A stretch of 64,000 nucleotides of DNA. Source: Arenicellales bacterium. GTDB lineage: Bacteria; Pseudomonadota; Gammaproteobacteria; Arenicellales; UBA868. The stretch lies in assembly GCA_050256425.1 (NCBI GenBank), contig JBBWVW010000086.1, positions 1,015 to 65,014 on the forward strand, read 5' to 3'. Both the position numbers and the translations under genes were made by a program. The notes below the pieces were generated by a model. That model made no database searches. It worked only from the letters and a program-made list of their open reading frames with translations, and was not told the DNA's origin. The stretch's first letter is position 1, and every line of letters begins with the position of its first letter. Shown one piece after another: positions 1 to 64,000 of this stretch.

Positions 1-637
1 CGGTGCGGATGCGATCGAGCATCTCGATGAAATGCGCATCGGCCTGGCGAAAAGACCGTGTCAGGGTCACCGTCACCAGTGGCAGTTCGCGCAGGGTGCG
101 GGCGCTGAAAAAATACGGCGACTCGTAGCTCTCCTCGAACAGGCGCTTTTCCTCAGAACCGGCGATCACCGGTGGCAGCTGGTGCATATCGCCGACCAGC
201 ACCAGTGTCTTGCCGCCAAAAGGTACGCCGGCGCGGCCGGTGTTCAGGCGCAGCGAATCATCAATGGCATCGAGCAAGTCGGCGCGCACCATCGACACCT
301 CGTCGATCACCAGTACGTCCATTTTTTCGACCACGTCTTTGGCTGCGCCGGCAATGCGCCTGGCCCGCGGCTGCGGCCCGGGGGGCAGTTGGAACAGCGA
401 GTGAATCGTCTGGCCCTGCACGTTGAGTGCCGCGACTCCGGTGGGGGCGACCACCACCAGGTTCTTATCGAGCTCGGATCGCAACACATCGATCAGCGTG
501 GATTTACCGGTACCGGCCGAGCCGGTGACAAAAACCACCGGCGGGGTTGCCACACTCAACAGATCCAGCACCTGCTGGAACTCGTCAGTAATCTCGGTAG
601 CCACGCTGGGTTCAGGGGCGAGCGGTACAGCCGCCAT
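1..637 (-). CDS. Pif1-family (RecD-like SF1B) DNA helicase, N-terminal part; runs off the window start
   Basis: Not in the ORF track. Manual minus-strand translation gives VFVTGSAGTGKSTL (Walker A), VVAPTGVAALNVQGQTIHSLF, LVIDEVSMVRADLLD, GDMHQLPPV and LTRSFRQ, which are the Pif1 motifs. Start is ATG 637 or GTG 604. Confidence 0.85.
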   Translation of the reverse strand, partial: MAAVPLAPEPSVATEITDEFQQVLDLLSVATPPVVFVTGSAGTGKSTLIDVLRSELDKNLVVVAPTGVAALNVQGQTIHSLFQLPPGPQPRARRIAGAAKDVVEKMDVLVIDEVSMVRADLLDAIDDSLRLNTGRAGVPFGGKTLVLVGDMHQLPPVIAGSEEKRLFEESYESPYFFSARTLRELPLVTVTLTRSFRQADAHFIEMLDRIRT

Positions 638-1361
638 CGACGATCAGCTCGGTACCGGTAATAAAGGCCGCGGCATCCGAAAGCAAAAACAGGCAGGCGC
701 CGGCAATATCCTCGGTAGAGCCGACCCGCCCCAGCGGTATCTGTGCCGACAGCGCCGCCAGCGCCTCGGGATCATCGGCCCAGCGGGTCTGCATGGGCGA
801 GCGTACCGGCCCGGGCAAAATGGTGTTCGAGCGTATGGCATCGCCCGCCAACTGGATTGCCAGCGATTTAGACAGGCGGATCACCCCGGCCTTGGCAGCG
901 CCATAGGCATCCTGGGGCTGGCCGTCGCCGCGCAGTGCATCGATAGAGGCGATATGCACCATCGCCCCACCACCGCGCGCGCGCATATGCTCGGCCACAT
1001 GGCGCACGCTCAAGGCGAAAGACTTGAGATTGATCTGAAACACCCGGTCCCAGGTGTCCATGTCCATTTGCAGCACCGAACGGTCGCGATCGAACCACAG
1101 CACACCGGTGCTATTAACCAGGTAATCAATGCCCCCTTGTGCCGCTGCCACATCAGCCGCCAGCTGGCTGACAAAAGCCTCGTCGCTAAGATCACCCTGG
1201 TAATACGTCGCCTGGCCGGGGCCATTGGCAATATCCGCAGGCTGATCTTTGATATCGGCCAGGGCGACGTCGATGCCGGTGGCAAGCAACTGGTTGGCCG
1301 TGGCCAGCCCGATGCCACCGCCGGCACCACAGACCAGAGCCGATTTTCCCTTAAAGCGCAC
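612..1361 (-). CDS. Short-chain dehydrogenase/reductase (SDR)
   Basis: GAGGGIG cofactor motif, YGAAK catalytic motif and ITGTELIVDGG terminus. Start trimmed to GTG 1361. Confidence 0.9.
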   Translation of the reverse strand: MRFKGKSALVCGAGGGIGLATANQLLATGIDVALADIKDQPADIANGPGQATYYQGDLSDEAFVSQLAADVAAAQGGIDYLVNSTGVLWFDRDRSVLQMDMDTWDRVFQINLKSFALSVRHVAEHMRARGGGAMVHIASIDALRGDGQPQDAYGAAKAGVIRLSKSLAIQLAGDAIRSNTILPGPVRSPMQTRWADDPEALAALSAQIPLGRVGSTEDIAGACLFLLSDAAAFITGTELIVDGGCTARP

Positions 1362-1374
1362 GGCGAACTGGCAC

Positions 1375-2664
1375 TCATTCTTCCTCGAGCTCATCTTCGG
1401 GCAGCAGCTCGAGCAACTCGTCGCTTTCGGCCCCGGGCAGTTGCTCAACCTTACGCAAGGTACGGGCCATCGCCCGGGTACGCCGCTCGGTACTCTCGAT
1501 GGTGTTACTGGCCGTGGCCAGCTGCTTTTTGACCTTGGCCAGCACATCGCCAAACCGGCCAAACTCGGTTTTGACCGCGCCGAGCACCTGCCATACCTCG
1601 CTTGCCTGCTGCTCGATGGCGAGCGAGCGAAAGCCCAGGCGCAGGCTGTTCAGCAACGCGGCGATGGTGGTCGGGCCACTGACCATCACGCGGTAATCCT
1701 GCTGCAGCTGGCTCACCAGCCCGGGCTGGCGCAGCACCTCGGCATACAGGCCCTCGGTAGGCAGGTACAACACCGCGAAATCGGTGGTCTGCGGCGGGTT
1801 GAGGTATTTCTCGGCAATGGTCTTGGCCGACTGTGTGATCGAGCGCAACAGTTCGCGGGTGGACTGTGCCACCGCCTCGGCATCGGCGCTATTGGCGGCC
1901 TCGCTCAAGCGCAGGTAATCCTCCTGGGGAAACTTGGAATCGATGGGTAACCAGACACAATCCTTCGGATCATCACTGCGTCCGGGCAGGCGGATCGCAA
2001 ACTCGACACGCTCGGATGAATCCGCGCGGGTCGCCACGTTGCGGTCAAACTGGTCCGGGGTAAGCACCTGCTCGAGAATGGCTTCGAGCTGGTATTCGGC
2101 CCAGGTGCCCCGCACCTTAACGTTGGTGAGCACATTCTTAAGGTCGCCAACCCCGGCGGCAAGACTCTGCATCTCGCCCAGGCCCTTGTGCACCGCATCC
2201 AGGCGTTCACTGACCAGCTTGAAGGATTCGCCCAGGCGTTTCTCCAGGGTCCCCTGCAGTTTCTCATCGACCGTGCGGCGCATCTCCTCGAGTTTTTTCT
2301 CGTTGGCCTCGCGCATCTGGTTCAGCTGCTCGCTGATGGTGGCACGCAGGCCCTCAAGGCGCTGCTGGTTAGTCTCAACCAGCGCCTGTACCTGGGTGGT
2401 CACGCCCTCGAGCTGCTGTTTTTGAACATTGCCCAGCTGGCCCACGGTGCTGGAGAGCGTCTGAGCGGTTTTGCTAAGGCTCCCCGAGACTTCCTCGCGC
2501 AACTCGCGGCTGCGCTTTGCGGCCTCCTCGCGGCCGTCGCGCAACTCTTCACGCACCGCCTGTTCGGCATCGCCTGAAGACTTTCGCCCGATCAGGCGCA
2601 GCAGCAGTACCAGGTTGAGCACCACCAGTACCGCCAAGGCAGCCAGCAGCAAATTGGTGTTCAT
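1375..2664 (-). CDS. rmuC: DNA recombination protein RmuC
   Basis: N-terminal TM helix, coiled coil, RGTWAEYQLE, LPIDSKFP, TTDFAVLYLPTEGLYAE. Start trimmed to ATG 2664. Confidence 0.92.
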   Translation of the reverse strand: MNTNLLLAALAVLVVLNLVLLLRLIGRKSSGDAEQAVREELRDGREEAAKRSRELREEVSGSLSKTAQTLSSTVGQLGNVQKQQLEGVTTQVQALVETNQQRLEGLRATISEQLNQMREANEKKLEEMRRTVDEKLQGTLEKRLGESFKLVSERLDAVHKGLGEMQSLAAGVGDLKNVLTNVKVRGTWAEYQLEAILEQVLTPDQFDRNVATRADSSERVEFAIRLPGRSDDPKDCVWLPIDSKFPQEDYLRLSEAANSADAEAVAQSTRELLRSITQSAKTIAEKYLNPPQTTDFAVLYLPTEGLYAEVLRQPGLVSQLQQDYRVMVSGPTTIAALLNSLRLGFRSLAIEQQASEVWQVLGAVKTEFGRFGDVLAKVKKQLATASNTIESTERRTRAMARTLRKVEQLPGAESDELLELLPEDELEEE

Positions 2665-2831
2665 AGCAGGGAAGTCTCCAGGCAACGCGGGGCTAGCCCA
2701 TTATCCACGCCCAGGCGTACCCGGGCCAATTGTGTGCAGGCGGGCATATTGTGCCCGCACCACAGATGCACCTGGTGAGCCTGTGTCCGGTGCAAAATCG
2801 CATCTCTTTTGAGTGCACGGACTTTAGCGCT

Positions 2832-3062
2832 ATGTCGCAAAAACCGCTGAGCGAGATTATCCGCCAGGCCGAAAAGCACCTTAGCCAGGGCATTCATCCC
2901 GATGATCTGGAGCGCCTGCTCGGCAGGGGCGATTTTGCTGTCTGGGAAAAAGAAGCCTGGCGGCGCTGGCGGTTGGCCCGGCCGCTGCAATCCATTCATG
3001 GTACGCGGGCGCGCCATCAAGGCCAGCGCGGCTGGAAATCGCCCATGGCTCGCGGGCTTTAA
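2832..3062 (+). CDS. Small hypothetical protein
   Basis: 76-aa ORF (MSQKPLSEIIRQAEKHL...) filling the gap divergent from rmuC; no family recognised. Confidence 0.4.
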   Translation: MSQKPLSEIIRQAEKHLSQGIHPDDLERLLGRGDFAVWEKEAWRRWRLARPLQSIHGTRARHQGQRGWKSPMARGL

Positions 3063-3127
3063 TCCCGCAGCGGCTAAGCTTAAGTACAACTGATGCTGTG
3101 CGATGCCGTGCTATCAGCATCGCAAGA

Positions 3128-3260
3128 TAAAAACAAAAGAAAAAGCCCCGCGCAGACTCAAGATTTGGGGGAGGAGAGACTGCGCGGGGCAGAGTCTGGA
3201 TACCAAAAGGAGATAAGTTACCCAGCACGCAAACGATAGCATTGCGTTCGCAGCGCTGAT
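3128..3260 (-). ncRNA. Candidate small RNA with anti-SD loops ending in an intrinsic terminator
   Basis: 15-bp hairpin (3145-3159/3176-3190, 1 mismatch) followed on the minus strand by TTTTTCTTTTGTTTT. Loop region reads UCUCCUCCCCC. A second 7-bp hairpin (3196-3225) has loop UCUCCUUUUGG. Confidence 0.45.
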
Positions 3261-3426
3261 AGTCAGACTTTCTTAGTCTTTATATAATTGTTTTCTTATG
3301 CTTATGTGCAGACATATCAAGACAAATTGATTGTTTGGACGGCACCAGCCTTGCGGCATCGATGGGTTACCTGCGTGCCAGTTGCCCCCAACCGACCGGC
3401 CAGTCACAGCGCCCGCAGTGAACCTG

Positions 3427-3741
3427 CTAAAGCACCATCTGCAGGCAATCGGTGCTGTCTATCGCCATGTGGATGAGCAGCCCTGCTGCCACGATGCGCA
3501 CCGGTTTAAATGCCAGGCCCACGAGGTAGGCCATGATGGCCGGGTAACTGTGCAGTGGATGAAAACCAATGCCACAGCGCTGCGGGTCAAATATCGGATC
3601 AGCAAGCAGGTGATCGAGATCCACCGCCATGGTGGCGAGCATGATCAGCCAGGCATAGCGCCAACGGGGGCGAAACAAAATCACGGCCACGAGCCCTGGC
3701 ACCAGCAAATGCCCAGCCATATGTATGGTGGTAGCAATCAT
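3427..3741 (-). CDS. DUF6122-like small membrane protein
   Basis: MLATMAVDLDHLLADPIFDPQRCGIGFHPLHS signature. Start trimmed to ATG 3741. Confidence 0.75.
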   Translation of the reverse strand: MIATTIHMAGHLLVPGLVAVILFRPRWRYAWLIMLATMAVDLDHLLADPIFDPQRCGIGFHPLHSYPAIMAYLVGLAFKPVRIVAAGLLIHMAIDSTDCLQMVL

Positions 3742-3899
3742 CAAGGTGTCCAGGGTAGAGTTGTTTGCAGTCGCAAGGGTCTGTCGGTGTTCATCGCTGA
3801 GATGCGGTGGATGCCGGCGCAGATGATAGCGCCTTGGCCAGCGATGCCAACACAGCCGGTACGATTGATGGGTCAGAAAAGCACACAACCGCGATCAGC

Positions 3900-4724
3900 A
3901 TGAATAAAACATCGGACAGCGCGCGTTTATCGGTCAGTTATTTCATGCCATCGGACCCCTTGGATGAACAGATCCTGGCGCTGAAAAATGATGGTGCGAT
4001 CGTTGTTCGTGATCTGGCCAACGCCACGCTGGTTGACCAGGTGGCAAGCGAACTGCAGCCGTTTTTTGATACAAAGGGCCACAATTTTGAGGATGATTTT
4101 AATGGCTATGCGACGCGCCGCCTGGCCAGCACCCTGGCGTATTCATCCGCGGCGGCCGATCTGATCGAACAAACGCATGTGCTTGCACTGCTCGACCCGA
4201 TATTGCTGCCCCACTGCACCAACTACCGCATCGGCAGCAGTACCGGCATTGAGATCCACCCCGGTGAAAAACCGCAGGTACTGCACCAGGATGATCTGAT
4301 CTACCCGATACGCATTCCCGGTATCGACTGGCAGGTCAGCGTGATGTGGGCACTGACCGACTTCACACTCGAAAACGGTGCCACCCACGTGGTGCCAGGC
4401 AGCCACCGGGTCGAGTGTGAGGGCGGCTATGAAAATGCCCCGAGCGTGCAGGCGACGATGAATCGCGGCAGCGCCTTTTTTTACCTGGGCGCTACCTGGC
4501 ACGGCGGCGGCGCCAACCGCTCAACGGCACCGCGCATGGGGCTGGTCACAACCTACGCCCTGGGCTGGCTGCGCCAGGAAGTTAACCACTACCTGACGGT
4601 GCCGCGCGAGAAAGCGCAAGGTTATTCGCGCACCGTGCAGAACCTGATGGGCTATCGCTGCCACGGGCCTTACCTGGGCCGCTTTGCCGACGATCCCGAT
4701 GGCTACTGGCACAACAAACACTGA
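3900..4724 (+). CDS. PhyH-family Fe(II)/2-oxoglutarate dioxygenase
   Basis: LHQDD (HxD), WALTDFTLENGATHVVPGSH and WHGGGAN...R motifs. Confidence 0.88.
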   Translation: MNKTSDSARLSVSYFMPSDPLDEQILALKNDGAIVVRDLANATLVDQVASELQPFFDTKGHNFEDDFNGYATRRLASTLAYSSAAADLIEQTHVLALLDPILLPHCTNYRIGSSTGIEIHPGEKPQVLHQDDLIYPIRIPGIDWQVSVMWALTDFTLENGATHVVPGSHRVECEGGYENAPSVQATMNRGSAFFYLGATWHGGGANRSTAPRMGLVTTYALGWLRQEVNHYLTVPREKAQGYSRTVQNLMGYRCHGPYLGRFADDPDGYWHNKH

Positions 4725-4741
4725 GGGAGTCTTTCGCCTCG

Positions 4742-6049
4742 ATGCCCTGTACAGACGACGCCGAGTTTGCCCTCCCGGCTGAACTTGCCAGTGAGCGCGA
4801 AGCGCTCTGGCAGGTGCAGCGCGAGCGCTTGGCCGGCTCGGCGTTTTATCAGCGTCATCACCCGCAAGCGCCACTGGCCCTGCCCACCGCTGTAGCAGGC
4901 ATTGCCCAGATGCCCTTTACCGACAAGGAGCAGTTGCGTGCCGACCAGGCGGCCTACCCGCCCTTTGGCAGCTATCTCGCCTGCCCCAGCGATCACGTGA
5001 CCCGGCTGCACCGCACCTCGGGCACCTCGGGCCAGGCAATGAACCTTGCACTATCGCCCCATGATGCAATGCTGCAGGCCAAGGTGGCCGGGCGCGCGCA
5101 GTCGGCGGCGGGCCTGGGACCTGGTGACATCGTTGTTCATTGCCTCAATTACCAGTTGTGGATGGGCGGGTTGACCGATCACCTGGGGCTGGAAGCAACC
5201 GGCGCCCTGGTGGTGCCTTTTGGCACTGGCCACACGGCGCTTTTGATCCGCACGATCCGCGAACTGGGCATCAACGCCATCTCGTGCACGCCATCCTACC
5301 CGGCCCGCCTGGCGCAGGTACTGGCAGAACAGTCCCCGGCGATAGCACCTCGAGATCTGGGCTTGCGCAAAGCCTTTATGGGCGGTGAGCCAGGCCTGGA
5401 TGATCCGGTTTTTCGCCAGCGGTTGGCAGACATCTGGGGAATGCAGGTGATGAACTCCAATTACGGTGTGAGTGATTTCCTGTGTAATTTTGCCGGCCAG
5501 TGCACGCTGCAGAACGACCTGCATTTCATGGCCATGGATGTCGCGCAGCCCGAGCTGGTGGTGCCCGGACAAACGACTGTGGTCCCCTTTGAGGCCGGCA
5601 GTGAGGGCGAGCTGGTGCTGACCCACCTCGACCGTGAATGCCAGCCGCTGCTGCGCTTTCGCACCGGCGACCTGGTGCGCCTGAGCGCCACTGATCGCTG
5701 TGCCTGCGGCCGTGGCGCCCCGCGCTTTCAGGTCATCGGGCGCACCGACGACATGATCGTGGTGCGTGGGGTCAACGCTTTTCCATCGGTGGTCGCCGCG
5801 GCCATCAACCGCTGTGAAGAACTCAATGGTGAATACCGTATCCGCCTGCCTCACCCACCCCCTTATGACCGCCTGCCGCTGGAGGCAGAGCTGGCCGACA
5901 ATAACCCGCTGAGCGACGAACTGAGTGCACAACTCAGCCGGCGCCTCAGTGATACTTTGCGTCTGGGCGTCTTGCTTACGCTGCTACCGGGCGGAGCGCT
6001 CGGTCGTAACGAGGGCAAGACCCGTCGCGTGATCCGGGAGTACAACTGA
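4742..6049 (+). CDS. Phenylacetate-CoA ligase-like (PaaK family) acyl-CoA synthetase
   Basis: HRTSGTSG, YGVSD, PLLRFRTGDL and GRTDDMIVVRGVN motifs. Confidence 0.85.
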   Translation: MPCTDDAEFALPAELASEREALWQVQRERLAGSAFYQRHHPQAPLALPTAVAGIAQMPFTDKEQLRADQAAYPPFGSYLACPSDHVTRLHRTSGTSGQAMNLALSPHDAMLQAKVAGRAQSAAGLGPGDIVVHCLNYQLWMGGLTDHLGLEATGALVVPFGTGHTALLIRTIRELGINAISCTPSYPARLAQVLAEQSPAIAPRDLGLRKAFMGGEPGLDDPVFRQRLADIWGMQVMNSNYGVSDFLCNFAGQCTLQNDLHFMAMDVAQPELVVPGQTTVVPFEAGSEGELVLTHLDRECQPLLRFRTGDLVRLSATDRCACGRGAPRFQVIGRTDDMIVVRGVNAFPSVVAAAINRCEELNGEYRIRLPHPPPYDRLPLEAELADNNPLSDELSAQLSRRLSDTLRLGVLLTLLPGGALGRNEGKTRRVIREYN

Positions 6050-6804
6050 TGACCGAAACTGTTTTGTACGAAGTGACCGATGCGGTCGCGAGCGTCACTT
6101 TAAACCGCCCCGAGCGGCTTAATGCCATCAACCCGGCACTGCTGGAGGATCTGACGGCCGCACTGGTGCGCGCCAATGCCGACCCGGCCGTACAGGCCAT
6201 CGTCCTGCGGGGTGCCGGGCGGGCTTTTTGTGCGGGCGATGACCTTAAGGAGTTTGACAGCCAGGTGGGCACCGAGACCGAGACTCGTGCTTACATAGAG
6301 CGTATCCAGGATGTGACACGGGCCTTGTGTCTTAACCGCAAGATGGTCATCGGTGCAATCCACGGCTGGGCGGTGGGCGGTGGGCTTGAGTGGGTGATCA
6401 ACTGTGACTTCGTGATCATGTCACGCGATGCGCGCTTTTTCTTTCCCGAGATCTCGCTGGGTATCTTTGTCACCGGTGCCGTCACCCGCCTGCTGACGCA
6501 GCAGATCGGATTGCAAAAAGCCCGGCGCCTGATCCTGCTCGGCGAACAATACTCAGCAAACGACGCACCCGAACTGGGATTCGACTGGCAGGTGGTCGAC
6601 CCGGACGCGGTCGATGATGAAGCCCGCGCACTGGCGAGGCGAATTGCAGCTTTGCCACCCGGGCCGGTAGGTGATCTCAAGCAGGCTTTGCGCGAGGGGG
6701 CCGATACTGATCTTGAGGGTGCGATGGCGATCGAAACCCAAGCCACACTGAAAGGCTTTCTTGACCCGGATTCGGCACAGCGGGCACGCGACCGACTCGG
6801 CTGA
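6049..6804 (+). CDS. Enoyl-CoA hydratase/isomerase family protein
   Basis: LNRPERLNA, AFCAGDDL, GWAVGGG and FPE motifs; start overlaps the upstream stop. Confidence 0.9.
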   Translation: MTETVLYEVTDAVASVTLNRPERLNAINPALLEDLTAALVRANADPAVQAIVLRGAGRAFCAGDDLKEFDSQVGTETETRAYIERIQDVTRALCLNRKMVIGAIHGWAVGGGLEWVINCDFVIMSRDARFFFPEISLGIFVTGAVTRLLTQQIGLQKARRLILLGEQYSANDAPELGFDWQVVDPDAVDDEARALARRIAALPPGPVGDLKQALREGADTDLEGAMAIETQATLKGFLDPDSAQRARDRLG

Positions 6805-6805
6805 A

Positions 6806-7375
6806 TCAACTGCGCACAGGGTTGCCGCGGCGCAGCCGAAACACCAGTATCAACAGTGCCAAAGACGCATAACTGACCGGCCACGCCCAATCGCTTCGGA
6901 TCATCAGCAGGTAATGCACCGCCACCAGGGCCAGCGCGATGTAGACCGCGCTGTGCAGGCGCTTCCAGTGACGGCCCAATCGGCGCATCGCAGCTCGCGT
7001 TGAGGTCAGCGCCAGCGCTGACAGCGTCAGCCAGGCGGCAAAGCCCAGCAACACATACGGCCGCTCGGCGATCTCTTCGGCGAGTCGGGGAAAATCCCAG
7101 CCCAGCAAAAAAGAGAGAAAGAACGAAAAATGCGCGCTGGCATAGGCAAAAGCCCACAAGCCGACGGCACGCCGGTAGCGCAGTAGCGCCGGCCAATGTG
7201 CCCAGCGGGCCACGCGTGGCAAAAGCAACACCAGCAACAGCAGGTTGAACGTCCAGATTCCCGTTTCCCAGATCAGGGATTTTTGTGGATCGACCCCCAG
7301 CGCCTGCCCCTGCCAGGCCAACGCCAGAACAATCGCCGGGGTTGCCAAGACCAGGTGTGCGGCAAGGCGAATCAA
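6806..7375 (-). CDS. msrQ: Heme-binding membrane subunit MsrQ
   Basis: RRAVGLWAFAYASAHF, WKRLHSAVY, VH; lies directly downstream of msrP. Confidence 0.88.
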   Translation of the reverse strand: MIRLAAHLVLATPAIVLALAWQGQALGVDPQKSLIWETGIWTFNLLLLVLLLPRVARWAHWPALLRYRRAVGLWAFAYASAHFSFFLSFLLGWDFPRLAEEIAERPYVLLGFAAWLTLSALALTSTRAAMRRLGRHWKRLHSAVYIALALVAVHYLLMIRSDWAWPVSYASLALLILVFRLRRGNPVRS

Positions 7376-8340
7376 CGGTACTGCTGCGCCGCCCCTGGGT
7401 ACAACTGAGCTACCTGGTCCGCGTACCCGTTGTACGGCCTTGAGGGGATGCGCTCGATCTCGCCGTCACCCCAGATGCGCCGCTCGGTTGCCTGACTCCA
7501 GCGCGGATGGGAGATATCGGGGTAGACGTTGCTGAACCAGCCATACTCTCGGGGGTTTTGCACATTCCAGGTTGCCATTGGCCGCTCTTCAGTGAAGGTG
7601 ATGCGAACAATAAACTTGGGAGACTTAAAGCCGTACTTCCACGGGACGGTGATACGAAAAGGCATACCGTTTTGTGGCAGTTCGCGATCGCCGTAAACAC
7701 CAAAAGTGGCAAAGGTGAGCGGATGCATAGCCTCTTCTATAGTCAGCGCTTCCACATAGGGCCAATCCAAGGTGCTGAAGACCGACGCCTGGCCCGGCAT
7801 CTCCTTGGGGCGCAAGACACTGGTAAAAGCAACGTAACGCGCTGACCCCAGTGGCTCAACCGCGCGGATGATGTCACGCAGCGGCCGGCCGTTGTAAGGA
7901 ATCACCATCGACCAGGCTTCAACGCAGCGAAAATCGTAAACCCGCTCCTCAAGATGGCTGAAAGGCATGCCCATCAGCTCGTCGATATCGAACGTGCCGG
8001 GCTTGGCACACAGCCCGTCGAAGCTGATCGCCCAGGGTGTCATCTGGAATGCACCAGACTCACGGTAGGGGTCAACCTTGTCCCAGCCAAACTCGTAAGC
8101 GTTGTTGTAGTGAGTCGCGGCGTGCTTGCTGGTTAACCGTTGCCCCGAACCGGCCAGGGACGGTGCCTGATCTGATATCCCGGTTTCCAGCCCTGATGCC
8201 GTTGCGGCCCTCAGCTCTGACCCGGACCTGCCAACACCATAGCGCAACGCTGCAAAACCGCCCACGGCGCAAAGACCCAGAGCGCCCGCGATAAAACGCC
8301 GGCGGCGGTAAGCGGTTTGGTCAGTTATGCGCAACATCAT
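7372..8340 (-). CDS. msrP: Protein-methionine-sulfoxide reductase catalytic subunit MsrP
   Basis: TAT signal RRRRFI; THYNNAYEFG, FRCVEAWSMVIP, PWKYGFKS and HPRWSQATER motifs. Confidence 0.92.
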   Translation of the reverse strand: MMLRITDQTAYRRRRFIAGALGLCAVGGFAALRYGVGRSGSELRAATASGLETGISDQAPSLAGSGQRLTSKHAATHYNNAYEFGWDKVDPYRESGAFQMTPWAISFDGLCAKPGTFDIDELMGMPFSHLEERVYDFRCVEAWSMVIPYNGRPLRDIIRAVEPLGSARYVAFTSVLRPKEMPGQASVFSTLDWPYVEALTIEEAMHPLTFATFGVYGDRELPQNGMPFRITVPWKYGFKSPKFIVRITFTEERPMATWNVQNPREYGWFSNVYPDISHPRWSQATERRIWGDGEIERIPSRPYNGYADQVAQLYPGAAQQYR

Positions 8341-8709
8341 TTTGCTTTTGCTATAGACCTGATTTCGACCATTATCGCCTGTTGCTCGGTCCATGCGCGT
8401 GACAAATTGGTCATCAAGGCAAGATCAAGATCGGACACAAGGTCTGGAAAATCAGTGGTTCACGCCAGAAAATAATGATTGCTTTATGGTTTTTGCTGAG
8501 TTAATGTTTGGCCCAAGTGGCCGAAATACTTGGCCCTTTGACCGAATGGCTACAGGCGAATGCCTGTAGATCTGCTGAAAGCCCTCAAAAGACGCAATCC
8601 AGTTTCTTCACTTCGCCTCCCGTATCCATTCATTTTATCCGCCCTGAGCAATGGGTTTCATCCCAGCGTACCGGGCATTTTCCTGACCTACAAGAGACTT
8701 TTTTGATTT

Positions 8710-9075
<366 letters not shown>

Positions 9076-9374
9076 GTTATAAAACCGTTACCCACAAGAA
9101 GAAGCGGGCGACCGCGACTTCTTCTGGGCAATCAGTTCCTCATACTCGGCGCCGGGTAGAACCTCGGCGCATGGGTGCCCCTGTTTTGTCCGCTGGAACT
9201 GACCGGCAGTGACAACGCGATTACCAACCTCGGTTGCAGCTTTCTCGCTCACCTCGGTGATAGCGCACGTGCTGAACCCGGGTTGAGTCTGATGACGAAA
9301 TAAATGCTGCGCCAAAGACCGTAATCAGGAATTGCGACTGCCTTTCCCAGTTAGCTCACAAATCCTACTAACGC

Positions 9375-10187
9375 CTACATTTCCCGTTGCCAGGTATAAC
9401 GTTGCACCATTTTCGCTACGATGGCGTCAAGCGTATACCCGATGATGCCAATGACTACGACCATCGCTGATAAGTGATCGTATGACAATGTTTCCCTGGC
9501 ATCTTTGATCGCGTACCCAAGGCCTGAGCTAACGCCAAGCAGTTCCGCCGGAACCAGAACCACCCATGCGACACCCAGTGCCAGTCGTATTCCCGTAAAT
9601 ATATCGAAAGCAATTGCAGGAAAAATCACCTCTAATAACGTCTGTCTAAAATTTGCCCCAAGGTTTCTGGATACCTTAAACCATGCCGGATCCACTTTCT
9701 TTAATCCAGCAGCAGTCGCGTAAACAACAGGCCAAATGGCTGCGATTGCAATGAGAAAAATAATAGCTTGATCCCACCTGGGAAAAACAAACACCAGGAT
9801 AGGCATCCAGGATAGTGGGCTCACCATTCGTAGCAATTGAAATGGCTCATTACTGATCTGCTCAGTAACTTTGCTCAGACCGATCGCTATTCCTATTGGC
9901 ACACCAATTAAGACGGCTAAGAACAATCCAATCGCCAAACGGTAACCACTCGCCAGAACATTCTCGGTAATGTATCCGGATGAGAGTAGACCCGGCACCG
10001 CCTTCATTGTTGGAACTAAACCAAACTTGATAAAACTACTCGTCTCCGGGGTAATTGCCAGAAACCAGCTACCGATCGCCCAAAGGACGAGGAGGATTCC
10101 GACTCCTGTGGCCGGGTAAAGAACTCGGTCCCTCAACCAAACCAGACTTGTGTTCCGATCGATACCTTTAATATTTTCGCTAGCCAT
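9375..10187 (-). CDS. ABC transporter permease (NrtB/CynB/SsuC-like)
   Basis: LRMVSPLSWMP, EAA-like loop (SRNLGA) and LVPAELLGVSSGLGY. Confidence 0.9.
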   Translation of the reverse strand: MASENIKGIDRNTSLVWLRDRVLYPATGVGILLVLWAIGSWFLAITPETSSFIKFGLVPTMKAVPGLLSSGYITENVLASGYRLAIGLFLAVLIGVPIGIAIGLSKVTEQISNEPFQLLRMVSPLSWMPILVFVFPRWDQAIIFLIAIAAIWPVVYATAAGLKKVDPAWFKVSRNLGANFRQTLLEVIFPAIAFDIFTGIRLALGVAWVVLVPAELLGVSSGLGYAIKDARETLSYDHLSAMVVVIGIIGYTLDAIVAKMVQRYTWQREM

Positions 10188-10204
10188 GTCTTCAATACGT
10201 TAAG

Positions 10205-11023
10205 TTAACCACGATGCCAACTAAAACGCTTAATCAGTGCCATGCATACGCCGTCCATCAAGAATCCTAATATTCCGATTACCAGGATCATTACTGCCAG
10301 ATTGTCATACATCAAGTTTTCACGTGAGTCCTGGATCGTGTAGCCAAGACCTGAGGTTATACCAAGAAATTCTGCAGGCACAATGACAATCCACGCTACT
10401 CCGACGGCCAGCCGAATACCGGTTAAAACGTCAAATGCGATTGCTGGCAGAATGATCTCCTTCACGACATCCCACCAACGGGCACCGAGGTTTCGGGCAA
10501 CCTTGAACCACGAAGGGTCCAGCTTGGCAAGCCCAGCCGCAGTCGCGAAAGCGACGGGCCAAACCGCTGCCATCGAGATCAAGAAAATAATTGCCTGATC
10601 CCAGGTCGGCATAGCAATTACGGCTATCGGCTCCCAAGACAAGGGGCTTACCATTCTAAGAAATTGGAAGGGTGTATTACTTAACTTACGAAAAACTTTA
10701 CTTCTACCCATCAGAATCCCAATCGGCACTCCTGTGAGTATGGCAAGAAGCAAGCCCATTCCAAGGCGATAACCGCTCGCGAGACTTGCGTTTACTATGG
10801 TTCCGTCTTCGACTAAGTATGAGACCGCATTAAGAGCTGGGCCAGGCCCAAAATCGGCAAAACTGCTCGTTGAAGGGCTGCTCTCAAGTAACCAGCCACC
10901 ATACCACCAGAGACCAAACAAAATTGACAGCCCCATGAGGCTGTAAAACACTCGTGTTACCAGGGTTCTGAAGATTGCTCCCAGACGAGAGAAAGGTTGA
11001 TCGTTATTGGTCACTGTCGACAT
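10205..11023 (-). CDS. ABC transporter permease (NrtB/CynB/SsuC-like), second paralogue
   Basis: LRMVSPLSWEP, ARNLGA and IVPAEFLGITSGLGY. Confidence 0.9.
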   Translation of the reverse strand: MSTVTNNDQPFSRLGAIFRTLVTRVFYSLMGLSILFGLWWYGGWLLESSPSTSSFADFGPGPALNAVSYLVEDGTIVNASLASGYRLGMGLLLAILTGVPIGILMGRSKVFRKLSNTPFQFLRMVSPLSWEPIAVIAMPTWDQAIIFLISMAAVWPVAFATAAGLAKLDPSWFKVARNLGARWWDVVKEIILPAIAFDVLTGIRLAVGVAWIVIVPAEFLGITSGLGYTIQDSRENLMYDNLAVMILVIGILGFLMDGVCMALIKRFSWHRG

Positions 11024-11118
11024 AGCTAATGAAGAGTCTATTTTGTGGATTCTCAGCCAGTCTTCTTGATACGAATCGACGGGCCAAAGTACTCTATTCG
11101 ACTTTGATCGATCGCCGA

Positions 11119-11907
11119 CTATGGTGCTTCATCAGTGCCCCGTTCTTCGATACTTGAAGCCGCCCGGAATGTCTCCATTAAATGTTCGCGAAGTTTTTGA
11201 ACTTCGGAATCCTTAGCGTTACGCTCTTCTGGTAATGAAACGACGATCTCGTCCCTGATTTTCCCTGGTGAACCGGCCATGATCACGGCGCGGTCGGCCA
11301 TCAACACCGCTTCATCAATATTGTGAGTGACTATAACTAGATTTATTCCCAGGCTTTTTGCAATAGAGCGAACATCTTTTTGCAAAGCGGCCCGCGTGAA
11401 CGCGTCCAGAGCTGAAAATGGTTCATCAAGAAGCAGCATTTCGGGCTCCATAACCAAGGACCTTGCGAGCGCCACTCTTTGTTGCTGGCCGCCCGATAAA
11501 TCCTGAACGTTTGAGTCCGCAAAGTCTTCAAGATCTACGAGTTTTATGGTTTTCTCCACACGTTCTTGAATTTTTGATTCTGGCCAGTGAGCGAACTTCA
11601 AGCCGATGCCCACGTTCTGGCGAACATGCATCCACGGAAACAAATGGGGCGCTTGGAACATCATCACCCACCGCGGAGATGGATCCTTCACCGGGACATC
11701 ATCGATTCGGATTTCACCAGCAGTGGGGGCCAACAACCCTGCCATAATATGAAGTAAGGTCGACTTGCCACAACCAGATCGCCCAATAATTGCCAGTACC
11801 TCTCCAGGCAACGATTCTAGATTGACCTGGTCAAAGGTTATCGGGCCACGCGATGCATAGCTATGACTTAGTTCTTTTACGGCGATATGCACGCCCTGCT
11901 TACTCAT
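11119..11907 (-). CDS. ABC transporter ATP-binding protein (NrtD/TauB-like)
   Basis: GRSGCGKST, LSGGQQQR, LLLDEPF and VTH. Start is ATG 11907 or 11952. Confidence 0.93.
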   Translation of the reverse strand: MSKQGVHIAVKELSHSYASRGPITFDQVNLESLPGEVLAIIGRSGCGKSTLLHIMAGLLAPTAGEIRIDDVPVKDPSPRWVMMFQAPHLFPWMHVRQNVGIGLKFAHWPESKIQERVEKTIKLVDLEDFADSNVQDLSGGQQQRVALARSLVMEPEMLLLDEPFSALDAFTRAALQKDVRSIAKSLGINLVIVTHNIDEAVLMADRAVIMAGSPGKIRDEIVVSLPEERNAKDSEVQKLREHLMETFRAASSIEERGTDEAP

Positions 11908-12111
11908 TTCGCCCCTCCTCCTTACGATCTTTATATTTCTTGCGGCTTCCATAATAGGCCAAGCCGAAACTAATCTAACAACATCGACTAAATGCCATTA
12001 CAACATAATGGTTACTTGAATTAACCTTGAGGTTAGTAATAAGGTAATGCCTTTATACTTTAAGTATCCCATAAGTTATCCAAACAGTTAAACTGCAAAC
12101 ATACTTTCTCT

Positions 12112-12149
12112 AAGACGATCTAGTTATCTCCTAAATAGGAAATTCCTAT
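12112..12149 (-). promoter_or_regulatory. LysR-type operator copy 1, facing the ABC ATPase/permease operon
   Basis: Minus strand ATAGG-aattt-CCTAT-ttagga-GATAA-ctag-ATCGTCTT; contains a T-N11-A dyad. Confidence 0.75.
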
Positions 12150-12252
12150 TGGTGCTATTGGTTCTTCTTAAGAACAAGGGTAAACGTAAGAAATGCTAAC
12201 TCAAGATTTTACGATGGCAAACGGCCAATGAACTAGCCCTTGGGCAAAAACC

Positions 12253-13209
12253 ATGCCACGCAACACAATATTTCCTCGCTCCCTAAGGTACCTTTTAGCA
12301 GTCGCCAAGCACTCCAGTTTTACGCGCGCCGCAGAATCCTTGTTCGTTTCTCAGCCCGCTCTTTCCCAACAGATAAAACAACTTGAAGCGCAGATCGGCA
12401 TTCAATTGCTGGAACGTTCCGGACGGAATGTACACCTAACAGATGCCGGAGAAATTTATGTACACCACGTCAAGCGAGCGCTCGCAGAAATAAATGCTGC
12501 TGCGCAGGCCTTAGATGACCTAAGCGACCTAACGCGAGGCTCGCTGAACCTGGGGTTAACGCCAATAACCGACTACCTAACGGCGCCTCTAATCCGAGAC
12601 TTTATCACCAAATACCCGAGAATCTCTTTAAACACTATCGAGATGACACAGCAACAGATTGAAGAAGCGGTGCTGCAGGATCAGGTAAATCTTGGAGTCA
12701 TCTTCAGTGATTCATTTTCTCTTTCTACAAGATCGGCGGATCTAGAGATCTACACACTCTTAACTGACTCCCTCGTGTTGGCGGCCGCGAGTTCCACCCA
12801 TCTAACCACTAATGCTAATGAATGCCTCTATTTGGAAGAAGTTGGCTTAGTGAAGCACCCATTAGCGTTATTGAACTCACAGTTTGAGATGCGAAAGCAA
12901 ATTGATGCGTACTTTTCTTACCATGAGATTACGCCGAACGTCACACTAGAATCCAACTCACTCGGTGTAATTATCGAAGTCGTTCGCTCCGGAGAATTAC
13001 ATACAATATTACCCGCATCAATCGTCAAGTCACTAGGCGGTCTTACTCCACTCACGGTGAGCCCGCCGCTGCCGCAACACACTGTCACTATCATTATCAG
13101 AAAGTCTGCCTATCAAAGTCAGGCTTGTAGCGCTTTCCTTAAGCTTGCGCTGCTTTGGAGTCAGGTCCCTAGAGGCGTGCTCGCAGCAGCAAACAAGGCC
13201 CATGGATAA
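12253..13209 (+). CDS. cynR: CynR-like LysR-family transcriptional regulator
   Basis: HSSFTRAAESLFVSQPALSQQIKQLE and DLSDLTRGSL resemble E. coli CynR; cyanase is nearby. Confidence 0.8.
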   Translation: MPRNTIFPRSLRYLLAVAKHSSFTRAAESLFVSQPALSQQIKQLEAQIGIQLLERSGRNVHLTDAGEIYVHHVKRALAEINAAAQALDDLSDLTRGSLNLGLTPITDYLTAPLIRDFITKYPRISLNTIEMTQQQIEEAVLQDQVNLGVIFSDSFSLSTRSADLEIYTLLTDSLVLAAASSTHLTTNANECLYLEEVGLVKHPLALLNSQFEMRKQIDAYFSYHEITPNVTLESNSLGVIIEVVRSGELHTILPASIVKSLGGLTPLTVSPPLPQHTVTIIIRKSAYQSQACSAFLKLALLWSQVPRGVLAAANKAHG

Positions 13210-13355
13210 CCTAGACAACAACCTAAGTGAACCTTCTTTGGAGAGTTATCAATCATCGCACTTCATTCTTTTGAAAGCGCAAAGCCATTGTAATTAGCTG
13301 GTCTCTTGCTTGGCCGCAGCCTGTTTTTCAGTGATTTCTTTATCCGTCTTTCAAG

Positions 13356-14642
13356 TTAATCTACTTCCTTGCTGATTTGCCGATCAAACAACGACGGTCC
13401 ATAGAGCTCATTGGTGATAAGCGTGCAAATGGTCACAGCAATTATTGAGAAAATCGCCGCCTCGTAAGACAGGGTAAATTCAAGAACAATTAGAACCGTT
13501 GAAATCGGGGCCCCGAAAACAGCGGCAGCGACTGCAGCCATTCCTGCGATACTCAGACTTTCGCCTCCGGCAATTCCCAGAGCGGCTACCATTTTCCCAA
13601 ACAAACACCCTACCCCTGCGCCGATAAAAAGCGATGGCAAGTACACGCCGCCGTGCATCCCGCAGCCGATACATGTCACAGTAAGGAGCAGTTTAGATAT
13701 AACCAAAATTACTATTGTGGTCACCGCAAGATTGTTATGAAGAAGATCTGGAATTACATCAAGGCCAAGACCAAGCGCCCCGGGAACCCAAATTCCAATT
13801 ACTCCGCAGACCATTGCCGCAAAAATTAATGGCCCGATCCGCCCTTTCCAGGAATGATCAACCTTTTCGGTTACCTTCCCGAGCATAATCATGAAAACAA
13901 CTGCTGTAATCGCAAAAATAGGAGCGCCAAGGATAACAAACGGAAGTAACTCCAGCATCGAGCCTCCGACAACCTGATCGAATTGAATCCGACGTTCACC
14001 CAACATTTGTTCACTTAGGGCACTAGCCGTAATAGCCGCTATCGAAATCGGAGCAACTGCTCGTAGTGAGAATCGACGTAACACAACCTCATGGGAGAAA
14101 ACGATTGCCGCCATCGGCGTACCAAAGCCTGCGGCAATGGCGCCAGCAACACCGCATCCAATCCACGTCGAAGTAGAAATCGTGCTCCGAAGCACTCTAG
14201 AAACACCAGACCCGATAGCTCCACCGAAATGAACCAAGGGCCCATACTGTCCGACTGAAGCTGCCCCTCCAACCGAAATCAGCGCCGCCAGTGTAGAGCC
14301 AAAGCCAATTCGGATATCAACAACTTCACCAGATTGTGCAGCTTGAATCGTTTCTGCTGGGCCGTGAAACCGTTCGACTCTAAGGATGCGACGCAATCCA
14401 TATATGAGAAACGCCGCGGCCAGAAGAAATACCGGGCTGACAATTACTACCCATCCGTCCCCGTAACTTGAGGCGATGCGTCCAATAAAATCCGAGAAAT
14501 GTTTTATAGACTCTGCGATAAAAAGAAAGCCGCTCGCCGCGATGGCCATTATGGCTCCAATTCCCACTCCAACACCAACTCTTAAAAAAGAGTCTCTAAT
14601 AGGGCGATGACCCAGTTCTTTCACTGTTAAGTTTGTTTCCAT
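13356..14642 (-). CDS. CLC-family anion channel/transporter, atypical, no CBS domains
   Basis: GQYGPLVHFGG, GVAGAIAAGFGTPMAA, GGVYLPSLFIGA and AAVFGAPIS. Start trimmed to ATG 14642. Confidence 0.88.
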   Translation of the reverse strand: METNLTVKELGHRPIRDSFLRVGVGVGIGAIMAIAASGFLFIAESIKHFSDFIGRIASSYGDGWVVIVSPVFLLAAAFLIYGLRRILRVERFHGPAETIQAAQSGEVVDIRIGFGSTLAALISVGGAASVGQYGPLVHFGGAIGSGVSRVLRSTISTSTWIGCGVAGAIAAGFGTPMAAIVFSHEVVLRRFSLRAVAPISIAAITASALSEQMLGERRIQFDQVVGGSMLELLPFVILGAPIFAITAVVFMIMLGKVTEKVDHSWKGRIGPLIFAAMVCGVIGIWVPGALGLGLDVIPDLLHNNLAVTTIVILVISKLLLTVTCIGCGMHGGVYLPSLFIGAGVGCLFGKMVAALGIAGGESLSIAGMAAVAAAVFGAPISTVLIVLEFTLSYEAAIFSIIAVTICTLITNELYGPSLFDRQISKEVD

Positions 14643-14754
14643 ACTACCGGTCTGCAATCGTTGCCTTTGTGCACTATGAGACCAGCCCAGGTCAACGCCC
14701 AATCGTGCTATGGCTTCTCGAACCTTTTAAATGTTTCGTCTGGCGACGTGGCCC

Positions 14755-15195
14755 TCACCACGAACGGTACGGGAGAAACTTTCCACTCAAATCAAGGCGT
14801 ACTCGATCTCCATTTTCATTTTCTTCTCTAGATAAAGTCATTCTGAAATCGATCGCAGACATTATCCCATCCCCGAATTCCTCATGTATCAGCTCTTTAA
14901 TTGTCTCCCCATATACCCCTACCATTTCATAAAGCCTGTATATCACCGGATCCGTCGGTACGGTCTGTTCCCATTTTTTGTTTGGAAACTGCTGCAACGC
15001 AATTGATGCGTCCGCTGATAGCTCGAGATAGTTCACGACAGCATCCGCGTCCTCTTTATCCATATGGTTCATGCCAAGACAAGCCGAAACGACAAACTCA
15101 GGAGACATCGAGGTCTGCTCTGCTATCTGCCTCCATGAAACCGATTTCTTCGTTTTCGCTGTCTTGATCTCCTCTGACATCTTTACCTTATCCAT
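14755..15195 (-). CDS. cynS: Cyanate hydratase (cyanase)
   Basis: PTDPVIYRLYE, IHEEFGDGIMSAIDF and GKFLPY. ATG 15195 has a GGGAG SD. Confidence 0.96.
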   Translation of the reverse strand: MDKVKMSEEIKTAKTKKSVSWRQIAEQTSMSPEFVVSACLGMNHMDKEDADAVVNYLELSADASIALQQFPNKKWEQTVPTDPVIYRLYEMVGVYGETIKELIHEEFGDGIMSAIDFRMTLSREENENGDRVRLDLSGKFLPYRSW

Positions 15196-15298
15196 TTTCA
15201 AGCTCCCTAACCAAATTGTTTGTTGATGTATTGATGAACAACCTTATAGACCCAGGTACAACATTGTGATCTGATCGCGCCCACGCACTATGTGATAT

Positions 15299-16303
15299 CT
15301 AGTTCTGGCCAGAACGCTGAAGTAGTCTGGCGTCATTTGCCATCCCATAGATTTCAATGTTCCAACCTAACTCGACATCCAGTTGCTTTCGAGCAAGTCC
15401 GCGAAGTCGCTCGCCGAACCTCTCTATTTCAGATACGTCTAATTTCTTTTTCCCGATCAGAATATTCGGATAACGAGAATCCAGCCGTAGGCTTGAATCG
15501 GCGTCCTGCAAATCCCCAAGTTCAGCAATAATAGCTTTTGCTTTTGGGAGTTCTAGCTGCGACTTGGCATTATCGAATTCTTTTTGAATCACATAAAACG
15601 CATGTCCTGTGCGAAAACGCTCTGTTGAGTATGTTTTCTGATGTAGTGCTTTCATTCGAGAAAGCTTCTCCTCGAGTAAGGCAACGCGTCTTCGCTCTGG
15701 CTTAAGGACGGCCTGGACGATCACGCCGGTCTTAAGTTTCTCGCACAGCCTTGTGACCGTATCGACGTGGCCACGCTTTATTGTCTCTACCCGCCCATCT
15801 CGCCTCACAATCGTCGCGCGTAAAAAAGAATCGAGGATGCCGTTCTCAGCAAAACACGCGTTGCTGGCGAGGGCTCCACCAATGGTTCCGGGAATTGCCC
15901 CCAGAAAGGTAAGGTCAAAACCGTTTTCCAGCGCTTTTAGCACAATGTCTTTGGTGAATGCTCCTGCGCCCACTCGTATGGCGTTATTGGGCAGCACCTC
16001 AAAACCATTAAAGCGGGCCCCTAGGGACACTACTAGGCCCGCGAACCCCTCCTTTCTGAAAATCACATTCGAGCCTGACCCAGATGGAAGCACGGCAATT
16101 GATTCGGGCAGATCACGCATCAGAACACATAGGTCTGCCATATTCAAAGGTTGAATCAGTGCTACGGCCTTCCCACCAGAGTTAAACCACGTTTGTAGCG
16201 CAAAGTGAGCATCAAACTCAATATCACCTTGGATGTTGCCCAAGTAAGGCTTCGCGTCATTAGCCGTTAACGGCGACCCATCCTTACTGATAATGCTGCG
16301 CAA
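15299..16303 (-). CDS. MurB-fold FAD-binding protein with substituted catalytic residues
   Basis: FAD motifs GSGSNV and GAIPGTIGGAL are retained. SxGSVF is replaced by RTGHAF, HANF by YPNI, and LxxE by LGWN. Confidence 0.7.
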   Translation of the reverse strand: MRSIISKDGSPLTANDAKPYLGNIQGDIEFDAHFALQTWFNSGGKAVALIQPLNMADLCVLMRDLPESIAVLPSGSGSNVIFRKEGFAGLVVSLGARFNGFEVLPNNAIRVGAGAFTKDIVLKALENGFDLTFLGAIPGTIGGALASNACFAENGILDSFLRATIVRRDGRVETIKRGHVDTVTRLCEKLKTGVIVQAVLKPERRRVALLEEKLSRMKALHQKTYSTERFRTGHAFYVIQKEFDNAKSQLELPKAKAIIAELGDLQDADSSLRLDSRYPNILIGKKKLDVSEIERFGERLRGLARKQLDVELGWNIEIYGMANDARLLQRSGQN

Positions 16304-16474
16304 AATAGTGCTACCTCGGCGAATACTATCTTTCGTTAGTTTCTCATCCGCTTTATCTTCGACGCCATCTTAGATTGTCTGACACACCAGGGTGGCCCCG
16401 CTTGAAAAAGTGTATCTACAGCCATTCTCATTGTAAAACTCTGGGATTCTCAGTGATCAGCTCGCCTAGGCCAG

Positions 16475-16512
16475 ATAGGTTTTTCCTATTCTCTGGATAA
16501 AATAATCGTCTT
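16475..16512 (+). promoter_or_regulatory. LysR-type operator copy 2, facing DUF1348
   Basis: ATAGG-ttttt-CCTAT-tctctg-GATAA-aata-ATCGTCTT running into TTGAAT (-35-like). Confidence 0.78.
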
Positions 16513-16628
16513 GAATTTGACCACATCGCTGTCATGATGTTTCGTAGACTTGAAAGGCTCGATCTTCAAAATAGTCAAATTCACTATAGTTCGTCGAACT
16601 GAAATAACCAGAGGTTTTGGGAGGATTA

Positions 16629-17099
16629 ATGCAACCAACTGATCTTAAACCCCCGTTTAACTCGTCTACTGCAGCCAAAAAAGTACAGATGGCTGAGAAC
16701 GCATGGAATACTCGCGATCCAGAACGTGTGAGCCTGGCCTATACACCAGATAGCACATGGCGGAATCGCTCAGAACATTTCCAGGGACGAGACGCCATCG
16801 TGAAATTTCTTACCAAGAAATGGGAGAAAGAACTTGATTATCGTTTAGTCAAAGAACTCTGGGCATTTTCAGAGAACCGCATAGCCGTACGATTCCAGTA
16901 TGAATGGCGCGATCAAGAACAACATTGGCACAGATCATATGGAAACGAGCTGTGGGAATTTTCCGAAGAGGGCTTAATGCGGCGGCGGGAAGCAAGCATC
17001 AATGATGTTGCTATTGATGTTAGCCAACGTCGATTTTTCTGGCCCAGCCCAGGCCATCGACCCTCTGACCATGCTGGCCTGCTTCAGAGCCCAGAGTAA
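16629..17099 (+). CDS. DUF1348 / SnoaL-like (NTF2-fold) protein
   Basis: [36 protein letters not shown] and [10 protein letters not shown]; GGAGGA SD. Confidence 0.9.
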
Positions 17100-17228
17100 T
17101 TTAATGAGCTTATTAACCAGTGGTGGAATACTGGCGCCCGGTCCCCCTATTCTACAAATCGAGCCGCGGTGTGCTGCCACCCCAGGCAAGAAACTGCGCG
17201 GTGAACTACTGCCTTCGTGATCGTATTC

Positions 17229-17645
17229 TCAGGAAGTCTTTTGGGTGTGAGCGTTAAATTTTTTGAGAAACCCGGCTAACGAATAAATAGCTTGCTGGAC
17301 TTCGGAATCACGCAACAATCGAATCAATCCCAGATACCCACCATGACTCATGTTTTTTTCATCATTAGCGCCATCAAGGAGTTTCTCAGAGGTAAGCGCT
17401 TTTGCGACGCCCTCTAAATTCTCTTGCACTGCAGGGTCGCCTAGCGCCTGCAAGAGATGCATCAGCCCTTCGTTTCTCGTCACACGATCCATCAGGATCA
17501 TTCCTTCCCCAATCGTTGCTGCCAAACGTGTAACGATATCGTCAGTCATTGCATCCTGCGCGGCTGCAATGGCTGATGCTAACTCAATTAATTTATCAAG
17601 ATTTTGGGTTTCCAGATTGGCGCCCGCTTCTTTCAATTCGTTCAT
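17229..17645 (-). CDS. DUF1641-domain protein
   Basis: GYLGLIRLLRDSEVQQAI terminus; the family typically follows SQR-like genes. Confidence 0.75.
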   Translation of the reverse strand: MNELKEAGANLETQNLDKLIELASAIAAAQDAMTDDIVTRLAATIGEGMILMDRVTRNEGLMHLLQALGDPAVQENLEGVAKALTSEKLLDGANDEKNMSHGGYLGLIRLLRDSEVQQAIYSLAGFLKKFNAHTQKTS

Positions 17646-17695
17646 CGTATTTTTTCCATAGACATTGCAGTTGATGTTCTGGAAACTACTTTCGA

Positions 17696-18829
17696 TCAGA
17701 GAAGACCTCGCGCCGAGGACCAATACCATTGGTTATAGGACATCTTCAGCATGTGCATCGACTTGGTTGGCGGCCTGATTTCCGGTGGATCAATATAATT
17801 GAAGCATGCATTAGTTGCGCGGTCCTGGTCTGCTTCGATAAAGCAATACACCTTGCCGTCGTACTCTCGTGTTGCCGTCCCGGTTCGACAAAGAGATGCG
17901 ATGTTCTCACCGATTACTTCACTTTCAAAGTGGGCGGTTGAACCTGTTTTGCTGATTGGCAGGTTAGTGGTATCACCAAGCACGAAGACGTTATCCTGGC
18001 CGTCCATCCTTAGCGAATAACGGTCAGTCGGTATCCAGCCCCCCTCGCCAAGGTTATTATCTTCTATCACCTGCATACCTCTGTGAGGAGGGACGGCGAC
18101 TAACAGATCGAATTCTTTTTCTGTCCCCTCTTCGCTATGTACGATTTTGTTTTCGACATCGATCTCTTTCATATTGAAGAAAGTTTCGTAATCGACTTCC
18201 ATCCGCGCAAATTCCGGGATTGCCCATTTCGCGATGTTTTCAATGTTGTGTATCCGCGCAATCGGATAGGTGTACTTGAGATCGACCTTGTCGCGAATGC
18301 CGCGTTTTTTAAAAAATTCATGCAGCATGAAAGTGATCTCGATCGGCGCGATGGGACACTTATGCGGAACACCAACCACCACCACTACCTTGCCCCCTTC
18401 GAAGTCGCGCAGTTTTTTAAACATACTGACAGCGCCGTCTCGGGTATACGGTGTTTCAGACGACTCCTTAAGTCCAGGCACCTCGTCATATACCGCTTCA
18501 CAACCAGTCGCTATCACTAGCATGTCATAGTCATGGACAACCCCGGCTTTGGTACGAACGCGGTTACTGCTCATTTCAAATTCTTCAACAGGATCAACGA
18601 AAAACTTGATGCCCGGCTCCAAAAGACTCGATTGATCACGACAAATATCGTTAAGAGCCATTTTGCCAAACGCAACGTAAAGGAGCCCAGGCTGATACCA
18701 GTGTTGGTCCGAAGCGGACAACATTGTGATCTCCACGCTGCCTTGTCTGATTTCTTTGGAGAGTCGTCGCGCAACATTGTTTGCGGCGATCGTTCCGCCC
18801 ATTCCACCCCCGACGAACAGAATTCTCAT
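17696..18829 (-). CDS. sqr: Sulfide:quinone oxidoreductase-like flavoprotein (type III-like)
   Basis: GGGMGG FAD motif, HKCPIAPIE, VPPHRG, LPISKTGSTAHFE and VYCFIE (two active-site Cys). Confidence 0.8.
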   Translation of the reverse strand: MRILFVGGGMGGTIAANNVARRLSKEIRQGSVEITMLSASDQHWYQPGLLYVAFGKMALNDICRDQSSLLEPGIKFFVDPVEEFEMSSNRVRTKAGVVHDYDMLVIATGCEAVYDEVPGLKESSETPYTRDGAVSMFKKLRDFEGGKVVVVVGVPHKCPIAPIEITFMLHEFFKKRGIRDKVDLKYTYPIARIHNIENIAKWAIPEFARMEVDYETFFNMKEIDVENKIVHSEEGTEKEFDLLVAVPPHRGMQVIEDNNLGEGGWIPTDRYSLRMDGQDNVFVLGDTTNLPISKTGSTAHFESEVIGENIASLCRTGTATREYDGKVYCFIEADQDRATNACFNYIDPPEIRPPTKSMHMLKMSYNQWYWSSARGLL

Positions 18830-18914
18830 TTAGACCTCCTTATGAAATGCCAAACCCACTTTCGAAAAATACTTTTCACCACATACAAACTAACACCAGA
18901 CGGAAAGGGATATT

Positions 18915-19145
18915 TCACTTTATCTTGCGAACCTTTATGTGCCATACGTCATCGATCTTTTCGTTGCTAACAAGCTCGTGACCCACTTTACTGATCCACT
19001 CCGGTACATCGTTTGCAGAACCTTTATCGGTAGACAGCAGTTCTAACTGGTCTCCGACTCCAGCCCGCTTCATGAATGAGATCAGTTCCATCAACGGCCC
19101 TGGACAAAAAGTGTTCCGGGCATCGACTATTTTTTCTTCGGACAT
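18915..19145 (-). CDS. tusA: TusA-family sulfur carrier
   Basis: VDARNTFCPGPLM (CPxP) and DVPEWI motifs. Confidence 0.9.
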   Translation of the reverse strand: MSEEKIVDARNTFCPGPLMELISFMKRAGVGDQLELLSTDKGSANDVPEWISKVGHELVSNEKIDDVWHIKVRKIK

Positions 19146-19183
19146 AACGCTTCTCCACAAATGACACTTAGTGCCAGTTTCGT

Positions 19184-19576
19184 CTAAAACGAGACTATTC
19201 TTCCGTCTTCTGCATCAGAGAGGAACCGGGTCAATCCAGTAGCAGGTCCAAACTCTAACATCAGATCATCTGGACTAACCTTAAGGAGATCTAGAGCCAT
19301 TGAGCAGGCCAATAATTTAGCATCTCCGAGTTCGGCTGCCTGTTCAAATAATACCCTGAACTCTGGGACGCCCTTGACACCGATTAAATCCCCGAATGGT
19401 CCCTCCTTTGGCGGCACTAAGGTCGCATTCTGCTTAACGAGGAATTGAAGAGCGTTCATCGAAAAAAAGACCGACACTTCGCTTCCACTTGCTGCCGCGA
19501 CAGAAGCGACCATCGCTGCCATTTGCAGTTTTTCGAGTGTTCCAGAAACACAAATTATTGATAGTTTGCTAGTCAT
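19184..19576 (-). CDS. DsrE/DsrF/DrsH-like (DsrE2-type) sulfurtransferase
   Basis: SGTLEK, AAASGSEVSVFFS and KLLACSMALDLL (conserved Cys). Confidence 0.85.
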   Translation of the reverse strand: MTSKLSIICVSGTLEKLQMAAMVASVAAASGSEVSVFFSMNALQFLVKQNATLVPPKEGPFGDLIGVKGVPEFRVLFEQAAELGDAKLLACSMALDLLKVSPDDLMLEFGPATGLTRFLSDAEDGRIVSF

Positions 19577-19732
19577 GCTGATACTTGATTGGTAGTGAAC
19601 CGAACCTGTGTGAAGGAGCTCTAATTCTTGAAGAGCCTCACCTAACGGAGTTTTACGAAACTAGGCTTGTCATCTTCAGAGGCGCAACCCTATGAGTCTA
19701 CGAGACATCCTGACCCCAATGTGGCCAGTTTC

Positions 19733-19770
19733 AAGACGATAATTTTATCTGAAGAATAGGAAAAACCTAT
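19733..19770 (-). promoter_or_regulatory. LysR-type operator copy 3, facing dsrE-tusA-sqr
   Basis: Minus strand ATAGG-ttttt-CCTAT-tcttca-GATAA-aatt-ATCGTCTT running into TTGAAA. Confidence 0.78.
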
Positions 19771-19877
19771 ACTGGCCAAGCAAACTTATAACTAAAGCGT
19801 TAAAAACCTCAACAAGCAGTGTTCCTGAAAATCTACTATTCAGCCAGATCAGATGACCTTTGGGCTTGGTAGAGAAA

Positions 19878-20606
19878 TCAGCTCTCGCTTTGGATATGCC
19901 GCCTCACTGCCCAGCCCGAAAAACCCCCAAGCACCAGCCATAAGATCAGACTGCTAAGGCCAGTGGCTAGCAGAAAATCTTTTGACAACTCGGAGAGTTG
20001 ATCAGCGATGGCTATCGGAAACCCTTCGTAGAGATTCTCCGCGTGCGGTGCACCGTATATATGTGGCGCGCACAGAAGAACAACCAACCCGAGCCACTTC
20101 CATGGGCTACTCAGTATGTAGGCCAGGTACATACCTGCCCCACTACAGATTACAGTCGCTGTCCACCACCATTGCCTTAGTTCTAACGCAGCACCGGAAA
20201 CCCCCGGGATTTCAGGAGAAATACCAAAAGAAGGAGCGGCAAAAAAGGCAATGAAGCCTCCAAGGCCCCAAATGATCCCGGAAGAGGCGCTGATTTCAGT
20301 ATTTTTCCCAAACTTCAGTGAGGCCGTAGCTATTAAAGCGACCAGGACAAGTGCAAATCCAACAGCAGTTAATACGTTCGATAAAATCGTAAACAGAGTT
20401 CGCTCGATTCCATCACTGGGTTCCCAGTCCTCATCATGCTGGCCATCAGCGACTTGCGCTGTGTCTCCGGCGCCGACTTTCAGGCTTTCAAATTTCTCAG
20501 CCTGAACAATGATCGGAATCACTTGCCAGCGCTGGGCCAGACTGAGGGCAATGCCCCCAATCAGCCCAGCGATAAGCGCTATAACGATCAGCCGGCGAAA
20601 CAGCAT
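19878..20606 (-). CDS. cbtA: Cobalt transporter subunit CbtA
   Basis: VIPIIVQAEKFE, WEPSDGIERT, APSFGISPEIPG, RQWWW and PHIYGAP. Start trimmed to ATG 20606. Confidence 0.88.
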   Translation of the reverse strand: MLFRRLIVIALIAGLIGGIALSLAQRWQVIPIIVQAEKFESLKVGAGDTAQVADGQHDEDWEPSDGIERTLFTILSNVLTAVGFALVLVALIATASLKFGKNTEISASSGIIWGLGGFIAFFAAPSFGISPEIPGVSGAALELRQWWWTATVICSGAGMYLAYILSSPWKWLGLVVLLCAPHIYGAPHAENLYEGFPIAIADQLSELSKDFLLATGLSSLILWLVLGGFSGWAVRRHIQSES

Positions 20607-20619
20607 AACCGCCGCGGCC

Positions 20620-20814
20620 TTAGTGGCAGGGGAAGCCTTGAGAATGGCGCATATCGTGCCCCGCATTGTGGACTGATGATGTCTGAACAAAAGCGGCGGC
20701 AAACAACACTGTGGCACCAAGGGCAAACGCGCAAACAAGCTGCAAGCCCTTGCTGGCAAGCATTGGCGCTACCTGTGGAACTTCAACAACGTTTTGGTTG
20801 ACATGATTTTGCAT
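20620..20814 (-). CDS. cbtB: Cobalt transporter subunit CbtB
   Basis: Single TM helix followed by HNAGHDMRHSQGFPCH. Confidence 0.9.
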   Translation of the reverse strand: MQNHVNQNVVEVPQVAPMLASKGLQLVCAFALGATVLFAAAFVQTSSVHNAGHDMRHSQGFPCH

Positions 20815-20888
20815 AACTAAATCTCCTGGATTAAATTTTTTGACCACTAATCTTTAACCACTTTAGATGGTATTTTCGTATCGTCCGT

Positions 20889-22292
20889 TTAGATGATAAA
20901 CACCTCTTCGCGTTCGAACGGATTATCACCCTTTGGCACACTTGGATCGTTTCTCCATTCCGGATTAGCCATTAAAGAATTCCTTATATAGTCGTACTGC
21001 ACCAAGTCATTGACGACGAACTCTGGATCTAAAGTATCCAAGAACGTTCTATCGCCAGTGACTACCGTTTCGTTTTTCAACTCGTTTACTACCAAGCGTG
21101 TCGCAGAGGGGTAAGGCCATGCTTGGAAATCAATCCGATTTTGACCCCATTCTGTATGACGGATAGCTGCAGGATTATTGTAGTACGCCGGGTCGTAGAA
21201 CAACATAGCGCGCTCGACCACCTTGCTGGGGAAGGGATAGTACTTCTTGCCCTCACGCGACAACATCTGGGCCATTTCCTTGCGGTTAGATCCGGTGTAC
21301 AACTGGGCTTTAACAATCGCGTTATGCACTCCTTGAGCCCACGCAGCATGTTCTGGATCCATACAATCATCTTCATGCATGACTACGACACAGCATGGGT
21401 GTCCTTTCCAGACGTCGCCAGTGAATCGAAGCACTTTGCCGCCTGCCTTGATTTCACCTAAGGCATTAAAGGGTTCCGCAACGCAATACCCATCTATTTT
21501 TTTGGCCGCCAAAGCTGGTGGCATATCGGGCGGTGCTAAGACCTGGTAATTACATTCGTTTGCCGCCAAAGCTGCATCTTGTGGTCGAATGACCGATGTA
21601 ATACCTGCCGCTTTCATGATTTTTTGAGAGACGATATTATGAATTGAGTACCAATATGGTACAGCGAATTGCTTACCGCCAAAATCTGCCGGCGTCTTAA
21701 TATCTGCGTTTACAACGATCGCCGATCCGTTACTGTGATCCCAGGCGGTGACCTTCACCGGATACTGATTGTTATACCTCATCCAAATTGGTATCGGGAT
21801 AAGCATATGGGTCAGATTAAATCGGTGTGCAGAGAAAGCCTCTACCAGTGGAGACCAACCTCTAATGAGGGTTGGACGCTTGGAGTCAATACCTTCTTCT
21901 TTGAAGAAGCCCAGTTCATGTGCGACCAGAAGTGCTGCTGCGTCCGTGATCGGTATGTAGCAAATATTGATAACTGGATCGAATTTTTTCTTACCGAATG
22001 CGGGAAGCCCTGTAAGCCCAGTACCAGCAAGTGCTGCGCCGGCCTGAAGGACCGAGCGGCGGCTGATTCCCGTTCCCATAAATCCGCCAAACAGTGGATC
22101 AGAATTTGTCTTTAGGTATGGATCATCAATTCCATCACCAAATTTCTTGGCATCGAGGGGCAGACCCTTTTCATCAATGGGACCACCATCGACAAACTGC
22201 GCTTCCTCTGGGTCTAATAACTCTTTCTTAATAGCCGTAGACTGCGCTTTTGCTGCTAGAAACTTCACCTCTTCCTGTGTTAGCTTAGACAT
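20889..22292 (-). CDS. ABC transporter substrate-binding protein (NrtA/CmpA/CynA-like)
   Basis: YIPITDAAALLVAHELGFF, AVPYWYSIHN, GYCVAEPFNA and HPCCVVV; internal TAT motif SRRSVLQ. Confidence 0.9.
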   Translation of the reverse strand: MSKLTQEEVKFLAAKAQSTAIKKELLDPEEAQFVDGGPIDEKGLPLDAKKFGDGIDDPYLKTNSDPLFGGFMGTGISRRSVLQAGAALAGTGLTGLPAFGKKKFDPVINICYIPITDAAALLVAHELGFFKEEGIDSKRPTLIRGWSPLVEAFSAHRFNLTHMLIPIPIWMRYNNQYPVKVTAWDHSNGSAIVVNADIKTPADFGGKQFAVPYWYSIHNIVSQKIMKAAGITSVIRPQDAALAANECNYQVLAPPDMPPALAAKKIDGYCVAEPFNALGEIKAGGKVLRFTGDVWKGHPCCVVVMHEDDCMDPEHAAWAQGVHNAIVKAQLYTGSNRKEMAQMLSREGKKYYPFPSKVVERAMLFYDPAYYNNPAAIRHTEWGQNRIDFQAWPYPSATRLVVNELKNETVVTGDRTFLDTLDPEFVVNDLVQYDYIRNSLMANPEWRNDPSVPKGDNPFEREEVFII

Positions 22293-22479
22293 ACCTTTCC
22301 TCCAGCGTTAGCCGTTTTCTATTTAAAGTTAAAGTCTAATTCCTTCCAGAACGTATACTCGTCTTCTTATTACATCTGTCTCTCGTATATAACCTCACTA
22401 ACTTCCAATTGATTGTGTGCGTCCAATAGTAACTTGCGTTTTGGTACTATCGAGCCCAGCTGGCCTGCTTGCATTTCGC

Positions 22480-22815
22480 TCAAACTGCGTTCAGTCGCGT
22501 TTCAATAACCTTCATTTGTTGCGCAAGATCTTCTTCCGTAATAACTCCCCGTAGAATCATGCTGTGAGCAAGTGCAAGAAGTTGACGCTCTGGATGTGGA
22601 ATGTGCTTATAGTGATCCTCTACCAGATCATCCTCTTCACCCCGTCGTTCTAGAACAGGCAGGGCACACGCCCCCTCGTTGAGAACTTCACAGGTACTTT
22701 CGAGTGTTATCCTCCAGGGAGGATCTGGATTATCAACGCCATACTCCTCGCATAGGTCGGCCCACACCCGTCCTTCCTTTCCAATCTGTTCCAGCAATGG
22801 AATTGGTTTAGACAT
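22480..22815 (-). CDS. Thiocyanate hydrolase activator/accessory protein (P15K-like)
   Basis: Directly after scnC. NHase-beta-like C-terminus HPERQLLALAHSMILRGVITEEDLAQQM. Confidence 0.7.
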   Translation of the reverse strand: MSKPIPLLEQIGKEGRVWADLCEEYGVDNPDPPWRITLESTCEVLNEGACALPVLERRGEEDDLVEDHYKHIPHPERQLLALAHSMILRGVITEEDLAQQMKVIETRLNAV

Positions 22816-22824
22816 TTTTCAGAC

Positions 22825-23535
22825 CTAATGACCGTAAGGATGTACTGCGCGGTGAATCGGCCGCGTGTCGTCCGCCTTTCGATCTGCGCGTGGCATTGCG
22901 ACACCGATCAAGCAATCCCGTGTCACGATCTCCGCTAGTTGATCTTCGCTCCACCCTTCAGTGCCTTCAGGGCGGGTTGGCATCACCACGTATCTGGTCT
23001 TCTGGTTGGAATCAGCGACCCTTATTTCGACATCCTCGGGCAACTGCAGGCCGAACTCTGCTAGGACTTGGCGCGGCCACCTGACCAGTCGGCGACGATA
23101 ATTAGGGGTTCTGTACCACTCAGGGGACTGACCCAGTATAGGTCTTGGGTAGCAAGAACAAAGCGTGCACACCACTACATGCTTAAGCGTTGGTGTATCC
23201 ACCAGAATCCGGGGGTTGCAATAGTCGCTCGGTGTCCCAAACTTGGTTGGCATCGTGTTAATCCAGTCAATGCCTACATCAAGACTCGCCTTTACAGGAT
23301 CGTCTATACATAGTTGCTTGTAATCTTCATCTAGCCACGCCTTTGCGACCAATCGACCCGCGGGAAGCGGCCCAAGGGTATGCATATACTCTGTCCACTG
23401 GTTATGGTCATCTTGAGTGAATAGCCCTTTTTCAATACAGAGTTCACGGACCGCTACCTCAAGTACTTCAAAGTCGCTGACCTCATCCACCATAGGCGCA
23501 GGTGGACGGTGATCGTGATCATGTGAGTTTGACAT
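22825..23535 (-). CDS. scnC: Thiocyanate hydrolase gamma subunit (cobalt-binding)
   Basis: VVCTLCSCYPRPILGQSPEWYR. Thr marks Co-type, and Arg after YP is SCNase-like (NHases have Trp). Closely resembles Thiobacillus thioparus ScnC as I recall it. Confidence 0.95.
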   Translation of the reverse strand: MSNSHDHDHRPPAPMVDEVSDFEVLEVAVRELCIEKGLFTQDDHNQWTEYMHTLGPLPAGRLVAKAWLDEDYKQLCIDDPVKASLDVGIDWINTMPTKFGTPSDYCNPRILVDTPTLKHVVVCTLCSCYPRPILGQSPEWYRTPNYRRRLVRWPRQVLAEFGLQLPEDVEIRVADSNQKTRYVVMPTRPEGTEGWSEDQLAEIVTRDCLIGVAMPRADRKADDTRPIHRAVHPYGH

Positions 23536-23612
23536 TATGTTTTCCTCTTTACGTCAGACGAGTTCTTTTTCGTTTTTTACTTTGTGATCGATAGTAAAAT
23601 TATCTAGGCCGA

Positions 23613-23966
23613 TCAAATAGCCTCTAACCATCTTTCAGATAGTTCGGTCTCGAGCGTATCCCCTGCAAATTTGGGGGGATAATCTGGCCATAGGTCAGTT
23701 TGATTGAACACTACACTGTAGAACCACTCTGGAGTGTCTGTGTTATCCCAAGCCTCGTCCTCGGCAGCAGGACTTTCGTAAACCAACTTGACGACTATTG
23801 CCTCTGCTTCGCGAAGGTACATCTGCGAACGGGAATAGAAGATATCTGGCAAGTTGCGGATGCGCACTTTATCGCCCACGTTAAACTTCGGCTTTCCTGC
23901 CTCTCCCTTGAAGCACTGAGGATCCCCAATGCCAGTTGCTTTCTCAGCGTGATGATTATTACTCAT
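23613..23966 (-). CDS. scnA: Thiocyanate hydrolase alpha subunit
   Basis: ATGIGDPQCFKG, KFNVGDKVRI, LVYESPAAEDEA and DTLETE. Confidence 0.93.
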   Translation of the reverse strand: MSNNHHAEKATGIGDPQCFKGEAGKPKFNVGDKVRIRNLPDIFYSRSQMYLREAEAIVVKLVYESPAAEDEAWDNTDTPEWFYSVVFNQTDLWPDYPPKFAGDTLETELSERWLEAI

Positions 23967-24393
23967 AAATCTCCCCTCGCTTCTTAACCTCGTCGATCTT
24001 ATTAACCAATTCGGTCAGGGTAATATGCTGCTTGTCGACCAGCACTAGCGCCGCTGTCATCAACCACCTGCCGTAATACGGTAGCCCGAGGTATTGGGTC
24101 TGCCCGACGTCCACGTTTTGCCGCCGCCTACGCTCTTCAGCGTTCCAAACGCCACGCCATGCTAATACCTCACAGGTGACAAAAGTATTGTGTTCCCAAA
24201 TCTCCTCTTCTTTTTCTTCCCACGTTATAGGAATGTCGGCCTCACCTCCAACATCATGGGAGGAGCGTGTGTAAGCGCGGTAATGCGCGTTATCAATTAG
24301 GTCGGGATAAGGGGCGTGCTGCGGCTGATGAAGCGCAGGCTGAAGCTGCGCAACAATATTTAGATGCCGCATGATATTTTCGCGAGTTGACAT
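23959..24393 (-). CDS. scnB: Thiocyanate hydrolase beta subunit
   Basis: QPALHQ, HDVGGEAD, EKEEEIWE, LAWRGVWNAEERRRRQN and YLGLPYYGRW. Start trimmed to ATG 24393; overlaps scnA by 8 nt. Confidence 0.93.
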   Translation of the reverse strand: MSTRENIMRHLNIVAQLQPALHQPQHAPYPDLIDNAHYRAYTRSSHDVGGEADIPITWEEKEEEIWEHNTFVTCEVLAWRGVWNAEERRRRQNVDVGQTQYLGLPYYGRWLMTAALVLVDKQHITLTELVNKIDEVKKRGEIYE

Positions 24394-24458
24394 ATCTGTT
24401 TTGCGTCTCCGAATTGGAATTCTCAGCTTAAAACTACTCCTTGATCGTCCTTTGTGCC

Positions 24459-24496
24459 AAGACATTCTGGTTATTGACTGTATAAGAAAAGTCTAT
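24459..24496 (-). promoter_or_regulatory. LysR-type operator copy 4 (diverged), facing scnB
   Basis: Minus strand ATAGA-ctttt-CTTAT-acagtc-AATAA-ccag-AATGTCTT with identical spacing, running into TTGGCA; TAGTTT lies 18 nt further on. Confidence 0.65.
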
Positions 24497-24852
24497 TTAA
24501 TTTCTCAGGCAATCTCCAAACCTCTAGGATCAATCCAGACATCTAAGATTGTATAGCTTATTAACCATATCTCAATCATGGTAAATAAGCTTTAGTCGCC
24601 TGTATTTTTGAATAGCTGGCCCAATAGCGGGCTCACGCAAGTGTTTTGAAGCAACACGGGCATCAAGCCCTTCACCTAACACGATGCCCACGAGCAAACC
24701 CGAAGCAACAGCCACCCAAAAAACCGAACAGCCAAAAGCTGTATTTCAGCCTTCAACGCACCGTAACGATATGATTAGATTAATGAGCCTGGGCTTTAAT
24801 GGCGTTTCCAACACCTTGTCGCAAACTTGAACCTATTTCTTGCTACGGATTT

Positions 24853-25035
24853 TTAGGAAACTGAAGACATCTTATTCTTCCTTTTCTCAAGTTCCTTTAG
24901 CAGCGTAGTTTTCGCATAAGGCTTAAGAGCCTTCCATTTCTGACATTCCGCTTTAGTCCGCCCGCAGCCACGACACCAGCCTTTCGGTCCACCAAAATCG
25001 CAAACATCAATACACGGGCTTTTGTTGTGTTTCAC
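24853..25035 (-). CDS. DUF1289-domain small Cys-rich protein
   Basis: SPCIDVC...GWCRGCGRT..E...W pattern. Confidence 0.85.
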   Translation of the reverse strand: MKHNKSPCIDVCDFGGPKGWCRGCGRTKAECQKWKALKPYAKTTLLKELEKRKNKMSSVS

Positions 25036-25082
25036 AAATTCTTCGATCGCCGTCTATATCCCAATGATTACCAGTAATCAAA

Positions 25083-25526
25083 TCATTGTTGCAGGGTGCG
25101 TAAAATCCGATCAATCCCTGGCTCTAACTGGCGGAGCCGATTGAACTCTTCGTATAAACGATGTTCCAGATTCTTGAAATTTAAAGGAAGTACTCTTTGA
25201 CAAATACTATACCCATCGCCCATCACGTCATAACCTTTCCAACTTCGAATTTGTTCCCCTTCAGAATCTAGAAAGTCTCTAATAAAGGTCTGCTGCGACG
25301 GGCAATCCTCCTCCGCATGCATACAAATAGGGAAGACTTTTTGTCGAAGCTGTGGAGCTTCGATGTACGTTTCGAAATGCACCCCGCCCTGGCTCTCGTT
25401 GTACCAGGTGTCCTTATATAGTTGAAGGTACACGCCACGGTTGTATATCTCCCAACCATCCGCAAACCAGCTCGATTGCTCTAGTTTGCTCTGAAGATTA
25501 CGAAAAATAATTTTTAGATCTTTCAT
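25083..25526 (-). CDS. Hypothetical protein
   Basis: 147-aa ORF co-oriented between the PhzF-like and DUF1289 genes; no family recognised. Confidence 0.7.
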   Translation of the reverse strand: MKDLKIIFRNLQSKLEQSSWFADGWEIYNRGVYLQLYKDTWYNESQGGVHFETYIEAPQLRQKVFPICMHAEEDCPSQQTFIRDFLDSEGEQIRSWKGYDVMGDGYSICQRVLPLNFKNLEHRLYEEFNRLRQLEPGIDRILRTLQQ

Positions 25527-25548
25527 TTCTATCGACCTCGAGCACTCT

Positions 25549-26337
25549 CTAGTAATCAATCAAATCGCCCGAGACCAGGGTACAGCAAGGGCCTGAGACC
25601 TGAACACCATCGCTTAGTAATTTACAAAACATATTCCCGCCCTGTGGAGACAGTTGCTGGGAAGTAAGCTCGCTCTTTGACAGATGCGATGCCCAATAAG
25701 GAACCAAGGAACACTGTGCGACACCAGACACCGGATCCTCTGGAACTCCATTTGCCGGAGCAAAGAACCTCAAAACATAATCTGTTTCCTCTCCAGGTGC
25801 AGTCGCCGCAATAGTTGGGAGATCCAACTCTTCAAGAGAGAGAAAATCGGGCTCCAGAGACTGGACATCAGTAGCTTTGTCGTAAACCGCTACATAATGC
25901 CTTCCTTTAAGGACTTGCCGTGGAGGTTTCCCCAGGCCCACGCACAAACTATCTGGCGGATCACAAGGTTTTACCGTATCGGCGGGCAAAACCATAGCCA
26001 AATTACCCGAATCCCGAAAAGCGGACAATCTCCCACTCAAACTTGAAACTAGGGTAACTTCGTCTCGCCGAGGTTCCAGTTCAGACAAGACAACGTGAGC
26101 TGCCGCCAGCGTGGCGTGCCCGACAAGGGGCAACTCTTTTGTTGGCGTAAACCAGCGAATTGAGTATTCGCCGCTGCCTCCACTGATAAATGCCGTCTCG
26201 GAGACATTGAACTCCTTCGCCAGCGCCTGTAATTGATCGTCGTGCAGTTCTTGTGAAATTACACAAACGACTGCCGGGTTTCCAGAATATGGCTTGGCGC
26301 TAAAGGCATCCACCCAGTACATCCGATTACTTGTCAT
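25549..26337 (-). CDS. PhzF-family isomerase/epimerase-like protein
   Basis: VDAFSAKPYSGNPA, SETAF, RWFTP.KELPLVGHATLA, RFFAP and EDPVSG. Confidence 0.88.
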   Translation of the reverse strand: MTSNRMYWVDAFSAKPYSGNPAVVCVISQELHDDQLQALAKEFNVSETAFISGGSGEYSIRWFTPTKELPLVGHATLAAAHVVLSELEPRRDEVTLVSSLSGRLSAFRDSGNLAMVLPADTVKPCDPPDSLCVGLGKPPRQVLKGRHYVAVYDKATDVQSLEPDFLSLEELDLPTIAATAPGEETDYVLRFFAPANGVPEDPVSGVAQCSLVPYWASHLSKSELTSQQLSPQGGNMFCKLLSDGVQVSGPCCTLVSGDLIDY

Positions 26338-26728
26338 TTGATCACCCACTAGCTCCTTTTACTTCGAATCAATCTTGGCATATTTATTTAATAATATGAC
26401 GAGCATCCAGTACTAATTCAATCGCTGCTGAAAAAGTTGCATAGCCGAGCATTATGGCAAACAACGCGCAATGAACTAGGCCTGCGACGATGCTTGCATA
26501 CTTTTGTTAATTTTCTCGTTGGAGAATTCAGTGAAACATCGATTTGTTGCTGCGTTTGAGGTAGCAATTCGGCGAAGAGCCGTCATGGAAGAAATAAGAT
26601 TTGATAAAACCCCTAGATCATCGATTGGCTGTCAAATGCTCACTCTATGATGGAACTACCAGCCCTGGTCGCGGTGACTGGGCTGATCAACATGTCGTTT
26701 TGCTGGCGACAACGGGCGCGTGGCGCCC

Positions 26729-27316
26729 TCAGGCTGAAACGCGCAGCAGGTCTTCCTTGTGATCAACATCGCGCAGCACGGCATCATCTGCCATAGGCAC
26801 CTCGACCACGGCATGGGCAAGGTTGTCGAAAAGACAACGCGCGATATCGTCACCGTTGAGCTGCATTAATGCACCGAACCACCCGCGCGGAAACAGTACC
26901 GGGTGACCCCGACGACTGCCAAAACAGGCGACCCGGACAGCATCTGCCGAAAAGCCCGCAAGCAAACGATTGATGTGTCCTGCGCTTACCCATGGCATGT
27001 CGGCCAGACACAGCACCATACCATCGAGATCCGCGGGCAATTGTGATACCCCGGCACTGATTGATGCACCCATGCCGTCGCAGTAGTGTGGGTTATATAT
27101 CCAGTTAAGCGAGCGGCCGGTGAGTGCATCGCGCAACGGGGCCTGTTCGTGCCCGGTGACCACGTGCACGGTACCGACTTTGGAACCAAGGGCCGCATCA
27201 ACAGCGTGAGCCGCAACCGCCTTGCCCTGCCAAGGCAACAATAACTTGTTGGGGCCTCCCGCACGCAGCGAGCGGCCCGCCGCCAGCACCAGTGCATCAA
27301 TCCGTGGTGGCAACAT
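26729..27316 (-). CDS. mocA: MocA-like molybdenum cofactor cytidylyltransferase (NTP transferase)
   Basis: LVLAAGRSLR..PNKLLL, NPHYCDGMGASI, LADMP, RGHPVLF and DVD. Confidence 0.75.
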   Translation of the reverse strand: MLPPRIDALVLAAGRSLRAGGPNKLLLPWQGKAVAAHAVDAALGSKVGTVHVVTGHEQAPLRDALTGRSLNWIYNPHYCDGMGASISAGVSQLPADLDGMVLCLADMPWVSAGHINRLLAGFSADAVRVACFGSRRGHPVLFPRGWFGALMQLNGDDIARCLFDNLAHAVVEVPMADDAVLRDVDHKEDLLRVSA

Positions 27317-27511
27317 TATTCAGCCGTTATGCCCAATTAACATCACACCTCCAATTCTGGATGGGCTCGCGCCCGGCCAACTCTACTGACGCGTACAAAC
27401 TCGATTACACAATTATTAATGCCTGGCAGTCAACACCTGGCTGCTACAACAGCATCAGCCCTTGAGCAAGAACATACCCCTGTCGAGCCAAACACCACGA
27501 GAAGCTTAATT

Positions 27512-28702
27512 TCAAATGAAATCCGCGCAGACCACCTGCAGTGCCAGTGCTGCGTACATTGCAACGCCGGCTGGAAACGCATCCTCGTTGACCCGCATTG
27601 TGCTGGAATGACAAGGGGCAGCGGGGCCATCGGCCGGCGCGGTGCCGATAAAGGCAAAAGCCCCGGGGAAGCGCTCGAGTACGTATGAGAAATCCTCGGC
27701 ACCCATCCACGGGGTTGGCATCTGCTGGTAACGATCTTCACCGAGCACCTTGTGTGCGGCACGAGCCACTGCCTGCTCACCGCTGGTGTGATTCACCGTG
27801 GGCGGATAGCCTTTCTCGATGTCCAGCGAGACCTCCAGGCCATGGGCCGCGGGAATCTGCCGGACCAGGCGCTCTATACCCTCGACCAACCGGGCGCGGG
27901 CATCCACGGACAGCGACCGCAACGTGATGTCGAGCTCCGCAAATTGCGGAATAACATTGCTGGTGGTGCCCGACTGGATACGACCCACCGTTGCCACCAC
28001 AGGATCAAACACATCGAAGCGCCGGGTGATAAGGGTCTGTATGGCCTGGACGACTTCGCAGGCCACAGGCACTGGATCTATCGCATTGTGCGGCATCGAA
28101 CCGTGACCGCCGCGGCCTTGCAACCGAGCGAATACCGTATCTACCGCAGCGAGAATCGCACCGGAACGACACGCAATCATTCCAGAGGGCAGCTCGGGCT
28201 CCACGTGCAGTGCGTAAACCGCCTGTGGTGGGCCAGCAGCATCCAGCAAGCCTTCATCGAGCATGGGCTTGGCACCGCCTGGGCCTTCCTCGCCTGGCTG
28301 GAACATAAAGCGCACACTGCCAGCTATACGGTCACGGTGCGCATGCAAAAGATGCGCGGCACTTGAAAGCATTGCTGTGTGCGCGTCGTGGCCGCAGGCG
28401 TGCATGCAACCGGCTTCGACAGAAGCAAAGGGCAGGCCGGTATCTTCGGGCATCGGCAATGCATCCATGTCGCCCCGCAACAACACCGCGGGCCCTGGCT
28501 TGGCACCGTGCAGGGTAGCCACGATTCCGCTGGTAGTCGCTGATAGTGCCAGCTCAAGATCCAGGCCCTGCAGTGACTCAAGCACCGCTGCGCGGGTACG
28601 GGGCAGATCCAACCCGAGCTCAGGGTGACGATGGATTTCCCGGCGCAGCGCAACGGTGCGCTCCTGCAGTGCCTGTGCGTCTTGAAGCAGCTGTAGTGGC
28701 AT
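27512..28702 (-). CDS. M20D amidohydrolase (hippurate hydrolase-like)
   Basis: HRHPELG, LRGDMDALP, MHACGHDAH, FQPGEEG and MGAEDFS. ATG 28702 has a GGAGAAAC SD. Confidence 0.92.
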   Translation of the reverse strand: MPLQLLQDAQALQERTVALRREIHRHPELGLDLPRTRAAVLESLQGLDLELALSATTSGIVATLHGAKPGPAVLLRGDMDALPMPEDTGLPFASVEAGCMHACGHDAHTAMLSSAAHLLHAHRDRIAGSVRFMFQPGEEGPGGAKPMLDEGLLDAAGPPQAVYALHVEPELPSGMIACRSGAILAAVDTVFARLQGRGGHGSMPHNAIDPVPVACEVVQAIQTLITRRFDVFDPVVATVGRIQSGTTSNVIPQFAELDITLRSLSVDARARLVEGIERLVRQIPAAHGLEVSLDIEKGYPPTVNHTSGEQAVARAAHKVLGEDRYQQMPTPWMGAEDFSYVLERFPGAFAFIGTAPADGPAAPCHSSTMRVNEDAFPAGVAMYAALALQVVCADFI

Positions 28703-28768
28703 GTTTCTCCTGGGTATCGCGTATTTTCGACAGACTCCCATTGTGCACCAGCGGGCGGTGCGAAGCGC

Positions 28769-28794
28769 AAAAAAATCCCCGCCAGAGGCGGGGA
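28769..28794 (-). terminator. Intrinsic terminator downstream of the 58-aa ORF
   Basis: Minus strand TCCCCGCC-tct-GGCGGGGA followed by TTTTTTT. Confidence 0.8.
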
Positions 28795-28885
28795 CACGCG
28801 GAGGAGGAAACAACGCTGTTAGCGTCTCAGTTTTGCTGTCCCGTTATTTGTGACCTGATTCACGGTTGACCCGCTTCGGGTACTT

Positions 28886-29062
28886 TCAACAAACACCATC
28901 TTTGGAGTGCATCTGGATATGCTCGAACTCCAGGTCAAGTTTGTCGCAGCGCTCTAATTGCTCTATCGGTATACCGATCTCGAGCAGGTCTTTGAGCATG
29001 GCAATAATCGCCTCGGAATCGTTGCTCGTTCCGGCTTCGATGATTGTGGAGCTCGTATTCAT
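28886..29062 (-). CDS. 58-aa small protein, below the ORF-track cutoff
   Basis: MNTSSTIIEAGTSNDSEAIIAMLKDLLEIGIPIEQLERCDKLDLEFEHIQMHSKDGVC; AAGAGG SD upstream and a terminator downstream. Confidence 0.6.
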   Translation of the reverse strand: MNTSSTIIEAGTSNDSEAIIAMLKDLLEIGIPIEQLERCDKLDLEFEHIQMHSKDGVC

Positions 29063-29239
29063 GGCATGTTCCTCTTATGTGTCCTTTGCTGATGTTTTGC
29101 AGTTACATCATCTGCGATCGGAACATCTGTGGCAGTGATGGTTGTCACACATTTACAACCGATGCGGGTAGTAGCGAGAGGAAACGACGATTAAACGCCC
29201 AGACAAGTGACGGCCGTCACATTTGCCGGAATGAAAGAA

Positions 29240-30064
29240 CTACAGCAAGGTGTCGAGAAAAGCAGCGACCCGCCGGGCAAAGCGGCGGTCAGTCCAGTAA
29301 GCCAGATGGGAAGCCGGAGTCCATCCGCTTATCGGGCCGCCCACATTGATCAGTTCGTCACGGTGGACGACGCTGGCGTAGGCCGCATTGATGGGCTTGA
29401 GCGGCCAGCCCAATACATCGTCAGGATCAAAATAATTCAGCCACCGGGCATCGCCCTTGAGGCGTGCGGGCAGGCGCGGCGGCGGAAAACGGATCGGCTG
29501 CACCTTCGAACAGGCAAAAGTGAACAGCGGAATATTGCAGCCAAAGGTGATAAAACCCGTCAACCAGTTCATGCGCTCAAAGGGCGACAACCGACGATCC
29601 GGGCGGTGTTGGCTGTCCCAGATGTAATTGGACAGAATATGCCCGCCGAACGAATGTGCCAATACCACCAGCGGTACAGCACGAGAGGAGAGTTGATCGT
29701 TGTACAGAGTCGCCATGGCCTGGCGTACCCGGGCATGCACCCGATGATAGGTTCGTGTCTCCTCGCCACCACGCCGGCCACCAGAGCGCAACTGGCGATA
29801 ACCGACCGCATCACCCAAAGCGCTCAGCAGCAGGGTGCGCAAGCGTCGTGCCCGCAGATCCGTAGAATCGTAGGCCGCCTGCAGATAGACATTCTGGGCT
29901 GGGCGCAGGATATCGTCCCAGAATACCGGCTGCCAAGCCACCTGCTGCGGGTCTGTGCCGATCTTCTCGAGTTGCGTGCTGACCCCATCAATCAGCTGGT
30001 CGGCAAAATCCGGACTCTGACGGCCGATGCCGTGGATGACCAATGCGGCAAGGTTTTTTTTCAT
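29240..30064 (-). CDS. Predicted alpha/beta-hydrolase-fold protein
   Basis: VIHGIG, LAHSFGG nucleophile elbow, DPDDVLG and SHLAYW give a putative Ser-Asp-His triad. Confidence 0.7.
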   Translation of the reverse strand: MKKNLAALVIHGIGRQSPDFADQLIDGVSTQLEKIGTDPQQVAWQPVFWDDILRPAQNVYLQAAYDSTDLRARRLRTLLLSALGDAVGYRQLRSGGRRGGEETRTYHRVHARVRQAMATLYNDQLSSRAVPLVVLAHSFGGHILSNYIWDSQHRPDRRLSPFERMNWLTGFITFGCNIPLFTFACSKVQPIRFPPPRLPARLKGDARWLNYFDPDDVLGWPLKPINAAYASVVHRDELINVGGPISGWTPASHLAYWTDRRFARRVAAFLDTLL

Positions 30065-30286
30065 CGACGGGTGTAGCTCAACGGGCATGTCGGCAGCGCG
30101 CTGCACGCCCAACATGCAAAGGCGCAGGGAAAATTATCGAACCCTGAGCCTGCGAGAATCACGCTTTGAACGCCATGATGCACCACCATCCAGTAAGTGT
30201 ACTCGCCGCCCCGCATCCGGAACAGGCGCCACGACTGTCGAGCACAGGTACAATCGCGCCTGGCCTCAGTTGATCCTTCTCTACCG

Positions 30287-31801
30287 TTGAACCAGAACCT
30301 TTACCTGCTGCTTCGCCAGCACTTCCCGGCTGACCCCGATACGCCGTGGCTGGTGCTGCCTGACGGGCACTGCCTGCGCTATGGCGACATTGATACAACC
30401 ACGGCTTGCTACGCCGGGGCACTGCACTCGCTGGGCATAGGTCATGGTGATCGGGTGCTGGCGCAGATCGATAAATCGCCAGAAGCGCTGTTGTTGTACC
30501 TGGCAACACTGCGCCTGGGCGCCATCTACGTGCCACTGAACACAGCCTACACCCCAACCGAGGTAGCCTATTTTCTGGGTGATGCGCAGCCAGGGGTGTT
30601 TATCGCCCGACCTGACCGTGAAGCCACCTTGAGTGAAACTGCCCAGGCGACGGCCACGACACTGCTCACCCTGGACGGGTCCGGACAGGGCAGCCTGTGC
30701 GAACGAGTCAATCAGGCAACGCCTCTCGAAGCAGTAACAACCGTCAGTGGCAATGAGATCGCGACGATCATCTACACCTCGGGTACCACCGGGCGCTCCA
30801 AGGGCGCCATGCTCAGCCACGACAACCTGGCCAGCAACGCCCTCACCCTTCGGACCTTGTGGGGTTTTGTCAGTACCGATGTTTTGCTGCATGCCCTGCC
30901 GATCTACCACCTGCACGGGCTCTTTGTGGCCGTGCACTGTGCCATGCTGCGCGGGATTCCCATGCTGTTTCTGCCGCGCTTTGACCCCGGGCAGGTGCTG
31001 ACACATCTGCGATCCGCCACGGTCATGATGGGCGTGCCTACTTTCTATACGCGTCTACTGCGAACAGAGGGTTTCGATCGCGGGCGCTGCGAGCATATGC
31101 GGCTTTTTATCAGTGGCTCAGCGCCACTGCTGGCGCAGACCTGGCAGGCGTTTTATAAACACACCGGGCACCGCATTCTCGAACGCTACGGCATGAGCGA
31201 GGCCGGTATGATCGCCTCGAACCCGCTGGCGGGTGAACGGCTACCGGGCACTGTAGGCTTTGCCCTGCCGGGGGTCACGCTGCGGGTATGCGACAACACG
31301 CACCACCCGCTACCGGCCGGGGAGACCGGCGTGCTTGAGATGCGTGGCCCTAACGTATTCCAGGGCTACTGGCAGATGCCCGAAAAAACCGCCAGCGAAT
31401 TCACCAACGATGGTTTTTTTATCTCGGGTGATCTTGCGACCCTGGCAGAAGATGGCCGGGTCTCGATCGTCGGGCGGGAAAAGGATCTGGTGATCAGTGG
31501 CGGATTGAATGTCTACCCCAAAGAGATCGAGGACGCGATCGACGCGCTGCCCGGGGTCAACGAGGCCGCGGTGATCGGCGTCCCACACGCAGACCTCGGT
31601 GAAGGCCTGGTGGCGGTTATCTGCGTCACGCCAGGGGGCGCTCTTGATTCGAACAGCGTAATTGAAGCCCTTAAAGCCAGCTTGGCAGGCTTCAAAGTGC
31701 CCCGGCAGATCTACACGGTTGATGAACTGCCGCGCAACGCGATGGGCAAGGTGCAAAAAAATATTCTGCGTGAACGATACGCCCAAACCTTCTGCGCCTG
31801 A
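30287..31801 (+). CDS. matB: Malonyl-CoA synthetase-like acyl-CoA ligase
   Basis: NQNLY N-terminus, YTSGTTGRSKGAMLSH, HALPIYHLHGLF, ERYGMSE and PRNAMGKVQKN. Probable TTG start at 30287. Confidence 0.82.
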   Translation: MNQNLYLLLRQHFPADPDTPWLVLPDGHCLRYGDIDTTTACYAGALHSLGIGHGDRVLAQIDKSPEALLLYLATLRLGAIYVPLNTAYTPTEVAYFLGDAQPGVFIARPDREATLSETAQATATTLLTLDGSGQGSLCERVNQATPLEAVTTVSGNEIATIIYTSGTTGRSKGAMLSHDNLASNALTLRTLWGFVSTDVLLHALPIYHLHGLFVAVHCAMLRGIPMLFLPRFDPGQVLTHLRSATVMMGVPTFYTRLLRTEGFDRGRCEHMRLFISGSAPLLAQTWQAFYKHTGHRILERYGMSEAGMIASNPLAGERLPGTVGFALPGVTLRVCDNTHHPLPAGETGVLEMRGPNVFQGYWQMPEKTASEFTNDGFFISGDLATLAEDGRVSIVGREKDLVISGGLNVYPKEIEDAIDALPGVNEAAVIGVPHADLGEGLVAVICVTPGGALDSNSVIEALKASLAGFKVPRQIYTVDELPRNAMGKVQKNILRERYAQTFCA

Positions 31802-31811
31802 GCGGGGGTGC

Positions 31812-32165
31812 TTACAACTCGGTGTACTTGCGCGCTGTCCCGCGGGCTTTTTCCACCGGGTATTTGTGCCGGTTCTTTTCCAGTTTCGCCCACGCAGCGC
31901 TGTCCAGATCAATCTCCATCTGCGAAGCCAGGCGCAAGGTGTAGATCAATATATCGGCCAACTCCTCGGCCACTGCCGCGCGCTGGTCATGGTCCAATTC
32001 CTCGCTCTGGCGCTCGCTCAGCCACTGGAAGTGCTCCACAAGCTCTGCCGCCTCGACAATCAGCGCCATGGAAAGGTTCTTGGGCGCATGAAACTGCTGC
32101 CAGTCGCGCTCACTGGCAAACTGATCGATCGCTGCAGAAAACTCTTCAAGAAAAGCATCGCTCAT
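31812..32165 (-). CDS. MazG-like nucleotide pyrophosphohydrolase (dCTPase-like)
   Basis: RDWQQFHAPKNLSMALIVEAAELVEHFQW, EELADI and KYP. Confidence 0.9.
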   Translation of the reverse strand: MSDAFLEEFSAAIDQFASERDWQQFHAPKNLSMALIVEAAELVEHFQWLSERQSEELDHDQRAAVAEELADILIYTLRLASQMEIDLDSAAWAKLEKNRHKYPVEKARGTARKYTEL

Positions 32166-32190
32166 GCCGGCACTCCGCGAAAGTGGTCAA

Positions 32191-32934
32191 TTACCCAGTG
32201 GTGGTGAACTGCTCAAAATCCTCGAGCGTATCGGCGAGGGCAGCCTCGAGAATCCGCTCACCATGGGCCACGCTGGCAAGACCAGGGTTGGAACCGATAC
32301 GCCCATCGGGAAAACAGCGACGGTAATCGGCAGCATCCCGAATCTGGCCTGTGGCAGCACGCTCGGGGCTTAGGGCCGCATCCTTGACAGCCTCGGGATG
32401 CACATACCAGCTCAGTGACACTTCGGTGGGCGTGGCATGACTGCCTTCGGCGTCGCCGAACAACTCCTTTGACAGCGCGCCGACGCGCTTGCCGGCCCAC
32501 CAGTTGCGAAGTTTCAGGTGCGGCGCGGGTGAATCGCTGCCAGCAAAACTTGCGCTCGACCAGATCTCTGAAAAAGCCGCCGTCACGGTAGCGATATTGC
32601 CGCCATGGCCATTGAGAAAATACACATGGGTGAAACCATGGCAAAGCAGTGACTCTGTGACATCGCGCACCAGCGCCAACAGTGTGGAGGGGCGCAGCGC
32701 AATCGAGCCGGGAAAGGCCAGATGATGCTGGGCCATGCCCACCGCCAGTGTGGGGCCAATGAGCACCGTGATGCGCCGTGCCATTTCGTGGGCAACAGCT
32801 TCGGGGCAGATCGCATCGGTACCGATCAGCCCGTTGGGGCCGTGCTGCTCGGTCGAGCCGATCGGCACGATGATCGCCGTTGACGAGCGCAAGTAGGCCT
32901 CTACCTCGGGCCAAGCGGCCAGTTGCAATAGCAT
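32191..32934 (-). CDS. Creatininase-family amidohydrolase
   Basis: PIGSTEQHG, GMAQHH, NGHGGN and HA...E motifs. Confidence 0.9.
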   Translation of the reverse strand: MLLQLAAWPEVEAYLRSSTAIIVPIGSTEQHGPNGLIGTDAICPEAVAHEMARRITVLIGPTLAVGMAQHHLAFPGSIALRPSTLLALVRDVTESLLCHGFTHVYFLNGHGGNIATVTAAFSEIWSSASFAGSDSPAPHLKLRNWWAGKRVGALSKELFGDAEGSHATPTEVSLSWYVHPEAVKDAALSPERAATGQIRDAADYRRCFPDGRIGSNPGLASVAHGERILEAALADTLEDFEQFTTTG

Positions 32935-32966
32935 GGTTAATCTCCTGCTGGGATAAGCCGTCGCAC

Positions 32967-34643
32967 CTATCGACCGGATCGTGCGCGCAGTTCGGTCAGG
33001 GTCGTGGTATGGACAATTGCCTCGGCATCGGTGACCAGTTCAATCAAGGCAGCACTCGGGGCGGCCAGGGCACGCTGTAGCGCCGAGGCAAATCCGTCAG
33101 TTGTGCTGACCCGCTCGCTGCCAAGGCCATGAGCACCCGCCAACGCACAAAAATCCGGATTACTCAGATCGGTGTGACGGGTCCGGCCGGGATAATGCAT
33201 CTCCTGGTGCATGCGGATAGTGCCCAGCATCGCGTTGTTGATCACGATAATCACAATCGACAGCTCATACTGCGCTGCGGTGGCGAGCTCCTGCCCGGTC
33301 ATCTGAAAATCCCCGTCGCCAACCACACAGATCACCTGGCGCTCGGGAAATACCAGTGCGGCAGCGATCGCGGCCGGGATACCGTAGCCCATCGATCCCG
33401 AAGTCGATGCCAGCTGCCGTCCAGTGCCGCGGTGTCGAAAATAGCGGTGCAACCAACCGGTATTGTTGCCGGCACCGGTGCAGACGATGGCGTCATCCGC
33501 CAGGGTCTCGCTAAGATGCGCCACCACCTTCGCCAGATTGACAGCACCGGGGGCATCGGCCGGCGTCGTCCAGCGTAGGTAGCTATCGCGCAGTTCCCGG
33601 CCATGTGCCGCCCAGGGCAGTTTGGTCGGAGGCTGCAGGGCCGACAATGCCAGCGCAAACACCGGCGCCGACACGGGAAAAGCCAGCGCTGGGTAATAAA
33701 CCCGCCCCAACTCCTCAACACCAGGGTGAACGTGCACGAGCTGCTGATAAGGCAACGGCACACGCAGGCGAGTGTAATTACCCGTGGTGACCTCGCCCAG
33801 GCGTACGCCCAGGGCAATCACCAGATCAGCCTCGGTGAGCGCACTTTCCAGCTGCGGGTTCATGCCAACACCGACGTCACCTACGTACTGTGCATCGGTG
33901 TTGTCGAATACATCCTGGTAACGAAATGGCGTAGTCACCGGTAACTGCCAGCGCTGGGCAAATTCATGCAATGCCGTACGCGCCGCTGCGCTCCAGTTGC
34001 GCCCGCCGGCCAGCAACACCGGCTGGCGCGCATTTGCCAGCAATGTCGCAAACCGCGCCATGTCCTCAGGCGCGGGCTCACTATGGAACCGGTGGTACGG
34101 TGGCAGGTCGACTACCTGTGCACTCTCGGCCAGAACATCTTCAGGCAACACCACAACGACGGGGCCGGGACGGCCATTGCAGGCGGTATGAAAAGCCCGG
34201 CTCATGACCTCGGGCAAACGAGCGGCATCATGCACTTGCTCGACGTGCTTGGCCAGAGCGTTGTAGAAAAGCCCGTAGTCGATCTCCTGAAAGGCCTCGC
34301 GTCCAAGTGCATCACGGCTCACCTGGCCGATGAGCAACACCAGTGGCGTGGAATCCTGGGCCGCCACGTGAATGCCGGATGCGGCGTTGGTGGCACCAGG
34401 ACCACGAGTCACAAAACACACGCCGGGGCGTCCTGTGAGCTTGGCACGGGCTTCGGCCATCATCGCGGCACCGCCCTCGTGGCGGCAGACTACGGTGGTG
34501 ATGTCGGACGCATCGTGCAATGCGTCTAGTGCGCTGAGGTAACTCTCGCCCGGCACGCAGAAGACGTGCCTCACCTGTTGTTGACACAGCGCCTGGATAA
34601 GAATCTGGCCGCCGGTACGGGCGGGAGGCAACGGTGCGGACAC
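32967..34643 (-). CDS. Thiamine pyrophosphate-binding protein (acetolactate synthase-like)
   Basis: FCVPGESYL, CRHEGGAAMMAEA, RGPGATNA and GDGDFQM...NN. Start trimmed to GTG 34643. Confidence 0.9.
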   Translation of the reverse strand: MSAPLPPARTGGQILIQALCQQQVRHVFCVPGESYLSALDALHDASDITTVVCRHEGGAAMMAEARAKLTGRPGVCFVTRGPGATNAASGIHVAAQDSTPLVLLIGQVSRDALGREAFQEIDYGLFYNALAKHVEQVHDAARLPEVMSRAFHTACNGRPGPVVVVLPEDVLAESAQVVDLPPYHRFHSEPAPEDMARFATLLANARQPVLLAGGRNWSAAARTALHEFAQRWQLPVTTPFRYQDVFDNTDAQYVGDVGVGMNPQLESALTEADLVIALGVRLGEVTTGNYTRLRVPLPYQQLVHVHPGVEELGRVYYPALAFPVSAPVFALALSALQPPTKLPWAAHGRELRDSYLRWTTPADAPGAVNLAKVVAHLSETLADDAIVCTGAGNNTGWLHRYFRHRGTGRQLASTSGSMGYGIPAAIAAALVFPERQVICVVGDGDFQMTGQELATAAQYELSIVIIVINNAMLGTIRMHQEMHYPGRTRHTDLSNPDFCALAGAHGLGSERVSTTDGFASALQRALAAPSAALIELVTDAEAIVHTTTLTELRARSGR

Positions 34644-34647
34644 GTAC

Positions 34648-35157
34648 TCAGTCCTGTGCGGGTTTCTTGCCGGCCTTGCTGGAACGCTTGGTGCGGGGAT
34701 GATCGGTGCTCTTGACCAGGCCTGCCGAGCGCAGGAAATTGTCTTGCACATCCTGCCACACTTCGAGGTTGCGACGAGCCATCTCCGACATCGCGCCGAC
34801 GGAAGTCTGGCCCAGGAAATCTGCCAGACGATCCTGATAAGCCTGCTGCTCCTCGACAAACAACCCCAGGCTACGGCCAAGATAGTCGGTGAACATCTTC
34901 TGAGTGGGACCGCCGTAGAAGCGGATGAGGTTGGTGAGAATCTCAGTGGTGAACAGCGGCTGGCCGGAGCTCTCCTGCTCGTTGATGATCTGCAGCAGCA
35001 CGCTGCGAGTGATGTCATCGCCACTGGCGACATCGATCACCATGAATGCCTCGCCTTCGACAATCAGTTGCCGCAGGTCGGACACGGTAATGTAGTGGCT
35101 GAGCTCAGTGTCGTAGAGTCGCCGGTTGGGGTACTTCTTGATCGTACGCGCGCTCAC
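34648..35157 (-). CDS. phaR: PHA synthesis repressor PhaR
   Basis: IKKYPNRRLYDT...YIT, DITRSVLLQII and LIRFYG. Confidence 0.93.
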   Translation of the reverse strand: MSARTIKKYPNRRLYDTELSHYITVSDLRQLIVEGEAFMVIDVASGDDITRSVLLQIINEQESSGQPLFTTEILTNLIRFYGGPTQKMFTDYLGRSLGLFVEEQQAYQDRLADFLGQTSVGAMSEMARRNLEVWQDVQDNFLRSAGLVKSTDHPRTKRSSKAGKKPAQD

Positions 35158-35172
35158 TGCCGGTCCCCCGCG

Positions 35173-35191
35173 TTATTGTGCAACGCAATAA
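35173..35191. promoter_or_regulatory. Putative PhaR box upstream of phaR
   Basis: ttattg-TGC-aac-GCA-ataa dyad (TGC-N3-GCA core). Confidence 0.55.
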
Positions 35192-35227
35192 TACCACCAG
35201 CCGGGGGGCAAACGTGGGAACGGCGCA

Positions 35228-35950
35228 TCAGTACATGTGCTGACCACCATTGATCGACAGCGTGGAGCCGGTCATGAAAGTCGCGTCATCGGCGACCAGA
35301 AACATCACCGCACGGGCGATGTCACTGGCGTAACCCAGTCGTCCGACAGGGATAGTGGCAATAATTTTTTCCAGCACTTTTTGCGGTACCGCGCGCACCA
35401 TATCGGTATCTACATAACCCGGGGCAATTGCATTAACCGTGACGCCTTTAGCAGCGCCTTCCAGAGCCAGCGCCTTGGTAAACCCATGGATACCCGACTT
35501 GGCCGCCGCATAGTTGACCTGGCCGTACTGTCCCGCCTGGCCATTGATCGAACCGATGTTGACGATGCGCCCGAACCCACGCTCACGCATACCTTCAATC
35601 ACGTTGCGGCACATGTTGTAGCACGAGGACAGATTGGTCTGCAGCACGGCGTTCCACTGCTCGAAATCCATGCGGTGCAAAGTGCCGTCTCGGGTAATGC
35701 CCGCATTGTTCACGAGTATATCGACCGGGCCAAGATCCGCCTCGATGCGTTCCACGCTCGTGGCGCACTGGTCGAAATCGGCGACGTCGAACTTGTATAC
35801 GCTGATTCCGGTTTCGCTGTTGAATGCCTGGGCCGCCTGGTCATTGCTGGCATAGGTGGCGGCAACACGGTGACCCATTTCACTCAACGCTGTCGAGATG
35901 GCGGCACCAATACCCCGCGTCCCGCCGGTAACTATTGCTGTGTGTGACAT
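35228..35950 (-). CDS. phaB: Acetoacetyl-CoA reductase
   Basis: TGGTRGIG, NNAGITRD, GSINGQAGQYGQVNYAAAK and INGGQHMY. Confidence 0.93.
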   Translation of the reverse strand: MSHTAIVTGGTRGIGAAISTALSEMGHRVAATYASNDQAAQAFNSETGISVYKFDVADFDQCATSVERIEADLGPVDILVNNAGITRDGTLHRMDFEQWNAVLQTNLSSCYNMCRNVIEGMRERGFGRIVNIGSINGQAGQYGQVNYAAAKSGIHGFTKALALEGAAKGVTVNAIAPGYVDTDMVRAVPQKVLEKIIATIPVGRLGYASDIARAVMFLVADDATFMTGSTLSINGGQHMY

Positions 35951-36012
35951 ATGTATCTAACTCCTTGAACGACTAAAAATATGGTGAAAAACGGTTTACT
36001 CGGGGGAGTGGC

Positions 36013-37197
36013 TCAGGGGCGTTCCACGCACATGGCGATTCCCATACCGCCACCGATGCACAGGGTGGCAAGACCGCGGCGCACGTCACGTCGGCCCATC
36101 TCATAGAGCAAGGTCGTCAGAACCCGGGCACCGGAAGCGCCGATCGGATGCCCAAGAGCAATCGCGCCGCCATTGACGTTGACAATATCGGTATCCCACG
36201 CCATTTCCTGGTTCACGGCACAAGCCTGCGCTGCGAACGCCTCGTTCGCCTCGACCAAGTCAAGGTCCCCTACCTGCCAACCCGCCTTTTCCAGAGCCTG
36301 GCGACTGGCGGGAATCGGTCCGGTCCCCATAATTGAGGGGTCCACACCGGCGGTTGACCAGGAGACGATCCGGGCCAACGGTGTGATACCTCGAGCGCTG
36401 GCCAAGCGTGCGCTCATCAGCACCGTGGCAACAGCGCCGTCGTTGATTCCCGAGGCATTGCCCGCAGTCACGGTGCCCGCCTTATCAAAGGCCGGTCTCA
36501 GACCCGCCAGCGCTTCTGCTGTAGTGCCGTGGCGTGGGTGTTCGTCGGTATCCACCACGGTATCGCCCTTGCGGCCCTTGATCGTGACCGGAGTGATCTC
36601 CTTCGCAAAGCGCCCGGCTTTTTGTGCGGCCTCGGCTTTTTGCTGCGACGCAGCAGCAAAGGCATCCTGGGTCTTCCGGGAAATAGCAAACTGGCTTGCG
36701 ACGTTCTCAGCCGTATTGCCCATGTGGTAGCCATTGAAAGCATCCCACAGCCCATCAACGATCATGCTATCGACCATTTCCAAGGGCCCGAGTTTCTGTC
36801 CATTACGCAGGTGTGCACAGTGCGGGGCCTGGCTCATGCTTTCCTGACCACCGGCAACGACGATATCACTGTCGCCATTGCGGATCGCCTGGTATCCCAA
36901 GGCGATGGCACGCAGTCCCGAACCGCACAGCTGATTGATTACCAGCGCAGTCTTCTCCACCGGAACGCCGGCTCCAATGGCAGCCTGGCGAGCCGGATTC
37001 TGGCCCGTTCCCGCCGTGAGCACCTGGCCCAGCACGACCTCGGAGACCTCTTGCGGCGCAACGCCGGCACGGTCCAGCGCGGCCACTATGGCGACACGAC
37101 CCAGTTCACTCGCAGGCAAAGTGCGCAAGCCACCGTTAAAGGCGCCAGTCGCGGTTCGCGCTGCACTGACAATTACCACTTCGGTTTCAGTTTTCAT
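36013..37197 (-). CDS. phaA: Acetyl-CoA C-acetyltransferase (beta-ketothiolase)
   Basis: [21 protein letters not shown] and LCIGGGMG. Confidence 0.94.
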
Positions 37198-37342
37198 CTG
37201 TTCTTTTGTCTTTCGGAAAATATTCGGGCGGCTCCACCGAGGGTACCCTGGTACGGCAATATCGCATTGCTAAGCTGGCCAGTGCGTTGTGGCAGCGTCA
37301 CCCAATACAGTGAAAGCGCCGGGAGCACGCGAGCGCCCCGGC

Positions 37343-37370
37343 AAAGAAAAGACCGGCTCAAGCCGGTCTT
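37343..37370 (-). terminator. Intrinsic terminator downstream of the phasin gene
   Basis: AAGACCGGC-N4-GCCGGTCTT perfect 9-bp stem followed by a T-rich tail on the minus strand. Confidence 0.75.
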
Positions 37371-37414
37371 CCGTGCCTGCAACACTCAAGACTCAGGCGC
37401 CGTCAGCGCGAGAC

Positions 37415-37777
37415 TCAGGCGCGCTTGTCAGTGACGGCACTGAACTCATCCGCGGACTTACGGAAAAGCGTCTGCGCCTGATCGGCATACTGGCGGCCAA
37501 GCTCCAAAGCTTCACCGGAATCCTTAGCCATCCGCTGCACCAGGCCACGGACAATCTCAGGCTGCTTTTCGAAGTACACACGAGCGCTGCCGATATCTTT
37601 GACCTGCAGCGCTTCCCGAGCATTAGTCAGGACGGCGCTGGCGTAATTGCGAGCAACACCCATCTGCAGTTCGATCAATTTTTCCAGGTTATCTACGGCC
37701 AGTTTGCTGGCGTCAGTGACGGCCGTACCGGCTGCCTTGCTGACTTCTTCATACGACTCGGTGATGTTGGCATTCAT
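37415..37777 (-). CDS. phaP: Phasin family protein
   Basis: 120-aa helical protein (LEKLIELQ...) inside the PHA locus. Confidence 0.8.
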   Translation of the reverse strand: MNANITESYEEVSKAAGTAVTDASKLAVDNLEKLIELQMGVARNYASAVLTNAREALQVKDIGSARVYFEKQPEIVRGLVQRMAKDSGEALELGRQYADQAQTLFRKSADEFSAVTDKRA

Positions 37778-37810
37778 GATTTCATCCTCTTGAATTCAGG
37801 GGGTTTAATA

Positions 37811-37830
37811 TATTGTTGCAGTGCACAATA
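37811..37830. promoter_or_regulatory. Putative PhaR box upstream of phaP
   Basis: tattgt-TGC-agt-GCA-caata dyad. Confidence 0.55.
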
Positions 37831-37957
37831 TCAAATAATTTGACGCGATGCAACATTTTTTATCACACATCATATAAATACTATTTTTCAACGCTTTAAA
37901 CTACCTTATTTCTCTATTAAGTGATGTTATTACAGGGTATTTTCAACAATACCTGCT

Positions 37958-37972
37958 TGGTGCATCGCACCA
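37958..37972. promoter_or_regulatory. Putative PhaR box upstream of phaE
   Basis: TGGTGC-atc-GCACCA perfect dyad. Confidence 0.5.
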
Positions 37973-38036
37973 GTAGTGACCCTGTAACCGACCCCAGCCT
38001 CACTGAACCCAGCCCGCCACGGTCTACAATCGGCGC

Positions 38037-38870
38037 ATGAACCCAATCCCCCCGGCCAACTGGGCGCAAGCCCTGGTGCAACTGCAATCGCAGTTTGCCG
38101 CCGCGCTTAGCCATGCTGAGCGCACAGCCGGAACACGGCCGCTGGCTAATCTTAGCGACTGGCTCCAGGCTTTTGGCGGACCAACTGACCCCACGGCCAC
38201 CACAGCACAAGCACCGGGTCTCGCGTTCATGGCCAACCCATGGCCTGGCAGTGTCTCCCCTGTCACTGTGGGCACTGACCGCTGGGGCGTGGCAGCGACA
38301 CGCTACCAGGAAGCGTTGGCCGCGCTCCAGCAGGCCTGGCTTAAGATTGGCATTGAAGCTTGGGGCCGGCTGCACGAGGCACTGACAACCAGTGAAGCTG
38401 CGGACAACCTGCGTGCAAGTTACGACCTTTGGATCTATTATGGTGAGCAGGTTTTTGCCGAACAGGCCCACAGCGAACACTATGCGGGGCTTGTCAGCGA
38501 GCTGATCAATGCGCAGGTAGCGCTGCACCTCGCCTGCGGGATCGGCAACGAACCTGCATCTGATGACCCACAACAACTAAGGCAAGCACTCGCCGAAGCC
38601 CACTCGCGCGAGGCCAACCTGCGGGCTGATCTCAAAACGTTGCGCGAATCACACGGCGGCGACAGCACAAGTTCCCCCGGGCCAGCAAAGAAGGCCCGTG
38701 CGCGACCAACGTCGTCCAGGAAGAAACCAACAAAGAAGAAATCCACAAAGCAGGCCGGTCGAGCGGGCGCCCAGCAGCCAGCGCCAGCTAACACCCAAGG
38801 GGTCCGGAAAAAGGCAGTGAAGAAAAAACCGCGAGAGGCGAAAGCCACGCCGGGCGGTTCCCGACGATGA
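38037..38870 (+). CDS. phaE: Class III PHA synthase subunit PhaE with Lys/Arg/Ala-rich tail
   Basis: LRASYDLWIYYGEQVFAEQAHSEHYAGLVSELINAQ is PhaE-like; the stop overlaps the phaC start. Confidence 0.75.
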   Translation: MNPIPPANWAQALVQLQSQFAAALSHAERTAGTRPLANLSDWLQAFGGPTDPTATTAQAPGLAFMANPWPGSVSPVTVGTDRWGVAATRYQEALAALQQAWLKIGIEAWGRLHEALTTSEAADNLRASYDLWIYYGEQVFAEQAHSEHYAGLVSELINAQVALHLACGIGNEPASDDPQQLRQALAEAHSREANLRADLKTLRESHGGDSTSSPGPAKKARARPTSSRKKPTKKKSTKQAGRAGAQQPAPANTQGVRKKAVKKKPREAKATPGGSRR

Positions 38871-39913
38871 GCCATACAGCCGACAGATCCACCCAGGCGC
38901 TGGCTGCGCGGCTGGCTCGCAGCCTTGCGCAACTGGCGCAACTGGGCGTTCCCGAGATTGGCACCAGCCAGCGCGAGACGGTTTTTTCCGGGCGGGGCTT
39001 TCGGCTTCTGCGTTACGGTAGCGGGCCCGAGCGTGCCCAGGCCTGTCCGGTGCTGATTGTCTATGCCCTGGTCAACCGGCCCTGGGTGCTCGACCTTGAG
39101 CCGCAACGCTCGATCATCGCCCGGCTGATGGATGCCGGGCTGGACGTGTTTCTGGTGGAATGGACCGATCCCGACCAGGATGATCAGGGCACGACTCTCG
39201 CCGATTACATCTGTGACATGCTGGATCAATGCGTCGATGCCACCTGTACCGTGCGCAATGAGACCACTGTTAACCTGCTGGGCGTATGCCAGGGCGGCAC
39301 CTTCAGCTTGTGCTACAGCGCACTGTTTACCCACAAGGTACGAAACCTGATCACTATGGTGACCCCGGTGGATTTTCACACCGAGGACAATCTACTGTCG
39401 CACTGGGTACGAGGCGTGGACGTTGAGCGGATGGTCAGTTGTTATGGCAACGTGCCCGGCGCCTTTCTCAATGCGCTGTTCGTCGCCCTGCAGCCCTTTC
39501 GCCTGGGCGGAAAGAAAACTCTCGACCTTGCGGACCTGGCAGATGACCACGATCGACTACAAACTTTTGCGCGCATGGAACGCTGGATCGCTGACAGCCC
39601 CGACCAGGCAGGTCGGGCCTTTGCCGACTTTCTCACGATGCTGTTTCAGCGTAACAGCCTGGTCAAAGGCCAGATGGTGCTGGGGGGGCGGGCGGTCCGG
39701 TTGAACGACGTCCGCTGCCCGATACTGAACGTCTACGCATTGGCAGATCACCTGGTGCCCGCCACTGCCTCACGGGCATTGGCACAACACGTTAGCTGCA
39801 CCGACTACACTGAGCTTGCCTTTGACGGCGGGCACATTGGCATCTACGTCAGCCGTCATGCCCAGCAACAGATTCCACCGAAGGTTGCCGCCTGGCTACA
39901 GGCACGACAATAG
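38867..39913 (+). CDS. phaC: Class III PHA synthase subunit PhaC
   Basis: PVLIVYALVNRP..LDL, lipase box GVCQGG, DSPDQAG, DHLVP and GGHIG. Confidence 0.92.
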   Translation: MSHTADRSTQALAARLARSLAQLAQLGVPEIGTSQRETVFSGRGFRLLRYGSGPERAQACPVLIVYALVNRPWVLDLEPQRSIIARLMDAGLDVFLVEWTDPDQDDQGTTLADYICDMLDQCVDATCTVRNETTVNLLGVCQGGTFSLCYSALFTHKVRNLITMVTPVDFHTEDNLLSHWVRGVDVERMVSCYGNVPGAFLNALFVALQPFRLGGKKTLDLADLADDHDRLQTFARMERWIADSPDQAGRAFADFLTMLFQRNSLVKGQMVLGGRAVRLNDVRCPILNVYALADHLVPATASRALAQHVSCTDYTELAFDGGHIGIYVSRHAQQQIPPKVAAWLQARQ

Positions 39914-39924
39914 ATCCAAAAGCA

Positions 39925-40545
39925 TCAGGGCTTGCGTGATACCTTCAGGCGCAGTGCCTTGATCTTCATTTTCGCTAATCGACGATTAGCGGTTTCCATG
40001 AGGTCCATGGACGGGTAAGGGCCTACCCGCACACGGTAGAAATCGCCTCGTCCCTGTACCGAGATATGCTGAACACTGGGTTCAAAACCTGCCAAGGCCA
40101 GGCGAGCTTTCATGCGCTCGGCCTGTCCCGGATCGTTGTACGCACCCGCCTGCAGCATATAGAAACCCCCCGGCGAAGCCTTGCTCTTTGACTCAGCAGG
40201 CATCGACTGGGTCTTTGGGGTTGCTGGCGTGGTTTCGAAGGCGCCGGTCTCGGGAATCACGCGCTCAATCTCCGGCAGCACAGTGTAAAAATCAAAACTG
40301 GTGCGCGCCGGTGCTGGGCTGTTGGCAACCGTTGACGATGCCGGTGCGCTGTCCCGGACACTGTCGCGCGAGTCCTGCAGTAACTGGCTGATACCCGCGC
40401 CCAGACGATCCGGATCTCCGCTGGTAGCGCCCTGGTAAAGCAGGAGGCTGATCGATCCCACGGCAACACCCACCACCAGCATCACCAGGTCATGACCAAA
40501 ACGAGCGCCGCTGGAGTTCTTTTTTCGGTGCGAGTTGCGGGCCAT
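39925..40545 (-). CDS. SPOR-domain cell division protein (FtsN-like)
   Basis: N-terminal TM helix, FDFYTVLPE, YMLQAGAY and RVRVGPY; follows argS. Confidence 0.85.
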   Translation of the reverse strand: MARNSHRKKNSSGARFGHDLVMLVVGVAVGSISLLLYQGATSGDPDRLGAGISQLLQDSRDSVRDSAPASSTVANSPAPARTSFDFYTVLPEIERVIPETGAFETTPATPKTQSMPAESKSKASPGGFYMLQAGAYNDPGQAERMKARLALAGFEPSVQHISVQGRGDFYRVRVGPYPSMDLMETANRRLAKMKIKALRLKVSRKP

Positions 40546-40548
40546 TGC

Positions 40549-42285
40549 CTACATACGCTCGGGCGCAGTAACCCCCAGCAGCGCCAGCGCATTGGCCAAC
40601 ACCTGCCGGGCCGCATCAATCAGCGACAAGCGCGCCAGGCGCAGGTCGGGTTCGGCCGCGATAAACGGGTGTGCGTTGTAGTAGGTATGGAAATCATTGG
40701 CCAGTTCGCGCAGGTAATACGCAACCTGGTGGGGCTCATAGGCGCGTGCGGCTGACTCGACGACCTCGGGGTAACGCGAGAGTTTGTGTAGCAGATCCGA
40801 TTCACGCGGCTCAATCAGCAGACCATGGTTCGCCTCGGCGAAGTTGATCTGGATACCTTTTTCATCAAGCTGGCGAAATACGCTGCAGATACGCGCGTGG
40901 GCATACTGTACGTAATACACCGGGTTATCGCTTGACTGCGACTTGGCCAGGTCAAGATCAAAATCCATATGCTGATCAGGTTTGCGCAAAGCGTAAAAAA
41001 AGCGCGCGGCGTCACGGCCGACTTCCTCGCGCAGTTCACGCAGCGTGACAAAGTCACCGCTGCGCGTGGACATGGAGACTTTTTCACCGCCTCGATAAAG
41101 TATCGCGAACTGCACCAACAGCACGGTGAGAGCCGCCTGATCGAGCCCAAGTGCTGACAGTGAGGCCTTAACCCGCTTGATGTAACCGTGATGATCCGCG
41201 CCCCAGATGTTGATGACGTGATCAAAACCGCGCGCCATCTTGTCACGGTGATAGGCAATATCGGTGGCGAAATAGGTATGGTTGCCGTTAGCCCGCAACA
41301 CCACCCGATCTTTTTCGTCGCCAAAGTTGCTGCTGCGAAACCACCAGGCGTCACCATCCTGGTACAGAAAATCGCCCTCCTTGAGATCATCGACCGCGCG
41401 CTGTACGGCACCGCTGTCGATCAGGCTGCGCTCCGAGTACCAGGTCTGGTATTCAACACCGAAGCACGTCAGGTCAGCACGGATATCCGCGACCAGCGTC
41501 TCACTGGCCAGAGTGTGAACCCGGACAAATCCGGGGTCACCAAGCACAGAGCGTGCCCGGCTGATCAGCGTGTCCAGTGCCTGATCGTCATCGTCGGGCA
41601 GCGAGCTCAGCAGTGCGGTGGCGTCGCAACGATATTTTTCACTGCCTTCACGATGCAGCGTAGCGGCAATATCGAAAACATAATCGCCCTGGTAAGCGGC
41701 CCGTGGAAAAGATACCGTCTCACCACACAGTTCGAGATAGCGCAGCCAGACACTTAAGGCCAGGATATCCATCTGTCGTCCGGCATCGTTGATATAGTAC
41801 TCGCTGACCGCATCGTACCCCGCCGCACGCAAAACACGGGCTAAGGCATCGCCGTACGCAGCCCCACGACCATGTCCCACGTGCAACGGTCCGGTCGGAT
41901 TCGCCGAGACAAATTCCACCATGATCCGCTGCCCGGCCCCGTCACTGCTGGTGCCATAGGCCTCGCCCTGGGTACGGATCTGCACAGGCAACTGCTGGTA
42001 GGCATCTGCGGCCAGAAACAGATTGATGAAACCCGGCCCGGCGACTTCAGAACGCACCACCAGGGACGATGCCGGAAAGTTGGCACAAAGTTGTTCGGCC
42101 AGATCGCGCGGCTTCAGGCCGGCCCCTTTCGCCAGAACCATGGCCAGGTTGCTGGCATAGTCGCCATAGCCTGCCTTTCGCGCCCGTTCAAGTTGAATCG
42201 GGATATCGGCCGAGGCAGGCAGAACACCTTGGCGAATCAGTGATGCCAGGGCATCACGAAGCAACTGACAGACTTCATTACGCAT
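40549..42285 (-). CDS. argS: Arginine--tRNA ligase
   Basis: EFVSANPTGPLHVGHGR, WGADHHGY, MSTRSG and NPVYYVQYAHARICS. Confidence 0.97.
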   Translation of the reverse strand: MRNEVCQLLRDALASLIRQGVLPASADIPIQLERARKAGYGDYASNLAMVLAKGAGLKPRDLAEQLCANFPASSLVVRSEVAGPGFINLFLAADAYQQLPVQIRTQGEAYGTSSDGAGQRIMVEFVSANPTGPLHVGHGRGAAYGDALARVLRAAGYDAVSEYYINDAGRQMDILALSVWLRYLELCGETVSFPRAAYQGDYVFDIAATLHREGSEKYRCDATALLSSLPDDDDQALDTLISRARSVLGDPGFVRVHTLASETLVADIRADLTCFGVEYQTWYSERSLIDSGAVQRAVDDLKEGDFLYQDGDAWWFRSSNFGDEKDRVVLRANGNHTYFATDIAYHRDKMARGFDHVINIWGADHHGYIKRVKASLSALGLDQAALTVLLVQFAILYRGGEKVSMSTRSGDFVTLRELREEVGRDAARFFYALRKPDQHMDFDLDLAKSQSSDNPVYYVQYAHARICSVFRQLDEKGIQINFAEANHGLLIEPRESDLLHKLSRYPEVVESAARAYEPHQVAYYLRELANDFHTYYNAHPFIAAEPDLRLARLSLIDAARQVLANALALLGVTAPERM

Positions 42286-42443
42286 AAACAGAAAACCAGC
42301 GGCCGTGGGGAAGATATGCCGACCGGTGTGTACTGGCACCGGCACATGGCAAGGAACAGCACGATTCTAACCAAAGCGTGACTCTCACCAAAGCGGTCTG
42401 TAGTACTCTTGGCGCAGACCTGTCCACGACCCCTTACCCACAA

Positions 42444-43406
42444 ATGGACCATCTGCAACAAAGCCGCCTGAATCTGCTGACCAGTCATGCGCTGGATCGT
42501 GCTGCATTGGTGCGCCTTGATGAAGAAAATCTCGGGCAGCGCATAATGAGTGAAAATGCGCGTTTTATCGGTGTACACCACCTGCAGATAGCCATTGATG
42601 AAGAGAACAGTACCGTACGCCCGGCACTGCTGACCCGCAGTGAAGCACAACAGCGTTTTGGGTACTGCGAACCATGGGTGTACCTGGGTCGGGAGGACAC
42701 CAAAGACTACTTCGCCGTACTGCTGGATAACGGCCGCCCGCGCCAGACCCGCGGTTTTGCCGGGTTACGGGCGCTTGCAGCTACGGTAGATGGTGCAAAG
42801 GCGACTCTGCTCGCCTATGCGCGGGCCATGGCCGCATGGCACCAACGCCACCTTTACTGCAGCCGCTGTGGTGGTGAGACCGTATCGCAACACGGCGGGC
42901 ACGTGCGTGCCTGTACCCATGCCAGCTGCGGTGAACAGCATTACCCGCGTACCGATCCTGCGATTATTGTCCTGGTAGAAAAAGGCGAGCGGGCCCTGTT
43001 TGGGCGCAAACCTGAGTGGTCTGCACATCGGTATTCAACGCTTGCCGGTTTTGTCGAGCCCGGCGAAAGCGCTGAGCAGGCCCTGGTCCGGGAAGTCATG
43101 GAAGAAACCGGGGTTGAGGTACTAAGTGCCCATTACCATTCGTCCCAACCCTGGCCCTTTCCCGGCTCGCTGATGCTGGGTTACAGCGCCCAGGCCGGAA
43201 GCGAAGAAATTACCCTCAATGATCAGGAACTGGAGCATGCGTGTTGGCTGGATCGTGATGAAATCACCTCACGCATGCAGCAAGGTCTGTTTGTACTGCC
43301 ACCGCCAATCTCGATCTCTTTTCGACTCATTGAAGACTGGTTCGACCGACACTCGACCATTCCGCTGCGAAAGTTGCGCGAAAATACAGGTGCCACAGAT
43401 TTTTAA
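42444..43406 (+). CDS. nudC: NAD(+) diphosphatase NudC
   Basis: CSRCG...CTHASC zinc finger, YPRTDPAII, Nudix box and SQPWPFPGSLM. Confidence 0.93.
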   Translation: MDHLQQSRLNLLTSHALDRAALVRLDEENLGQRIMSENARFIGVHHLQIAIDEENSTVRPALLTRSEAQQRFGYCEPWVYLGREDTKDYFAVLLDNGRPRQTRGFAGLRALAATVDGAKATLLAYARAMAAWHQRHLYCSRCGGETVSQHGGHVRACTHASCGEQHYPRTDPAIIVLVEKGERALFGRKPEWSAHRYSTLAGFVEPGESAEQALVREVMEETGVEVLSAHYHSSQPWPFPGSLMLGYSAQAGSEEITLNDQELEHACWLDRDEITSRMQQGLFVLPPPISISFRLIEDWFDRHSTIPLRKLRENTGATDF

Positions 43407-43508
43407 AGAGTTGCGTTCAACAGCCACACGGATACAATGTGCGCGGGGGTTGTGCTCTGAGCGATCACATCTACCCGGATTGTTGCAGTCACCATAGTGG
43501 AGGAGTTC

Positions 43509-43721
43509 ATGTCGGAACGACAAACCGGAACCGTAAAATGGTTCAACGAAAGAAAAGGCTTTGGCTTTATTGAGTTGGAAGGTGGGGATGACGTATTTGT
43601 CCACTACCGAGAGATCAGAGGAGATGGCTTCAAAACACTGAACGAAGGGCAGCGTGTTGAGTTCACCCTGACGACTCGCGATAAGGGTCCTGCAGCGGAA
43701 GACGTTTCACCCGTCGACTGA
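43509..43721 (+). CDS. Cold-shock protein
   Basis: [15 protein letters not shown] and DVFVHY. Confidence 0.95.
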
Positions 43722-43808
43722 TCTGGCTTCAACAGGCGGCGCAAACCGCCCTGTCGCACTTATTCGTTTGATATATCCTGTGAGCTGTCTGCGCTCGCAG
43801 GCTCTACG

Positions 43809-44366
43809 ATGAAAATTGTCTGCATCGGCTTTCTCGCACTTGGTATCGCGCTGGCCGTGCTGGCAACGGGAGGCATTGCCGCGCTGCTGCTGAGCAGTGC
43901 AAACCTGCCCTTGGTGTCCTTCTCAGCCGTTATTTTCGCCCTGGCATTCAGTGCACTGACCGGGATGATCGGCATTATCGGCCTGGTGCGCGGGGCGGCC
44001 CAACCGTCACCCGCAGCAACGGCAAAACCCGCCTCGGCAGACTGGCGAGCCAGCGTGCAGCATCTGTCAGCACTTCTGACTTATGTGGGGCTGCCGCTGG
44101 GGTACCTGCTGGGGCCATGGCTGGCATGGCTGGCATGGCGGCGACACTCGCCCTGGCTTGATGCTCACGGCCGTGCCGCACTGAACTTTGCGCTGACGAT
44201 GAGTATCTTGTATGTCACCGCGTTGATACTGGTCTTTATTTTTGTCGGCCTCATACTGCTGGCGCTGCTGGCTGTCTTCCACATACTGACGGTGATACGC
44301 AACGCCTGGCGCGCATCGGTCAACCTGCCTCCGCACTACCCCCTTTCGATCGACTTTTTTCGTTGA
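43809..44366 (+). CDS. DUF4870-domain membrane protein
   Basis: HLSALL...GPWLAWL...HGRAALNF...YPLSI pattern. Confidence 0.8.
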
Positions 44367-45648
44367 GTGTCGCAAAAACCGCACGCGCGGCTTCGATGGT
44401 ATCGTTGATCTCAGCGTCGCCATGGGTGATCGACACGAAGCCCGCTTCAAAAGCCGAGGGCGCCAGATACACGCCGTGATTAAGCATGCCGTGAAAAAAG
44501 TGCGCAAAGCGCACGGTGTCACAGGCCATCACCTGGGCGAAAGAACTCACCCGATCCTGTTCGGTAAACAACAGACCGAACATTCCGCCCACAGACTCAG
44601 TAGCCAAAGGAACCCCGGCATCATGCGCTGCCGCCGCCAATCCCGAAACCAGAGCGCGGGTTTTGTCTGTCAGGGCCTCGAAAAATCCTGGCGCCGCAAT
44701 TTTCTTCAAAGTCGCGATCCCGGCGGACATCGCCAGCGGATTGCCCGACAAAGTACCGGCCTGGTACACCGGGCCGGTCGGCGCAAGCTGCGCCATCACC
44801 TCAGCCCTGCCGCCAAAAGCGCCCACCGGTAACCCGCCGCCAAGTACCTTGCCCAGCGTAGTCAGGTCGGGCCGGATGCCGTAGAGCGACTGGGCCCCTC
44901 CTAGCGCAACCCGAAACCCGGTCATCACTTCGTCAAAAATCAGCAGCGACCCGCTGCGGTCACAAACATCGCGCAAGGCCTGGAGAAACCCCGGCAGGGG
45001 GGCGATACAGTTCATGTTCCCGGCAATGGGCTCGACGATAACCGCAGCGATGTCATCGCCGGATTCGGCAAAAACCTGCTCCAGCTGCGCCGTATTGTTG
45101 AATTCCAGAGTGAGCGTATGGTGTGCCACATCAGCCGGCACGCCTGGCGAGGTCGGTATACCCAGGGTCAGCGCACCAGAACCCGCTTTTACCAGCAGGC
45201 TGTCGGCATGGCCGTGATAACAGCCTTCGAACTTAACCAGGGTATCGCGGCCGGTGAAGCCACGCGCCAGGCGTATTGCGCTCATGGTCGCCTCGGTACC
45301 CGAGTTGACCATACGGACCTGTTCGATGGACGGTACCGCAGTACAGACCTGCTGTGCCAGTTCTGTTTCCAGCGCGGTGGGGGCGCCGTAACTCAGGCCC
45401 TGCTCGGCAGCGTGTTGCACGGCGGCAACGATATCTGGATCGGCATGGCCGAGGATCATCGGGCCCCAAGAACCCACATAATCGATATAAGTTCGACCGT
45501 CAGCACCGTAGAGCAAAGGGCCACGTGCATGGTCAATAAACACCGGGGTTCCACCAACTGACTTGAAAGCGCGTACCGGAGAATTAACGCCGCCGGGAAT
45601 AACCGCGCAGGCCTGGTCAAAAAGCTGTTTGTTTTTGTCGCTCATCAA
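44320..45648 (-). CDS. hemL: Glutamate-1-semialdehyde 2,1-aminomutase
   Basis: [29 protein letters not shown] and [11 protein letters not shown]. Confidence 0.96.
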
Positions 45649-45767
45649 GGGCTCCGTAGATCAGTGCTACGAGTATAAAAATGTGGTCGCGCGTATTTTC
45701 TGGATGTTTTGGATTGTGTTGATCGGCTAGAATCCGCCGCTGCTATTTGAAAACTGTCAATCGGGTC

Positions 45768-45938
45768 ATGATCAACCGAACCTTTATGTGCATTATCTGT
45801 GGCTTCATCTATGAGGAAGCCGAAGGCCTGCCCGAGGAGGGTATCGCTCCTGGAACACGCTGGGAAGATATTCCCGATGATTGGCAATGCCCGGACTGCG
45901 ACGCCACCAAGGTCGATTTCGAAATGATCGAGATCTGA
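45768..45938 (+). CDS. Rubredoxin
   Basis: CIICGFIY...WQCPDC. Confidence 0.93.
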
Positions 45939-45958
45939 TCGTCGGTCGGCGTCCATAT

Positions 45959-46846
45959 TCATCGCTCCCCCTGCCCAATCAGCGCCTCAAGTTCCTGCGC
46001 ACTCAACACAAACACCACAGCATCGTCATTCATTGACATCAGCCAGGTGAACGACACCCGCGGCCAGGCGGCCTCGAGCGCATCACGAGCACTGCCGGCT
46101 TCTACCACCAGCAGGCCATCGTCGCTGAGGTGAGCGCGGGCCTGATACAACAGGGGGGTAATGAAATCGAGTCCTCCATTACCACCGGCGAATGCCAGTG
46201 TTGGCTCGTGATTGTATTCGTGCGGCAGAGTGCGCATCAAACTGTCGCTGACGTAGGGAGGGTTGCAGACGATGAGGTCATAGCGTTGCCCCTCTAAGGA
46301 GCTGAAAAGGTCGCCTTGCACCAGGCGTACCCGGTCGCCGAGTGCGTGTCGCTCGACATTGATGGCGGCCACTTCCAGCGCCGCGACACTGATATCGCTG
46401 GCATCTACCTGGGCTTCGGGAAAAGCCAGCGCCAAAGATATCGCGATACAGCCACTACCGGTGCAAAGATCAAGTATGGCGTCCAGCGGCCGGTCTACCC
46501 GCCATGGCGTAAAGCGCTCCAAAATCCATTCGCCGATGTGCGAGCGTGGCACGATAGCACGCGAATCGACAAAAAAATCGCGTCCCCCAAACCAGGCCCG
46601 GTTAACAAGGTATGCCAGAGGTTGGTGGGTCTCAATGCGACGGGCAAGCAGTGCGTCCACCGCCTGACGTTGGCCAGCGTTGAGAATAGCTTGCCAGGGA
46701 ACCTCATCCCCCGAAGGGTCAAGTCCCGCTGCTTCGAGTACCAGCCAAACAGCCTCGTCAAAAGCGTTATCGGTACCATGGCCGAAGTACAAACCCGCCT
46801 GATCCAGTTCAGACGCAACCGCCTCGACCTTATCCTCAAGTCGCAT
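45959..46846 (-). CDS. prmB: Ribosomal protein L3 N5-glutamine methyltransferase
   Basis: FGHGTDNAFDEA, IVPRSHIGE, LDLCTGSGCIA and NPPY. Confidence 0.92.
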   Translation of the reverse strand: MRLEDKVEAVASELDQAGLYFGHGTDNAFDEAVWLVLEAAGLDPSGDEVPWQAILNAGQRQAVDALLARRIETHQPLAYLVNRAWFGGRDFFVDSRAIVPRSHIGEWILERFTPWRVDRPLDAILDLCTGSGCIAISLALAFPEAQVDASDISVAALEVAAINVERHALGDRVRLVQGDLFSSLEGQRYDLIVCNPPYVSDSLMRTLPHEYNHEPTLAFAGGNGGLDFITPLLYQARAHLSDDGLLVVEAGSARDALEAAWPRVSFTWLMSMNDDAVVFVLSAQELEALIGQGER

Positions 46847-46860
46847 GGCCTGCAGACTGT

Positions 46861-47466
46861 TTACCCAGCCAGTACGGTGCGCACGGCCTCGGCCATCTCC
46901 TGCGCGCCGACCCTGTGCCGTACCAGATCGCGGACCCTGCCCTGTGGGCCGATCAGGTAGGTCGTCGCTGAATGATCCAGGGTATAGCCCAACGCAGAGT
47001 CCTCAGCGTCGACCCGCTGGTACAGCACGTAATACTGCTTCGCTACCGCCGCTACCGCCTCGGCAGACCCGCTGAGTCCCATGATCTGCTTATGGAAAAA
47101 CGCCGCGTACTTGGTGGCGTGCTCGGGGGTATCGCGATCGGTGTCCACACTCACAAACATGCCCACAACCCGCTGTGTCTCGGCATCGGACAACTGCTCG
47201 AACACGGCGCTCATCCGCGCAAGATCCGTGGGGCAGACATCCGGGCATGAGGTGTAGCCGAAGAACAGCATCACGACCTTGTCACGATAGTCACTCAGGG
47301 ATACCGGGCCGTGACCTGACGCCAGGGTGAAATCACCACCGAGTTTCTCGTAGGGATTGACGGCTTTACTGCCACGCTGCTGCAGCCACACCCCGGCTCC
47401 CAGGCCTATCGCGGTGGCGCATAGCAGCACGAGCAAAGGAAGGCGCCATGGTTTTGTCGTGATCAT
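46861..47466 (-). CDS. SCO family copper chaperone
   Basis: FFGYTSCPDVCP and DHSA. Confidence 0.93.
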   Translation of the reverse strand: MITTKPWRLPLLVLLCATAIGLGAGVWLQQRGSKAVNPYEKLGGDFTLASGHGPVSLSDYRDKVVMLFFGYTSCPDVCPTDLARMSAVFEQLSDAETQRVVGMFVSVDTDRDTPEHATKYAAFFHKQIMGLSGSAEAVAAVAKQYYVLYQRVDAEDSALGYTLDHSATTYLIGPQGRVRDLVRHRVGAQEMAEAVRTVLAG

Positions 47467-47526
47467 CGTTCTTTCTCTTATCGATGGGGCCCCGGGTGAC
47501 CCGTACCACCCCTGCCCTTATCCGGA

Positions 47527-47994
47527 TCAGTCGGCGTGTTTGGTGTGATCTGTTGGGGTAGGCATATCCCCGGCCATCTGCACCGGCGCGTTGACTGTCA
47601 GGCGCTCACCGTCAGCGAACTCCAGATTAATAGTAACTCGCTCACCTACCTGCAGGTTACGGCTCAGTCCGATCAGCATGATATGCCGTCCGCCGGGTTT
47701 CAGTTCCACCTGGCCATGGCCCGGTACCACGATCGTATCAATACGGCGCATCTTCATCATGCCCTCTGCCAGAACGTGATTGTGCAGTTCCGCCGCACCG
47801 GCCACGTCCGAGTGTACCTTCACCAGTATTTGTTCATCCATGCCATGATTATGCAGGGTCATAAAGGCGACACTGATAGGCTGCCCCGGTGGCACCATGC
47901 GCACCATGGAATCATGTACCCGCACCTGGGCCCAAGCGGGCGCCCCAAGGGCGCCGACCAATACGGCGAGCAGGGCAGCAATCGTCTTGGTCAT
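47527..47994 (-). CDS. PCu(A)C copper chaperone
   Basis: ELHNH...MMKM and PGGRHIML. Confidence 0.9.
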   Translation of the reverse strand: MTKTIAALLAVLVGALGAPAWAQVRVHDSMVRMVPPGQPISVAFMTLHNHGMDEQILVKVHSDVAGAAELHNHVLAEGMMKMRRIDTIVVPGHGQVELKPGGRHIMLIGLSRNLQVGERVTINLEFADGERLTVNAPVQMAGDMPTPTDHTKHAD

Positions 47995-48215
47995 GTTTGA
48001 TCTTCAAATTCAGCTTCAAACGGGCGGCGGTCGTTGCGACTAACGAGGGGCGTTGGCCCTACGAGCCCAGGCCTGATTGAAGGGGTGGTGCCCACCGGGG
48101 AAAGCCCGAACAGTGGATGAAACACCAGCGCGCAGGCCGCAAGCCAGGAAATTGCAAAAGCCACATGCCGATGTATCACGCGCGTCAGTGTTCCCGCTTG
48201 CCTGTGAAGCGACAT
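47991..48215 (-). CDS. Small hypothetical membrane protein
   Basis: One hydrophobic segment; its stop overlaps the PCuAC start (ATGA coupling). Confidence 0.4.
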   Translation of the reverse strand: MSLHRQAGTLTRVIHRHVAFAISWLAACALVFHPLFGLSPVGTTPSIRPGLVGPTPLVSRNDRRPFEAEFEDQT

Positions 48216-48267
48216 GGTGTCAGCACGCGAAGGGGAGCCCGATAAGCTGAGTTGTATCAAGAGTTGA

Positions 48268-49125
48268 TCAATTAGCAGGGCACAGCCGCTGGGGGTCGGT
48301 ACCGCAGCGCTCGAGCATGAAGGGATGGCTGATCACCAGTGTGGCGCGGGACTTCTTTTTGGAGACCCAACCTCGCGCCACAATTGTAGCCTGGTCAAGT
48401 GCCCACGGCGAGTAACCAAAATAGGCCTGCCAGTCAGTGCGACGAACCAGAATCACGAACTTTTGGTCCAGGGAAAAGATGAACCATTTCTCACCGGACT
48501 CAATGCGTGACAAACGGCCATGGACAAACTGGTAACCGCCACGGACGCGATCAGGCGGATGGGGGGCGTAGTACGGCAATGCCCAGATGCCACGGTCAAA
48601 ACGGCGGGCGACATCTTCTGCCCAAATGAATCCCTCAAGATAACGATCATTGGGGGAGATCACCACTGCGCTGGCCAGTCCTTCACGCAGCAAGGCTGCC
48701 TGGATGCTGGAACCGTCAGGCGTGAACAGGTAGGCCAAGGTACGGCCGTGACGGTCTTTTGCCTGTGGCGCAGTCTCGACGCCAACCCAACCACTCGATA
48801 CCTGTGCCTGTAGCGCATCGCGCGCCTGAACAGCAAGCGGCTCGCCGGGACGGCTCTTGTAAGCCATCTCCGGGGTATTGATACCGGCAAGGCGGATAGT
48901 CTCGCCAGAGATCAAAGTCAGGGTATCGCCATCGATCACCCGAGCCACCTCGGCGATACGCACCGACTGGGGCAATACCGGCGTGCTGAAAAGGCAACAC
49001 AAAACCGCCACCACAACGGCGGGTGCTGCACAAGCGCAGTTTTTCAGATGAGCAAATACCCAAGTCGCAGCAGCAGCTGCCGGGCTGTCAAGCAGAGCGG
49101 CCGTACTTTTTCTGGAATTTACCAA
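48268..49125 (-). CDS. Thermonuclease (SNase) family protein; true start probably downstream of 49125
   Basis: [26 protein letters not shown] and RGIW. Confidence 0.85.
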
Positions 49126-49294
49126 CGCGCCCGGCAGTGTCGATAATCTTCTGCTGGCCGGTATAAAACGGGTGGCAAGCTGAACAGATTTCCACGTGCA
49201 GTTCCTCGCCCAGCGTAGAGCGGGTCTCGAAACTATTGCCGCAGGCGCAGACCACTTTGATGGTCTCGTAGGCGGGATGTGTGTCTGGCTTCAT
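49088..49294 (-). CDS. rpmE: 50S ribosomal protein L31 (Zn-binding type)
   Basis: CACG...[20 protein letters not shown]. Confidence 0.96.
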
Positions 49295-49378
49295 GAGTGT
49301 TATATGGCTGCGGTCGGGGCCTAAGCCCCGGCGGGACGCGGATCATAGGCGAAACGCGCGGGTGTCGCAAGTTCAGAA

Positions 49379-50641
49379 TTAGCGGTTCATTGATTTGAAA
49401 AACTCAGCGTTGTTCTTGGTGGCCCGCAACTTGTCCAGCAGGAACTCGACGGCCTCGATATCGTCCATCGGGTGCAGCAGTTTGCGTAGTAACCAGATTT
49501 TCTGCAGTTCGGCCGGGTCGATGAGTAACTCCTCGCGGCGGGTCCCAGAGCGGCTTATCACCACCGACGGGTAGACGCGTTTTTCAGCAATACGACGATC
49601 AAGGTGGATTTCCAAATTGCCGGTACCCTTGAACTCCTCGTAGATAACGTCATCCATCTTGGAGCCGGTATCGATCAAGGCAGTGGCCAGGATCGTGAGG
49701 CTACCGCCTTCTTCGATATTGCGTGCAGCGCCAAAAAATCGCTTGGGCTTTTGCAGAGCATTGGCATCCACACCACCGGTCAACACCTTGCCCGATGCGG
49801 GCTGCACAGTGTTGTAGGCGCGCGCGAGGCGGGTGATCGAGTCAAGCAGGATGATCACATCTTTCTTGTGCTCCACCAGGCGCTTGGCTTTCTCGATAAC
49901 CATCTCGGCTACTTGGACGTGGCGCGTGGCAGGTTCATCAAAGGTTGAGGAAACCACCTCCCCGCGCACGGTGCGCCTCATTTCGGTGACTTCTTCCGGG
50001 CGTTCGTCGATCAGCAACACAATCAATGTGCTGTCAGGCTCGGTCGCGGTGATCGCATGGGCGATCTGCTGCAACATCACGGTCTTTCCCGTCTTCGGCG
50101 CCGAAACCAGCAGACCGCGCTGACCCTTACCTATGGGTGAGACGATATCGATCATTCGTCCGGTCAGGTCCTCCGAAGAACCGTTCTCCTGTTCCAGGCG
50201 TAGGCGCTCATCAGGATGCAACGGGGTCAGGTTTTCGAACAGAATCTTCTTCTTGGCTTCCTCAGGCAACTGAAAGTTGATGGTCTCGACCTTGAGCAGC
50301 GCGAAGTATCGTTCGGAATCCTTAGGGGGACGCACCAGGCCGGTAATCGTGTCACCGGTACGCAGGCCGAAACGGCGAATCTGGCTGGGAGAGACGTAGA
50401 CGTCATCCGGCCCAGCAAGGTATGAACTGCTGGCCGAGCGCAGGAAGCCAAAGCCATCCTGCAGGATTTCGACCACACCCTCGCCCTTGATCTTCTCGCC
50501 GCGCTTGGCCTGGGACTTGAGGATGGCAAAGATCTGGTCCTGCTTGCGCAAGCGGGTTACGTTTTCCAACTTGAGCGTGCGTGCGAATTCGGCCAGTTCC
50601 GTGGGGGTTTTTTCTTTTAGCTCGGACAGACTTAGGGACAT
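49379..50641 (-). CDS. rho: Transcription termination factor Rho
   Basis: DGFGFLR, GKGQRGL, APKTGKT and [10 protein letters not shown]. Confidence 0.98.
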
Positions 50642-50869
50642 GGCTGTAGAGGTCTCGGTGGGTTTGGGAAATCGGCGTCCGGCGGACCACTGGGGCCCAA
50701 ACGGGTCACTTTGTGGCGGCTAAATGCTGGGAAACTTCTGAAAATAAAGGGGCGAGGACAGGGTGGGCTCTCAACCCGGGGTTAACGTTATCACTAAAAT
50801 GCCGGCCAGGTCCAGTCCGGGCCGGACGCCTTGGTGTGCGGCTGAGAGCTCGCAGCCGCTGGTTTGTGC

Positions 50870-51196
50870 TCAGATATTCTCATCCAGGAACTTCGCCAGG
50901 TCCTTCTTGGAGACAGCGCCCACTTTGGTCGCTTCGACCTCGCCGTTCTTGAATAACATCAGCGTGGGAATACCCCGGATACCATATTTCGGCGGCGTCG
51001 CCGGGTTGTCATCTATATTCAGTTTGGCAATCTGCACCTTGTCGGCGTACTCGTCGGCCAGTTCGGCCAGCACTGGCGCGATCATCTTGCAGGGTCCACA
51101 CCACTCGGCCCAATAATCAATCAGGACGGGCTTATCGGATTGCAAAACTTCCTGCTCAAAAGAATCATCGCTGACGTGAATAATATTTGCCGACAT
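50870..51196 (-). CDS. trxA: Thioredoxin
   Basis: WCGPCK and GIPTL; lies upstream of rho. Confidence 0.96.
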
Positions 51197-51571
51197 TTTT
51201 TATTGACCTGGGTTTTCCCCCGAGGGGACATGAAAGGGGCGTGACTCTGTGACAATCAGGACGTGTGGTATACTGAATACTTCCCGTTACCACTTGGGAT
51301 TATTGTACCGGACAACGCAACCGACGGTTGTTATTTCTGCCCGGCACAGCAGTTTTACCAGAATTCCACTCAAAGAATCAAGGACCAATTATCTATCCGC
51401 GGGAGGCTTCGCTTGCTCCTGCATTAAACCCGCGACCCGCCCAGGCCGTCCAGAAGACCATGTCAGCTGTTTCGCGTGACTGATATTCCCGGCCTTTTTA
51501 TATTCATAATCCTGCAATCACGCTGGTCATAACAGCAACCACACGATACCCCAATCACGCTATAAAACCCT

Positions 51572-53029
51572 ATGGAAGATACCAGTTACCTCACCAAAAC
51601 CCGCTTTACCGAATTTGCGTTAGAGCCCCAGCTGCTCGAAGGCCTGGCTGATGCCGGCTTTGAGTACTGCACCAAGATTCAGGCGCAGTCCTTGCCAGTG
51701 GCACTGGCCGGCCAGGATGTCGCTGGCCAGGCCCAAACTGGCACTGGCAAGACCGCCGCTTTTCTACTCGCCATTTTTAACTACCTGCTGACCCATCCCC
51801 GTCCGGAATCTGCGGGACCGCTCAGCACTCGTGCCGTGGTGCTCGCGCCGACACGGGAACTGGCGATACAGATTCACCGTGATGCCCAGATACTGGGAAG
51901 AGCCACCGGCCTGAAACTGGGGCTGGTATACGGTGGCACAGGCTATCAAGAACAGCGCGAGACCCTGGCCGCCGGCGTGGACGTGCTGATTGGCACGCCG
52001 GGGCGATTGATCGATTACTTCAAACAGCAAGTCTTTGATCTCAACGCAGTACAGGTTCTGGTGCTCGATGAAGCGGACCGCATGTTTGATCTGGGTTTTA
52101 TCAAAGACATCCGCTACGTACTGAGACGGATGCCGCCGCCCACTGAGCGACTGAATCTACTGTTCTCGGCCACGCTCTCACACCGAGTGAATGAGTTGGG
52201 CTACGAACACATGAACAATCCCGAGGAGATCAAGATCGACGCCGACGCGATCGTCGCCGACCGGCTGCTTGAGGAAGTCTACTACCCTGCCAACACCGAG
52301 AAACTGCCCTTATTGCTGGGGCTGATGCGCCAGACCGCCGGTGACCGGGTTCTGGTTTTCTCCAATATGCGGGTCACCTGTGACCGGCTGGGCCGGACGC
52401 TCAAACAACAGGGCTATACCGCGGGCGTGTTATCTGGTGACGTTCCACAACTAAAACGCGAACAATTGCTTAATGCCTTTAAGGAGGGCAAGCGGCAGGT
52501 GCTCGTAGCGACTGATGTTGCCGCACGTGGTCTGCACATCCCCAGCGTGAGCCATGTAATTAACTATGACCTGCCACAGGATCCCGAGGATTACGTGCAC
52601 CGCGTCGGCCGCACCGCCCGGGTGGGTGCCAGCGGGCACGCCATCAGTTTTGCCTGTGAGGACCATGCCTTCTCACTGCTCGATATCGAACAGTACATTG
52701 GCCATCCGCTGGCGCGCCAGGAAATTACCGAGGCAGTGCTTGAGCGGCCGGCATCGCGCAGCCAGTCAAGCTCTGACAAGCCGCGCAAATCATCTGCCCA
52801 CGAACGTACACCCAAACGCGACGAAAAAGCCAGTGCCCGCCCGCCACGACGCGAGCGCGCCTCCCAGCCCAGCCGAAACACAACCGATAAGCCACGGCCC
52901 GAGGCAAAACCGGCTACTGCCCTCCCAGTCGCACCGGCGCCGATACCAGCCGCGGCAAAACCTGAGGTCGCGCGAAGAGTTCAATCATCGCGCCATCGGT
53001 CCAAGGTAGAGATTCCTGCTATCGGCTGA
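51572..53029 (+). CDS. rhlB: DEAD-box RNA helicase RhlB
   Basis: AQTGTGKT, DEADRMFDLGF, SAT and HRVGRTAR; divergent from trxA-rho. Confidence 0.9.
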   Translation: MEDTSYLTKTRFTEFALEPQLLEGLADAGFEYCTKIQAQSLPVALAGQDVAGQAQTGTGKTAAFLLAIFNYLLTHPRPESAGPLSTRAVVLAPTRELAIQIHRDAQILGRATGLKLGLVYGGTGYQEQRETLAAGVDVLIGTPGRLIDYFKQQVFDLNAVQVLVLDEADRMFDLGFIKDIRYVLRRMPPPTERLNLLFSATLSHRVNELGYEHMNNPEEIKIDADAIVADRLLEEVYYPANTEKLPLLLGLMRQTAGDRVLVFSNMRVTCDRLGRTLKQQGYTAGVLSGDVPQLKREQLLNAFKEGKRQVLVATDVAARGLHIPSVSHVINYDLPQDPEDYVHRVGRTARVGASGHAISFACEDHAFSLLDIEQYIGHPLARQEITEAVLERPASRSQSSSDKPRKSSAHERTPKRDEKASARPPRRERASQPSRNTTDKPRPEAKPATALPVAPAPIPAAAKPEVARRVQSSRHRSKVEIPAIG

Positions 53030-53053
53030 TCAACTGCTACGGTCTGCAGCGCA

Positions 53054-53809
53054 ATGACCCCACAAAATCATTTTCCGAAGACGCAACAGGCTGTCACGGA
53101 TGGATCATCCGGACTGCGGCGCTATCAGGATGTAATGGTTGGATCACGCAAACTGCTCACCACGTTGTACTTCGAGTGGTGTTCCTGGCTATCGCCGATA
53201 CCTGGCGCTATTGGACTCTTCCTGAGACAGCTGTTCTGGCCAAAGCTGTTCGGCCGTTGCGGGAAAGGTGTCATGTTTGGCGCCAACATGATCTTGCGCC
53301 ATCCCGGTCGGGTGATCATCGGTGATAACGCTGTATTGAGCGAAGGCGTACTGCTCGACGCGCGACATTCGACAGAGTCTGCTGTGATCAGTATAGGCAA
53401 TGACGTGATCCTGGCTAACAACGTTATGATTTCGTGCAAGGAAGGCACCGTGCAGATTGGCGATCGAACAGGTATCGGCGCATACACCATCATCCAGTCG
53501 GCGCAGCAATGTCCAGTCGCCATCGGTGATGACGCAATCCTGGGGCCACGTTGCTACCTGGTCGGGGGCGGCAACTACAACATAGACCGTTTGGATATTC
53601 CCATTGCCCAGCAGGGTATTCGCCCCGATGGCGGCTGCACGATTGGTAACGATGTCTGGCTGGGCGCCAATGTTTCAGTTCTTGACGGGGTCACCATCGG
53701 AGATGGAAGCGTGGGTGCCGCGGGTGGGGTCATTACGCGAACGGTAACGCCTGGCGCAATCGTCGGCGGGGTACCCGCGCGCGTGCTTGGGCGGCGCGGC
53801 AACAACTGA
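53054..53809 (+). CDS. Hexapeptide-repeat acyltransferase
   Basis: Left-handed beta-helix repeats, IGNDVWLGANV and GVPARV. Confidence 0.88.
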   Translation: MTPQNHFPKTQQAVTDGSSGLRRYQDVMVGSRKLLTTLYFEWCSWLSPIPGAIGLFLRQLFWPKLFGRCGKGVMFGANMILRHPGRVIIGDNAVLSEGVLLDARHSTESAVISIGNDVILANNVMISCKEGTVQIGDRTGIGAYTIIQSAQQCPVAIGDDAILGPRCYLVGGGNYNIDRLDIPIAQQGIRPDGGCTIGNDVWLGANVSVLDGVTIGDGSVGAAGGVITRTVTPGAIVGGVPARVLGRRGNN

Positions 53810-53832
53810 ACGCGCTACTCAAAGACCGGGGC

Positions 53833-54777
53833 ATGTCCCAGAAAAATCTGCCTATCCTGGCGTTAAAACTGCTGCTGTCCGGCGGGCTGATTCTCTGGAT
53901 AACACGCGATGTCGCGCTCGACTCGGTATTCGCAGTTATTGAGTCGGCCAATCTTGCGCTACTTGGGCTCGCGTTTAGCCTGTTTTTTGTCGGCTACATC
54001 ATCAGCGCTTTTCGTTGGCGCACCCTGATACGTGCCCAGGGCGGGAATGCACCGATCCTGTACCTGATACGCTCTTTCATGGTCGCGCTCTTTTTCAACA
54101 ATTTTCTGCCATCCACCGTCGGTGGTGACGTCGTACGCATGTACGACTCGTGGCGGGTGGGCGGCAGCAAATCCGACGCTGTTGCCGTGGTACTGGTGGA
54201 TCGTTTTCTGGGGGTACTGGTATTGCTGTGCTTTGCCCTGATAGCGCTAACTCTGGACCAGGCAGTGGTTGGCCAGATCCCGCTTATCGGCTGGTGGGTT
54301 GCTGCCGGCATCGGTGGAGCTGTGTTACTGGCCTGGCTGGCACTGAACATACCGGCAGCACGAATTGACACGCTGGCAACCACCTCTGGGGGGTTGGCCA
54401 AAATCATTGCGAGTGCGCTGACGAAAATCCTGGGTTCGTTCCAGGTCTACCGATCAGCAAGCTCAGCGATCCTACGCGCCTTTGTATTGTCTGTGCTACT
54501 ACAGATCAACGTGGTTGTGCACTTTGTTCTGATCGCACGGGGAGTAGGTATCATGGTGCCAGTGGAGTCAATGTTCCTGATCGTCCCGGTTGCGATATTC
54601 GTTATGATGCTGCCGCTATCGATCAATGCGATCGGGGTACGCGAGGCTATTTTTGTTTTTTTCTTCTCACTTTACGGCGTACCGGATTTCCAAGCCCTGG
54701 CCCTGGCGTGGGTCTCGTACGGCTTTACCCTGACACAAGGCGTCCTCGGCGGAATCGTATTCGCCATGCGCCGATAA
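53833..54777 (+). CDS. Lysylphosphatidylglycerol synthase TM-domain (UPF0104 flippase-like) protein
   Basis: RW..LI, FFNNFLPSTVGGDVVR, DRFLG and PLSINAIGVRE. Confidence 0.85.
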   Translation: MSQKNLPILALKLLLSGGLILWITRDVALDSVFAVIESANLALLGLAFSLFFVGYIISAFRWRTLIRAQGGNAPILYLIRSFMVALFFNNFLPSTVGGDVVRMYDSWRVGGSKSDAVAVVLVDRFLGVLVLLCFALIALTLDQAVVGQIPLIGWWVAAGIGGAVLLAWLALNIPAARIDTLATTSGGLAKIIASALTKILGSFQVYRSASSAILRAFVLSVLLQINVVVHFVLIARGVGIMVPVESMFLIVPVAIFVMMLPLSINAIGVREAIFVFFFSLYGVPDFQALALAWVSYGFTLTQGVLGGIVFAMRR

Positions 54778-54801
54778 CCACAGTCACAAAGAAGGCTGTG
54801 C

Positions 54802-55791
54802 TCAGCCTCGTTTTATCGCCGCTATGGTAAAGCAGTTGAATCGCAGGCCAAATGGAATCCAGATGAGTTGCGATAGCCACATCGACAAAGGACCCGGGCG
54901 GGGAAACTGGCGGATGACTTCATCCTTATTGAAAAACTGCTTGGACAAGCCATCCATACCATCAGCCACCAGGCGCATGACCGGGAATCCGCTAAAAGTC
55001 GAGCGAAAAGTCGCGTACTCGGGCAGCGAGAAGGCGTAGAAATAATCCCGAACCCGCAATGGCGCAAATGCCCCCTTGTACTCGAGGTTGTTTTCATCAA
55101 ACCAGCGCAATACTTCCTGCGCGGTATGCAGTGATTCGTGCGGGAAACCGAAAATATCGTAACCGATTTGGCGGGTGTTCAACCCATGGTAACGCTTATC
55201 CAGTTTGCGCAATGTGCCACCAAAAAGCTTCTCACCCCACTCTACCCGCTTGTCGATATCTGCACCACCAAGCAGTCGGCAGATCTGCTGTTTGGTGCGC
55301 AGGATGCGTCGGCTGTATTGGCTGTACAGGCTGACGATGACTACGCCTCCCGGCCGCGTAATCCTCGCCAGGTGGCGAAAGCCACGCAACGGATCACCGG
55401 TATGGTGCAGGACGCCTACCGAATAACTGTAGTCAAAATAATTGTCAGGTAACTCGCAGTTAAGGATATCCATCTTGGTGAAATCGACATGATTCGCGTC
55501 CATCTCCTCTTTTCGCTCGCGCGCAATAGCGAGCGAGCCATCAGAAAGGTCGATACCAGTTACACTGGCCGCCCCATTCTTGGCGTACCACAGAGCGTAC
55601 TCACCGGTGCCGCAGCCCATATCGAGCACCTTTTTCCCCTGATAATCCTCCGGCGCTATCCCCAGGCATTTAAGGCGCCAGCCCATCTCCTCGTCGGTAC
55701 GCCGGTTCAACGGCCATGGGTTCTCCGAGTACATGCCGACAACGGTTTCCTGGATTTTCTGGATCTCGGGCGACAGTTCCTGGGTAGGCAT
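54802..55791 (-). CDS. Class I SAM-dependent methyltransferase
   Basis: VLDMGCGTG, GIDLS and GVLHHT. Confidence 0.88.
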   Translation of the reverse strand: MPTQELSPEIQKIQETVVGMYSENPWPLNRRTDEEMGWRLKCLGIAPEDYQGKKVLDMGCGTGEYALWYAKNGAASVTGIDLSDGSLAIARERKEEMDANHVDFTKMDILNCELPDNYFDYSYSVGVLHHTGDPLRGFRHLARITRPGGVVIVSLYSQYSRRILRTKQQICRLLGGADIDKRVEWGEKLFGGTLRKLDKRYHGLNTRQIGYDIFGFPHESLHTAQEVLRWFDENNLEYKGAFAPLRVRDYFYAFSLPEYATFRSTFSGFPVMRLVADGMDGLSKQFFNKDEVIRQFPRPGPLSMWLSQLIWIPFGLRFNCFTIAAIKRG

Positions 55792-56086
55792 ATCTACTCC
55801 TGGCTAAATGCGGTTATCTGTAACTCATAGTACGATCGCCGCCTTCCGACCAGATCTTCGGCCACTCTGACAGGCAACATCAGGATGGTGTTGCGAATCA
55901 GGCAGGGGCTTTGCGCGACGGGCGGCGCGATTATACAGCCCAAAAGCTTTACCCTGAGACATTCTTGGAATAGTTTACCTTCGCCAAAGCCAGCCGTTAC
56001 ACTTGAAAACAGGCCTAAATCTGACTATGGTCTGCCTCCCGGCGGGTATGCCGCGGGTGGCCCTTAGCGCGTTACGTTAAACCAAG

Positions 56087-58390
56087 ATGCTTGAAAAATT
56101 TATCCGTTTTACCGCAGTTGCGGTACTTGCCTTCGCCACAACCGGTGCCGGAGCAGCGCCGGATATCGCATCGGGAGAATACTTCAACCAGCCCTACCTC
56201 GCCGGCATCAAGGTCGTGCCAGCATGGAACGCTGGACTGCTCGGTGCTGGTTTCATTATCGCTGATCTGGACTCAGGCGTTCGCGCCACCCATGTTGATC
56301 TGCTCGGGCGAATCGCGGCGGGCGGTTATGATTTTGTTAACGACGACGATGATCCGGACGATGACGAGGACTCCATTACCGATGGCCATGGCACCGCTTC
56401 GGCCGGTGTCATTGTCGGCAACTGGAACGGTGTGGGGATAGGCGGTATTGCCCCCAGCGCCCAAATTCTGCCGGTTAAAATCGCCGATGACAAAAATCAA
56501 AGCAGTGGCGATCTCATCCGCAAGGGATTCGACTTCGTAGCAGGAAAACCCGGTGTCAGGATCATCCTGCTTGAAGCCGTGAAGACCTCATTGAGTGCTG
56601 CGGAGTTCGCCTCGCTGCAATCGGCAGTCGCGAGCGGTAAGCTGGTAATAGCCCCTTCGGGTAATGGCGGCCAAGCAAGCCCGTACAGTCCTAGCAATAA
56701 ATTCGCGACACTGGGCGGGGGGGCGCTGGTGGTGGGCTCGCACAACGGTGCCAACCTTTCTACTTTCAGCAACGGTGCGGCAGGGGTTGAAAATAATTTC
56801 CTCACGGCGCCCGGCGAAAATGTCGTCGTTGCCGGTAATCGAGCTGACGATTTTTATTTTCGCGTTGACGGCACATCGATGGCCGCACCACAGGTTGCCG
56901 CGGCAGCAGCGCTCATCTGGGCGTATTCACCCGGGCTCACCGCAGCCCAGGTGGCCAGTATTCTGAAACAAACAGCAACCGATCTGGGCACACCCGGTGT
57001 CGACAGCGTCACGGGCGCGGGGGCATTGAATATCGAAGCAGCATTGGCACCGATTGGCATCATCATCGCGCCTGTTGAAGATGAAGAGGATTCTGAAGAA
57101 AGCGAAGACGACGAGTCGAGCGACGAGAACGGTGAATCTGACTCAGATGACGCGGACTCCGAGGGATCAGGTAGCGGCGGGTCGAGCGGATCAGGCGCCG
57201 GTGTCGCGCTCGCGGCGCTGGTCGTGGGGGGCGTGGGCTATGCGCTGCTTGGCAACAACTCAGATCTGGAAGAGACACTGGTGCTCGACGAATACGGGCG
57301 AACCTATGAGCTGGATCTGGAGACCCGTATCACCATCCGCGACCCCGGACCCTCAGCACAGTCTGTGTTGAAGGACTTAAATACCGAGCAAGTCAATGAG
57401 ACGCTCATTCAGCGCAGCGACCTGCAGATGACCGTAAGCTACACCACCAACTCGGCAGATGCCTTGTGGCTGGTAGGCTCAGATGATGCTATGGACGCAG
57501 AACGTCCCGTACACATGAGCATGTCCGCAATCCACAGCGATGGCACCCGCTATGCCTTCGGCGTTAACAAATCCCTCACGGGTTTTCATAACAGCTTATC
57601 AGGGCAAACGGATACGTCTGGCCTCGTCAGTGCATTCCAGACCGATGCGTTCTCTGCTCCGCTCGCTGGGTTCACAGATATGGGCTACCACGGGGCCGTG
57701 GGTTTTGTCTCCACTATGGGCTGGCAGGGGGGACTGTCTTTCGCCTTTACTGATGATCAGCGCCGATATGGACTCAAGAGCGACGGCTCCGCTGTCCACG
57801 CCGGCTTCCGGCACGGCCGCTGGGGGATCGGGTTGCGGCTTGGGCTGCTTGAAGAAGATGGCAACCTGCTGGGTGGCGCGTCGGGCGGAGCCCTCAGCGT
57901 ATCGCATGCCCGGACGGTTTCCGGGGTATTACGCGGCCACCTGGATTTTGGCCACAAATGGTCAGTAGTGGGCAAGTATACCGAGGGGCTGACCTGGGTT
58001 GATGACTATAGTGCGAGCCTGGTGCGTGATTTCAGCGAGATTCAAAGTAACAGTTGGGGGTTCGGTTTGGTTGGGCGTGATCTGTTTAGCGCAGGTGATG
58101 CCTTTGGCGCCGCCTGGTCCCAACCACTGCGTACTCGTGACGGTGATGCCCGAGTCAGCGTACCGTACTGGAACAGTGCACTTGGGGGCATCGATTTCAA
58201 GGTCGCCCGCACCAGCCTGGTACCCGACGGAATCGAGCAGACTTTTGAGCTGTTTTACCGCAAACCGCTCGGCTCACGCGCGCGCCTGATTACCTATCTG
58301 GTGCATCGCGAACAGCCCCTACATCGACGTGGCAGCGGCGGACGTACCAGCCTGGTCGGTGCATGGCAGATTGATTTCTCCTCTGACTGA
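56087..58390 (+). CDS. Secreted S8 (subtilisin-like) peptidase with acidic linker and C-terminal beta-rich domain
   Basis: Signal peptide; triad motifs DLDSG, HGTASA and GTSMAAP; alternating aromatic beta-strand C-terminus. Confidence 0.85.
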   Translation: MLEKFIRFTAVAVLAFATTGAGAAPDIASGEYFNQPYLAGIKVVPAWNAGLLGAGFIIADLDSGVRATHVDLLGRIAAGGYDFVNDDDDPDDDEDSITDGHGTASAGVIVGNWNGVGIGGIAPSAQILPVKIADDKNQSSGDLIRKGFDFVAGKPGVRIILLEAVKTSLSAAEFASLQSAVASGKLVIAPSGNGGQASPYSPSNKFATLGGGALVVGSHNGANLSTFSNGAAGVENNFLTAPGENVVVAGNRADDFYFRVDGTSMAAPQVAAAAALIWAYSPGLTAAQVASILKQTATDLGTPGVDSVTGAGALNIEAALAPIGIIIAPVEDEEDSEESEDDESSDENGESDSDDADSEGSGSGGSSGSGAGVALAALVVGGVGYALLGNNSDLEETLVLDEYGRTYELDLETRITIRDPGPSAQSVLKDLNTEQVNETLIQRSDLQMTVSYTTNSADALWLVGSDDAMDAERPVHMSMSAIHSDGTRYAFGVNKSLTGFHNSLSGQTDTSGLVSAFQTDAFSAPLAGFTDMGYHGAVGFVSTMGWQGGLSFAFTDDQRRYGLKSDGSAVHAGFRHGRWGIGLRLGLLEEDGNLLGGASGGALSVSHARTVSGVLRGHLDFGHKWSVVGKYTEGLTWVDDYSASLVRDFSEIQSNSWGFGLVGRDLFSAGDAFGAAWSQPLRTRDGDARVSVPYWNSALGGIDFKVARTSLVPDGIEQTFELFYRKPLGSRARLITYLVHREQPLHRRGSGGRTSLVGAWQIDFSSD

Positions 58391-58436
58391 CACTGCCGGC
58401 GACTTGTTGTTACCCTAGCGATTAAGTCGGCCAATC

Positions 58437-60296
58437 TTGGCCGAAACAACGATATCAGCACAAAATTTTGTGACTAGCATACAACCCGCCCCAACCTACA
58501 AAGGCCCCCTGATTGTCTTCGTGGCTTTTCTGGTGTACTACCTGGCCACCGCAATGGCGCTGCCCTACGGTGCTGGGCCAGACTACACAGCTCACCTTGA
58601 CGGAGCACGCTTTATTTTTGACGAGGGGCGTCTGGCGACCTTACCGGCTGACAAAGAAAGGCTTCATTTCACTGTCTACGGTTCAACACGTGTGCTACGC
58701 CCGCCGCTGCCTTACATCGTCGCAGCGGCCGCTGCACACAGCCTGAACTGGACTGGAATTGATCTCCGCCTGCTGTTTCGCGCTGGACCTGCGCTGCTGA
58801 GCGCTCTCACCCTGGGGCTGATCTTCGCGACCCTACGTCTTTATTTCAACGACAACTGGTATGCGCTTGGTGGTGCGCTGCTGGTGGGACTGATGCCGCA
58901 ATTCGCCTTTATTGCCTCGCATCTGAATGATGACTGTGCGGCAATTTTTTCAGTCACACTGACGCTCTACTGTCTGGTGCGGTTGTTACATGAAAAGTCA
59001 ACGCCCGGTCTTGCAGCAATGACTGGAATTGCGATTGGATTGATAATTCTGTCCAAGTTTACTGCCTGGCTTTTCTTGCCCTTTGCAGGTATTGCTCTGG
59101 CTGCCTTTGCCCGGCCCCAACCAGGCCGTTGGCTGTCCTGTACCGCTTTTTTGACTATCGGCATTATCATCGGCGGCGGTTGGTGGATCGGCTTTAATGT
59201 TTGGCACTATGGCTGGCACGACCCACTACTGTTCAAGATCGCTGCACAGACCAGCGTAGCGCACATGCGGCTGGAACCGGAAGCCGTACGCAGTTTCGCT
59301 GACGAGGGGGTGACATTAGTTGGCCTGGTAATCGCTAATTACAAAGGTTTTGTTGACGAAACCCTGATATCTACAATCGGCAATCTCGATTGGCTGCGGC
59401 TCAAACTTGGTCTTCCGCAGTACCTTTTGTATGGCCTGGTTCTGGGAACTGGCTTGGCTTACCTACCCCTGCGATGGTTCGCCGCCCTGCTTTCAGTAAG
59501 TCGCGGAGACGGTGCGCCTAGGATTCGACGGCTACTGTTTGAGTCTCTTCTTCTGGGCGCTATCATTTTTCAGTTTTTCATGTACGCACGCTATAACCTG
59601 CTTCAAGAAGCACAGGTACAGGGTAAGTACCTACTGCCTGTTCTGTTGTGCCCCCTGTTGCTGTTTTTCGCCGCGATTGAGATGCTGGGGCGCTGGCGCC
59701 GGCTGCACCACTGCCTACCGACCCTGGTTTTTGGCTCACCGCTGGGCGGGGTACGCATCGCCCTGGCCCCAGCGCTGATGATTACAGTGATCACACTGGT
59801 ACATGTTGATGCACTGGTGCGCTTTGTGATTCCCTTTTACGATCCACCGCCGAAAGCTTTGCGCCTGGGTGGCTTCCATTCACTTGATCTCACCAGCACC
59901 AACCTTGTCCATCGCAGCCAAAATCTCGAAATGCAACTGAATGAAAACGGCTTGCTGATTGATACGCTAACGGATGATGGTCAGATTGAATTTGATCCCG
60001 CGCTGTGTCAGTTTTTTCAGGCCAACAATCTGGTGCAAATAAAGTTACGCAGTGACGGTACGGGCACGCTGCAGTTATTCTGGGACAATGGAGAAGGCTT
60101 TATTGCACGTGAGGGGGTATTTTCGACAACGGCAAAAATACAGCCCGGAGAAAATACCCTTCTGATGGCAGTGGGAACAGGTGCCTGTAAACGACTGCGG
60201 CTCGACCCGACCAACGCAGCCGGTCAACAGATTCTGCTACGCACGTTTTCGGTAGCACCGCTCAGCATCAACCGCCGACCTTTCAAGTTCCGATGA
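58437..60296 (+). CDS. GT-C-fold membrane glycosyltransferase (ArnT/PMT/DUF2142-like)
   Basis: Multi-TM protein; first-loop GPDYTAH, RPPLPY, PQFAFI...LNDD, SKF and QVQGKYLLP. Confidence 0.65.
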   Translation: MAETTISAQNFVTSIQPAPTYKGPLIVFVAFLVYYLATAMALPYGAGPDYTAHLDGARFIFDEGRLATLPADKERLHFTVYGSTRVLRPPLPYIVAAAAAHSLNWTGIDLRLLFRAGPALLSALTLGLIFATLRLYFNDNWYALGGALLVGLMPQFAFIASHLNDDCAAIFSVTLTLYCLVRLLHEKSTPGLAAMTGIAIGLIILSKFTAWLFLPFAGIALAAFARPQPGRWLSCTAFLTIGIIIGGGWWIGFNVWHYGWHDPLLFKIAAQTSVAHMRLEPEAVRSFADEGVTLVGLVIANYKGFVDETLISTIGNLDWLRLKLGLPQYLLYGLVLGTGLAYLPLRWFAALLSVSRGDGAPRIRRLLFESLLLGAIIFQFFMYARYNLLQEAQVQGKYLLPVLLCPLLLFFAAIEMLGRWRRLHHCLPTLVFGSPLGGVRIALAPALMITVITLVHVDALVRFVIPFYDPPPKALRLGGFHSLDLTSTNLVHRSQNLEMQLNENGLLIDTLTDDGQIEFDPALCQFFQANNLVQIKLRSDGTGTLQLFWDNGEGFIAREGVFSTTAKIQPGENTLLMAVGTGACKRLRLDPTNAAGQQILLRTFSVAPLSINRRPFKFR

Positions 60297-60323
60297 ACTG
60301 CCATAGGGCCAACGAATGGTTAC

Positions 60324-62021
60324 TTGAGCGTTGTGGCTGAAAACCGGCTCGACACGCAAGTGTTGACTGAGCAGGTTTTCGATGTCCTGGTCATCGGCGG
60401 TGGAATTACCGGAGCTTGGACTGCACTGGACTGCGCTCTGCGGGGCATGTCTACCGTGCTGATCGAAAAAAACGATTTTGGCAGTGCCACATCTATGCGC
60501 TCATCCAGGCTGCTGCATGGTGGTATACGCTACCTGCAGCAGTTGGAGCTTGCGAAAGTGCGCGAATCATCCCGCGAGAGGGCCTTTCTGATACGCTGCG
60601 CACCGCACATGGTTGAACACGTACCGTTCATCGTGCCCACGTACCGCGGTCTGCGCCAAAGCCGCGGTTTTCTATACAGCGGTATGCTCGCATACCGGTT
60701 ATTGACTCTGGGCACCCAGACCCAGTTGACCGATCCTGCTACTCAAATACCCAGGGACCGGGCTCTCAGTCGGGCGCAAACCATAGCGGGTGGGGCACTC
60801 GATGGCGAAAACATTACGGGCGGGCGGGTACTGTACGAGACGCAGATGAACAGCTCCGATCGAATGACACTGGGTGTGATTAATACCGCCCGCGCATCCG
60901 GTGCCGCCACACTCAATTACGTCGCGATGGAGAATTACCGCATCGGTGACCGCAAAGTGGCTGGTGTCAAAGTCCGTGACAGGGTTAGCGACAGATCATT
61001 TGAAATTCGCTCTCGCGTCGTGGTCAACGCCGCCGGCCCCTGGTGCGACAGCCTGAATCAGCCAGCATCATTGGGCCGGTTGAACACCGGCTTTGCCCGC
61101 GGCGCTCATATCATCACCCGGCCACTACTGGGCAACTTTGCAGTCGCCTTGCCTTCCGCCTTCCGTGCTGACGGTGTAGCCACACGTGGGAATCGGCATA
61201 TTTTCGTCATTCCCTGGCGGGGTCACTCTCTCATCGGCACGAGCTACATTGAAGCCGATGAACCCTCAGGGGAACTGGTTCCGACCGATAGTGAAATCGA
61301 CCAACTCATTGAAACCGTTAACGCTTCCCTGCCACAGGCAAATTTGAGCCGCACCGATGTACGCCAATCCTTCGCCGGCTATTACCCGTTGCAGAATCCA
61401 GCAATACAGCACGGGGTTTACCAGGGTACCGGTGAATACCAACTGGTAGATCACAGCATTACCGACAATCTAGACGGACTGGTTACTGCGCTGGGCGCCA
61501 AGTTCACTACCGGCCGTCGGCTCGGCGAGATGACAGCTCAGTTGGTAGAAAGAAAACTCGGCCGACATGGGTCACGCAACAACCCAACTAGAAGAGTCCG
61601 GCTGGTTGGCGGCGATATCAACGACCTGGCCAAGTTCCGCAATGACTGCCTTCAGCAATACAGCACTCTTTGGTCAGAGCAAACCTGCCTGCAACTGGTA
61701 AGCAGTTACGGGACACGAATCGATGAGATCGCGCAGTTATGCCGTCATCGACCGGATCTGGCCGAACTGCTCGCCGGTGGGCGCGATACCATCGCAGGCC
61801 AGGTGGTATGGGCAGCACAGCACGAATCTGTCGTGCACCTTGCCGATATCCTCCTGCGCCGTACCGACCTGTGTCTGCTGGGCAATCCCGGGGGTGTCGT
61901 ACTGGAACGCTGCGCCCAACTCGCCGGCGACGTGCTCAACTGGAGCGAAGAAAGACGACACGCTGAGTTAGAATCCCTGCGTATTGAACTGGGCCGAAGC
62001 ATCCCGGCGGCCAGAACCTGA
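60324..62021 (+). CDS. GlpD-like FAD-dependent glycerol-3-phosphate dehydrogenase/oxidase family protein
   Basis: DVLVIGGGITG, DFGSATSMRSSRLLHGGIRYL, VVNAAGPW and RRTDL. Confidence 0.85.
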   Translation: MSVVAENRLDTQVLTEQVFDVLVIGGGITGAWTALDCALRGMSTVLIEKNDFGSATSMRSSRLLHGGIRYLQQLELAKVRESSRERAFLIRCAPHMVEHVPFIVPTYRGLRQSRGFLYSGMLAYRLLTLGTQTQLTDPATQIPRDRALSRAQTIAGGALDGENITGGRVLYETQMNSSDRMTLGVINTARASGAATLNYVAMENYRIGDRKVAGVKVRDRVSDRSFEIRSRVVVNAAGPWCDSLNQPASLGRLNTGFARGAHIITRPLLGNFAVALPSAFRADGVATRGNRHIFVIPWRGHSLIGTSYIEADEPSGELVPTDSEIDQLIETVNASLPQANLSRTDVRQSFAGYYPLQNPAIQHGVYQGTGEYQLVDHSITDNLDGLVTALGAKFTTGRRLGEMTAQLVERKLGRHGSRNNPTRRVRLVGGDINDLAKFRNDCLQQYSTLWSEQTCLQLVSSYGTRIDEIAQLCRHRPDLAELLAGGRDTIAGQVVWAAQHESVVHLADILLRRTDLCLLGNPGGVVLERCAQLAGDVLNWSEERRHAELESLRIELGRSIPAART

Positions 62022-63234
62022 TCTCTCCGGCTTGAAAGTACTCCACATCGCTCCGACCCCGTTTTTTTCAGACCGGGGCTGCCACATACGGATACTCAGT
62101 ATCCTGCGCGCGATAGAAACCCGCGGGGGCACCAATATCCTATGCACTTACCCGCTTGGACGTGATGTCAGCGGAGTGGGCACGCGTCGGACCTCTGCGG
62201 TACCTGGCTATGAAAACACTGAGGCCGGCCCGCAGAAAGGCAAGTTGCGGGCTGACTTGATGCTGCTGATCCTATGCCTGCGTACGGCCTTGACAGAAAA
62301 ACCAGATCTCATACACGCCCACCTGCATGAAGGATTACTGATCGGCTGGCTGGTGAGAATACTTCTGCCATGGAAGCGCCTGGTGCTGGTTGCCGATCTA
62401 CAAGGTGGGCTGGTCGGCGAACTGGATGATCACAACTTCTTCTCGCGAAGGTCAATTGCGCCAGGCCTGCTACGCTTTTGCTTTCGCGCACTTGAGGCAT
62501 GCCTGCTAAAGCTGCCAGCGCACATTTTCTGCTCCTCGGGTAACAGTGAGCAAATTTTCCGAATAGACTACGGAATCAAGCTAGCCCGGATCACCCGGCT
62601 CGACGATCGAGTGGACCTCAGCGCCTACGATCCTGCGCGGGTGTTGCTATCGGTTTCACCTTTTCCAAAAGATGCCTTTGTCGCCGTCTACAGCGGCTCC
62701 TTGCTGTCGATCAAAGGTCTTGATGTACTTAAGGAGTTGATACTGACGGTGACGGAGCGTCGGCACGACATCTGTTTCCTTCTGTTGGGTTATCCCACGG
62801 TTGAAATGGAGGCGTTTGTCGCGGAGCATCAAATCTCTGCTCAGGTTGCTCTGACGGGGCGCATCGCATTTGAATCTCTTCCCGGTTACCTGCTGCTGGC
62901 GAACGCCGGTATTGAACCGAAGCGCTCGGCCTCGGGTGAGGGCAGCGGCAAACTGCTACATTACATGGCTGCGGGTCTTGCACTGGCAGCGTTCCCCACA
63001 GAGCACAATTTGTCTTTCGCTGGCGCTGATGCCCTGGCCACAGGCAACACACCAGCCGATCTTGCCCGACGAATTGAAATGCTGGCTGATGATCGGGCAC
63101 TTTGCCGTGCGGCCGGGCAGGCAAACCGTGATCAGGCGCGAGCCTACTCACTGGCGGCCGGCGGGGAGACTATTGCCGGTATTTATCAGACGCTGGGCTT
63201 AACCCTCGGCCAACAGGATGCCGGCGGGGGCTGA
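61984..63234 (+). CDS. Glycosyltransferase family 4
   Basis: PFFSDRGCHIR, HAHLHEG, YSGSL...KG and SGKLLHYMAAG. Confidence 0.85.
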   Translation: MNWAEASRRPEPDLSGLKVLHIAPTPFFSDRGCHIRILSILRAIETRGGTNILCTYPLGRDVSGVGTRRTSAVPGYENTEAGPQKGKLRADLMLLILCLRTALTEKPDLIHAHLHEGLLIGWLVRILLPWKRLVLVADLQGGLVGELDDHNFFSRRSIAPGLLRFCFRALEACLLKLPAHIFCSSGNSEQIFRIDYGIKLARITRLDDRVDLSAYDPARVLLSVSPFPKDAFVAVYSGSLLSIKGLDVLKELILTVTERRHDICFLLLGYPTVEMEAFVAEHQISAQVALTGRIAFESLPGYLLLANAGIEPKRSASGEGSGKLLHYMAAGLALAAFPTEHNLSFAGADALATGNTPADLARRIEMLADDRALCRAAGQANRDQARAYSLAAGGETIAGIYQTLGLTLGQQDAGGG

Positions 63235-63247
63235 TGGAGATTCAACA

Positions 63248-64000
63248 ATGCGAGTTCTGGTAACAGGCGGGACCGGGTTTACCGGCAAAGCGCTGGTCAA
63301 ACGACTGTACGATGCCGGGCATGAGCCGGTCGCCCTTGACTACAAGGAAGGTGTCAAGACCGATGAAATACGCCAGTGGGGCGTGAGAGTGATTATCGGC
63401 AGCGTTACCGATACAAAAATCGTCCGTGAAGCCGTGCAGGGGGTTGAGGTTATCCATCACCTGGCGGCTGCGTTCAGGGAGCTGGATGTGCCTAACAATT
63501 ACTATCATGAGGTTAACTTCAAAGGCACCCGCATAGTGCTCGATGCAGCCAAAGACGCCGGGGTCAGACGCTTCATCTACTGTAGCACTTGTGGGGTACA
63601 CGGTAACGTCAAGAATCCACCGGCAAATGAAGATGCGCCCATCGCTGCGGCCGACTACTATCAGCAGACCAAGTACGAGGCAGAACCCCTGGTACAACAA
63701 TATGGGCAACAGGGCCTAAAAACAGTGATTGTCCGCCCTGCTGCTATTTATGGGCCAGGCGACCCCGAGCGTTTCGGGATGATCTTTCGGCGGGTTGCCA
63801 GGGGCAGTTTTCCGATCTTCGGCAACGGCCGCGCCTTTTATCACCCACTCTACATCGACAACTTTGTTGATGCGCTGATGAACGTGACGCAAGACGGTGT
63901 TGGGGACGGTCGTACCTACCTGATTGCCGATCGCGAGTACGTCACCATTGAGGACCTGGTGCAGCGAGTAGGTCGCGCTATGGATCAGAAAGTAAAAACC
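63248..64000 (+). CDS. NAD-dependent epimerase/dehydratase, runs off the window end
   Basis: Manual translation gives MRVLVTGGTGFTG, HHLAAAF, YQQTKYEAE and RPAAIYGPGD. Confidence 0.9.
   Translation, partial: MRVLVTGGTGFTGKALVKRLYDAGHEPVALDYKEGVKTDEIRQWGVRVIIGSVTDTKIVREAVQGVEVIHHLAAAFRELDVPNNYYHEVNFKGTRIVLDAAKDAGVRRFIYCSTCGVHGNVKNPPANEDAPIAAADYYQQTKYEAEPLVQQYGQQGLKTVIVRPAAIYGPGDPERFGMIFRRVARGSFPIFGNGRAFYHPLYIDNFVDALMNVTQDGVGDGRTYLIADREYVTIEDLVQRVGRAMDQKVKT

Follow-up and report, generated by a model that had tools for sequence, protein, structure and literature searches.

MurB (EC 1.3.1.98) is regarded as an essential enzyme of cell-wall synthesis with one function only, and serves as an antibiotic target; its gene is usually present once per genome, often in a cell-wall/division cluster. 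In the literature we found neither a description of a MurB-family member that is not a MurB nor any paper that connects MurB-like proteins with thiocyanate hydrolase or treats the gene presented here. LucY is an ordinary Geobacillus MurB and shows only that MurBs hold FAD tightly (PMC4408115).

The gene presented here, which we call MurB-like, lies in a stretch of 64,000 nucleotides from an Arenicellales bacterium that was analysed as a whole (the window). Its product has the three-domain fold of the short type II MurBs (Brucella ovis 9DTK, S. aureus 1HSK, Listeria 3TX1; TM 0.77-0.86), is homologous to them along its full length and carries the PCMH-type motifs GxGSN, PGxxGGA and NA; by sequence the nearest solved structure is the Brucella ovis MurB 9DTK (E 4e-19, residues 21-324). 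Unlike MurB, it has replacements at Ser229, Asn233, Glu325 and Tyr125 (E. coli numbering) and is variable at Arg159, and its gene is dispensable, lies outside the cell-wall cluster and occurs in a thiocyanate island only. VAO/PCMH flavoenzymes (D-lactate dehydrogenase, DprE1, cytokinin oxidase) have the FAD-binding domain in common with the MurB-like protein but carry unrelated cap domains, so that the FAD domain alone superposes (TM 0.39-0.57).

The surroundings of the gene call for a second comparison, with cynTSX of E. coli, which has the LysR-type regulator CynR and in which cynT, for carbonic anhydrase, comes first, cynS stands in the middle and the gene for CynX, an MFS protein, comes last. 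The window likewise has a LysR regulator and an operator-like site by a three-gene unit, in which cynS is again the central gene and a membrane protein is encoded at the end. The first gene, however, encodes a putative MurB-derived flavoprotein rather than the carbonic anhydrase CynT, the last encodes a ClC protein rather than the MFS protein CynX, and the whole unit sits inside a thiocyanate hydrolase/SQR island. A carbonic anhydrase gene (cynT) was not found among the island ORFs scanned.

The thiocyanate/cyanate island

The island is a low-GC block of about 17 kb, at roughly 9-26 kb of the window (~47% GC vs ~59% elsewhere). Its genes run in the order ABC permeases and ATPase, LysR regulator, clc, cynS, MurB-like and, on the opposite strand, DUF1348, followed by DUF1641, a type III SQR, tusA and dsrE, cbtA and cbtB, a TAT-signal NMT1-type binding protein, a 111-aa gene and scnBAC (Table 1). 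The scnBAC genes are the core of the island, with 87-90% identity across lineages. The product of cynS matches Pfam Cyanate_lyase and CYNS_N, and the NCBIfam cyanase model at 192 bits.

Table 1. Features of the island discussed in the text, in window coordinates
Feature	Position	Strand	Remarks
MurB-derived, probable FAD-binding protein gene (MurB-like)	15299..16303	-	334 aa; MurB catalytic Ser, Asn, Glu replaced
cynS (cyanase)	14755..15201	-	probable ATG 15195; second gene of putative murB-like/cynS/clc unit
ClC-type channel/transporter gene (clc)	13356..14702	-	Pfam Voltage_CLC, E 3.6e-59; third gene of putative unit
Divergent control region, MurB-like gene/DUF1348 spacer	16304..16616		promoter scan and conserved motif
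DUF1348 (SnoaL/NTF2-like) gene	16617..17099	+	Pfam DUF1348, E 7.6e-64; divergent, always adjoins MurB-like gene
LysR-type regulator (CynR-like)	12253..13209	+	Pfam HTH_1 and LysR_substrate; syntenic
cbtB, cbtA (predicted cobalt transporter)	20620-20847, 19878-20759	-	Pfam CbtA, E 4e-46; cbtB-like ORF
scnB-scnA-scnC, three-subunit thiocyanate hydrolase (nitrile hydratase family)	22825..24465	-	Pfam NHase_alpha, NHase_beta_C, NHase_beta_N

Synteny of the whole block (~17 kb) extends to MAGs with the labels Gammaproteobacteria, Proteobacteria UBA2996, SI039_bin78 and Acidiferrobacteraceae SAT1475, as well as to many marine metagenome contigs. In every locus found, the MurB-like gene lies between the divergent DUF1348 gene and cynS, and the order DUF1348(-)/MurB-like/cynS/clc is constant, which sustains at the level of homologues the link to cyn and scn genes that the original prediction had read from the window. 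The clc gene is syntenic in all loci and is split in two lineages (the L088 and L017 types described below).

The MurB-like ORF starts with TTG, with GAGG 10 nt upstream of the start, and lies 97-103 nt ahead of cynS on the same strand; no terminator-like site was found in a scan of the interval between the two. On its other side, a LysR-type operator-like motif at ~16470-16512 (TTATCGA..GATAAGAAAATC.GATC) is conserved in the spacer of all lineages, and the promoter scan placed a candidate minus-strand promoter at 16437-16409, facing the MurB-like gene. The gene is probably co-transcribed with cynS, and co-expressed with cyanase under the LysR regulator.

Family assignment and fold

In Pfam, the MurB-like protein matches only FAD_binding_4 (PF01565; E 1.8e-13, residues 48-175), and a match to MurB_C (PF02873) was absent both for this protein and for all members of its clade. 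Of the NCBIfam models, the MurB equivalog NF010480 scores highest, yet it reaches 119 bits where the cut-off is 259, and with six further MurB models the protein stays far under each cut-off. The FAD motifs, which had been described as intact from the bare sequence, are all present (G75-x-G77-S78-N79, P138-G-T-I-G-G-A144 and N148-A149).

An AlphaFold2 model built from a 55-row alignment was confident (mean pLDDT 87.7, pTM 0.85). The top 18 PDB matches to this model in Foldseek were MurBs throughout, with TM values as high as 0.86 for the Listeria, Brucella and S. aureus proteins; enzymes of the FAD_binding_4 family other than MurB appeared from rank 19 onward and matched over the FAD domain only, at the low TM values given above. 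Despite the absent PF02873 match, the C-terminal domain is predicted still to have a MurB-like fold. Comparison by HMM and by structure thus gives a MurB fold with a sub-threshold MurB score.

The host has a canonical murB on a separate contig, in the order murC-murB-ftsQ-ftsA; its product scores 357 bits, includes MurB_C (112 bits) and is 20% identical to the MurB-like protein. The view that the gene in the island is not the cell's MurB therefore holds, given the replaced residues, the score below cut-off and the canonical gene on the other contig.

Loss of the MurB active site

Residues were mapped to E. coli MurB numbering by aligning the E. coli sequence with 54 relatives. Ser229, the proton donor of MurB, corresponds to H234 (in TGHAF); Asn233, a substrate-binding residue, to V238; Glu325 to N315 (in GWNIE); and the His of HxNF to Y278 (in YPNI). 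Tyr125 is also replaced, and Arg159 is retained as R185. Among the canonical rows, R, S, N and E occupy the Arg159, Ser229, Asn233 and Glu325 columns in 45-47 of 47. This alignment reproduces the changes to the catalytic Ser and Glu and to the HANF-type motif that the original prediction had seen by eye.

We then compared these positions across the 17 distinct intact members of the clade. The Ser229 position is occupied by His in 13 members, by Tyr in 3 and by Pro in the remaining one; His also fills the Arg214 position, flavin-facing in MurB, in 16 (His221 in the window's protein). The Arg159 position takes R, M, D, G or E, and the Asn233 position is variable. A conserved new catalytic dyad of His and Asn was considered and is excluded, since the Glu325 position takes N, K, R, S or H and the Ser229 position is not invariant. 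In this alignment, then, the MurB active site is lost and no single fixed new triad stands in its place, with two histidines kept around the flavin.

The loss is uneven along the protein. Canonical MurB has 71 conserved columns; the clade keeps 74% of those in the FAD half but only 30% of those in the C-terminal substrate domain. Conversely, 49 positions are invariant within the clade, and 14 of these clade-invariant residues deviate from the canonical consensus, for example T232, L262, L272, D275, I281, D289 and F296; the D275 column is Ser in 45 of 46 canonical rows. Classical NADPH-dependent reduction by the MurB-like protein is doubtful, because most of the NADPH and substrate residues of MurB are gone.

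Origin of the clade

A word-indexed search of 5.8 billion proteins returned relatives at 87-99% identity, then a group at ~41%, and then canonical alphaproteobacterial MurBs at ~35%. When 1.84 billion 50%-identity representatives were scanned exhaustively with phmmer, about four full-length clusters of the MurB-like kind came up and no more, with the score dropping from 187 bits for the clade to ~104 bits for ordinary MurBs. The 17 distinct intact members fall into five subgroups of 35-42% mutual identity.

A maximum-likelihood tree recovers the MurB-like sequences as a single clade (support 100), whose stem measures 3.2 changes per site; this clade is nested within MurB of the Rhodobacterales/Paracoccaceae type with support 98, a placement to be read with the caveat that the canonical rows of the tree were picked by similarity to the query. 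Because of this nesting, and because the host MurB is only 20% identical, the MurB-like gene is, judged by phylogeny, descended from an alphaproteobacterial-type (Rhodobacterales) murB and not from the host's own. The captured gene did not come with its present neighbours: none of 16 Rhodobacterales murB loci had cynS, DUF1348 or any further gene of the island within 10 kb, which rules out that a murB already beside cynS was taken up.

Selection and evolutionary rate

We estimated dN/dS in five pairs (the window vs its 87%-identical relatives, and within the second subgroup). The values were 0.25-0.37, with bootstrap 95% intervals of 0.16-0.58 and no replicate reaching 1, and both halves of the protein are constrained. 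The frame of 300 codons has stayed open even between subgroups with saturated synonymous sites. The original prediction had weighed the prospect of decay, with dN/dS near 1 and no link to cyn or scn; what we found is dN/dS well below that value together with strict island linkage.

The MurB-like gene is nonetheless the fastest-evolving and least constrained gene of the island. Between the window and other subgroups its product is 41-43% identical, vs 86-92% for ScnC, SQR and the binding protein, and in the L014/L015 pair its dN/dS is 0.26, vs 0.006-0.105 for its neighbours. DUF1348 has dN/dS 0.02-0.15. These codon comparisons show purifying but relaxed selection on the MurB-like gene.

Dispensability and broken alleles

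Among 243 genomes of the order, 17 have a ScnC orthologue. The MurB-like gene is limited to the window's genus within these 243 and never occurs without ScnC. None of the seven genomes from other families of the order that carry SCNase has it, and in the sister genus G033, of the same family, the island is present without DUF1348, the MurB-like gene and cynS.

We found four inactivated types, three of them in marine lineages. The L057 type (in G012) keeps only the last ~100 codons after a 5' deletion and has in-frame stops. The L088 type has a 210-nt deletion and two 1-nt deletions, and the L077 type a 1-nt deletion at +25 and a 57-nt deletion; both are frameshifted. The L017 type (SAT1475) has a +1 frameshift in one strain of a fourth lineage. 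The lesions of L057, L088 and L077 recur identically in independent assemblies (the L057 type in 413 index blocks; the L088 type in Tara, GOS and one MAG), which excludes assembly error for these three and makes them real alleles. An intact allele 98.2% identical to the L017 type exists, and on this basis its frameshift may be a strain polymorphism. A further truncated copy, L012, ends in a low-complexity contig tail and was dropped as an artefact.

At the loci with a broken MurB-like gene, scnBAC, sqr, DUF1348 and cynS are complete, and between L015 and L017 these genes have omega 0.01-0.05. The broken copies, read in the original frame against an intact relative, give omega 0.32-0.43, and the lesions are therefore likely to be recent. 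Judged by these alleles, the MurB-like gene is dispensable, an optional accessory rather than a core pathway enzyme.

Joint loss with cbtBA

The four degraded types, and only these, also lack cbtB-cbtA. In them the gap from the binding-protein gene to dsrE is 415-526 nt, vs ~1330 nt elsewhere, with short cbtA remnants inside, and the end-points of the cbtBA deletion differ in all four. CbtA was found nowhere in the G012 and G022 assemblies, and each other island-bearing genome has one copy. Among ~35 loci spanning both sites we found no discordant case between the presence of cbtBA and an intact MurB-like gene.

A DNA tree of the flanking genes (4,077 columns) places the L057 type as sister to a cbtBA-positive lineage with an intact MurB-like gene, and the L088, L077 and L017 types as a grade below the intact L014/L070 group. 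On this tree the joint loss needs at least three changes; an AU test rejected joining the three grade types (p 9e-5), for a group that was named after the tree was seen. Independent pairs stand 3:0 for the association (3-4 events), for which a sign test is not significant. A further caveat is the intact allele so close to the frameshifted L017 type. The association is a lead, not proof: the two losses may be functionally coupled, or the island's least constrained genes may be eroding together; general erosion of weakly constrained genes may be at work because the L088 and L017 types have a split clc as well.

Discussion

Our judgement comes down, by a slight lean, on the side of an accessory flavoprotein that is non-essential and has been repurposed from MurB, of which it is a lineage-specific offshoot. 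A copy of a Rhodobacterales-type murB would have been captured into the thiocyanate/cyanate island in one genus of uncultured marine gammaproteobacteria, and would then have diverged very rapidly, keeping both FAD-binding domains while the third, substrate-binding domain was remodelled. The residues that bind and protonate enolpyruvyl-UDP-GlcNAc are gone, so that the protein presumably cannot serve peptidoglycan synthesis, a task left to the ordinary murB. As the apparent first gene of the murB-like/cynS/clc unit, behind a divergent promoter that would be controlled by the LysR (CynR-like) regulator and shared with DUF1348, it would be made together with cyanase upon induction of the island.

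The protein most likely still binds FAD and would act on a different small substrate or partner, with His234 (or Tyr) at the proton-donor site of Ser229 and His221 at the flavin-facing site of Arg214. Its usefulness is apparently tied to the CbtAB cobalt-uptake genes of the island, being inactivated where cbtBA is deleted. FAD binding, a redox role and the cobalt link are properties that we infer. The original prediction of a protein repurposed in cyanate/thiocyanate metabolism stands as far as its linkage to cyanase and the thiocyanate island goes, but nothing ties the protein to SCN-, OCN- or COS chemistry.

A possible objection to an accessory flavoenzyme is that the protein no longer catalyses anything, the MurB scaffold, with or without FAD, serving as a partner, chaperone or small-molecule sensor (for cyanase, ClC or CbtAB) with no redox turnover. 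We consider this unlikely, while taking it seriously: the substrate, NADPH and catalytic positions of MurB are all lost or variable, a high rate with moderate dN/dS is typical of binding proteins and not of enzymes, and it is in the remodelled C-terminal domain that the conserved residues specific to the clade are concentrated (L262, L272, D275, I281, D289, F296). The FAD-binding loops, however, are the best-conserved part of the protein, and the histidines that most members keep at the Ser229 position (otherwise mainly Tyr) and the Arg214 position resemble an active-site environment at the flavin.

Rather unlikely, in our view, is that the gene is an evolutionary relic, a captured murB copy without function in slow decay, its constraint being residual or imposed through promoter linkage to cynS. 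Decay would fit its rank as the fastest-evolving gene of the island, the four different inactivated alleles (three of them recurring in independent assemblies), and the fact that cell and island work without it. It fits poorly with dN/dS well under 1 in every pair, with a 300-codon frame kept open over synonymous saturation, and with 49 invariant residues on a confident fold; the omega of the degraded alleles, moreover, speaks for recent lesions and not for the end of a long neutral drift.

The joint loss with cbtBA suggests a more specific role, to which we give a low probability: that the MurB-like flavoprotein is a functional partner of CbtAB, acting in cobalt supply or in maturation of the cobalt centre of thiocyanate hydrolase. 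As a flavin-dependent reductase it might release or condition cobalt after import, e.g. by reducing Co(III) complexes; alternatively it might assist when the Co(III)/Cys-sulfinate centre of the hydrolase undergoes redox maturation. Either cobalt role would explain why the MurB-like gene decays upon loss of cbtBA. If true, the MurB fold would thereby gain its first function outside peptidoglycan synthesis, and enzymes of the nitrile hydratase family a new cobalt-handling component.

The position directly upstream of cynS, in an island with thiocyanate hydrolase, SQR and cyanase outside which the gene is never found, would suit a core pathway flavoenzyme converting thiocyanate, cyanate, COS or a sulfur intermediate, e.g. 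oxidizing SCN- to OCN- to feed cyanase. This is improbable, as abundant marine lineages have lost the gene yet keep scnBAC, sqr and cynS under strong constraint, the gene never occurs in SCNase-bearing genomes of other families, and its active-site positions are not conserved. A second, divergent yet functional MurB isozyme would account for the full-length MurB fold and the retained Arg159 equivalent in the window's protein, but we hold it to be next to impossible given the replaced Ser229, Asn233 and Glu325, scores far under all MurB cut-offs with the MurB_C match missing, a canonical murB in the genome and the repeated loss of the gene.

Returning to the accessory flavoprotein that we favour, we note that this is a tiny family, in one uncultured genus, of a dispensable gene whose function we infer only. 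The automatic label 'UDP-N-acetylmuramate dehydrogenase' would nevertheless be wrong for it, and the gene is an annotation trap. It is a recruited, degenerated MurB and a clean case of scaffold recruitment: the MurB scaffold can be recruited to an unrelated context, here a thiocyanate/cyanate island that moves horizontally and occurs widely in ocean metagenomes, and can be retained under selection after its chemistry is lost. The repeated joint loss with cbtBA offers a testable lead to its role and to the marine supply of cobalt to thiocyanate hydrolase.

Conservation and loss of island genes

We found DUF1348 (SnoaL/NTF2-like) among the most constrained genes of the thiocyanate island, with dN/dS of 0.02-0.15 across the window and related loci. 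Across the window and all related loci, wherever there is a cynS there is also a DUF1348 gene, including in loci from which the neighbouring MurB-like gene has been deleted. Of these two neighbours, DUF1348 appears to be the stronger candidate for a core step in the island. In every lineage the DUF1348/MurB-like spacer has kept an operator-like motif (TTATCGA..GATAAGAAAATC.GATC), which lies at a variable distance (~45 to ~170 nt) from the MurB-like start codon.

Besides the MurB-like gene, the putative murB-like/cynS/clc unit has a second gene that is dispensable, the ClC gene downstream of cynS. Lineages of the L088 and L017 types (both with inactivated MurB-like genes) carry it in split or truncated form, and at locus L064 it shows a frameshift-like break. 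At locus L012 the MurB-like ORF is cut off at the contig end by a low-complexity repeat (translated KTSRKNQSKKPVEKTS...); this truncating tail is probably an assembly artefact.

Coordinates of island features (L, island loci in related genomes or metagenome contigs)
Feature	Window	Related loci
Thiocyanate island	~9000-26000	
Operator-like motif	16470-16512	spacers of L004, L013-L015, L057, L069, L073, L076
DUF1348	16617-17099	
cbtB-cbtA (deleted in four lineages)	19878-20847	L017, L057, L077, L088, L099-L119
ClC gene lesions		L100-L104 (clc region); L017:11464-12385; L120:1946-2503; L064:7601-8942
MurB-like ORF cut by repeat		L012:2300-2478
Sister-genus replacement		L056 (G033:C33) 7835-9162

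Cobalt supply

Four island lineages lack cbtB-cbtA, the predicted cobalt transporter genes, with differing deletion end-points; in these four, scnBAC is intact and constrained. No CbtA was found anywhere in the assemblies of two deleted strains (G012 and G022), and therefore their cobalt for thiocyanate hydrolase must be obtained by another route.

Island versions and origin

In the sister-genus island (L056) DUF1348, the MurB-like gene and cynS are absent together; the ORF in their place encodes 266 aa and contains LDVGCGGG, a motif typical of SAM-dependent methyltransferases. The cbtA of this island instead follows the ABC permeases.

The window's island has ~47% GC whereas its contig has ~59%; elsewhere island GC is 44-47% (L013, L056) or 51-54% (L014, L015, L017). 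This contrast, together with the range among loci, suggests that the window's genome gained the thiocyanate island by recent horizontal acquisition.

Follow-up and report, generated by a model that had tools for sequence, protein, structure and literature searches.

An inverted repeat around a gene cassette raises the question of whether it serves recombination, delimits a mobile element or consists of two related promoters. In the window (the whole 64,000-nt stretch of Arenicellales DNA that was analysed), such a repeat brackets a DUF1348 gene and a cluster of sulfur genes. The original prediction read it as a whole promoter, recently duplicated to recruit a new gene into a regulon, and as a pair that could also allow inversion of the cassette. 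When 16469-16550 (+) was aligned globally to reverse-complemented 19695-19777, the 83 columns contained 70 matches, 12 mismatches and 1 gap, reproducing exactly the count that had been made by hand. A repeat search returned arms of 99 nt (Table 1) that are 78% identical without gaps and have 81 identities in 100 columns once two gaps are allowed. The local alignment score of the pair was 101, compared with 14.4 +/- 2.3 for 2000 shuffles, and BLAST against the 2.67-Mb assembly recovered the second arm (84% over 85 nt, E 2.9e-19) and no third copy. Across the repeat the arms differ at 16% of positions, and the longest exact block common to both is 18 nt.

As had been anticipated, the match goes past the operator and through a -10-like hexamer, TAGACT, where the similarity breaks off sharply at the inner end of the arms. 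The leaders from arm to start codon (78 and 118 nt) and the sequence outside the arms were no more similar than shuffles. A first MAFFT alignment hinted at similarity running into these 5' leaders and was discarded, its score being no better than that of shuffled sequence. No Rfam family matched 16200-20000 at E <= 1. Also in agreement with the prediction, each arm faces inward, toward one of two convergent units: DUF1348 on the left and dsrE-tusA-SQR-like-DUF1641 (19576-17229, minus strand) on the right, and it is because these units converge that the arms are inverted. DUF1348 and DsrE are unrelated families. Judging from sequence comparison, we consider it likely that the arms are a pair of promoters that face inward, are under regulator control and belong to one LysR-type (CynR-like) regulon in a thiocyanate/cyanate/sulfur island, and that one of them is an old, lineage-specific copy of the other.

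Table 1. Features of the two arms, the operator copies and the associated genes (window positions).
Feature	Positions	Strand	Remarks
Left arm P1	16452..16550	+	Upstream region of DUF1348; probably derived from the dsrE promoter by copying; resembles dsrE promoters more than it does the DUF1348 promoters of outgroups
Right arm P2	19695..19793	-	Upstream region of the dsrE-tusA-SQR-like-DUF1641 operon; probable ancestral (donor) version; relatives' dsrE promoters have the same box spacing
Box 1 of P1	16475..16489		Perfect palindrome ATAGGTTTTTCCTAT (T-N11-A; ATAG-n7-CTAT); candidate high-affinity CynR/LTTR recognition site
Box 1 of P2	19756..19770		Perfect palindrome identical to P1 box 1
Box 2 of P1	16496..16515	+	GATAAAATAATCGTCTTGAA; centre 22 nt past box 1; candidate activation site overlapping TTGAAT, a -35-like hexamer
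Box 2 of P2	19730..19749	-	GATAAAATTATCGTCTTGAA
TAGACT, -10-like hexamer, P1 inner end	16545..16550	+	In relatives, a hallmark of dsrE promoters only
TAGACT, P2 inner end	19695..19700	-	Within the GTCTCGTAGACT block, present in every dsrE promoter examined (single substitutions in two)
Third operator copy	12109..12152	-	ATAGGAATTTCCTAT...; in the region separating cynR from the ABC transporter operon; no likeness to the arms beyond the ~38-nt operator
Fourth operator copy, degenerate	24456..24498	-	ATAGACTTTTCTTAT...; upstream of the thiocyanate hydrolase operon
CynR-equivalog LysR-type regulator	12253..13209	+	Presumed binder of the boxes; NF008416, 318.9 bits, cut-off 277 (NCBIfam); HTH_1 and LysR_substrate
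DUF1348 (SnoaL/NTF2-like) gene	16629..17099	+	Downstream of P1; PF07080, E 7e-64
DUF1641 gene	17229..17729	-	Last of the P2 unit; convergent with DUF1348
FAD oxidoreductase	17696..18829	-	Best match type III sulfide:quinone reductase, below the model's cut-off
TusA-family sulfur carrier gene	18915..19160	-	Family match
DsrE-family gene	19184..19576	-	First after P2; family match

The anatomy of the arms is that of a two-site operator followed by a core promoter-like region. Box 1 of each arm is a perfect 15-bp palindrome, ATAGG-N5-CCTAT, with a T-N11-A core. Exact occurrences of this pattern number three in the 2.67-Mb assembly (both arms and 12135), all intergenic and all in the island. Box 2, the half-symmetrical GATAAAATWATCGTCTTGAA, is centred 22 bp past box 1, is conserved in all four island promoters and lies next to, or overlaps, a -35-like TTGAAW. 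In the arms it is followed by a 23-bp spacer and the block GATGTYTCGTAGACT, with the -10-like hexamer at its end. The operator of about 38 nt formed by the two boxes is common to the four promoters, and likeness beyond it is found only between P1 and P2. The centre of box 1 would lie near -75 if TAGACT is the -10 element and at about -66 if transcription starts within TAGACT; with E. coli geometry, the -10 would fall on a poor GATGTY. An observation against the promoter reading is a metatranscriptome contig that spans 19158-19751 and so extends upstream of TAGACT; this contig may reflect read-through from cbtA or DNA in the library. A consensus promoter scan called neither arm, and a consensus terminator scan found no convincing terminator between the convergent units. 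A sigma-54 reading of TGGCC/TTGACC was rejected by eye because the GG-N10-GC spacing misfits.

Genes called across 9-26 kb comprise a transporter, the regulator, cyanase, CLC, an FAD enzyme, DUF1348, the sulfur module, CbtA/B and SCNase. The island is low in GC. The regulator gene cynR is divergent from the ABC operon, and the third operator copy lies in between. Both units flanked by the arms are transcribed in the sea, as indicated by metatranscriptome contigs, which do not give the 5' ends. We infer that a tetramer of the island's CynR homologue would bind box 1 and box 2 and that, with cyanate or a related pseudohalide as the putative inducer, CynR would then activate transcription inward from both arms, at start sites that are likewise predicted. 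In this scheme, the transporter and thiocyanate hydrolase operons would be co-induced with DUF1348 and the DsrE-TusA-SQR-like-DUF1641 module. A search of the literature on thiocyanate hydrolase in the marine UBA868 group found nothing directly relevant.

The history of the two promoters was examined in related islands. Seven related species preserve the gene order of the island, with DUF1348 and DUF1641 convergent in each. BLAST found no match to the arm in 40 relatives, and blastn-short against related loci found none either; the relatives' promoters are too diverged for BLAST, and upstream regions were therefore taken by gene position. All of the relatives' dsrE promoters retain GTCTCGTAGACT (one substitution in two of them) at an unchanged distance to box 1, while the outgroup DUF1348 promoters are without it and terminate in CATGATACTCT instead. 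Within a genome, P1 and P2 are 74-84% identical in the window's clade versus 34-40% in the outgroups. The window's P1 is only 40-44% identical to outgroup DUF1348 promoters, and in the comparison with the outgroup L008 it is closer to that species' P2 (66%) than to its P1 (44%), the window's P2 itself being 63% identical to L008 P2. The claim that one promoter was copied to another, from the operator through the -10-like hexamer, is thereby supported: the clade's DUF1348 promoter resembles the dsrE promoter of its own genome and is far from the outgroup DUF1348 promoters. An unrooted maximum-likelihood tree of 106 columns set the outgroup P1 sequences apart from all others (98/100), with poor resolution inside the group of P2 and clade P1 sequences, so that the direction of copying is argued from distances, from blocks in common and from rates of change; a one-clade test was uninformative.

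The comparison of islands also bears on the age of the copy. Sister lineages at about 92% nucleotide identity (L124/L125, L128 with L129, L130/L133 and L131) have both arms and share P1-specific and P2-specific positions, and in the seven related species the DUF1348 promoter is unrelated to the dsrE promoter. Since the sisters carry the pair together with its arm-specific differences, the dsrE promoter would have overwritten the DUF1348 promoter a single time, in the clade ancestor. The predicted recent duplication does not hold, given this distribution and the 16% difference between the arms. A simple insertion of 99 nt was rejected: box 1 aligns with an outgroup box at the corresponding position, and box 1 and the ATG are separated by only about 28 nt more than in the outgroups (154 versus about 126 nt, by eye).

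That a previously unregulated DUF1348 gene entered the regulon through a recently duplicated promoter is, in our view, unlikely, even though the promoter copy itself is real. DUF1348 occupies the same convergent place in the island in all seven species, where a weaker two-box operator with a conserved footprint is already found. The block upstream of DUF1348 is almost invariant among the outgroups (GGATCCGATTTTCTTACC..TCGATAATCAAATCGTCTTGG), and by visual count 15 of 18 positions of its second box agree with box 2 of the window; the pair is moreover present in lineages about 8% diverged. In favor of recruitment, an HMM built from the window's four sites gave weak operator matches directly upstream of DUF1348 in four outgroups (E 9e-4 to 0.03) and E 2 at the L008 DUF1348 promoter; because these matches are weak, earlier regulation of DUF1348 is not proven. 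Contrary to what had been proposed, DUF1348 was thus probably no newcomer to the regulon when its promoter was copied over. A quite unlikely alternative is that nothing was copied, P1 and P2 being ancient paralogous promoters that a strong common constraint kept alike here and that decayed elsewhere. In its favor, one regulator has to bind both arms, and the unrooted tree puts the clade's P1 between outgroup P1 and P2 sequences, as would be compatible with a slowly evolving P1. Within the clade, however, the rate of change of the arms is about equal to or above that of the DNA around them (window versus L124, 89% in the P1 core and 92% over 2.7 kb), and orthologous dsrE promoters are just 63% alike between the window and L008. 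Because of this fast evolution and orthologue divergence, it is implausible that paralogues would have stayed 84% identical from a time before the radiation of the genus. The likeness furthermore includes the 23-nt spacer, a stretch that orthologous dsrE promoters do not conserve.

Readings in which the repeat itself moves or flips DNA fared worse. Inverted orientation and 84% identity over 83 nt would suit arms that serve as substrates for homologous or site-specific inversion of the 3.1-kb cassette, acting as a switch; we regard this as very improbable. All contigs that span both arms, from the same population and from relatives, are colinear with the window, including at least four from separate metagenome samples (L105, L108, L110 and L111) at >=99.7% identity and a Logan contig over 16200-19929, and no inversion joints were found in four runs. 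The orientation is the same in all sister and outgroup lineages. This evidence consists of assembled contigs from many samples, among which no second orientation of the cassette was found and in which rare inversions could have been missed. Efficient RecA exchange needs about 25 bp, and the 18-nt exact block of the arms is below that. No recombinase gene is present among the annotated neighbors (9-26 kb), and a flip would do no more than exchange the upstream halves of two promoters under common regulation. It is more improbable still that a mobile element has the arms as its terminal inverted repeats. They do bracket a cassette in a low-GC island, but relatives lacking the repeat have the cassette in the same position, transposase and further arm copies in the genome are absent, and the arms are operator-bearing promoters with orthologues. 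The inverted orientation has no switching role; this is ordinary promoter reuse and not a DNA inversion switch.

The favored reading is promoter replacement in the clade's common ancestor, in which about 99 bp of the dsrE promoter would have replaced the older promoter of the adjacent, already co-regulated DUF1348 gene. The likely route would be ectopic gene conversion seeded by the common operator, after which the copies would have diverged independently to 84% identity; their likeness beyond the operator of about 38 bp would be historical. Our search found no directly relevant literature on promoter gene conversion. A tentative and rather unlikely suggestion is that the conversion was fixed because it matched DUF1348 to the DsrE-TusA-SQR-like module in regulator affinity and core promoter. 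DUF1348 would in that case be needed in step with the sulfur module in the handling of sulfur released from thiocyanate, acting for instance on COS or a persulfide intermediate, which would offer a concrete lead on the function of this uncharacterised family of abundant marine Gammaproteobacteria. The inverted repeat is not a new kind of element; it becomes a dated, directional promoter replacement inside a regulon. The analysis ties DUF1348 more firmly to the sulfur-handling module, rules out the phase-variation reading and yields an operator model, open to testing, for a regulator of the CynR type that seemingly controls a whole thiocyanate/cyanate/sulfur island in uncultured marine Gammaproteobacteria.

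The closest regulatory parallel is the E. coli cynR-cynTSX control region (IR1/IR2/IR3), where CynR is reported to bind 15-bp inverted repeats (ATAA-n7-TTAT) whose centers, at -66 and -44, are 22 bp apart (PMC5002191). The regulator here scores as a CynR equivalog, the sites are again 15-bp inverted repeats (ATAx-n7-xTAT), two have their centers 22 bp apart with the upstream one better conserved, a site occupies the regulator's own divergent intergenic region and the cluster includes a cyanase gene (PMC5002191). In contrast to E. coli, the half-sites are ATAGG/CCTAT, a third site 10 bp after box 2 was not recognised, the center of box 1 would lie near -75 (if TAGACT is the -10) rather than at -66 from the cynT start, and one regulator appears to serve four promoters, including those of the sulfur-carrier/SQR-like, DUF1348 and thiocyanate hydrolase units. 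Like the invertible switches of the fimS and hin type, the arms are inverted repeats flanking a segment with genes and promoters. Unlike them, the segment is without a recombinase gene, occurs in one orientation only in assemblies and has 99-nt arms at 81% identity in place of short exact sites, and a flip is not expected to change regulation. The arms agree with promoter reuse as described by Nijveen, Matus-Garcia and van Passel (2012), who defined putative mobile promoters by >=80% identity over >=50 nt upstream of non-homologous genes with dissimilar coding sequences (PMC3575422): the arms exceed both values, and their similarity stops before unrelated genes. The case differs from that survey in that donor and recipient lie 3 kb apart in one island and already had the operator in common, which makes it a replacement within a regulon and not a rewiring to a new one, and in that the copying can be placed in one clade and given an inferred direction.

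The two arms of the inverted repeat lie upstream of the DUF1348 gene (P1, left arm) and of the dsrE operon (P2, right arm), and they form an inverted pair because these two units converge. Pairwise alignment of 16469-16550 with the reverse complement of 19695-19777 reproduced the identity originally counted by hand, with 70 matches, 12 mismatches and 1 gap in 83 columns. The likeness extends over 99 nt (16452-16550 and 19695-19793; 78% ungapped, 81/100 with two gaps), and the arm-to-arm local score was 101, against 14.4 +/- 2.3 in 2000 shuffles. The only other match to one arm in the 2.67-Mb assembly was the second arm (E 2.9e-19). The edges of the repeat are sharp, and similarity in the 5' leaders (arm to start codon) and in the DNA outside the arms was no better than in shuffled sequence. 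Rfam gave no match in the arm region. At 19718 the window has A and most population contigs have G, so the window carries the minority allele; G lifts arm-to-arm identity from 83.7% to 84.9%.

Genes downstream of the two promoter arms
Feature	Position	Strand
DUF1348 / SnoaL-like gene, downstream of left arm	16629-17099	+
DsrE-family gene, first downstream of right arm	19576-19184	-
TusA	19160-18915	-
377-aa FAD oxidoreductase; best match type III sulfide:quinone reductase, under cut-off	18829-17696	-
DUF1641 protein	17729-17229	-

Both arms begin with a perfect ATAGG-N5-CCTAT palindrome (box 1), a T-N11-A LysR box whose exact form has three occurrences in the assembly, one in each arm and one at 12135, where it lies between the LysR-type regulator gene cynR and the ABC operon. 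A second site (box 2, GATAAAATWATCGTCTTGAA) is centred 22 nt downstream of box 1. By alignment, a two-box operator of ~38 nt is common to four sites, namely the two arms, 12135 and ~24456-24498 upstream of the thiocyanate hydrolase (scn) operon. Beyond this operator, likeness among the four is limited to the two arms.

Over the 83-column core, P1 and P2 of the same genome are 74-84% identical in the window's clade (84% from the pairwise window alignment) and 34-40% identical in the outgroups. Window P1 is 66% identical to the dsrE promoter of the outgroup locus L008 and 44% identical to its DUF1348 promoter; window P2 is 63% identical to the L008 dsrE promoter. Such values would be expected had the clade's DUF1348 promoter been copied from the dsrE promoter after divergence from the L008 lineage. 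The dsrE promoter of all island-bearing relatives has the box and the block GTCTCGTAGACT at the same distance, with one substitution in two of them. The outgroup DUF1348 promoter is a different sequence, with a nearly invariant GGATCCGATTTTCTTACC..TCGATAATCAAATCGTCTTGG where the window has the operator, followed by CATGATACTCT, and TCGTAGACT is absent from the outgroup DUF1348 promoters. In a maximum-likelihood tree, a 98/100 branch sets outgroup P1 apart from all other sequences; the remaining order is not resolved. P1 and P2 are unlikely to be ancient paralogues that both evolve slowly, because within the clade the arms change at a normal rate (the P1 cores of the window and its sister L124 share 89% identity, versus 92% over 2.7 kb). 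Moreover, the P1-P2 likeness includes a 23-nt spacer, yet orthologous dsrE promoters show no conservation of this spacer.

While the original prediction held the promoter duplication to be recent, the same arms are found on metagenome contigs of sister lineages at ~92% nucleotide identity (L124/L125, L128 and L129 on one contig, L130/L133 and L131). These lineages also agree at the sites where P1 and P2 differ, placing a single copying event in the clade ancestor, followed by independent divergence. The duplication was therefore not recent, and homogenisation of the arms has not continued. Plain insertion was rejected, since box 1 lies at the outgroup box position and the distance to the ATG is only ~28 nt longer. 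The simplest copying mechanism would be ectopic gene conversion that started from the operator common to both promoters. In L130/L133, the dsrE promoter is 78% identical to the window (L130 10771-11069) and CbtA 83% at the amino acid level (L130 11069-11950), whereas nearby genes are far less diverged (SQR-like 98%, DsrE 95%), suggesting a recombination breakpoint or an imported segment around P2 and cbtA.

DUF1348 was most probably under the same regulator before the promoter was copied. An HMM based solely on the four window sites found the outgroup transporter and scn operators strongly and the L008 dsrE operator at E 4e-8, and gave weak matches directly upstream of DUF1348 in four outgroups (E 9e-4 to 0.03). 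The DUF1348 promoters of the outgroup loci L011 and L013 contain a tandemly repeated -10-like block (GATACTCT ... GATACTCT in L011).

The proposed inversion of the cassette between the arms found no support. Four contigs of this population (L105, L108, L110 and L111), drawn from different metagenome samples, span both arms and are colinear with the window, and one Logan contig covers 16200-19929. No inversion joints were found in four DNA runs, as judged from assembled contigs, which could miss rare inverted molecules. The orientation is identical in all sister and outgroup lineages, and there is no recombinase gene nearby. The longest exact block between the arms is 18 nt (ATAGGTTTTTCCTATTCT), a length at which RecA-dependent exchange is expected to be infrequent. 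Flipping the segment at breakpoints within the arms would only trade the upstream half of one co-regulated promoter for that of the other and hence provide no switch. In DNA runs X2, X4 and X11, Logan contigs repeatedly end within the left arm (16472-16589), and short alternative contigs there have sister-lineage alleles (16502 A>G, 16516 T>G, 16526 T>C, 16534 A>G, 16547 G>A). These breaks indicate co-occurring strains, not rearrangement.

The surrounding island (9000-26500) has a GC content of 46-49%, versus 56-62% in the background and flanks. It contains three ABC transporter genes, a CLC channel, cyanase, an FAD-binding enzyme, CbtA/CbtB and an NMT1-type binding protein. Its LysR-type regulator scores above the NCBIfam CynR equivalog cut-off (318.9 bits vs 277), and the alpha-like subunit of its nitrile-hydratase-type enzyme above that for thiocyanate hydrolase gamma (370 bits vs 291). 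Gene order, including the convergent DUF1348/DUF1641 pair, is kept in related marine gammaproteobacterial MAGs (L008, L010, L011, L012, L013 and L018). Within the genus, 7 of 28 genomes have the island, as does one genome from a sister genus; the distinct composition of the island and its presence in only this fraction of the genus suggest horizontal acquisition or frequent loss. The sister-genus MAG RS826 (L009, PBOB01000045, and L026, PBOB01000061) has no DUF1348, FAD enzyme or cyanase beside the island sulfur module, and its DUF1348 is on a separate contig without a recognisable operator. At L128 4806-6147, the sister-lineage CLC gene matches the window protein in two pieces, split at ~181/254 residues, which suggests that the gene is frameshifted or disrupted.

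TAGACT (TAnnnT) is present in every dsrE promoter examined, bar one substitution in L130, and is the best -10 candidate. On this reading, box 1 would lie around -75, one turn of the helix farther out than the -66 of E. coli. Alternatively, by E. coli geometry, the start would fall within TAGACT; TTGAAW would then serve as the -35, and the -10 would be poor. RNA contigs show expression of both units in seawater, while leaving their 5' ends undefined. One metatranscriptome contig (run X24, at least 99% identity, 19158-19751) covers dsrE and its leader, continues upstream past TAGACT and box 2 and stops 5 nt short of box 1; it could reflect cbtA read-through, DNA carry-over in the library or a start site more upstream than modelled. 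Just outside the left arm, on its outer side, a sigma-70-like site (16409-16437, minus strand; TTTACA-17-TACACT, 9/12) faces the FAD-enzyme/cynS/CLC unit, so that box 1 at 16475 might serve both divergent promoters. If it does, replacement of P1 may also have affected cyanase regulation.

From the likeness to published CynR sites, we infer that the island CynR binds the arms and activates transcription. The results are of modest value: they offer a lead to DUF1348 function and a model operator for the island regulator. A phylogenetic-footprinting study of LysR-type regulators gave ATAA-n7-TTAT, a 15-bp inverted repeat, as the form of CynR sites, with centres at -66, -44 and -34 of cynT (PMC5002191). 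Box 1 in the window reads ATAG-n7-CTAT, the spacing between the first two sites is 22 bp in both systems, and the operator architecture of the arms matches CynR-type LysR control. Promoter reuse has been defined as at least 80% identity over at least 50 nt before unrelated genes (PMC3575422), a definition that covers the duplicated promoter described here. Together, the two likenesses make the pair a new instance, and a well-dated one, of phenomena already known.

Follow-up and report, generated by a model that had tools for sequence, protein, structure and literature searches.

A predicted CbtAB cobalt importer in the thiocyanate hydrolase gene cluster of an Arenicellales bacterium without detectable cobalamin synthesis genes

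In the 64-kb stretch of Arenicellales DNA analysed here (the window), a cbtB-cbtA gene pair lies downstream of the genes for thiocyanate hydrolase (SCNase). We consider it probable, at roughly 70%, that this pair encodes a cobalt importer which would be made together with the SCNase unit and would load the enzyme's non-corrin cobalt centre outside any B12 control. SCNase is the most likely recipient of the cobalt taken up by CbtAB, because cbtB and cbtA appear to be the last two genes of the scn operon and the host has no detectable B12 synthesis genes. Such a co-option of CbtAB had been put forward in a preliminary description of the locus; it gains support from the 30 loci with cbtAB among the best 80 of 492 related loci, from exchanges of the transporter and from the CbtA tree, all of which are comparisons at the sequence level.

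Anatomy of the scn-cbt unit

All genes of the unit are read from the minus strand. It opens with scnB (23959..24465), encoding the SCNase beta subunit (PF21006 NHase_beta_N, 3.3e-17), whose identity to its orthologues is 65-88% in the best 80 of 492 loci. The alpha subunit gene scnA (23613..23966; PF02211 NHase_beta_C, 5.2e-19) and the gamma subunit gene scnC (22825..23535), with the non-corrin cobalt site VCTLCSC, come next. ScnC scored 370.4 bits against the SCNase-gamma equivalog TIGR03887 (cut-off 291) and matched the gamma subunit of Thiobacillus thioparus SCNase (PDB 2DD4 chain C) with E = 2.6e-124; the cysteine cluster is aligned and VCTLCSC is kept. With the order scnB-scnA-scnC, a gamma subunit above the cut-off and a Co-type CTLCSC site, the locus has the features that identify SCNase (EC 3.5.5.8), and the enzyme encoded upstream of cbtBA is a genuine thiocyanate hydrolase.

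Downstream of scnC lies a gene for a protein of 111 aa (22480..22815), which we call P15K-like from its position and its identity to genes of relatives. A Pfam and NCBIfam profile search with the product gave no match; it is 47-78% identical to the product of the gene directly 3' of scnC in related loci, and 53% identical to its counterpart in T. thioparus DSM 505 (locus L068). The P15K-like protein is presumed to act as an SCNase activator or cobalt-insertion chaperone. The following gene (20889..22292; PF13379, 1.2e-32), separated by a gap of 187 nt, encodes a periplasmic substrate-binding protein (SBP) of the NMT1/NrtA type with a Tat-like signal, and the locus comparison shows that this gene is kept after the P15K-like gene across scn loci.

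The SBP stop codon occupies 20889-20891, and cbtB (20620..20814; PF09489, 4.3e-17) starts with an ATG at 20814 that is preceded by AGGAGA; both the ATG and AGGAGA are conserved in relatives. The open reading frame coordinates and these conserved elements define a spacer at 20815..20888, and thus bear out the initial observation that cbtB begins 74 nt past the SBP stop on the same strand. Only a ribosome-binding site was seen inside the spacer. The cbtB product is a small single-pass membrane protein with a His-rich metal motif at its C-terminus, as is typical of CbtB; this His/Cys motif, HNAGHDMRHSQGFPCH, is intact and was conserved in all 70+ CbtB proteins compared. CbtB scored 62.5 bits against PF09489 (cut-off 27) and 60.2 bits against NCBIfam TIGR02459, slightly below the cut-off of 64.4. 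The cbtB stop is followed after 10 nt, on the same strand and with the adjacency characteristic of CbtAB, by cbtA (19878..20609; PF09490, 2.3e-46), which encodes the multi-pass membrane subunit of the predicted cobalt importer and exceeded both family cut-offs (PF09490, 159 bits against 30.7; NCBIfam TIGR02458, 202.6 bits against 182.9). Cobalt is presumably the ion carried by CbtAB; we found no published CbtAB uptake assay in the literature searched, and the family is absent from the text of a 2021 cobalt review.

Beyond cbtA, a gap of 301 nt leads to dsrE, tusA, sqr and a DUF1641 gene. A copy of a 38-bp operator at 19733..19770 on the minus strand, 107 nt beyond the cbtA stop, heads this dsrE-tusA-sqr-DUF1641 group and delimits the scn-cbt unit at its 3' end. 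The gene arrangement thereby points to a unit of seven genes, i.e. scnB-scnA-scnC, the P15K-like gene, the SBP gene, cbtB and cbtA, with cbtBA as its probable final two cistrons. The island also holds genes for a LysR-type regulator (12253-13209), a cyanase, a CLC channel, and an ABC ATPase and permeases, the permease genes (9375-11952) lying ∼9 kb from the SBP gene.

Control sites and predicted mechanism

The operator pattern, ATAGNNNTTTCYTAT-N7-ATAA-N4-ATNGTCTT (38 bp), has exactly four matches in the window, against zero expected. One of these is a diverged copy upstream of scnB (24459..24496, minus strand; pattern match and alignment), which we presume to be the control site of the unit that cbtA closes; the others precede dsrE (the copy at 19733-19770), the ABC ATPase and permease genes (12112-12149) and a DUF1348 gene (16475-16512). 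A consensus scan placed a promoter-like site ahead of scnB at 24575-24548. The pattern search returned no operator copy between scnB and the end of cbtA, including the positions before the SBP gene and before cbtB; because this stretch is free of operator copies, cbtBA are, by anatomy, the last cistrons of the unit headed by scnB. Likewise, the consensus scan found no promoter- or terminator-like site in the 74-nt spacer between the SBP gene and cbtB, and the RNA fold calculated across it (101 nt, 20800-20900) was not significant (z = +0.5). We infer from this arrangement that cbtBA are co-transcribed with scnBAC. A weak promoter that consensus scanning misses may lie in the 3' end of the SBP gene or in the 187-nt gap preceding that gene, and a GC hairpin present within the SBP-cbtB spacer of close relatives could reduce read-through there.

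The preliminary description had expected that no B12 riboswitch precedes cbtB, and an Rfam scan gave the same answer: across all 64 kb of the window no match reached the gathering score, while at E ≤ 10 the region 18800-25200 gave three chance-level matches only, with no cobalamin, AdoCbl-variant or NiCo riboswitch among them. The upstream cobalamin riboswitch that belongs to CbtAB as originally defined was thus not found at this locus.

We propose that the local LysR-type regulator would turn on the seven-gene unit in response to thiocyanate or a product of it as the presumed signal. The apo-enzyme, the cobalt-insertion chaperone, the substrate-binding protein and the cobalt importer would be produced together, with CbtB and CbtA forming a two-part inner-membrane importer. 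The gamma subunit would receive the imported Co(II), whose oxidation would give the non-corrin Co(III) centre, and SCNase activity is expected to depend on CbtAB. The lineage would import ready-made cobalamin, and B12 feedback on cbtBA would play no part, because cobalamin appears to be taken up and genes for corrin synthesis went undetected.

Cobalt transporters and cobalamin genes across genomes

A ScnC scan with one genome per species yielded 492 relatives, of which the best 80 loci were analysed. They share a backbone of scnBAC, the P15K-like gene, an optional ATPase gene, the SBP gene, optional permease genes, a variable slot, and dsrE-tusA-sqr-DUF1641. Cobalt-uptake genes were tallied over a neighbourhood of ∼20 kb per locus. 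Among these best 80 of 492, cbtAB was present at 30 loci (together with a NiCoT gene at four and a CbiM-like gene at one), a lone cbtB at three, a CbiM-like gene only at 23 (the Thiobacillus and Thiodiazotropha type; PF01891, 6e-18 in T. thioparus DSM 505), and a NiCoT gene only at four, where it sits in the cbtBA slot (PF03824, 2e-89). The remaining 20 had no predicted cobalt-uptake gene, although at least six of them are too short to judge. Counted together, 60 of the best 80 of 492 loci thus have a gene predicted to take up cobalt, drawn from three families that are not related to one another; such a distribution would be expected of an island in which cobalt supply is a functional module. 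SCNase loci do not strictly require an importer at their side, since approximately one-quarter of these 80 have no cobalt transporter nearby.

The 30 cbtAB loci (among the best 80 of 492) fall into two arrangements: cbtAB lies in the slot at 21, and 4-7 kb upstream of scnB at nine. One in-slot locus (L081, genome G050) is unpublished; it was left out of the tree, and without it the in-slot count is 20. At 20 in-slot loci, cbtB is preceded by a gap of 32-163 nt (median about 74). Most loci other than the window's carry a full ABC set (ATPase, SBP and one or two permeases) plus cbtBA in one operon. A search of one locus of the upstream type (L029) for an inverted repeat, as a duplicated scn promoter would provide, found none, so such a duplication is not general.

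The split between SCNase-linked and riboswitch-linked cbtA recurs in whole genomes. Among 50 SCNase genomes, 33 have cbtA, nearly always as a single copy, and a riboswitch lies directly upstream of cbtBA in only one of the 33. That copy (genome G038; riboswitch at C51:72520, cbtA at C51:73044) is outside the scn locus and serves as the positive control of the method. Published SCNase genomes in which cbtAB is linked to scn number 27, and CbiC is missing from 25 of them. An even sample of 400 genomes from the window's class was also searched for cbtA, riboswitches, NHase_alpha and CbiC; cbtA was found in 25 genomes, the window's own genome not counted. Specifically, a riboswitch lay up to 4.6 kb upstream of cbtA on the same strand in 13 of the 25, and CbiC was present in all 13, whereas cbtA lay 4-5 kb from an SCNase-type gamma gene without a riboswitch nearby in five, and CbiC was present in none of them. 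The other seven had neither link, with CbiC in 4/6 (the unpublished genome G089 is left out of this CbiC count), and no genome of the 25 combined the riboswitch and SCNase links. Eight of the 13 genomes with a riboswitch link have CbiC no more than ∼4 kb downstream of cbtA, and the two appear to share an operon. Unpublished genomes in these tallies are limited to L081/G050 (in the slot) and G089 (neither link).

In a quick maximum-likelihood analysis of 58 CbtA sequences, which gave an unrooted tree from a short search and so does not establish the direction of change, all in-slot scn CbtA fell into one clade (SH-aLRT 96) that also contains three riboswitch-linked forms. Within the tree, the window CbtA groups with those of L007-L010 (support 99), and this group is sister to two riboswitch-linked CbtA (SH-aLRT 91). 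The main scn CbtA clade of 19 members (support 98) is separate from the window's group, and the upstream-type scn CbtA form a clade of their own (support 95). Because riboswitch-linked and scn-linked CbtA interleave and there are at least two scn clades, the linkage to scn was gained or reversed more than once. This topology fits a co-option of CbtAB.

These comparisons bear on the strongest of the alternative explanations, in which cbtBA encode a general housekeeping importer of cobalt or divalent metals that has its own constitutive or metal-responsive promoter and came to lie near scn by way of a mobile island. Profile searches found one copy each of cbtA and cbtB in the assembly, both in the window, and neither a NiCoT (NicO family) nor a CbiM gene anywhere in it; with cbtBA as the sole recognisable cobalt importer, any other cobalt need of the cell would rely on it, and the spacer hairpin of the relatives might split the transcripts. 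Still, linkage to scn recurs in two CbtA clades and at two positions relative to scn, unrelated transporters occupy the same slot, and the SBP-cbtB spacer has no promoter-like site. Moreover, in 27 genomes cbtAB resides at the scn locus, and 25 of these are without CbiC. We therefore regard a housekeeping importer as unlikely.

A role in cobalamin synthesis or remodelling, with the riboswitch lost or located beyond the examined region, is far less likely again. The CbtAB family was originally defined in that role, and the sister position of two riboswitch-linked CbtA would agree with it, but the gene content of the host argues against it. The assembly is a 2.67-Mb draft in 199 contigs and 91% complete. 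The preliminary description had reported no cob genes in the window, and the same holds for the assembly, in which CbiC, CobD/CbiB, CobN and CobS were not found; the B12 biosynthesis genes with which CbtAB as originally defined is linked or coexists were thus not detected. The five genomes whose ScnC is closest to that of the window likewise gave no CbiC or CobD, and because both are missing there too, draft incompleteness is unlikely to explain the result. At 91% completeness, these absences are strong evidence, though not proof, that the corrin pathway is truly lacking. The assembly does contain two cobalamin riboswitches, positioned back to back on another contig (C130) away from cbtBA, whereas the window itself is Rfam-negative. 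They flank genes for a TonB-dependent receptor, btuCD-like genes and a tonB-like gene, together a predicted B12 import set. Because the riboswitches sit at btuB/tonB and no corrin-synthesis genes were detected, corrin synthesis is very unlikely to be the destination of the cobalt imported by CbtAB. Equally improbable is the idea that CbtAB is no cobalt importer at all but the membrane partner of an orphan SBP for thiocyanate or another anion: here the SBP gene is followed directly by cbtBA with no permeases between and the permease genes 9 kb off, yet most other loci hold a full ABC set as well as cbtBA, CbtB has the same His/Cys metal motif as the riboswitch-linked forms, and NiCoT substitutes for cbtBA in the same slot.

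Relation to known systems and significance

CbtAB is described in PMC2667541 as a predicted cobalt transporter of B12-producing bacteria, defined by comparative genomics, and the account given there has essentially all organisms with CbtAB-type predicted transporters possessing the B12 pathway. The pair studied here resembles the classical system in the order of cbtB before cbtA and in the CbtB C-terminus HxxxHDxRHxxxFPCH. In contrast, it has no cobalamin riboswitch and no adjoining cob genes, and no corrin pathway was detected. The generalisation in PMC2667541 is contradicted by the genomes with scn-linked cbtAB, 25 of 27 of which are without CbiC, as against 13 of 13 riboswitch-linked genomes with it.

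The presence of cobalt-uptake genes in scn clusters has been known since 2017: the clusters of T. thioparus DSM 505 and Thioalkalivibrio thiocyanodenitrificans ARhD1 were reported to contain "different cobalt uptake systems" (Berben et al., 2017; PMC5328954, Fig. 3), although the missing riboswitch and the B12 status of the hosts are not discussed in the text of that paper. The window carries a cluster of this type, with a cobalt transporter on an scn backbone, ABC parts and dsrE-tusA-sqr. The window and the published clusters share scnBAC, a hypothetical (P15K-like) gene, ABC parts of the NitT/TauT type, dsrE-tusA-sqr and a further hypothetical gene, but the ABC ATPase and permease genes of the window are displaced by 9 kb, and it is because they have moved away that cbtBA directly follow the SBP gene. 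Instead of cbtBA, T. thioparus has a solitary CbiM-like gene, located upstream; a locus from a Thioalkalivibrio MAG (L055) has cbtB-cbtA in the slot.

Nor is the wiring of an importer to its enzyme new in principle. The NiCoT cobalt permease gene nhlF belongs to the L-nitrile-hydratase cluster of Rhodococcus rhodochrous J1 (Komeda 1997, as cited in PMC7689651). It follows the same logic, a cobalt importer gene beside a non-corrin cobalt enzyme of the nitrile-hydratase family, but CbtAB belongs to an unrelated protein family, and some SCNase loci have a NiCoT gene in the cbtBA slot. In the literature searched for cbtA or cbtB with thiocyanate hydrolase or nitrile hydratase, no paper discusses the link by gene name. 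To this the present analysis adds figures for how the family divides, the B12 status of its hosts and the displacement among three kinds of transporter.

Collectively, the present locus and some 30 similar ones (among the best 80 of 492) would represent a CbtAB pair that serves a non-corrin cobalt enzyme in hosts without detectable B12 synthesis genes. We lean, at a little better than even odds, towards two classes of CbtAB: one controlled by riboswitches in corrin producers, the other dedicated to SCNase, found almost only in corrin-less sulfur oxidisers and recruited at least twice. If this is true, SCNase would be the only detectable reason for importing inorganic cobalt in these often marine lineages, and thiocyanate turnover would be tied directly to dissolved cobalt. 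The lineages would also offer a B12-free background in which to test the predicted CbtAB transporter and the hand-off of cobalt to the P15K chaperone. More generally, the loci suggest that cobalt supply, by CbtAB, NiCoT or CbiM, is a built-in, interchangeable module of thiocyanate-degradation islands, which matters for strains used in bioremediation and for marine settings poor in cobalt.

Layout of the binding-protein, transport and scnBA-like genes

Most other scn loci carry all four ABC genes inside the scn operon, unlike the lineage of the window, in which the ABC ATPase and two permeases (9375-11952 in the window) lie 9 kb from their binding protein (SBP; 20889-22292) and have their own copy of the operator. 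In close relatives of the window, the SBP-cbtB spacer contains a GC-rich hairpin without a U-tract (L007:12705-12780; L008:12586-12698; L009:5202-5286; L010:12592-12668), which is missing from the window's own spacer. This hairpin could stabilise the mRNA or act as an attenuator, and in this way set how much binding protein is made relative to CbtBA. Three further scn loci possess an additional pair of scnB/scnA-like genes with ∼50% identity to the pair of the window, positioned 4-5 kb in front of the main scnBAC genes (L059:4276-5032; L067:5329-6091; L069:5314-6076). No second gamma gene was detected in these three loci; the additional genes may be a paralogous accessory pair.

Copy number and placement of cbtB

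Many scn loci show the order cbtB-cbtA-cbtB′, with a second full-length cbtB 3′ of cbtA (L012:14286-15522, L024:7145-8393, L062:7345-8573 and L066:8767-10044, among others), whereas the window has a single cbtB. Six loci retain a lone cbtB in the slot before dsrE (L006:12693-12893; L013:14290-14484; L023:7136-7330; L029:14782-14976; L032:14793-14987; L039:14756-14950), with cbtA placed elsewhere: 12 kb downstream on the same contig (L006), on a different contig (genomes of L013 and L023), or, as a third pattern, within an additional cbtBA pair 5′ of scnB. Such retention suggests that CbtB may have a function that can be separated from CbtA.

Cobalamin riboswitches and B12 status of the hosts

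Genome-wide, the window's own genome contains only two cobalamin riboswitches, arranged divergently on contig C130 (L005:2068-2283, minus strand; L005:4203-4398, plus strand). They flank btuCD-like genes together with the genes of a TonB-dependent receptor and of a TonB-like protein (484 aa, with a coiled-coil region). In G007, an SCNase genome whose slot holds cbtB only, a cobalamin riboswitch lies ∼1 kb outside locus L013, past its upstream boundary, whose interior encodes CbiC downstream of the scn genes (contig C7, beside L013: 413113-413703 and 433105-433311). Overall, CbiC is missing from 43 of the 49 SCNase-bearing genomes G001-G049, and cobalamin riboswitches are present in 44/50. Carriers of thiocyanate hydrolase are overwhelmingly B12 importers, not producers.
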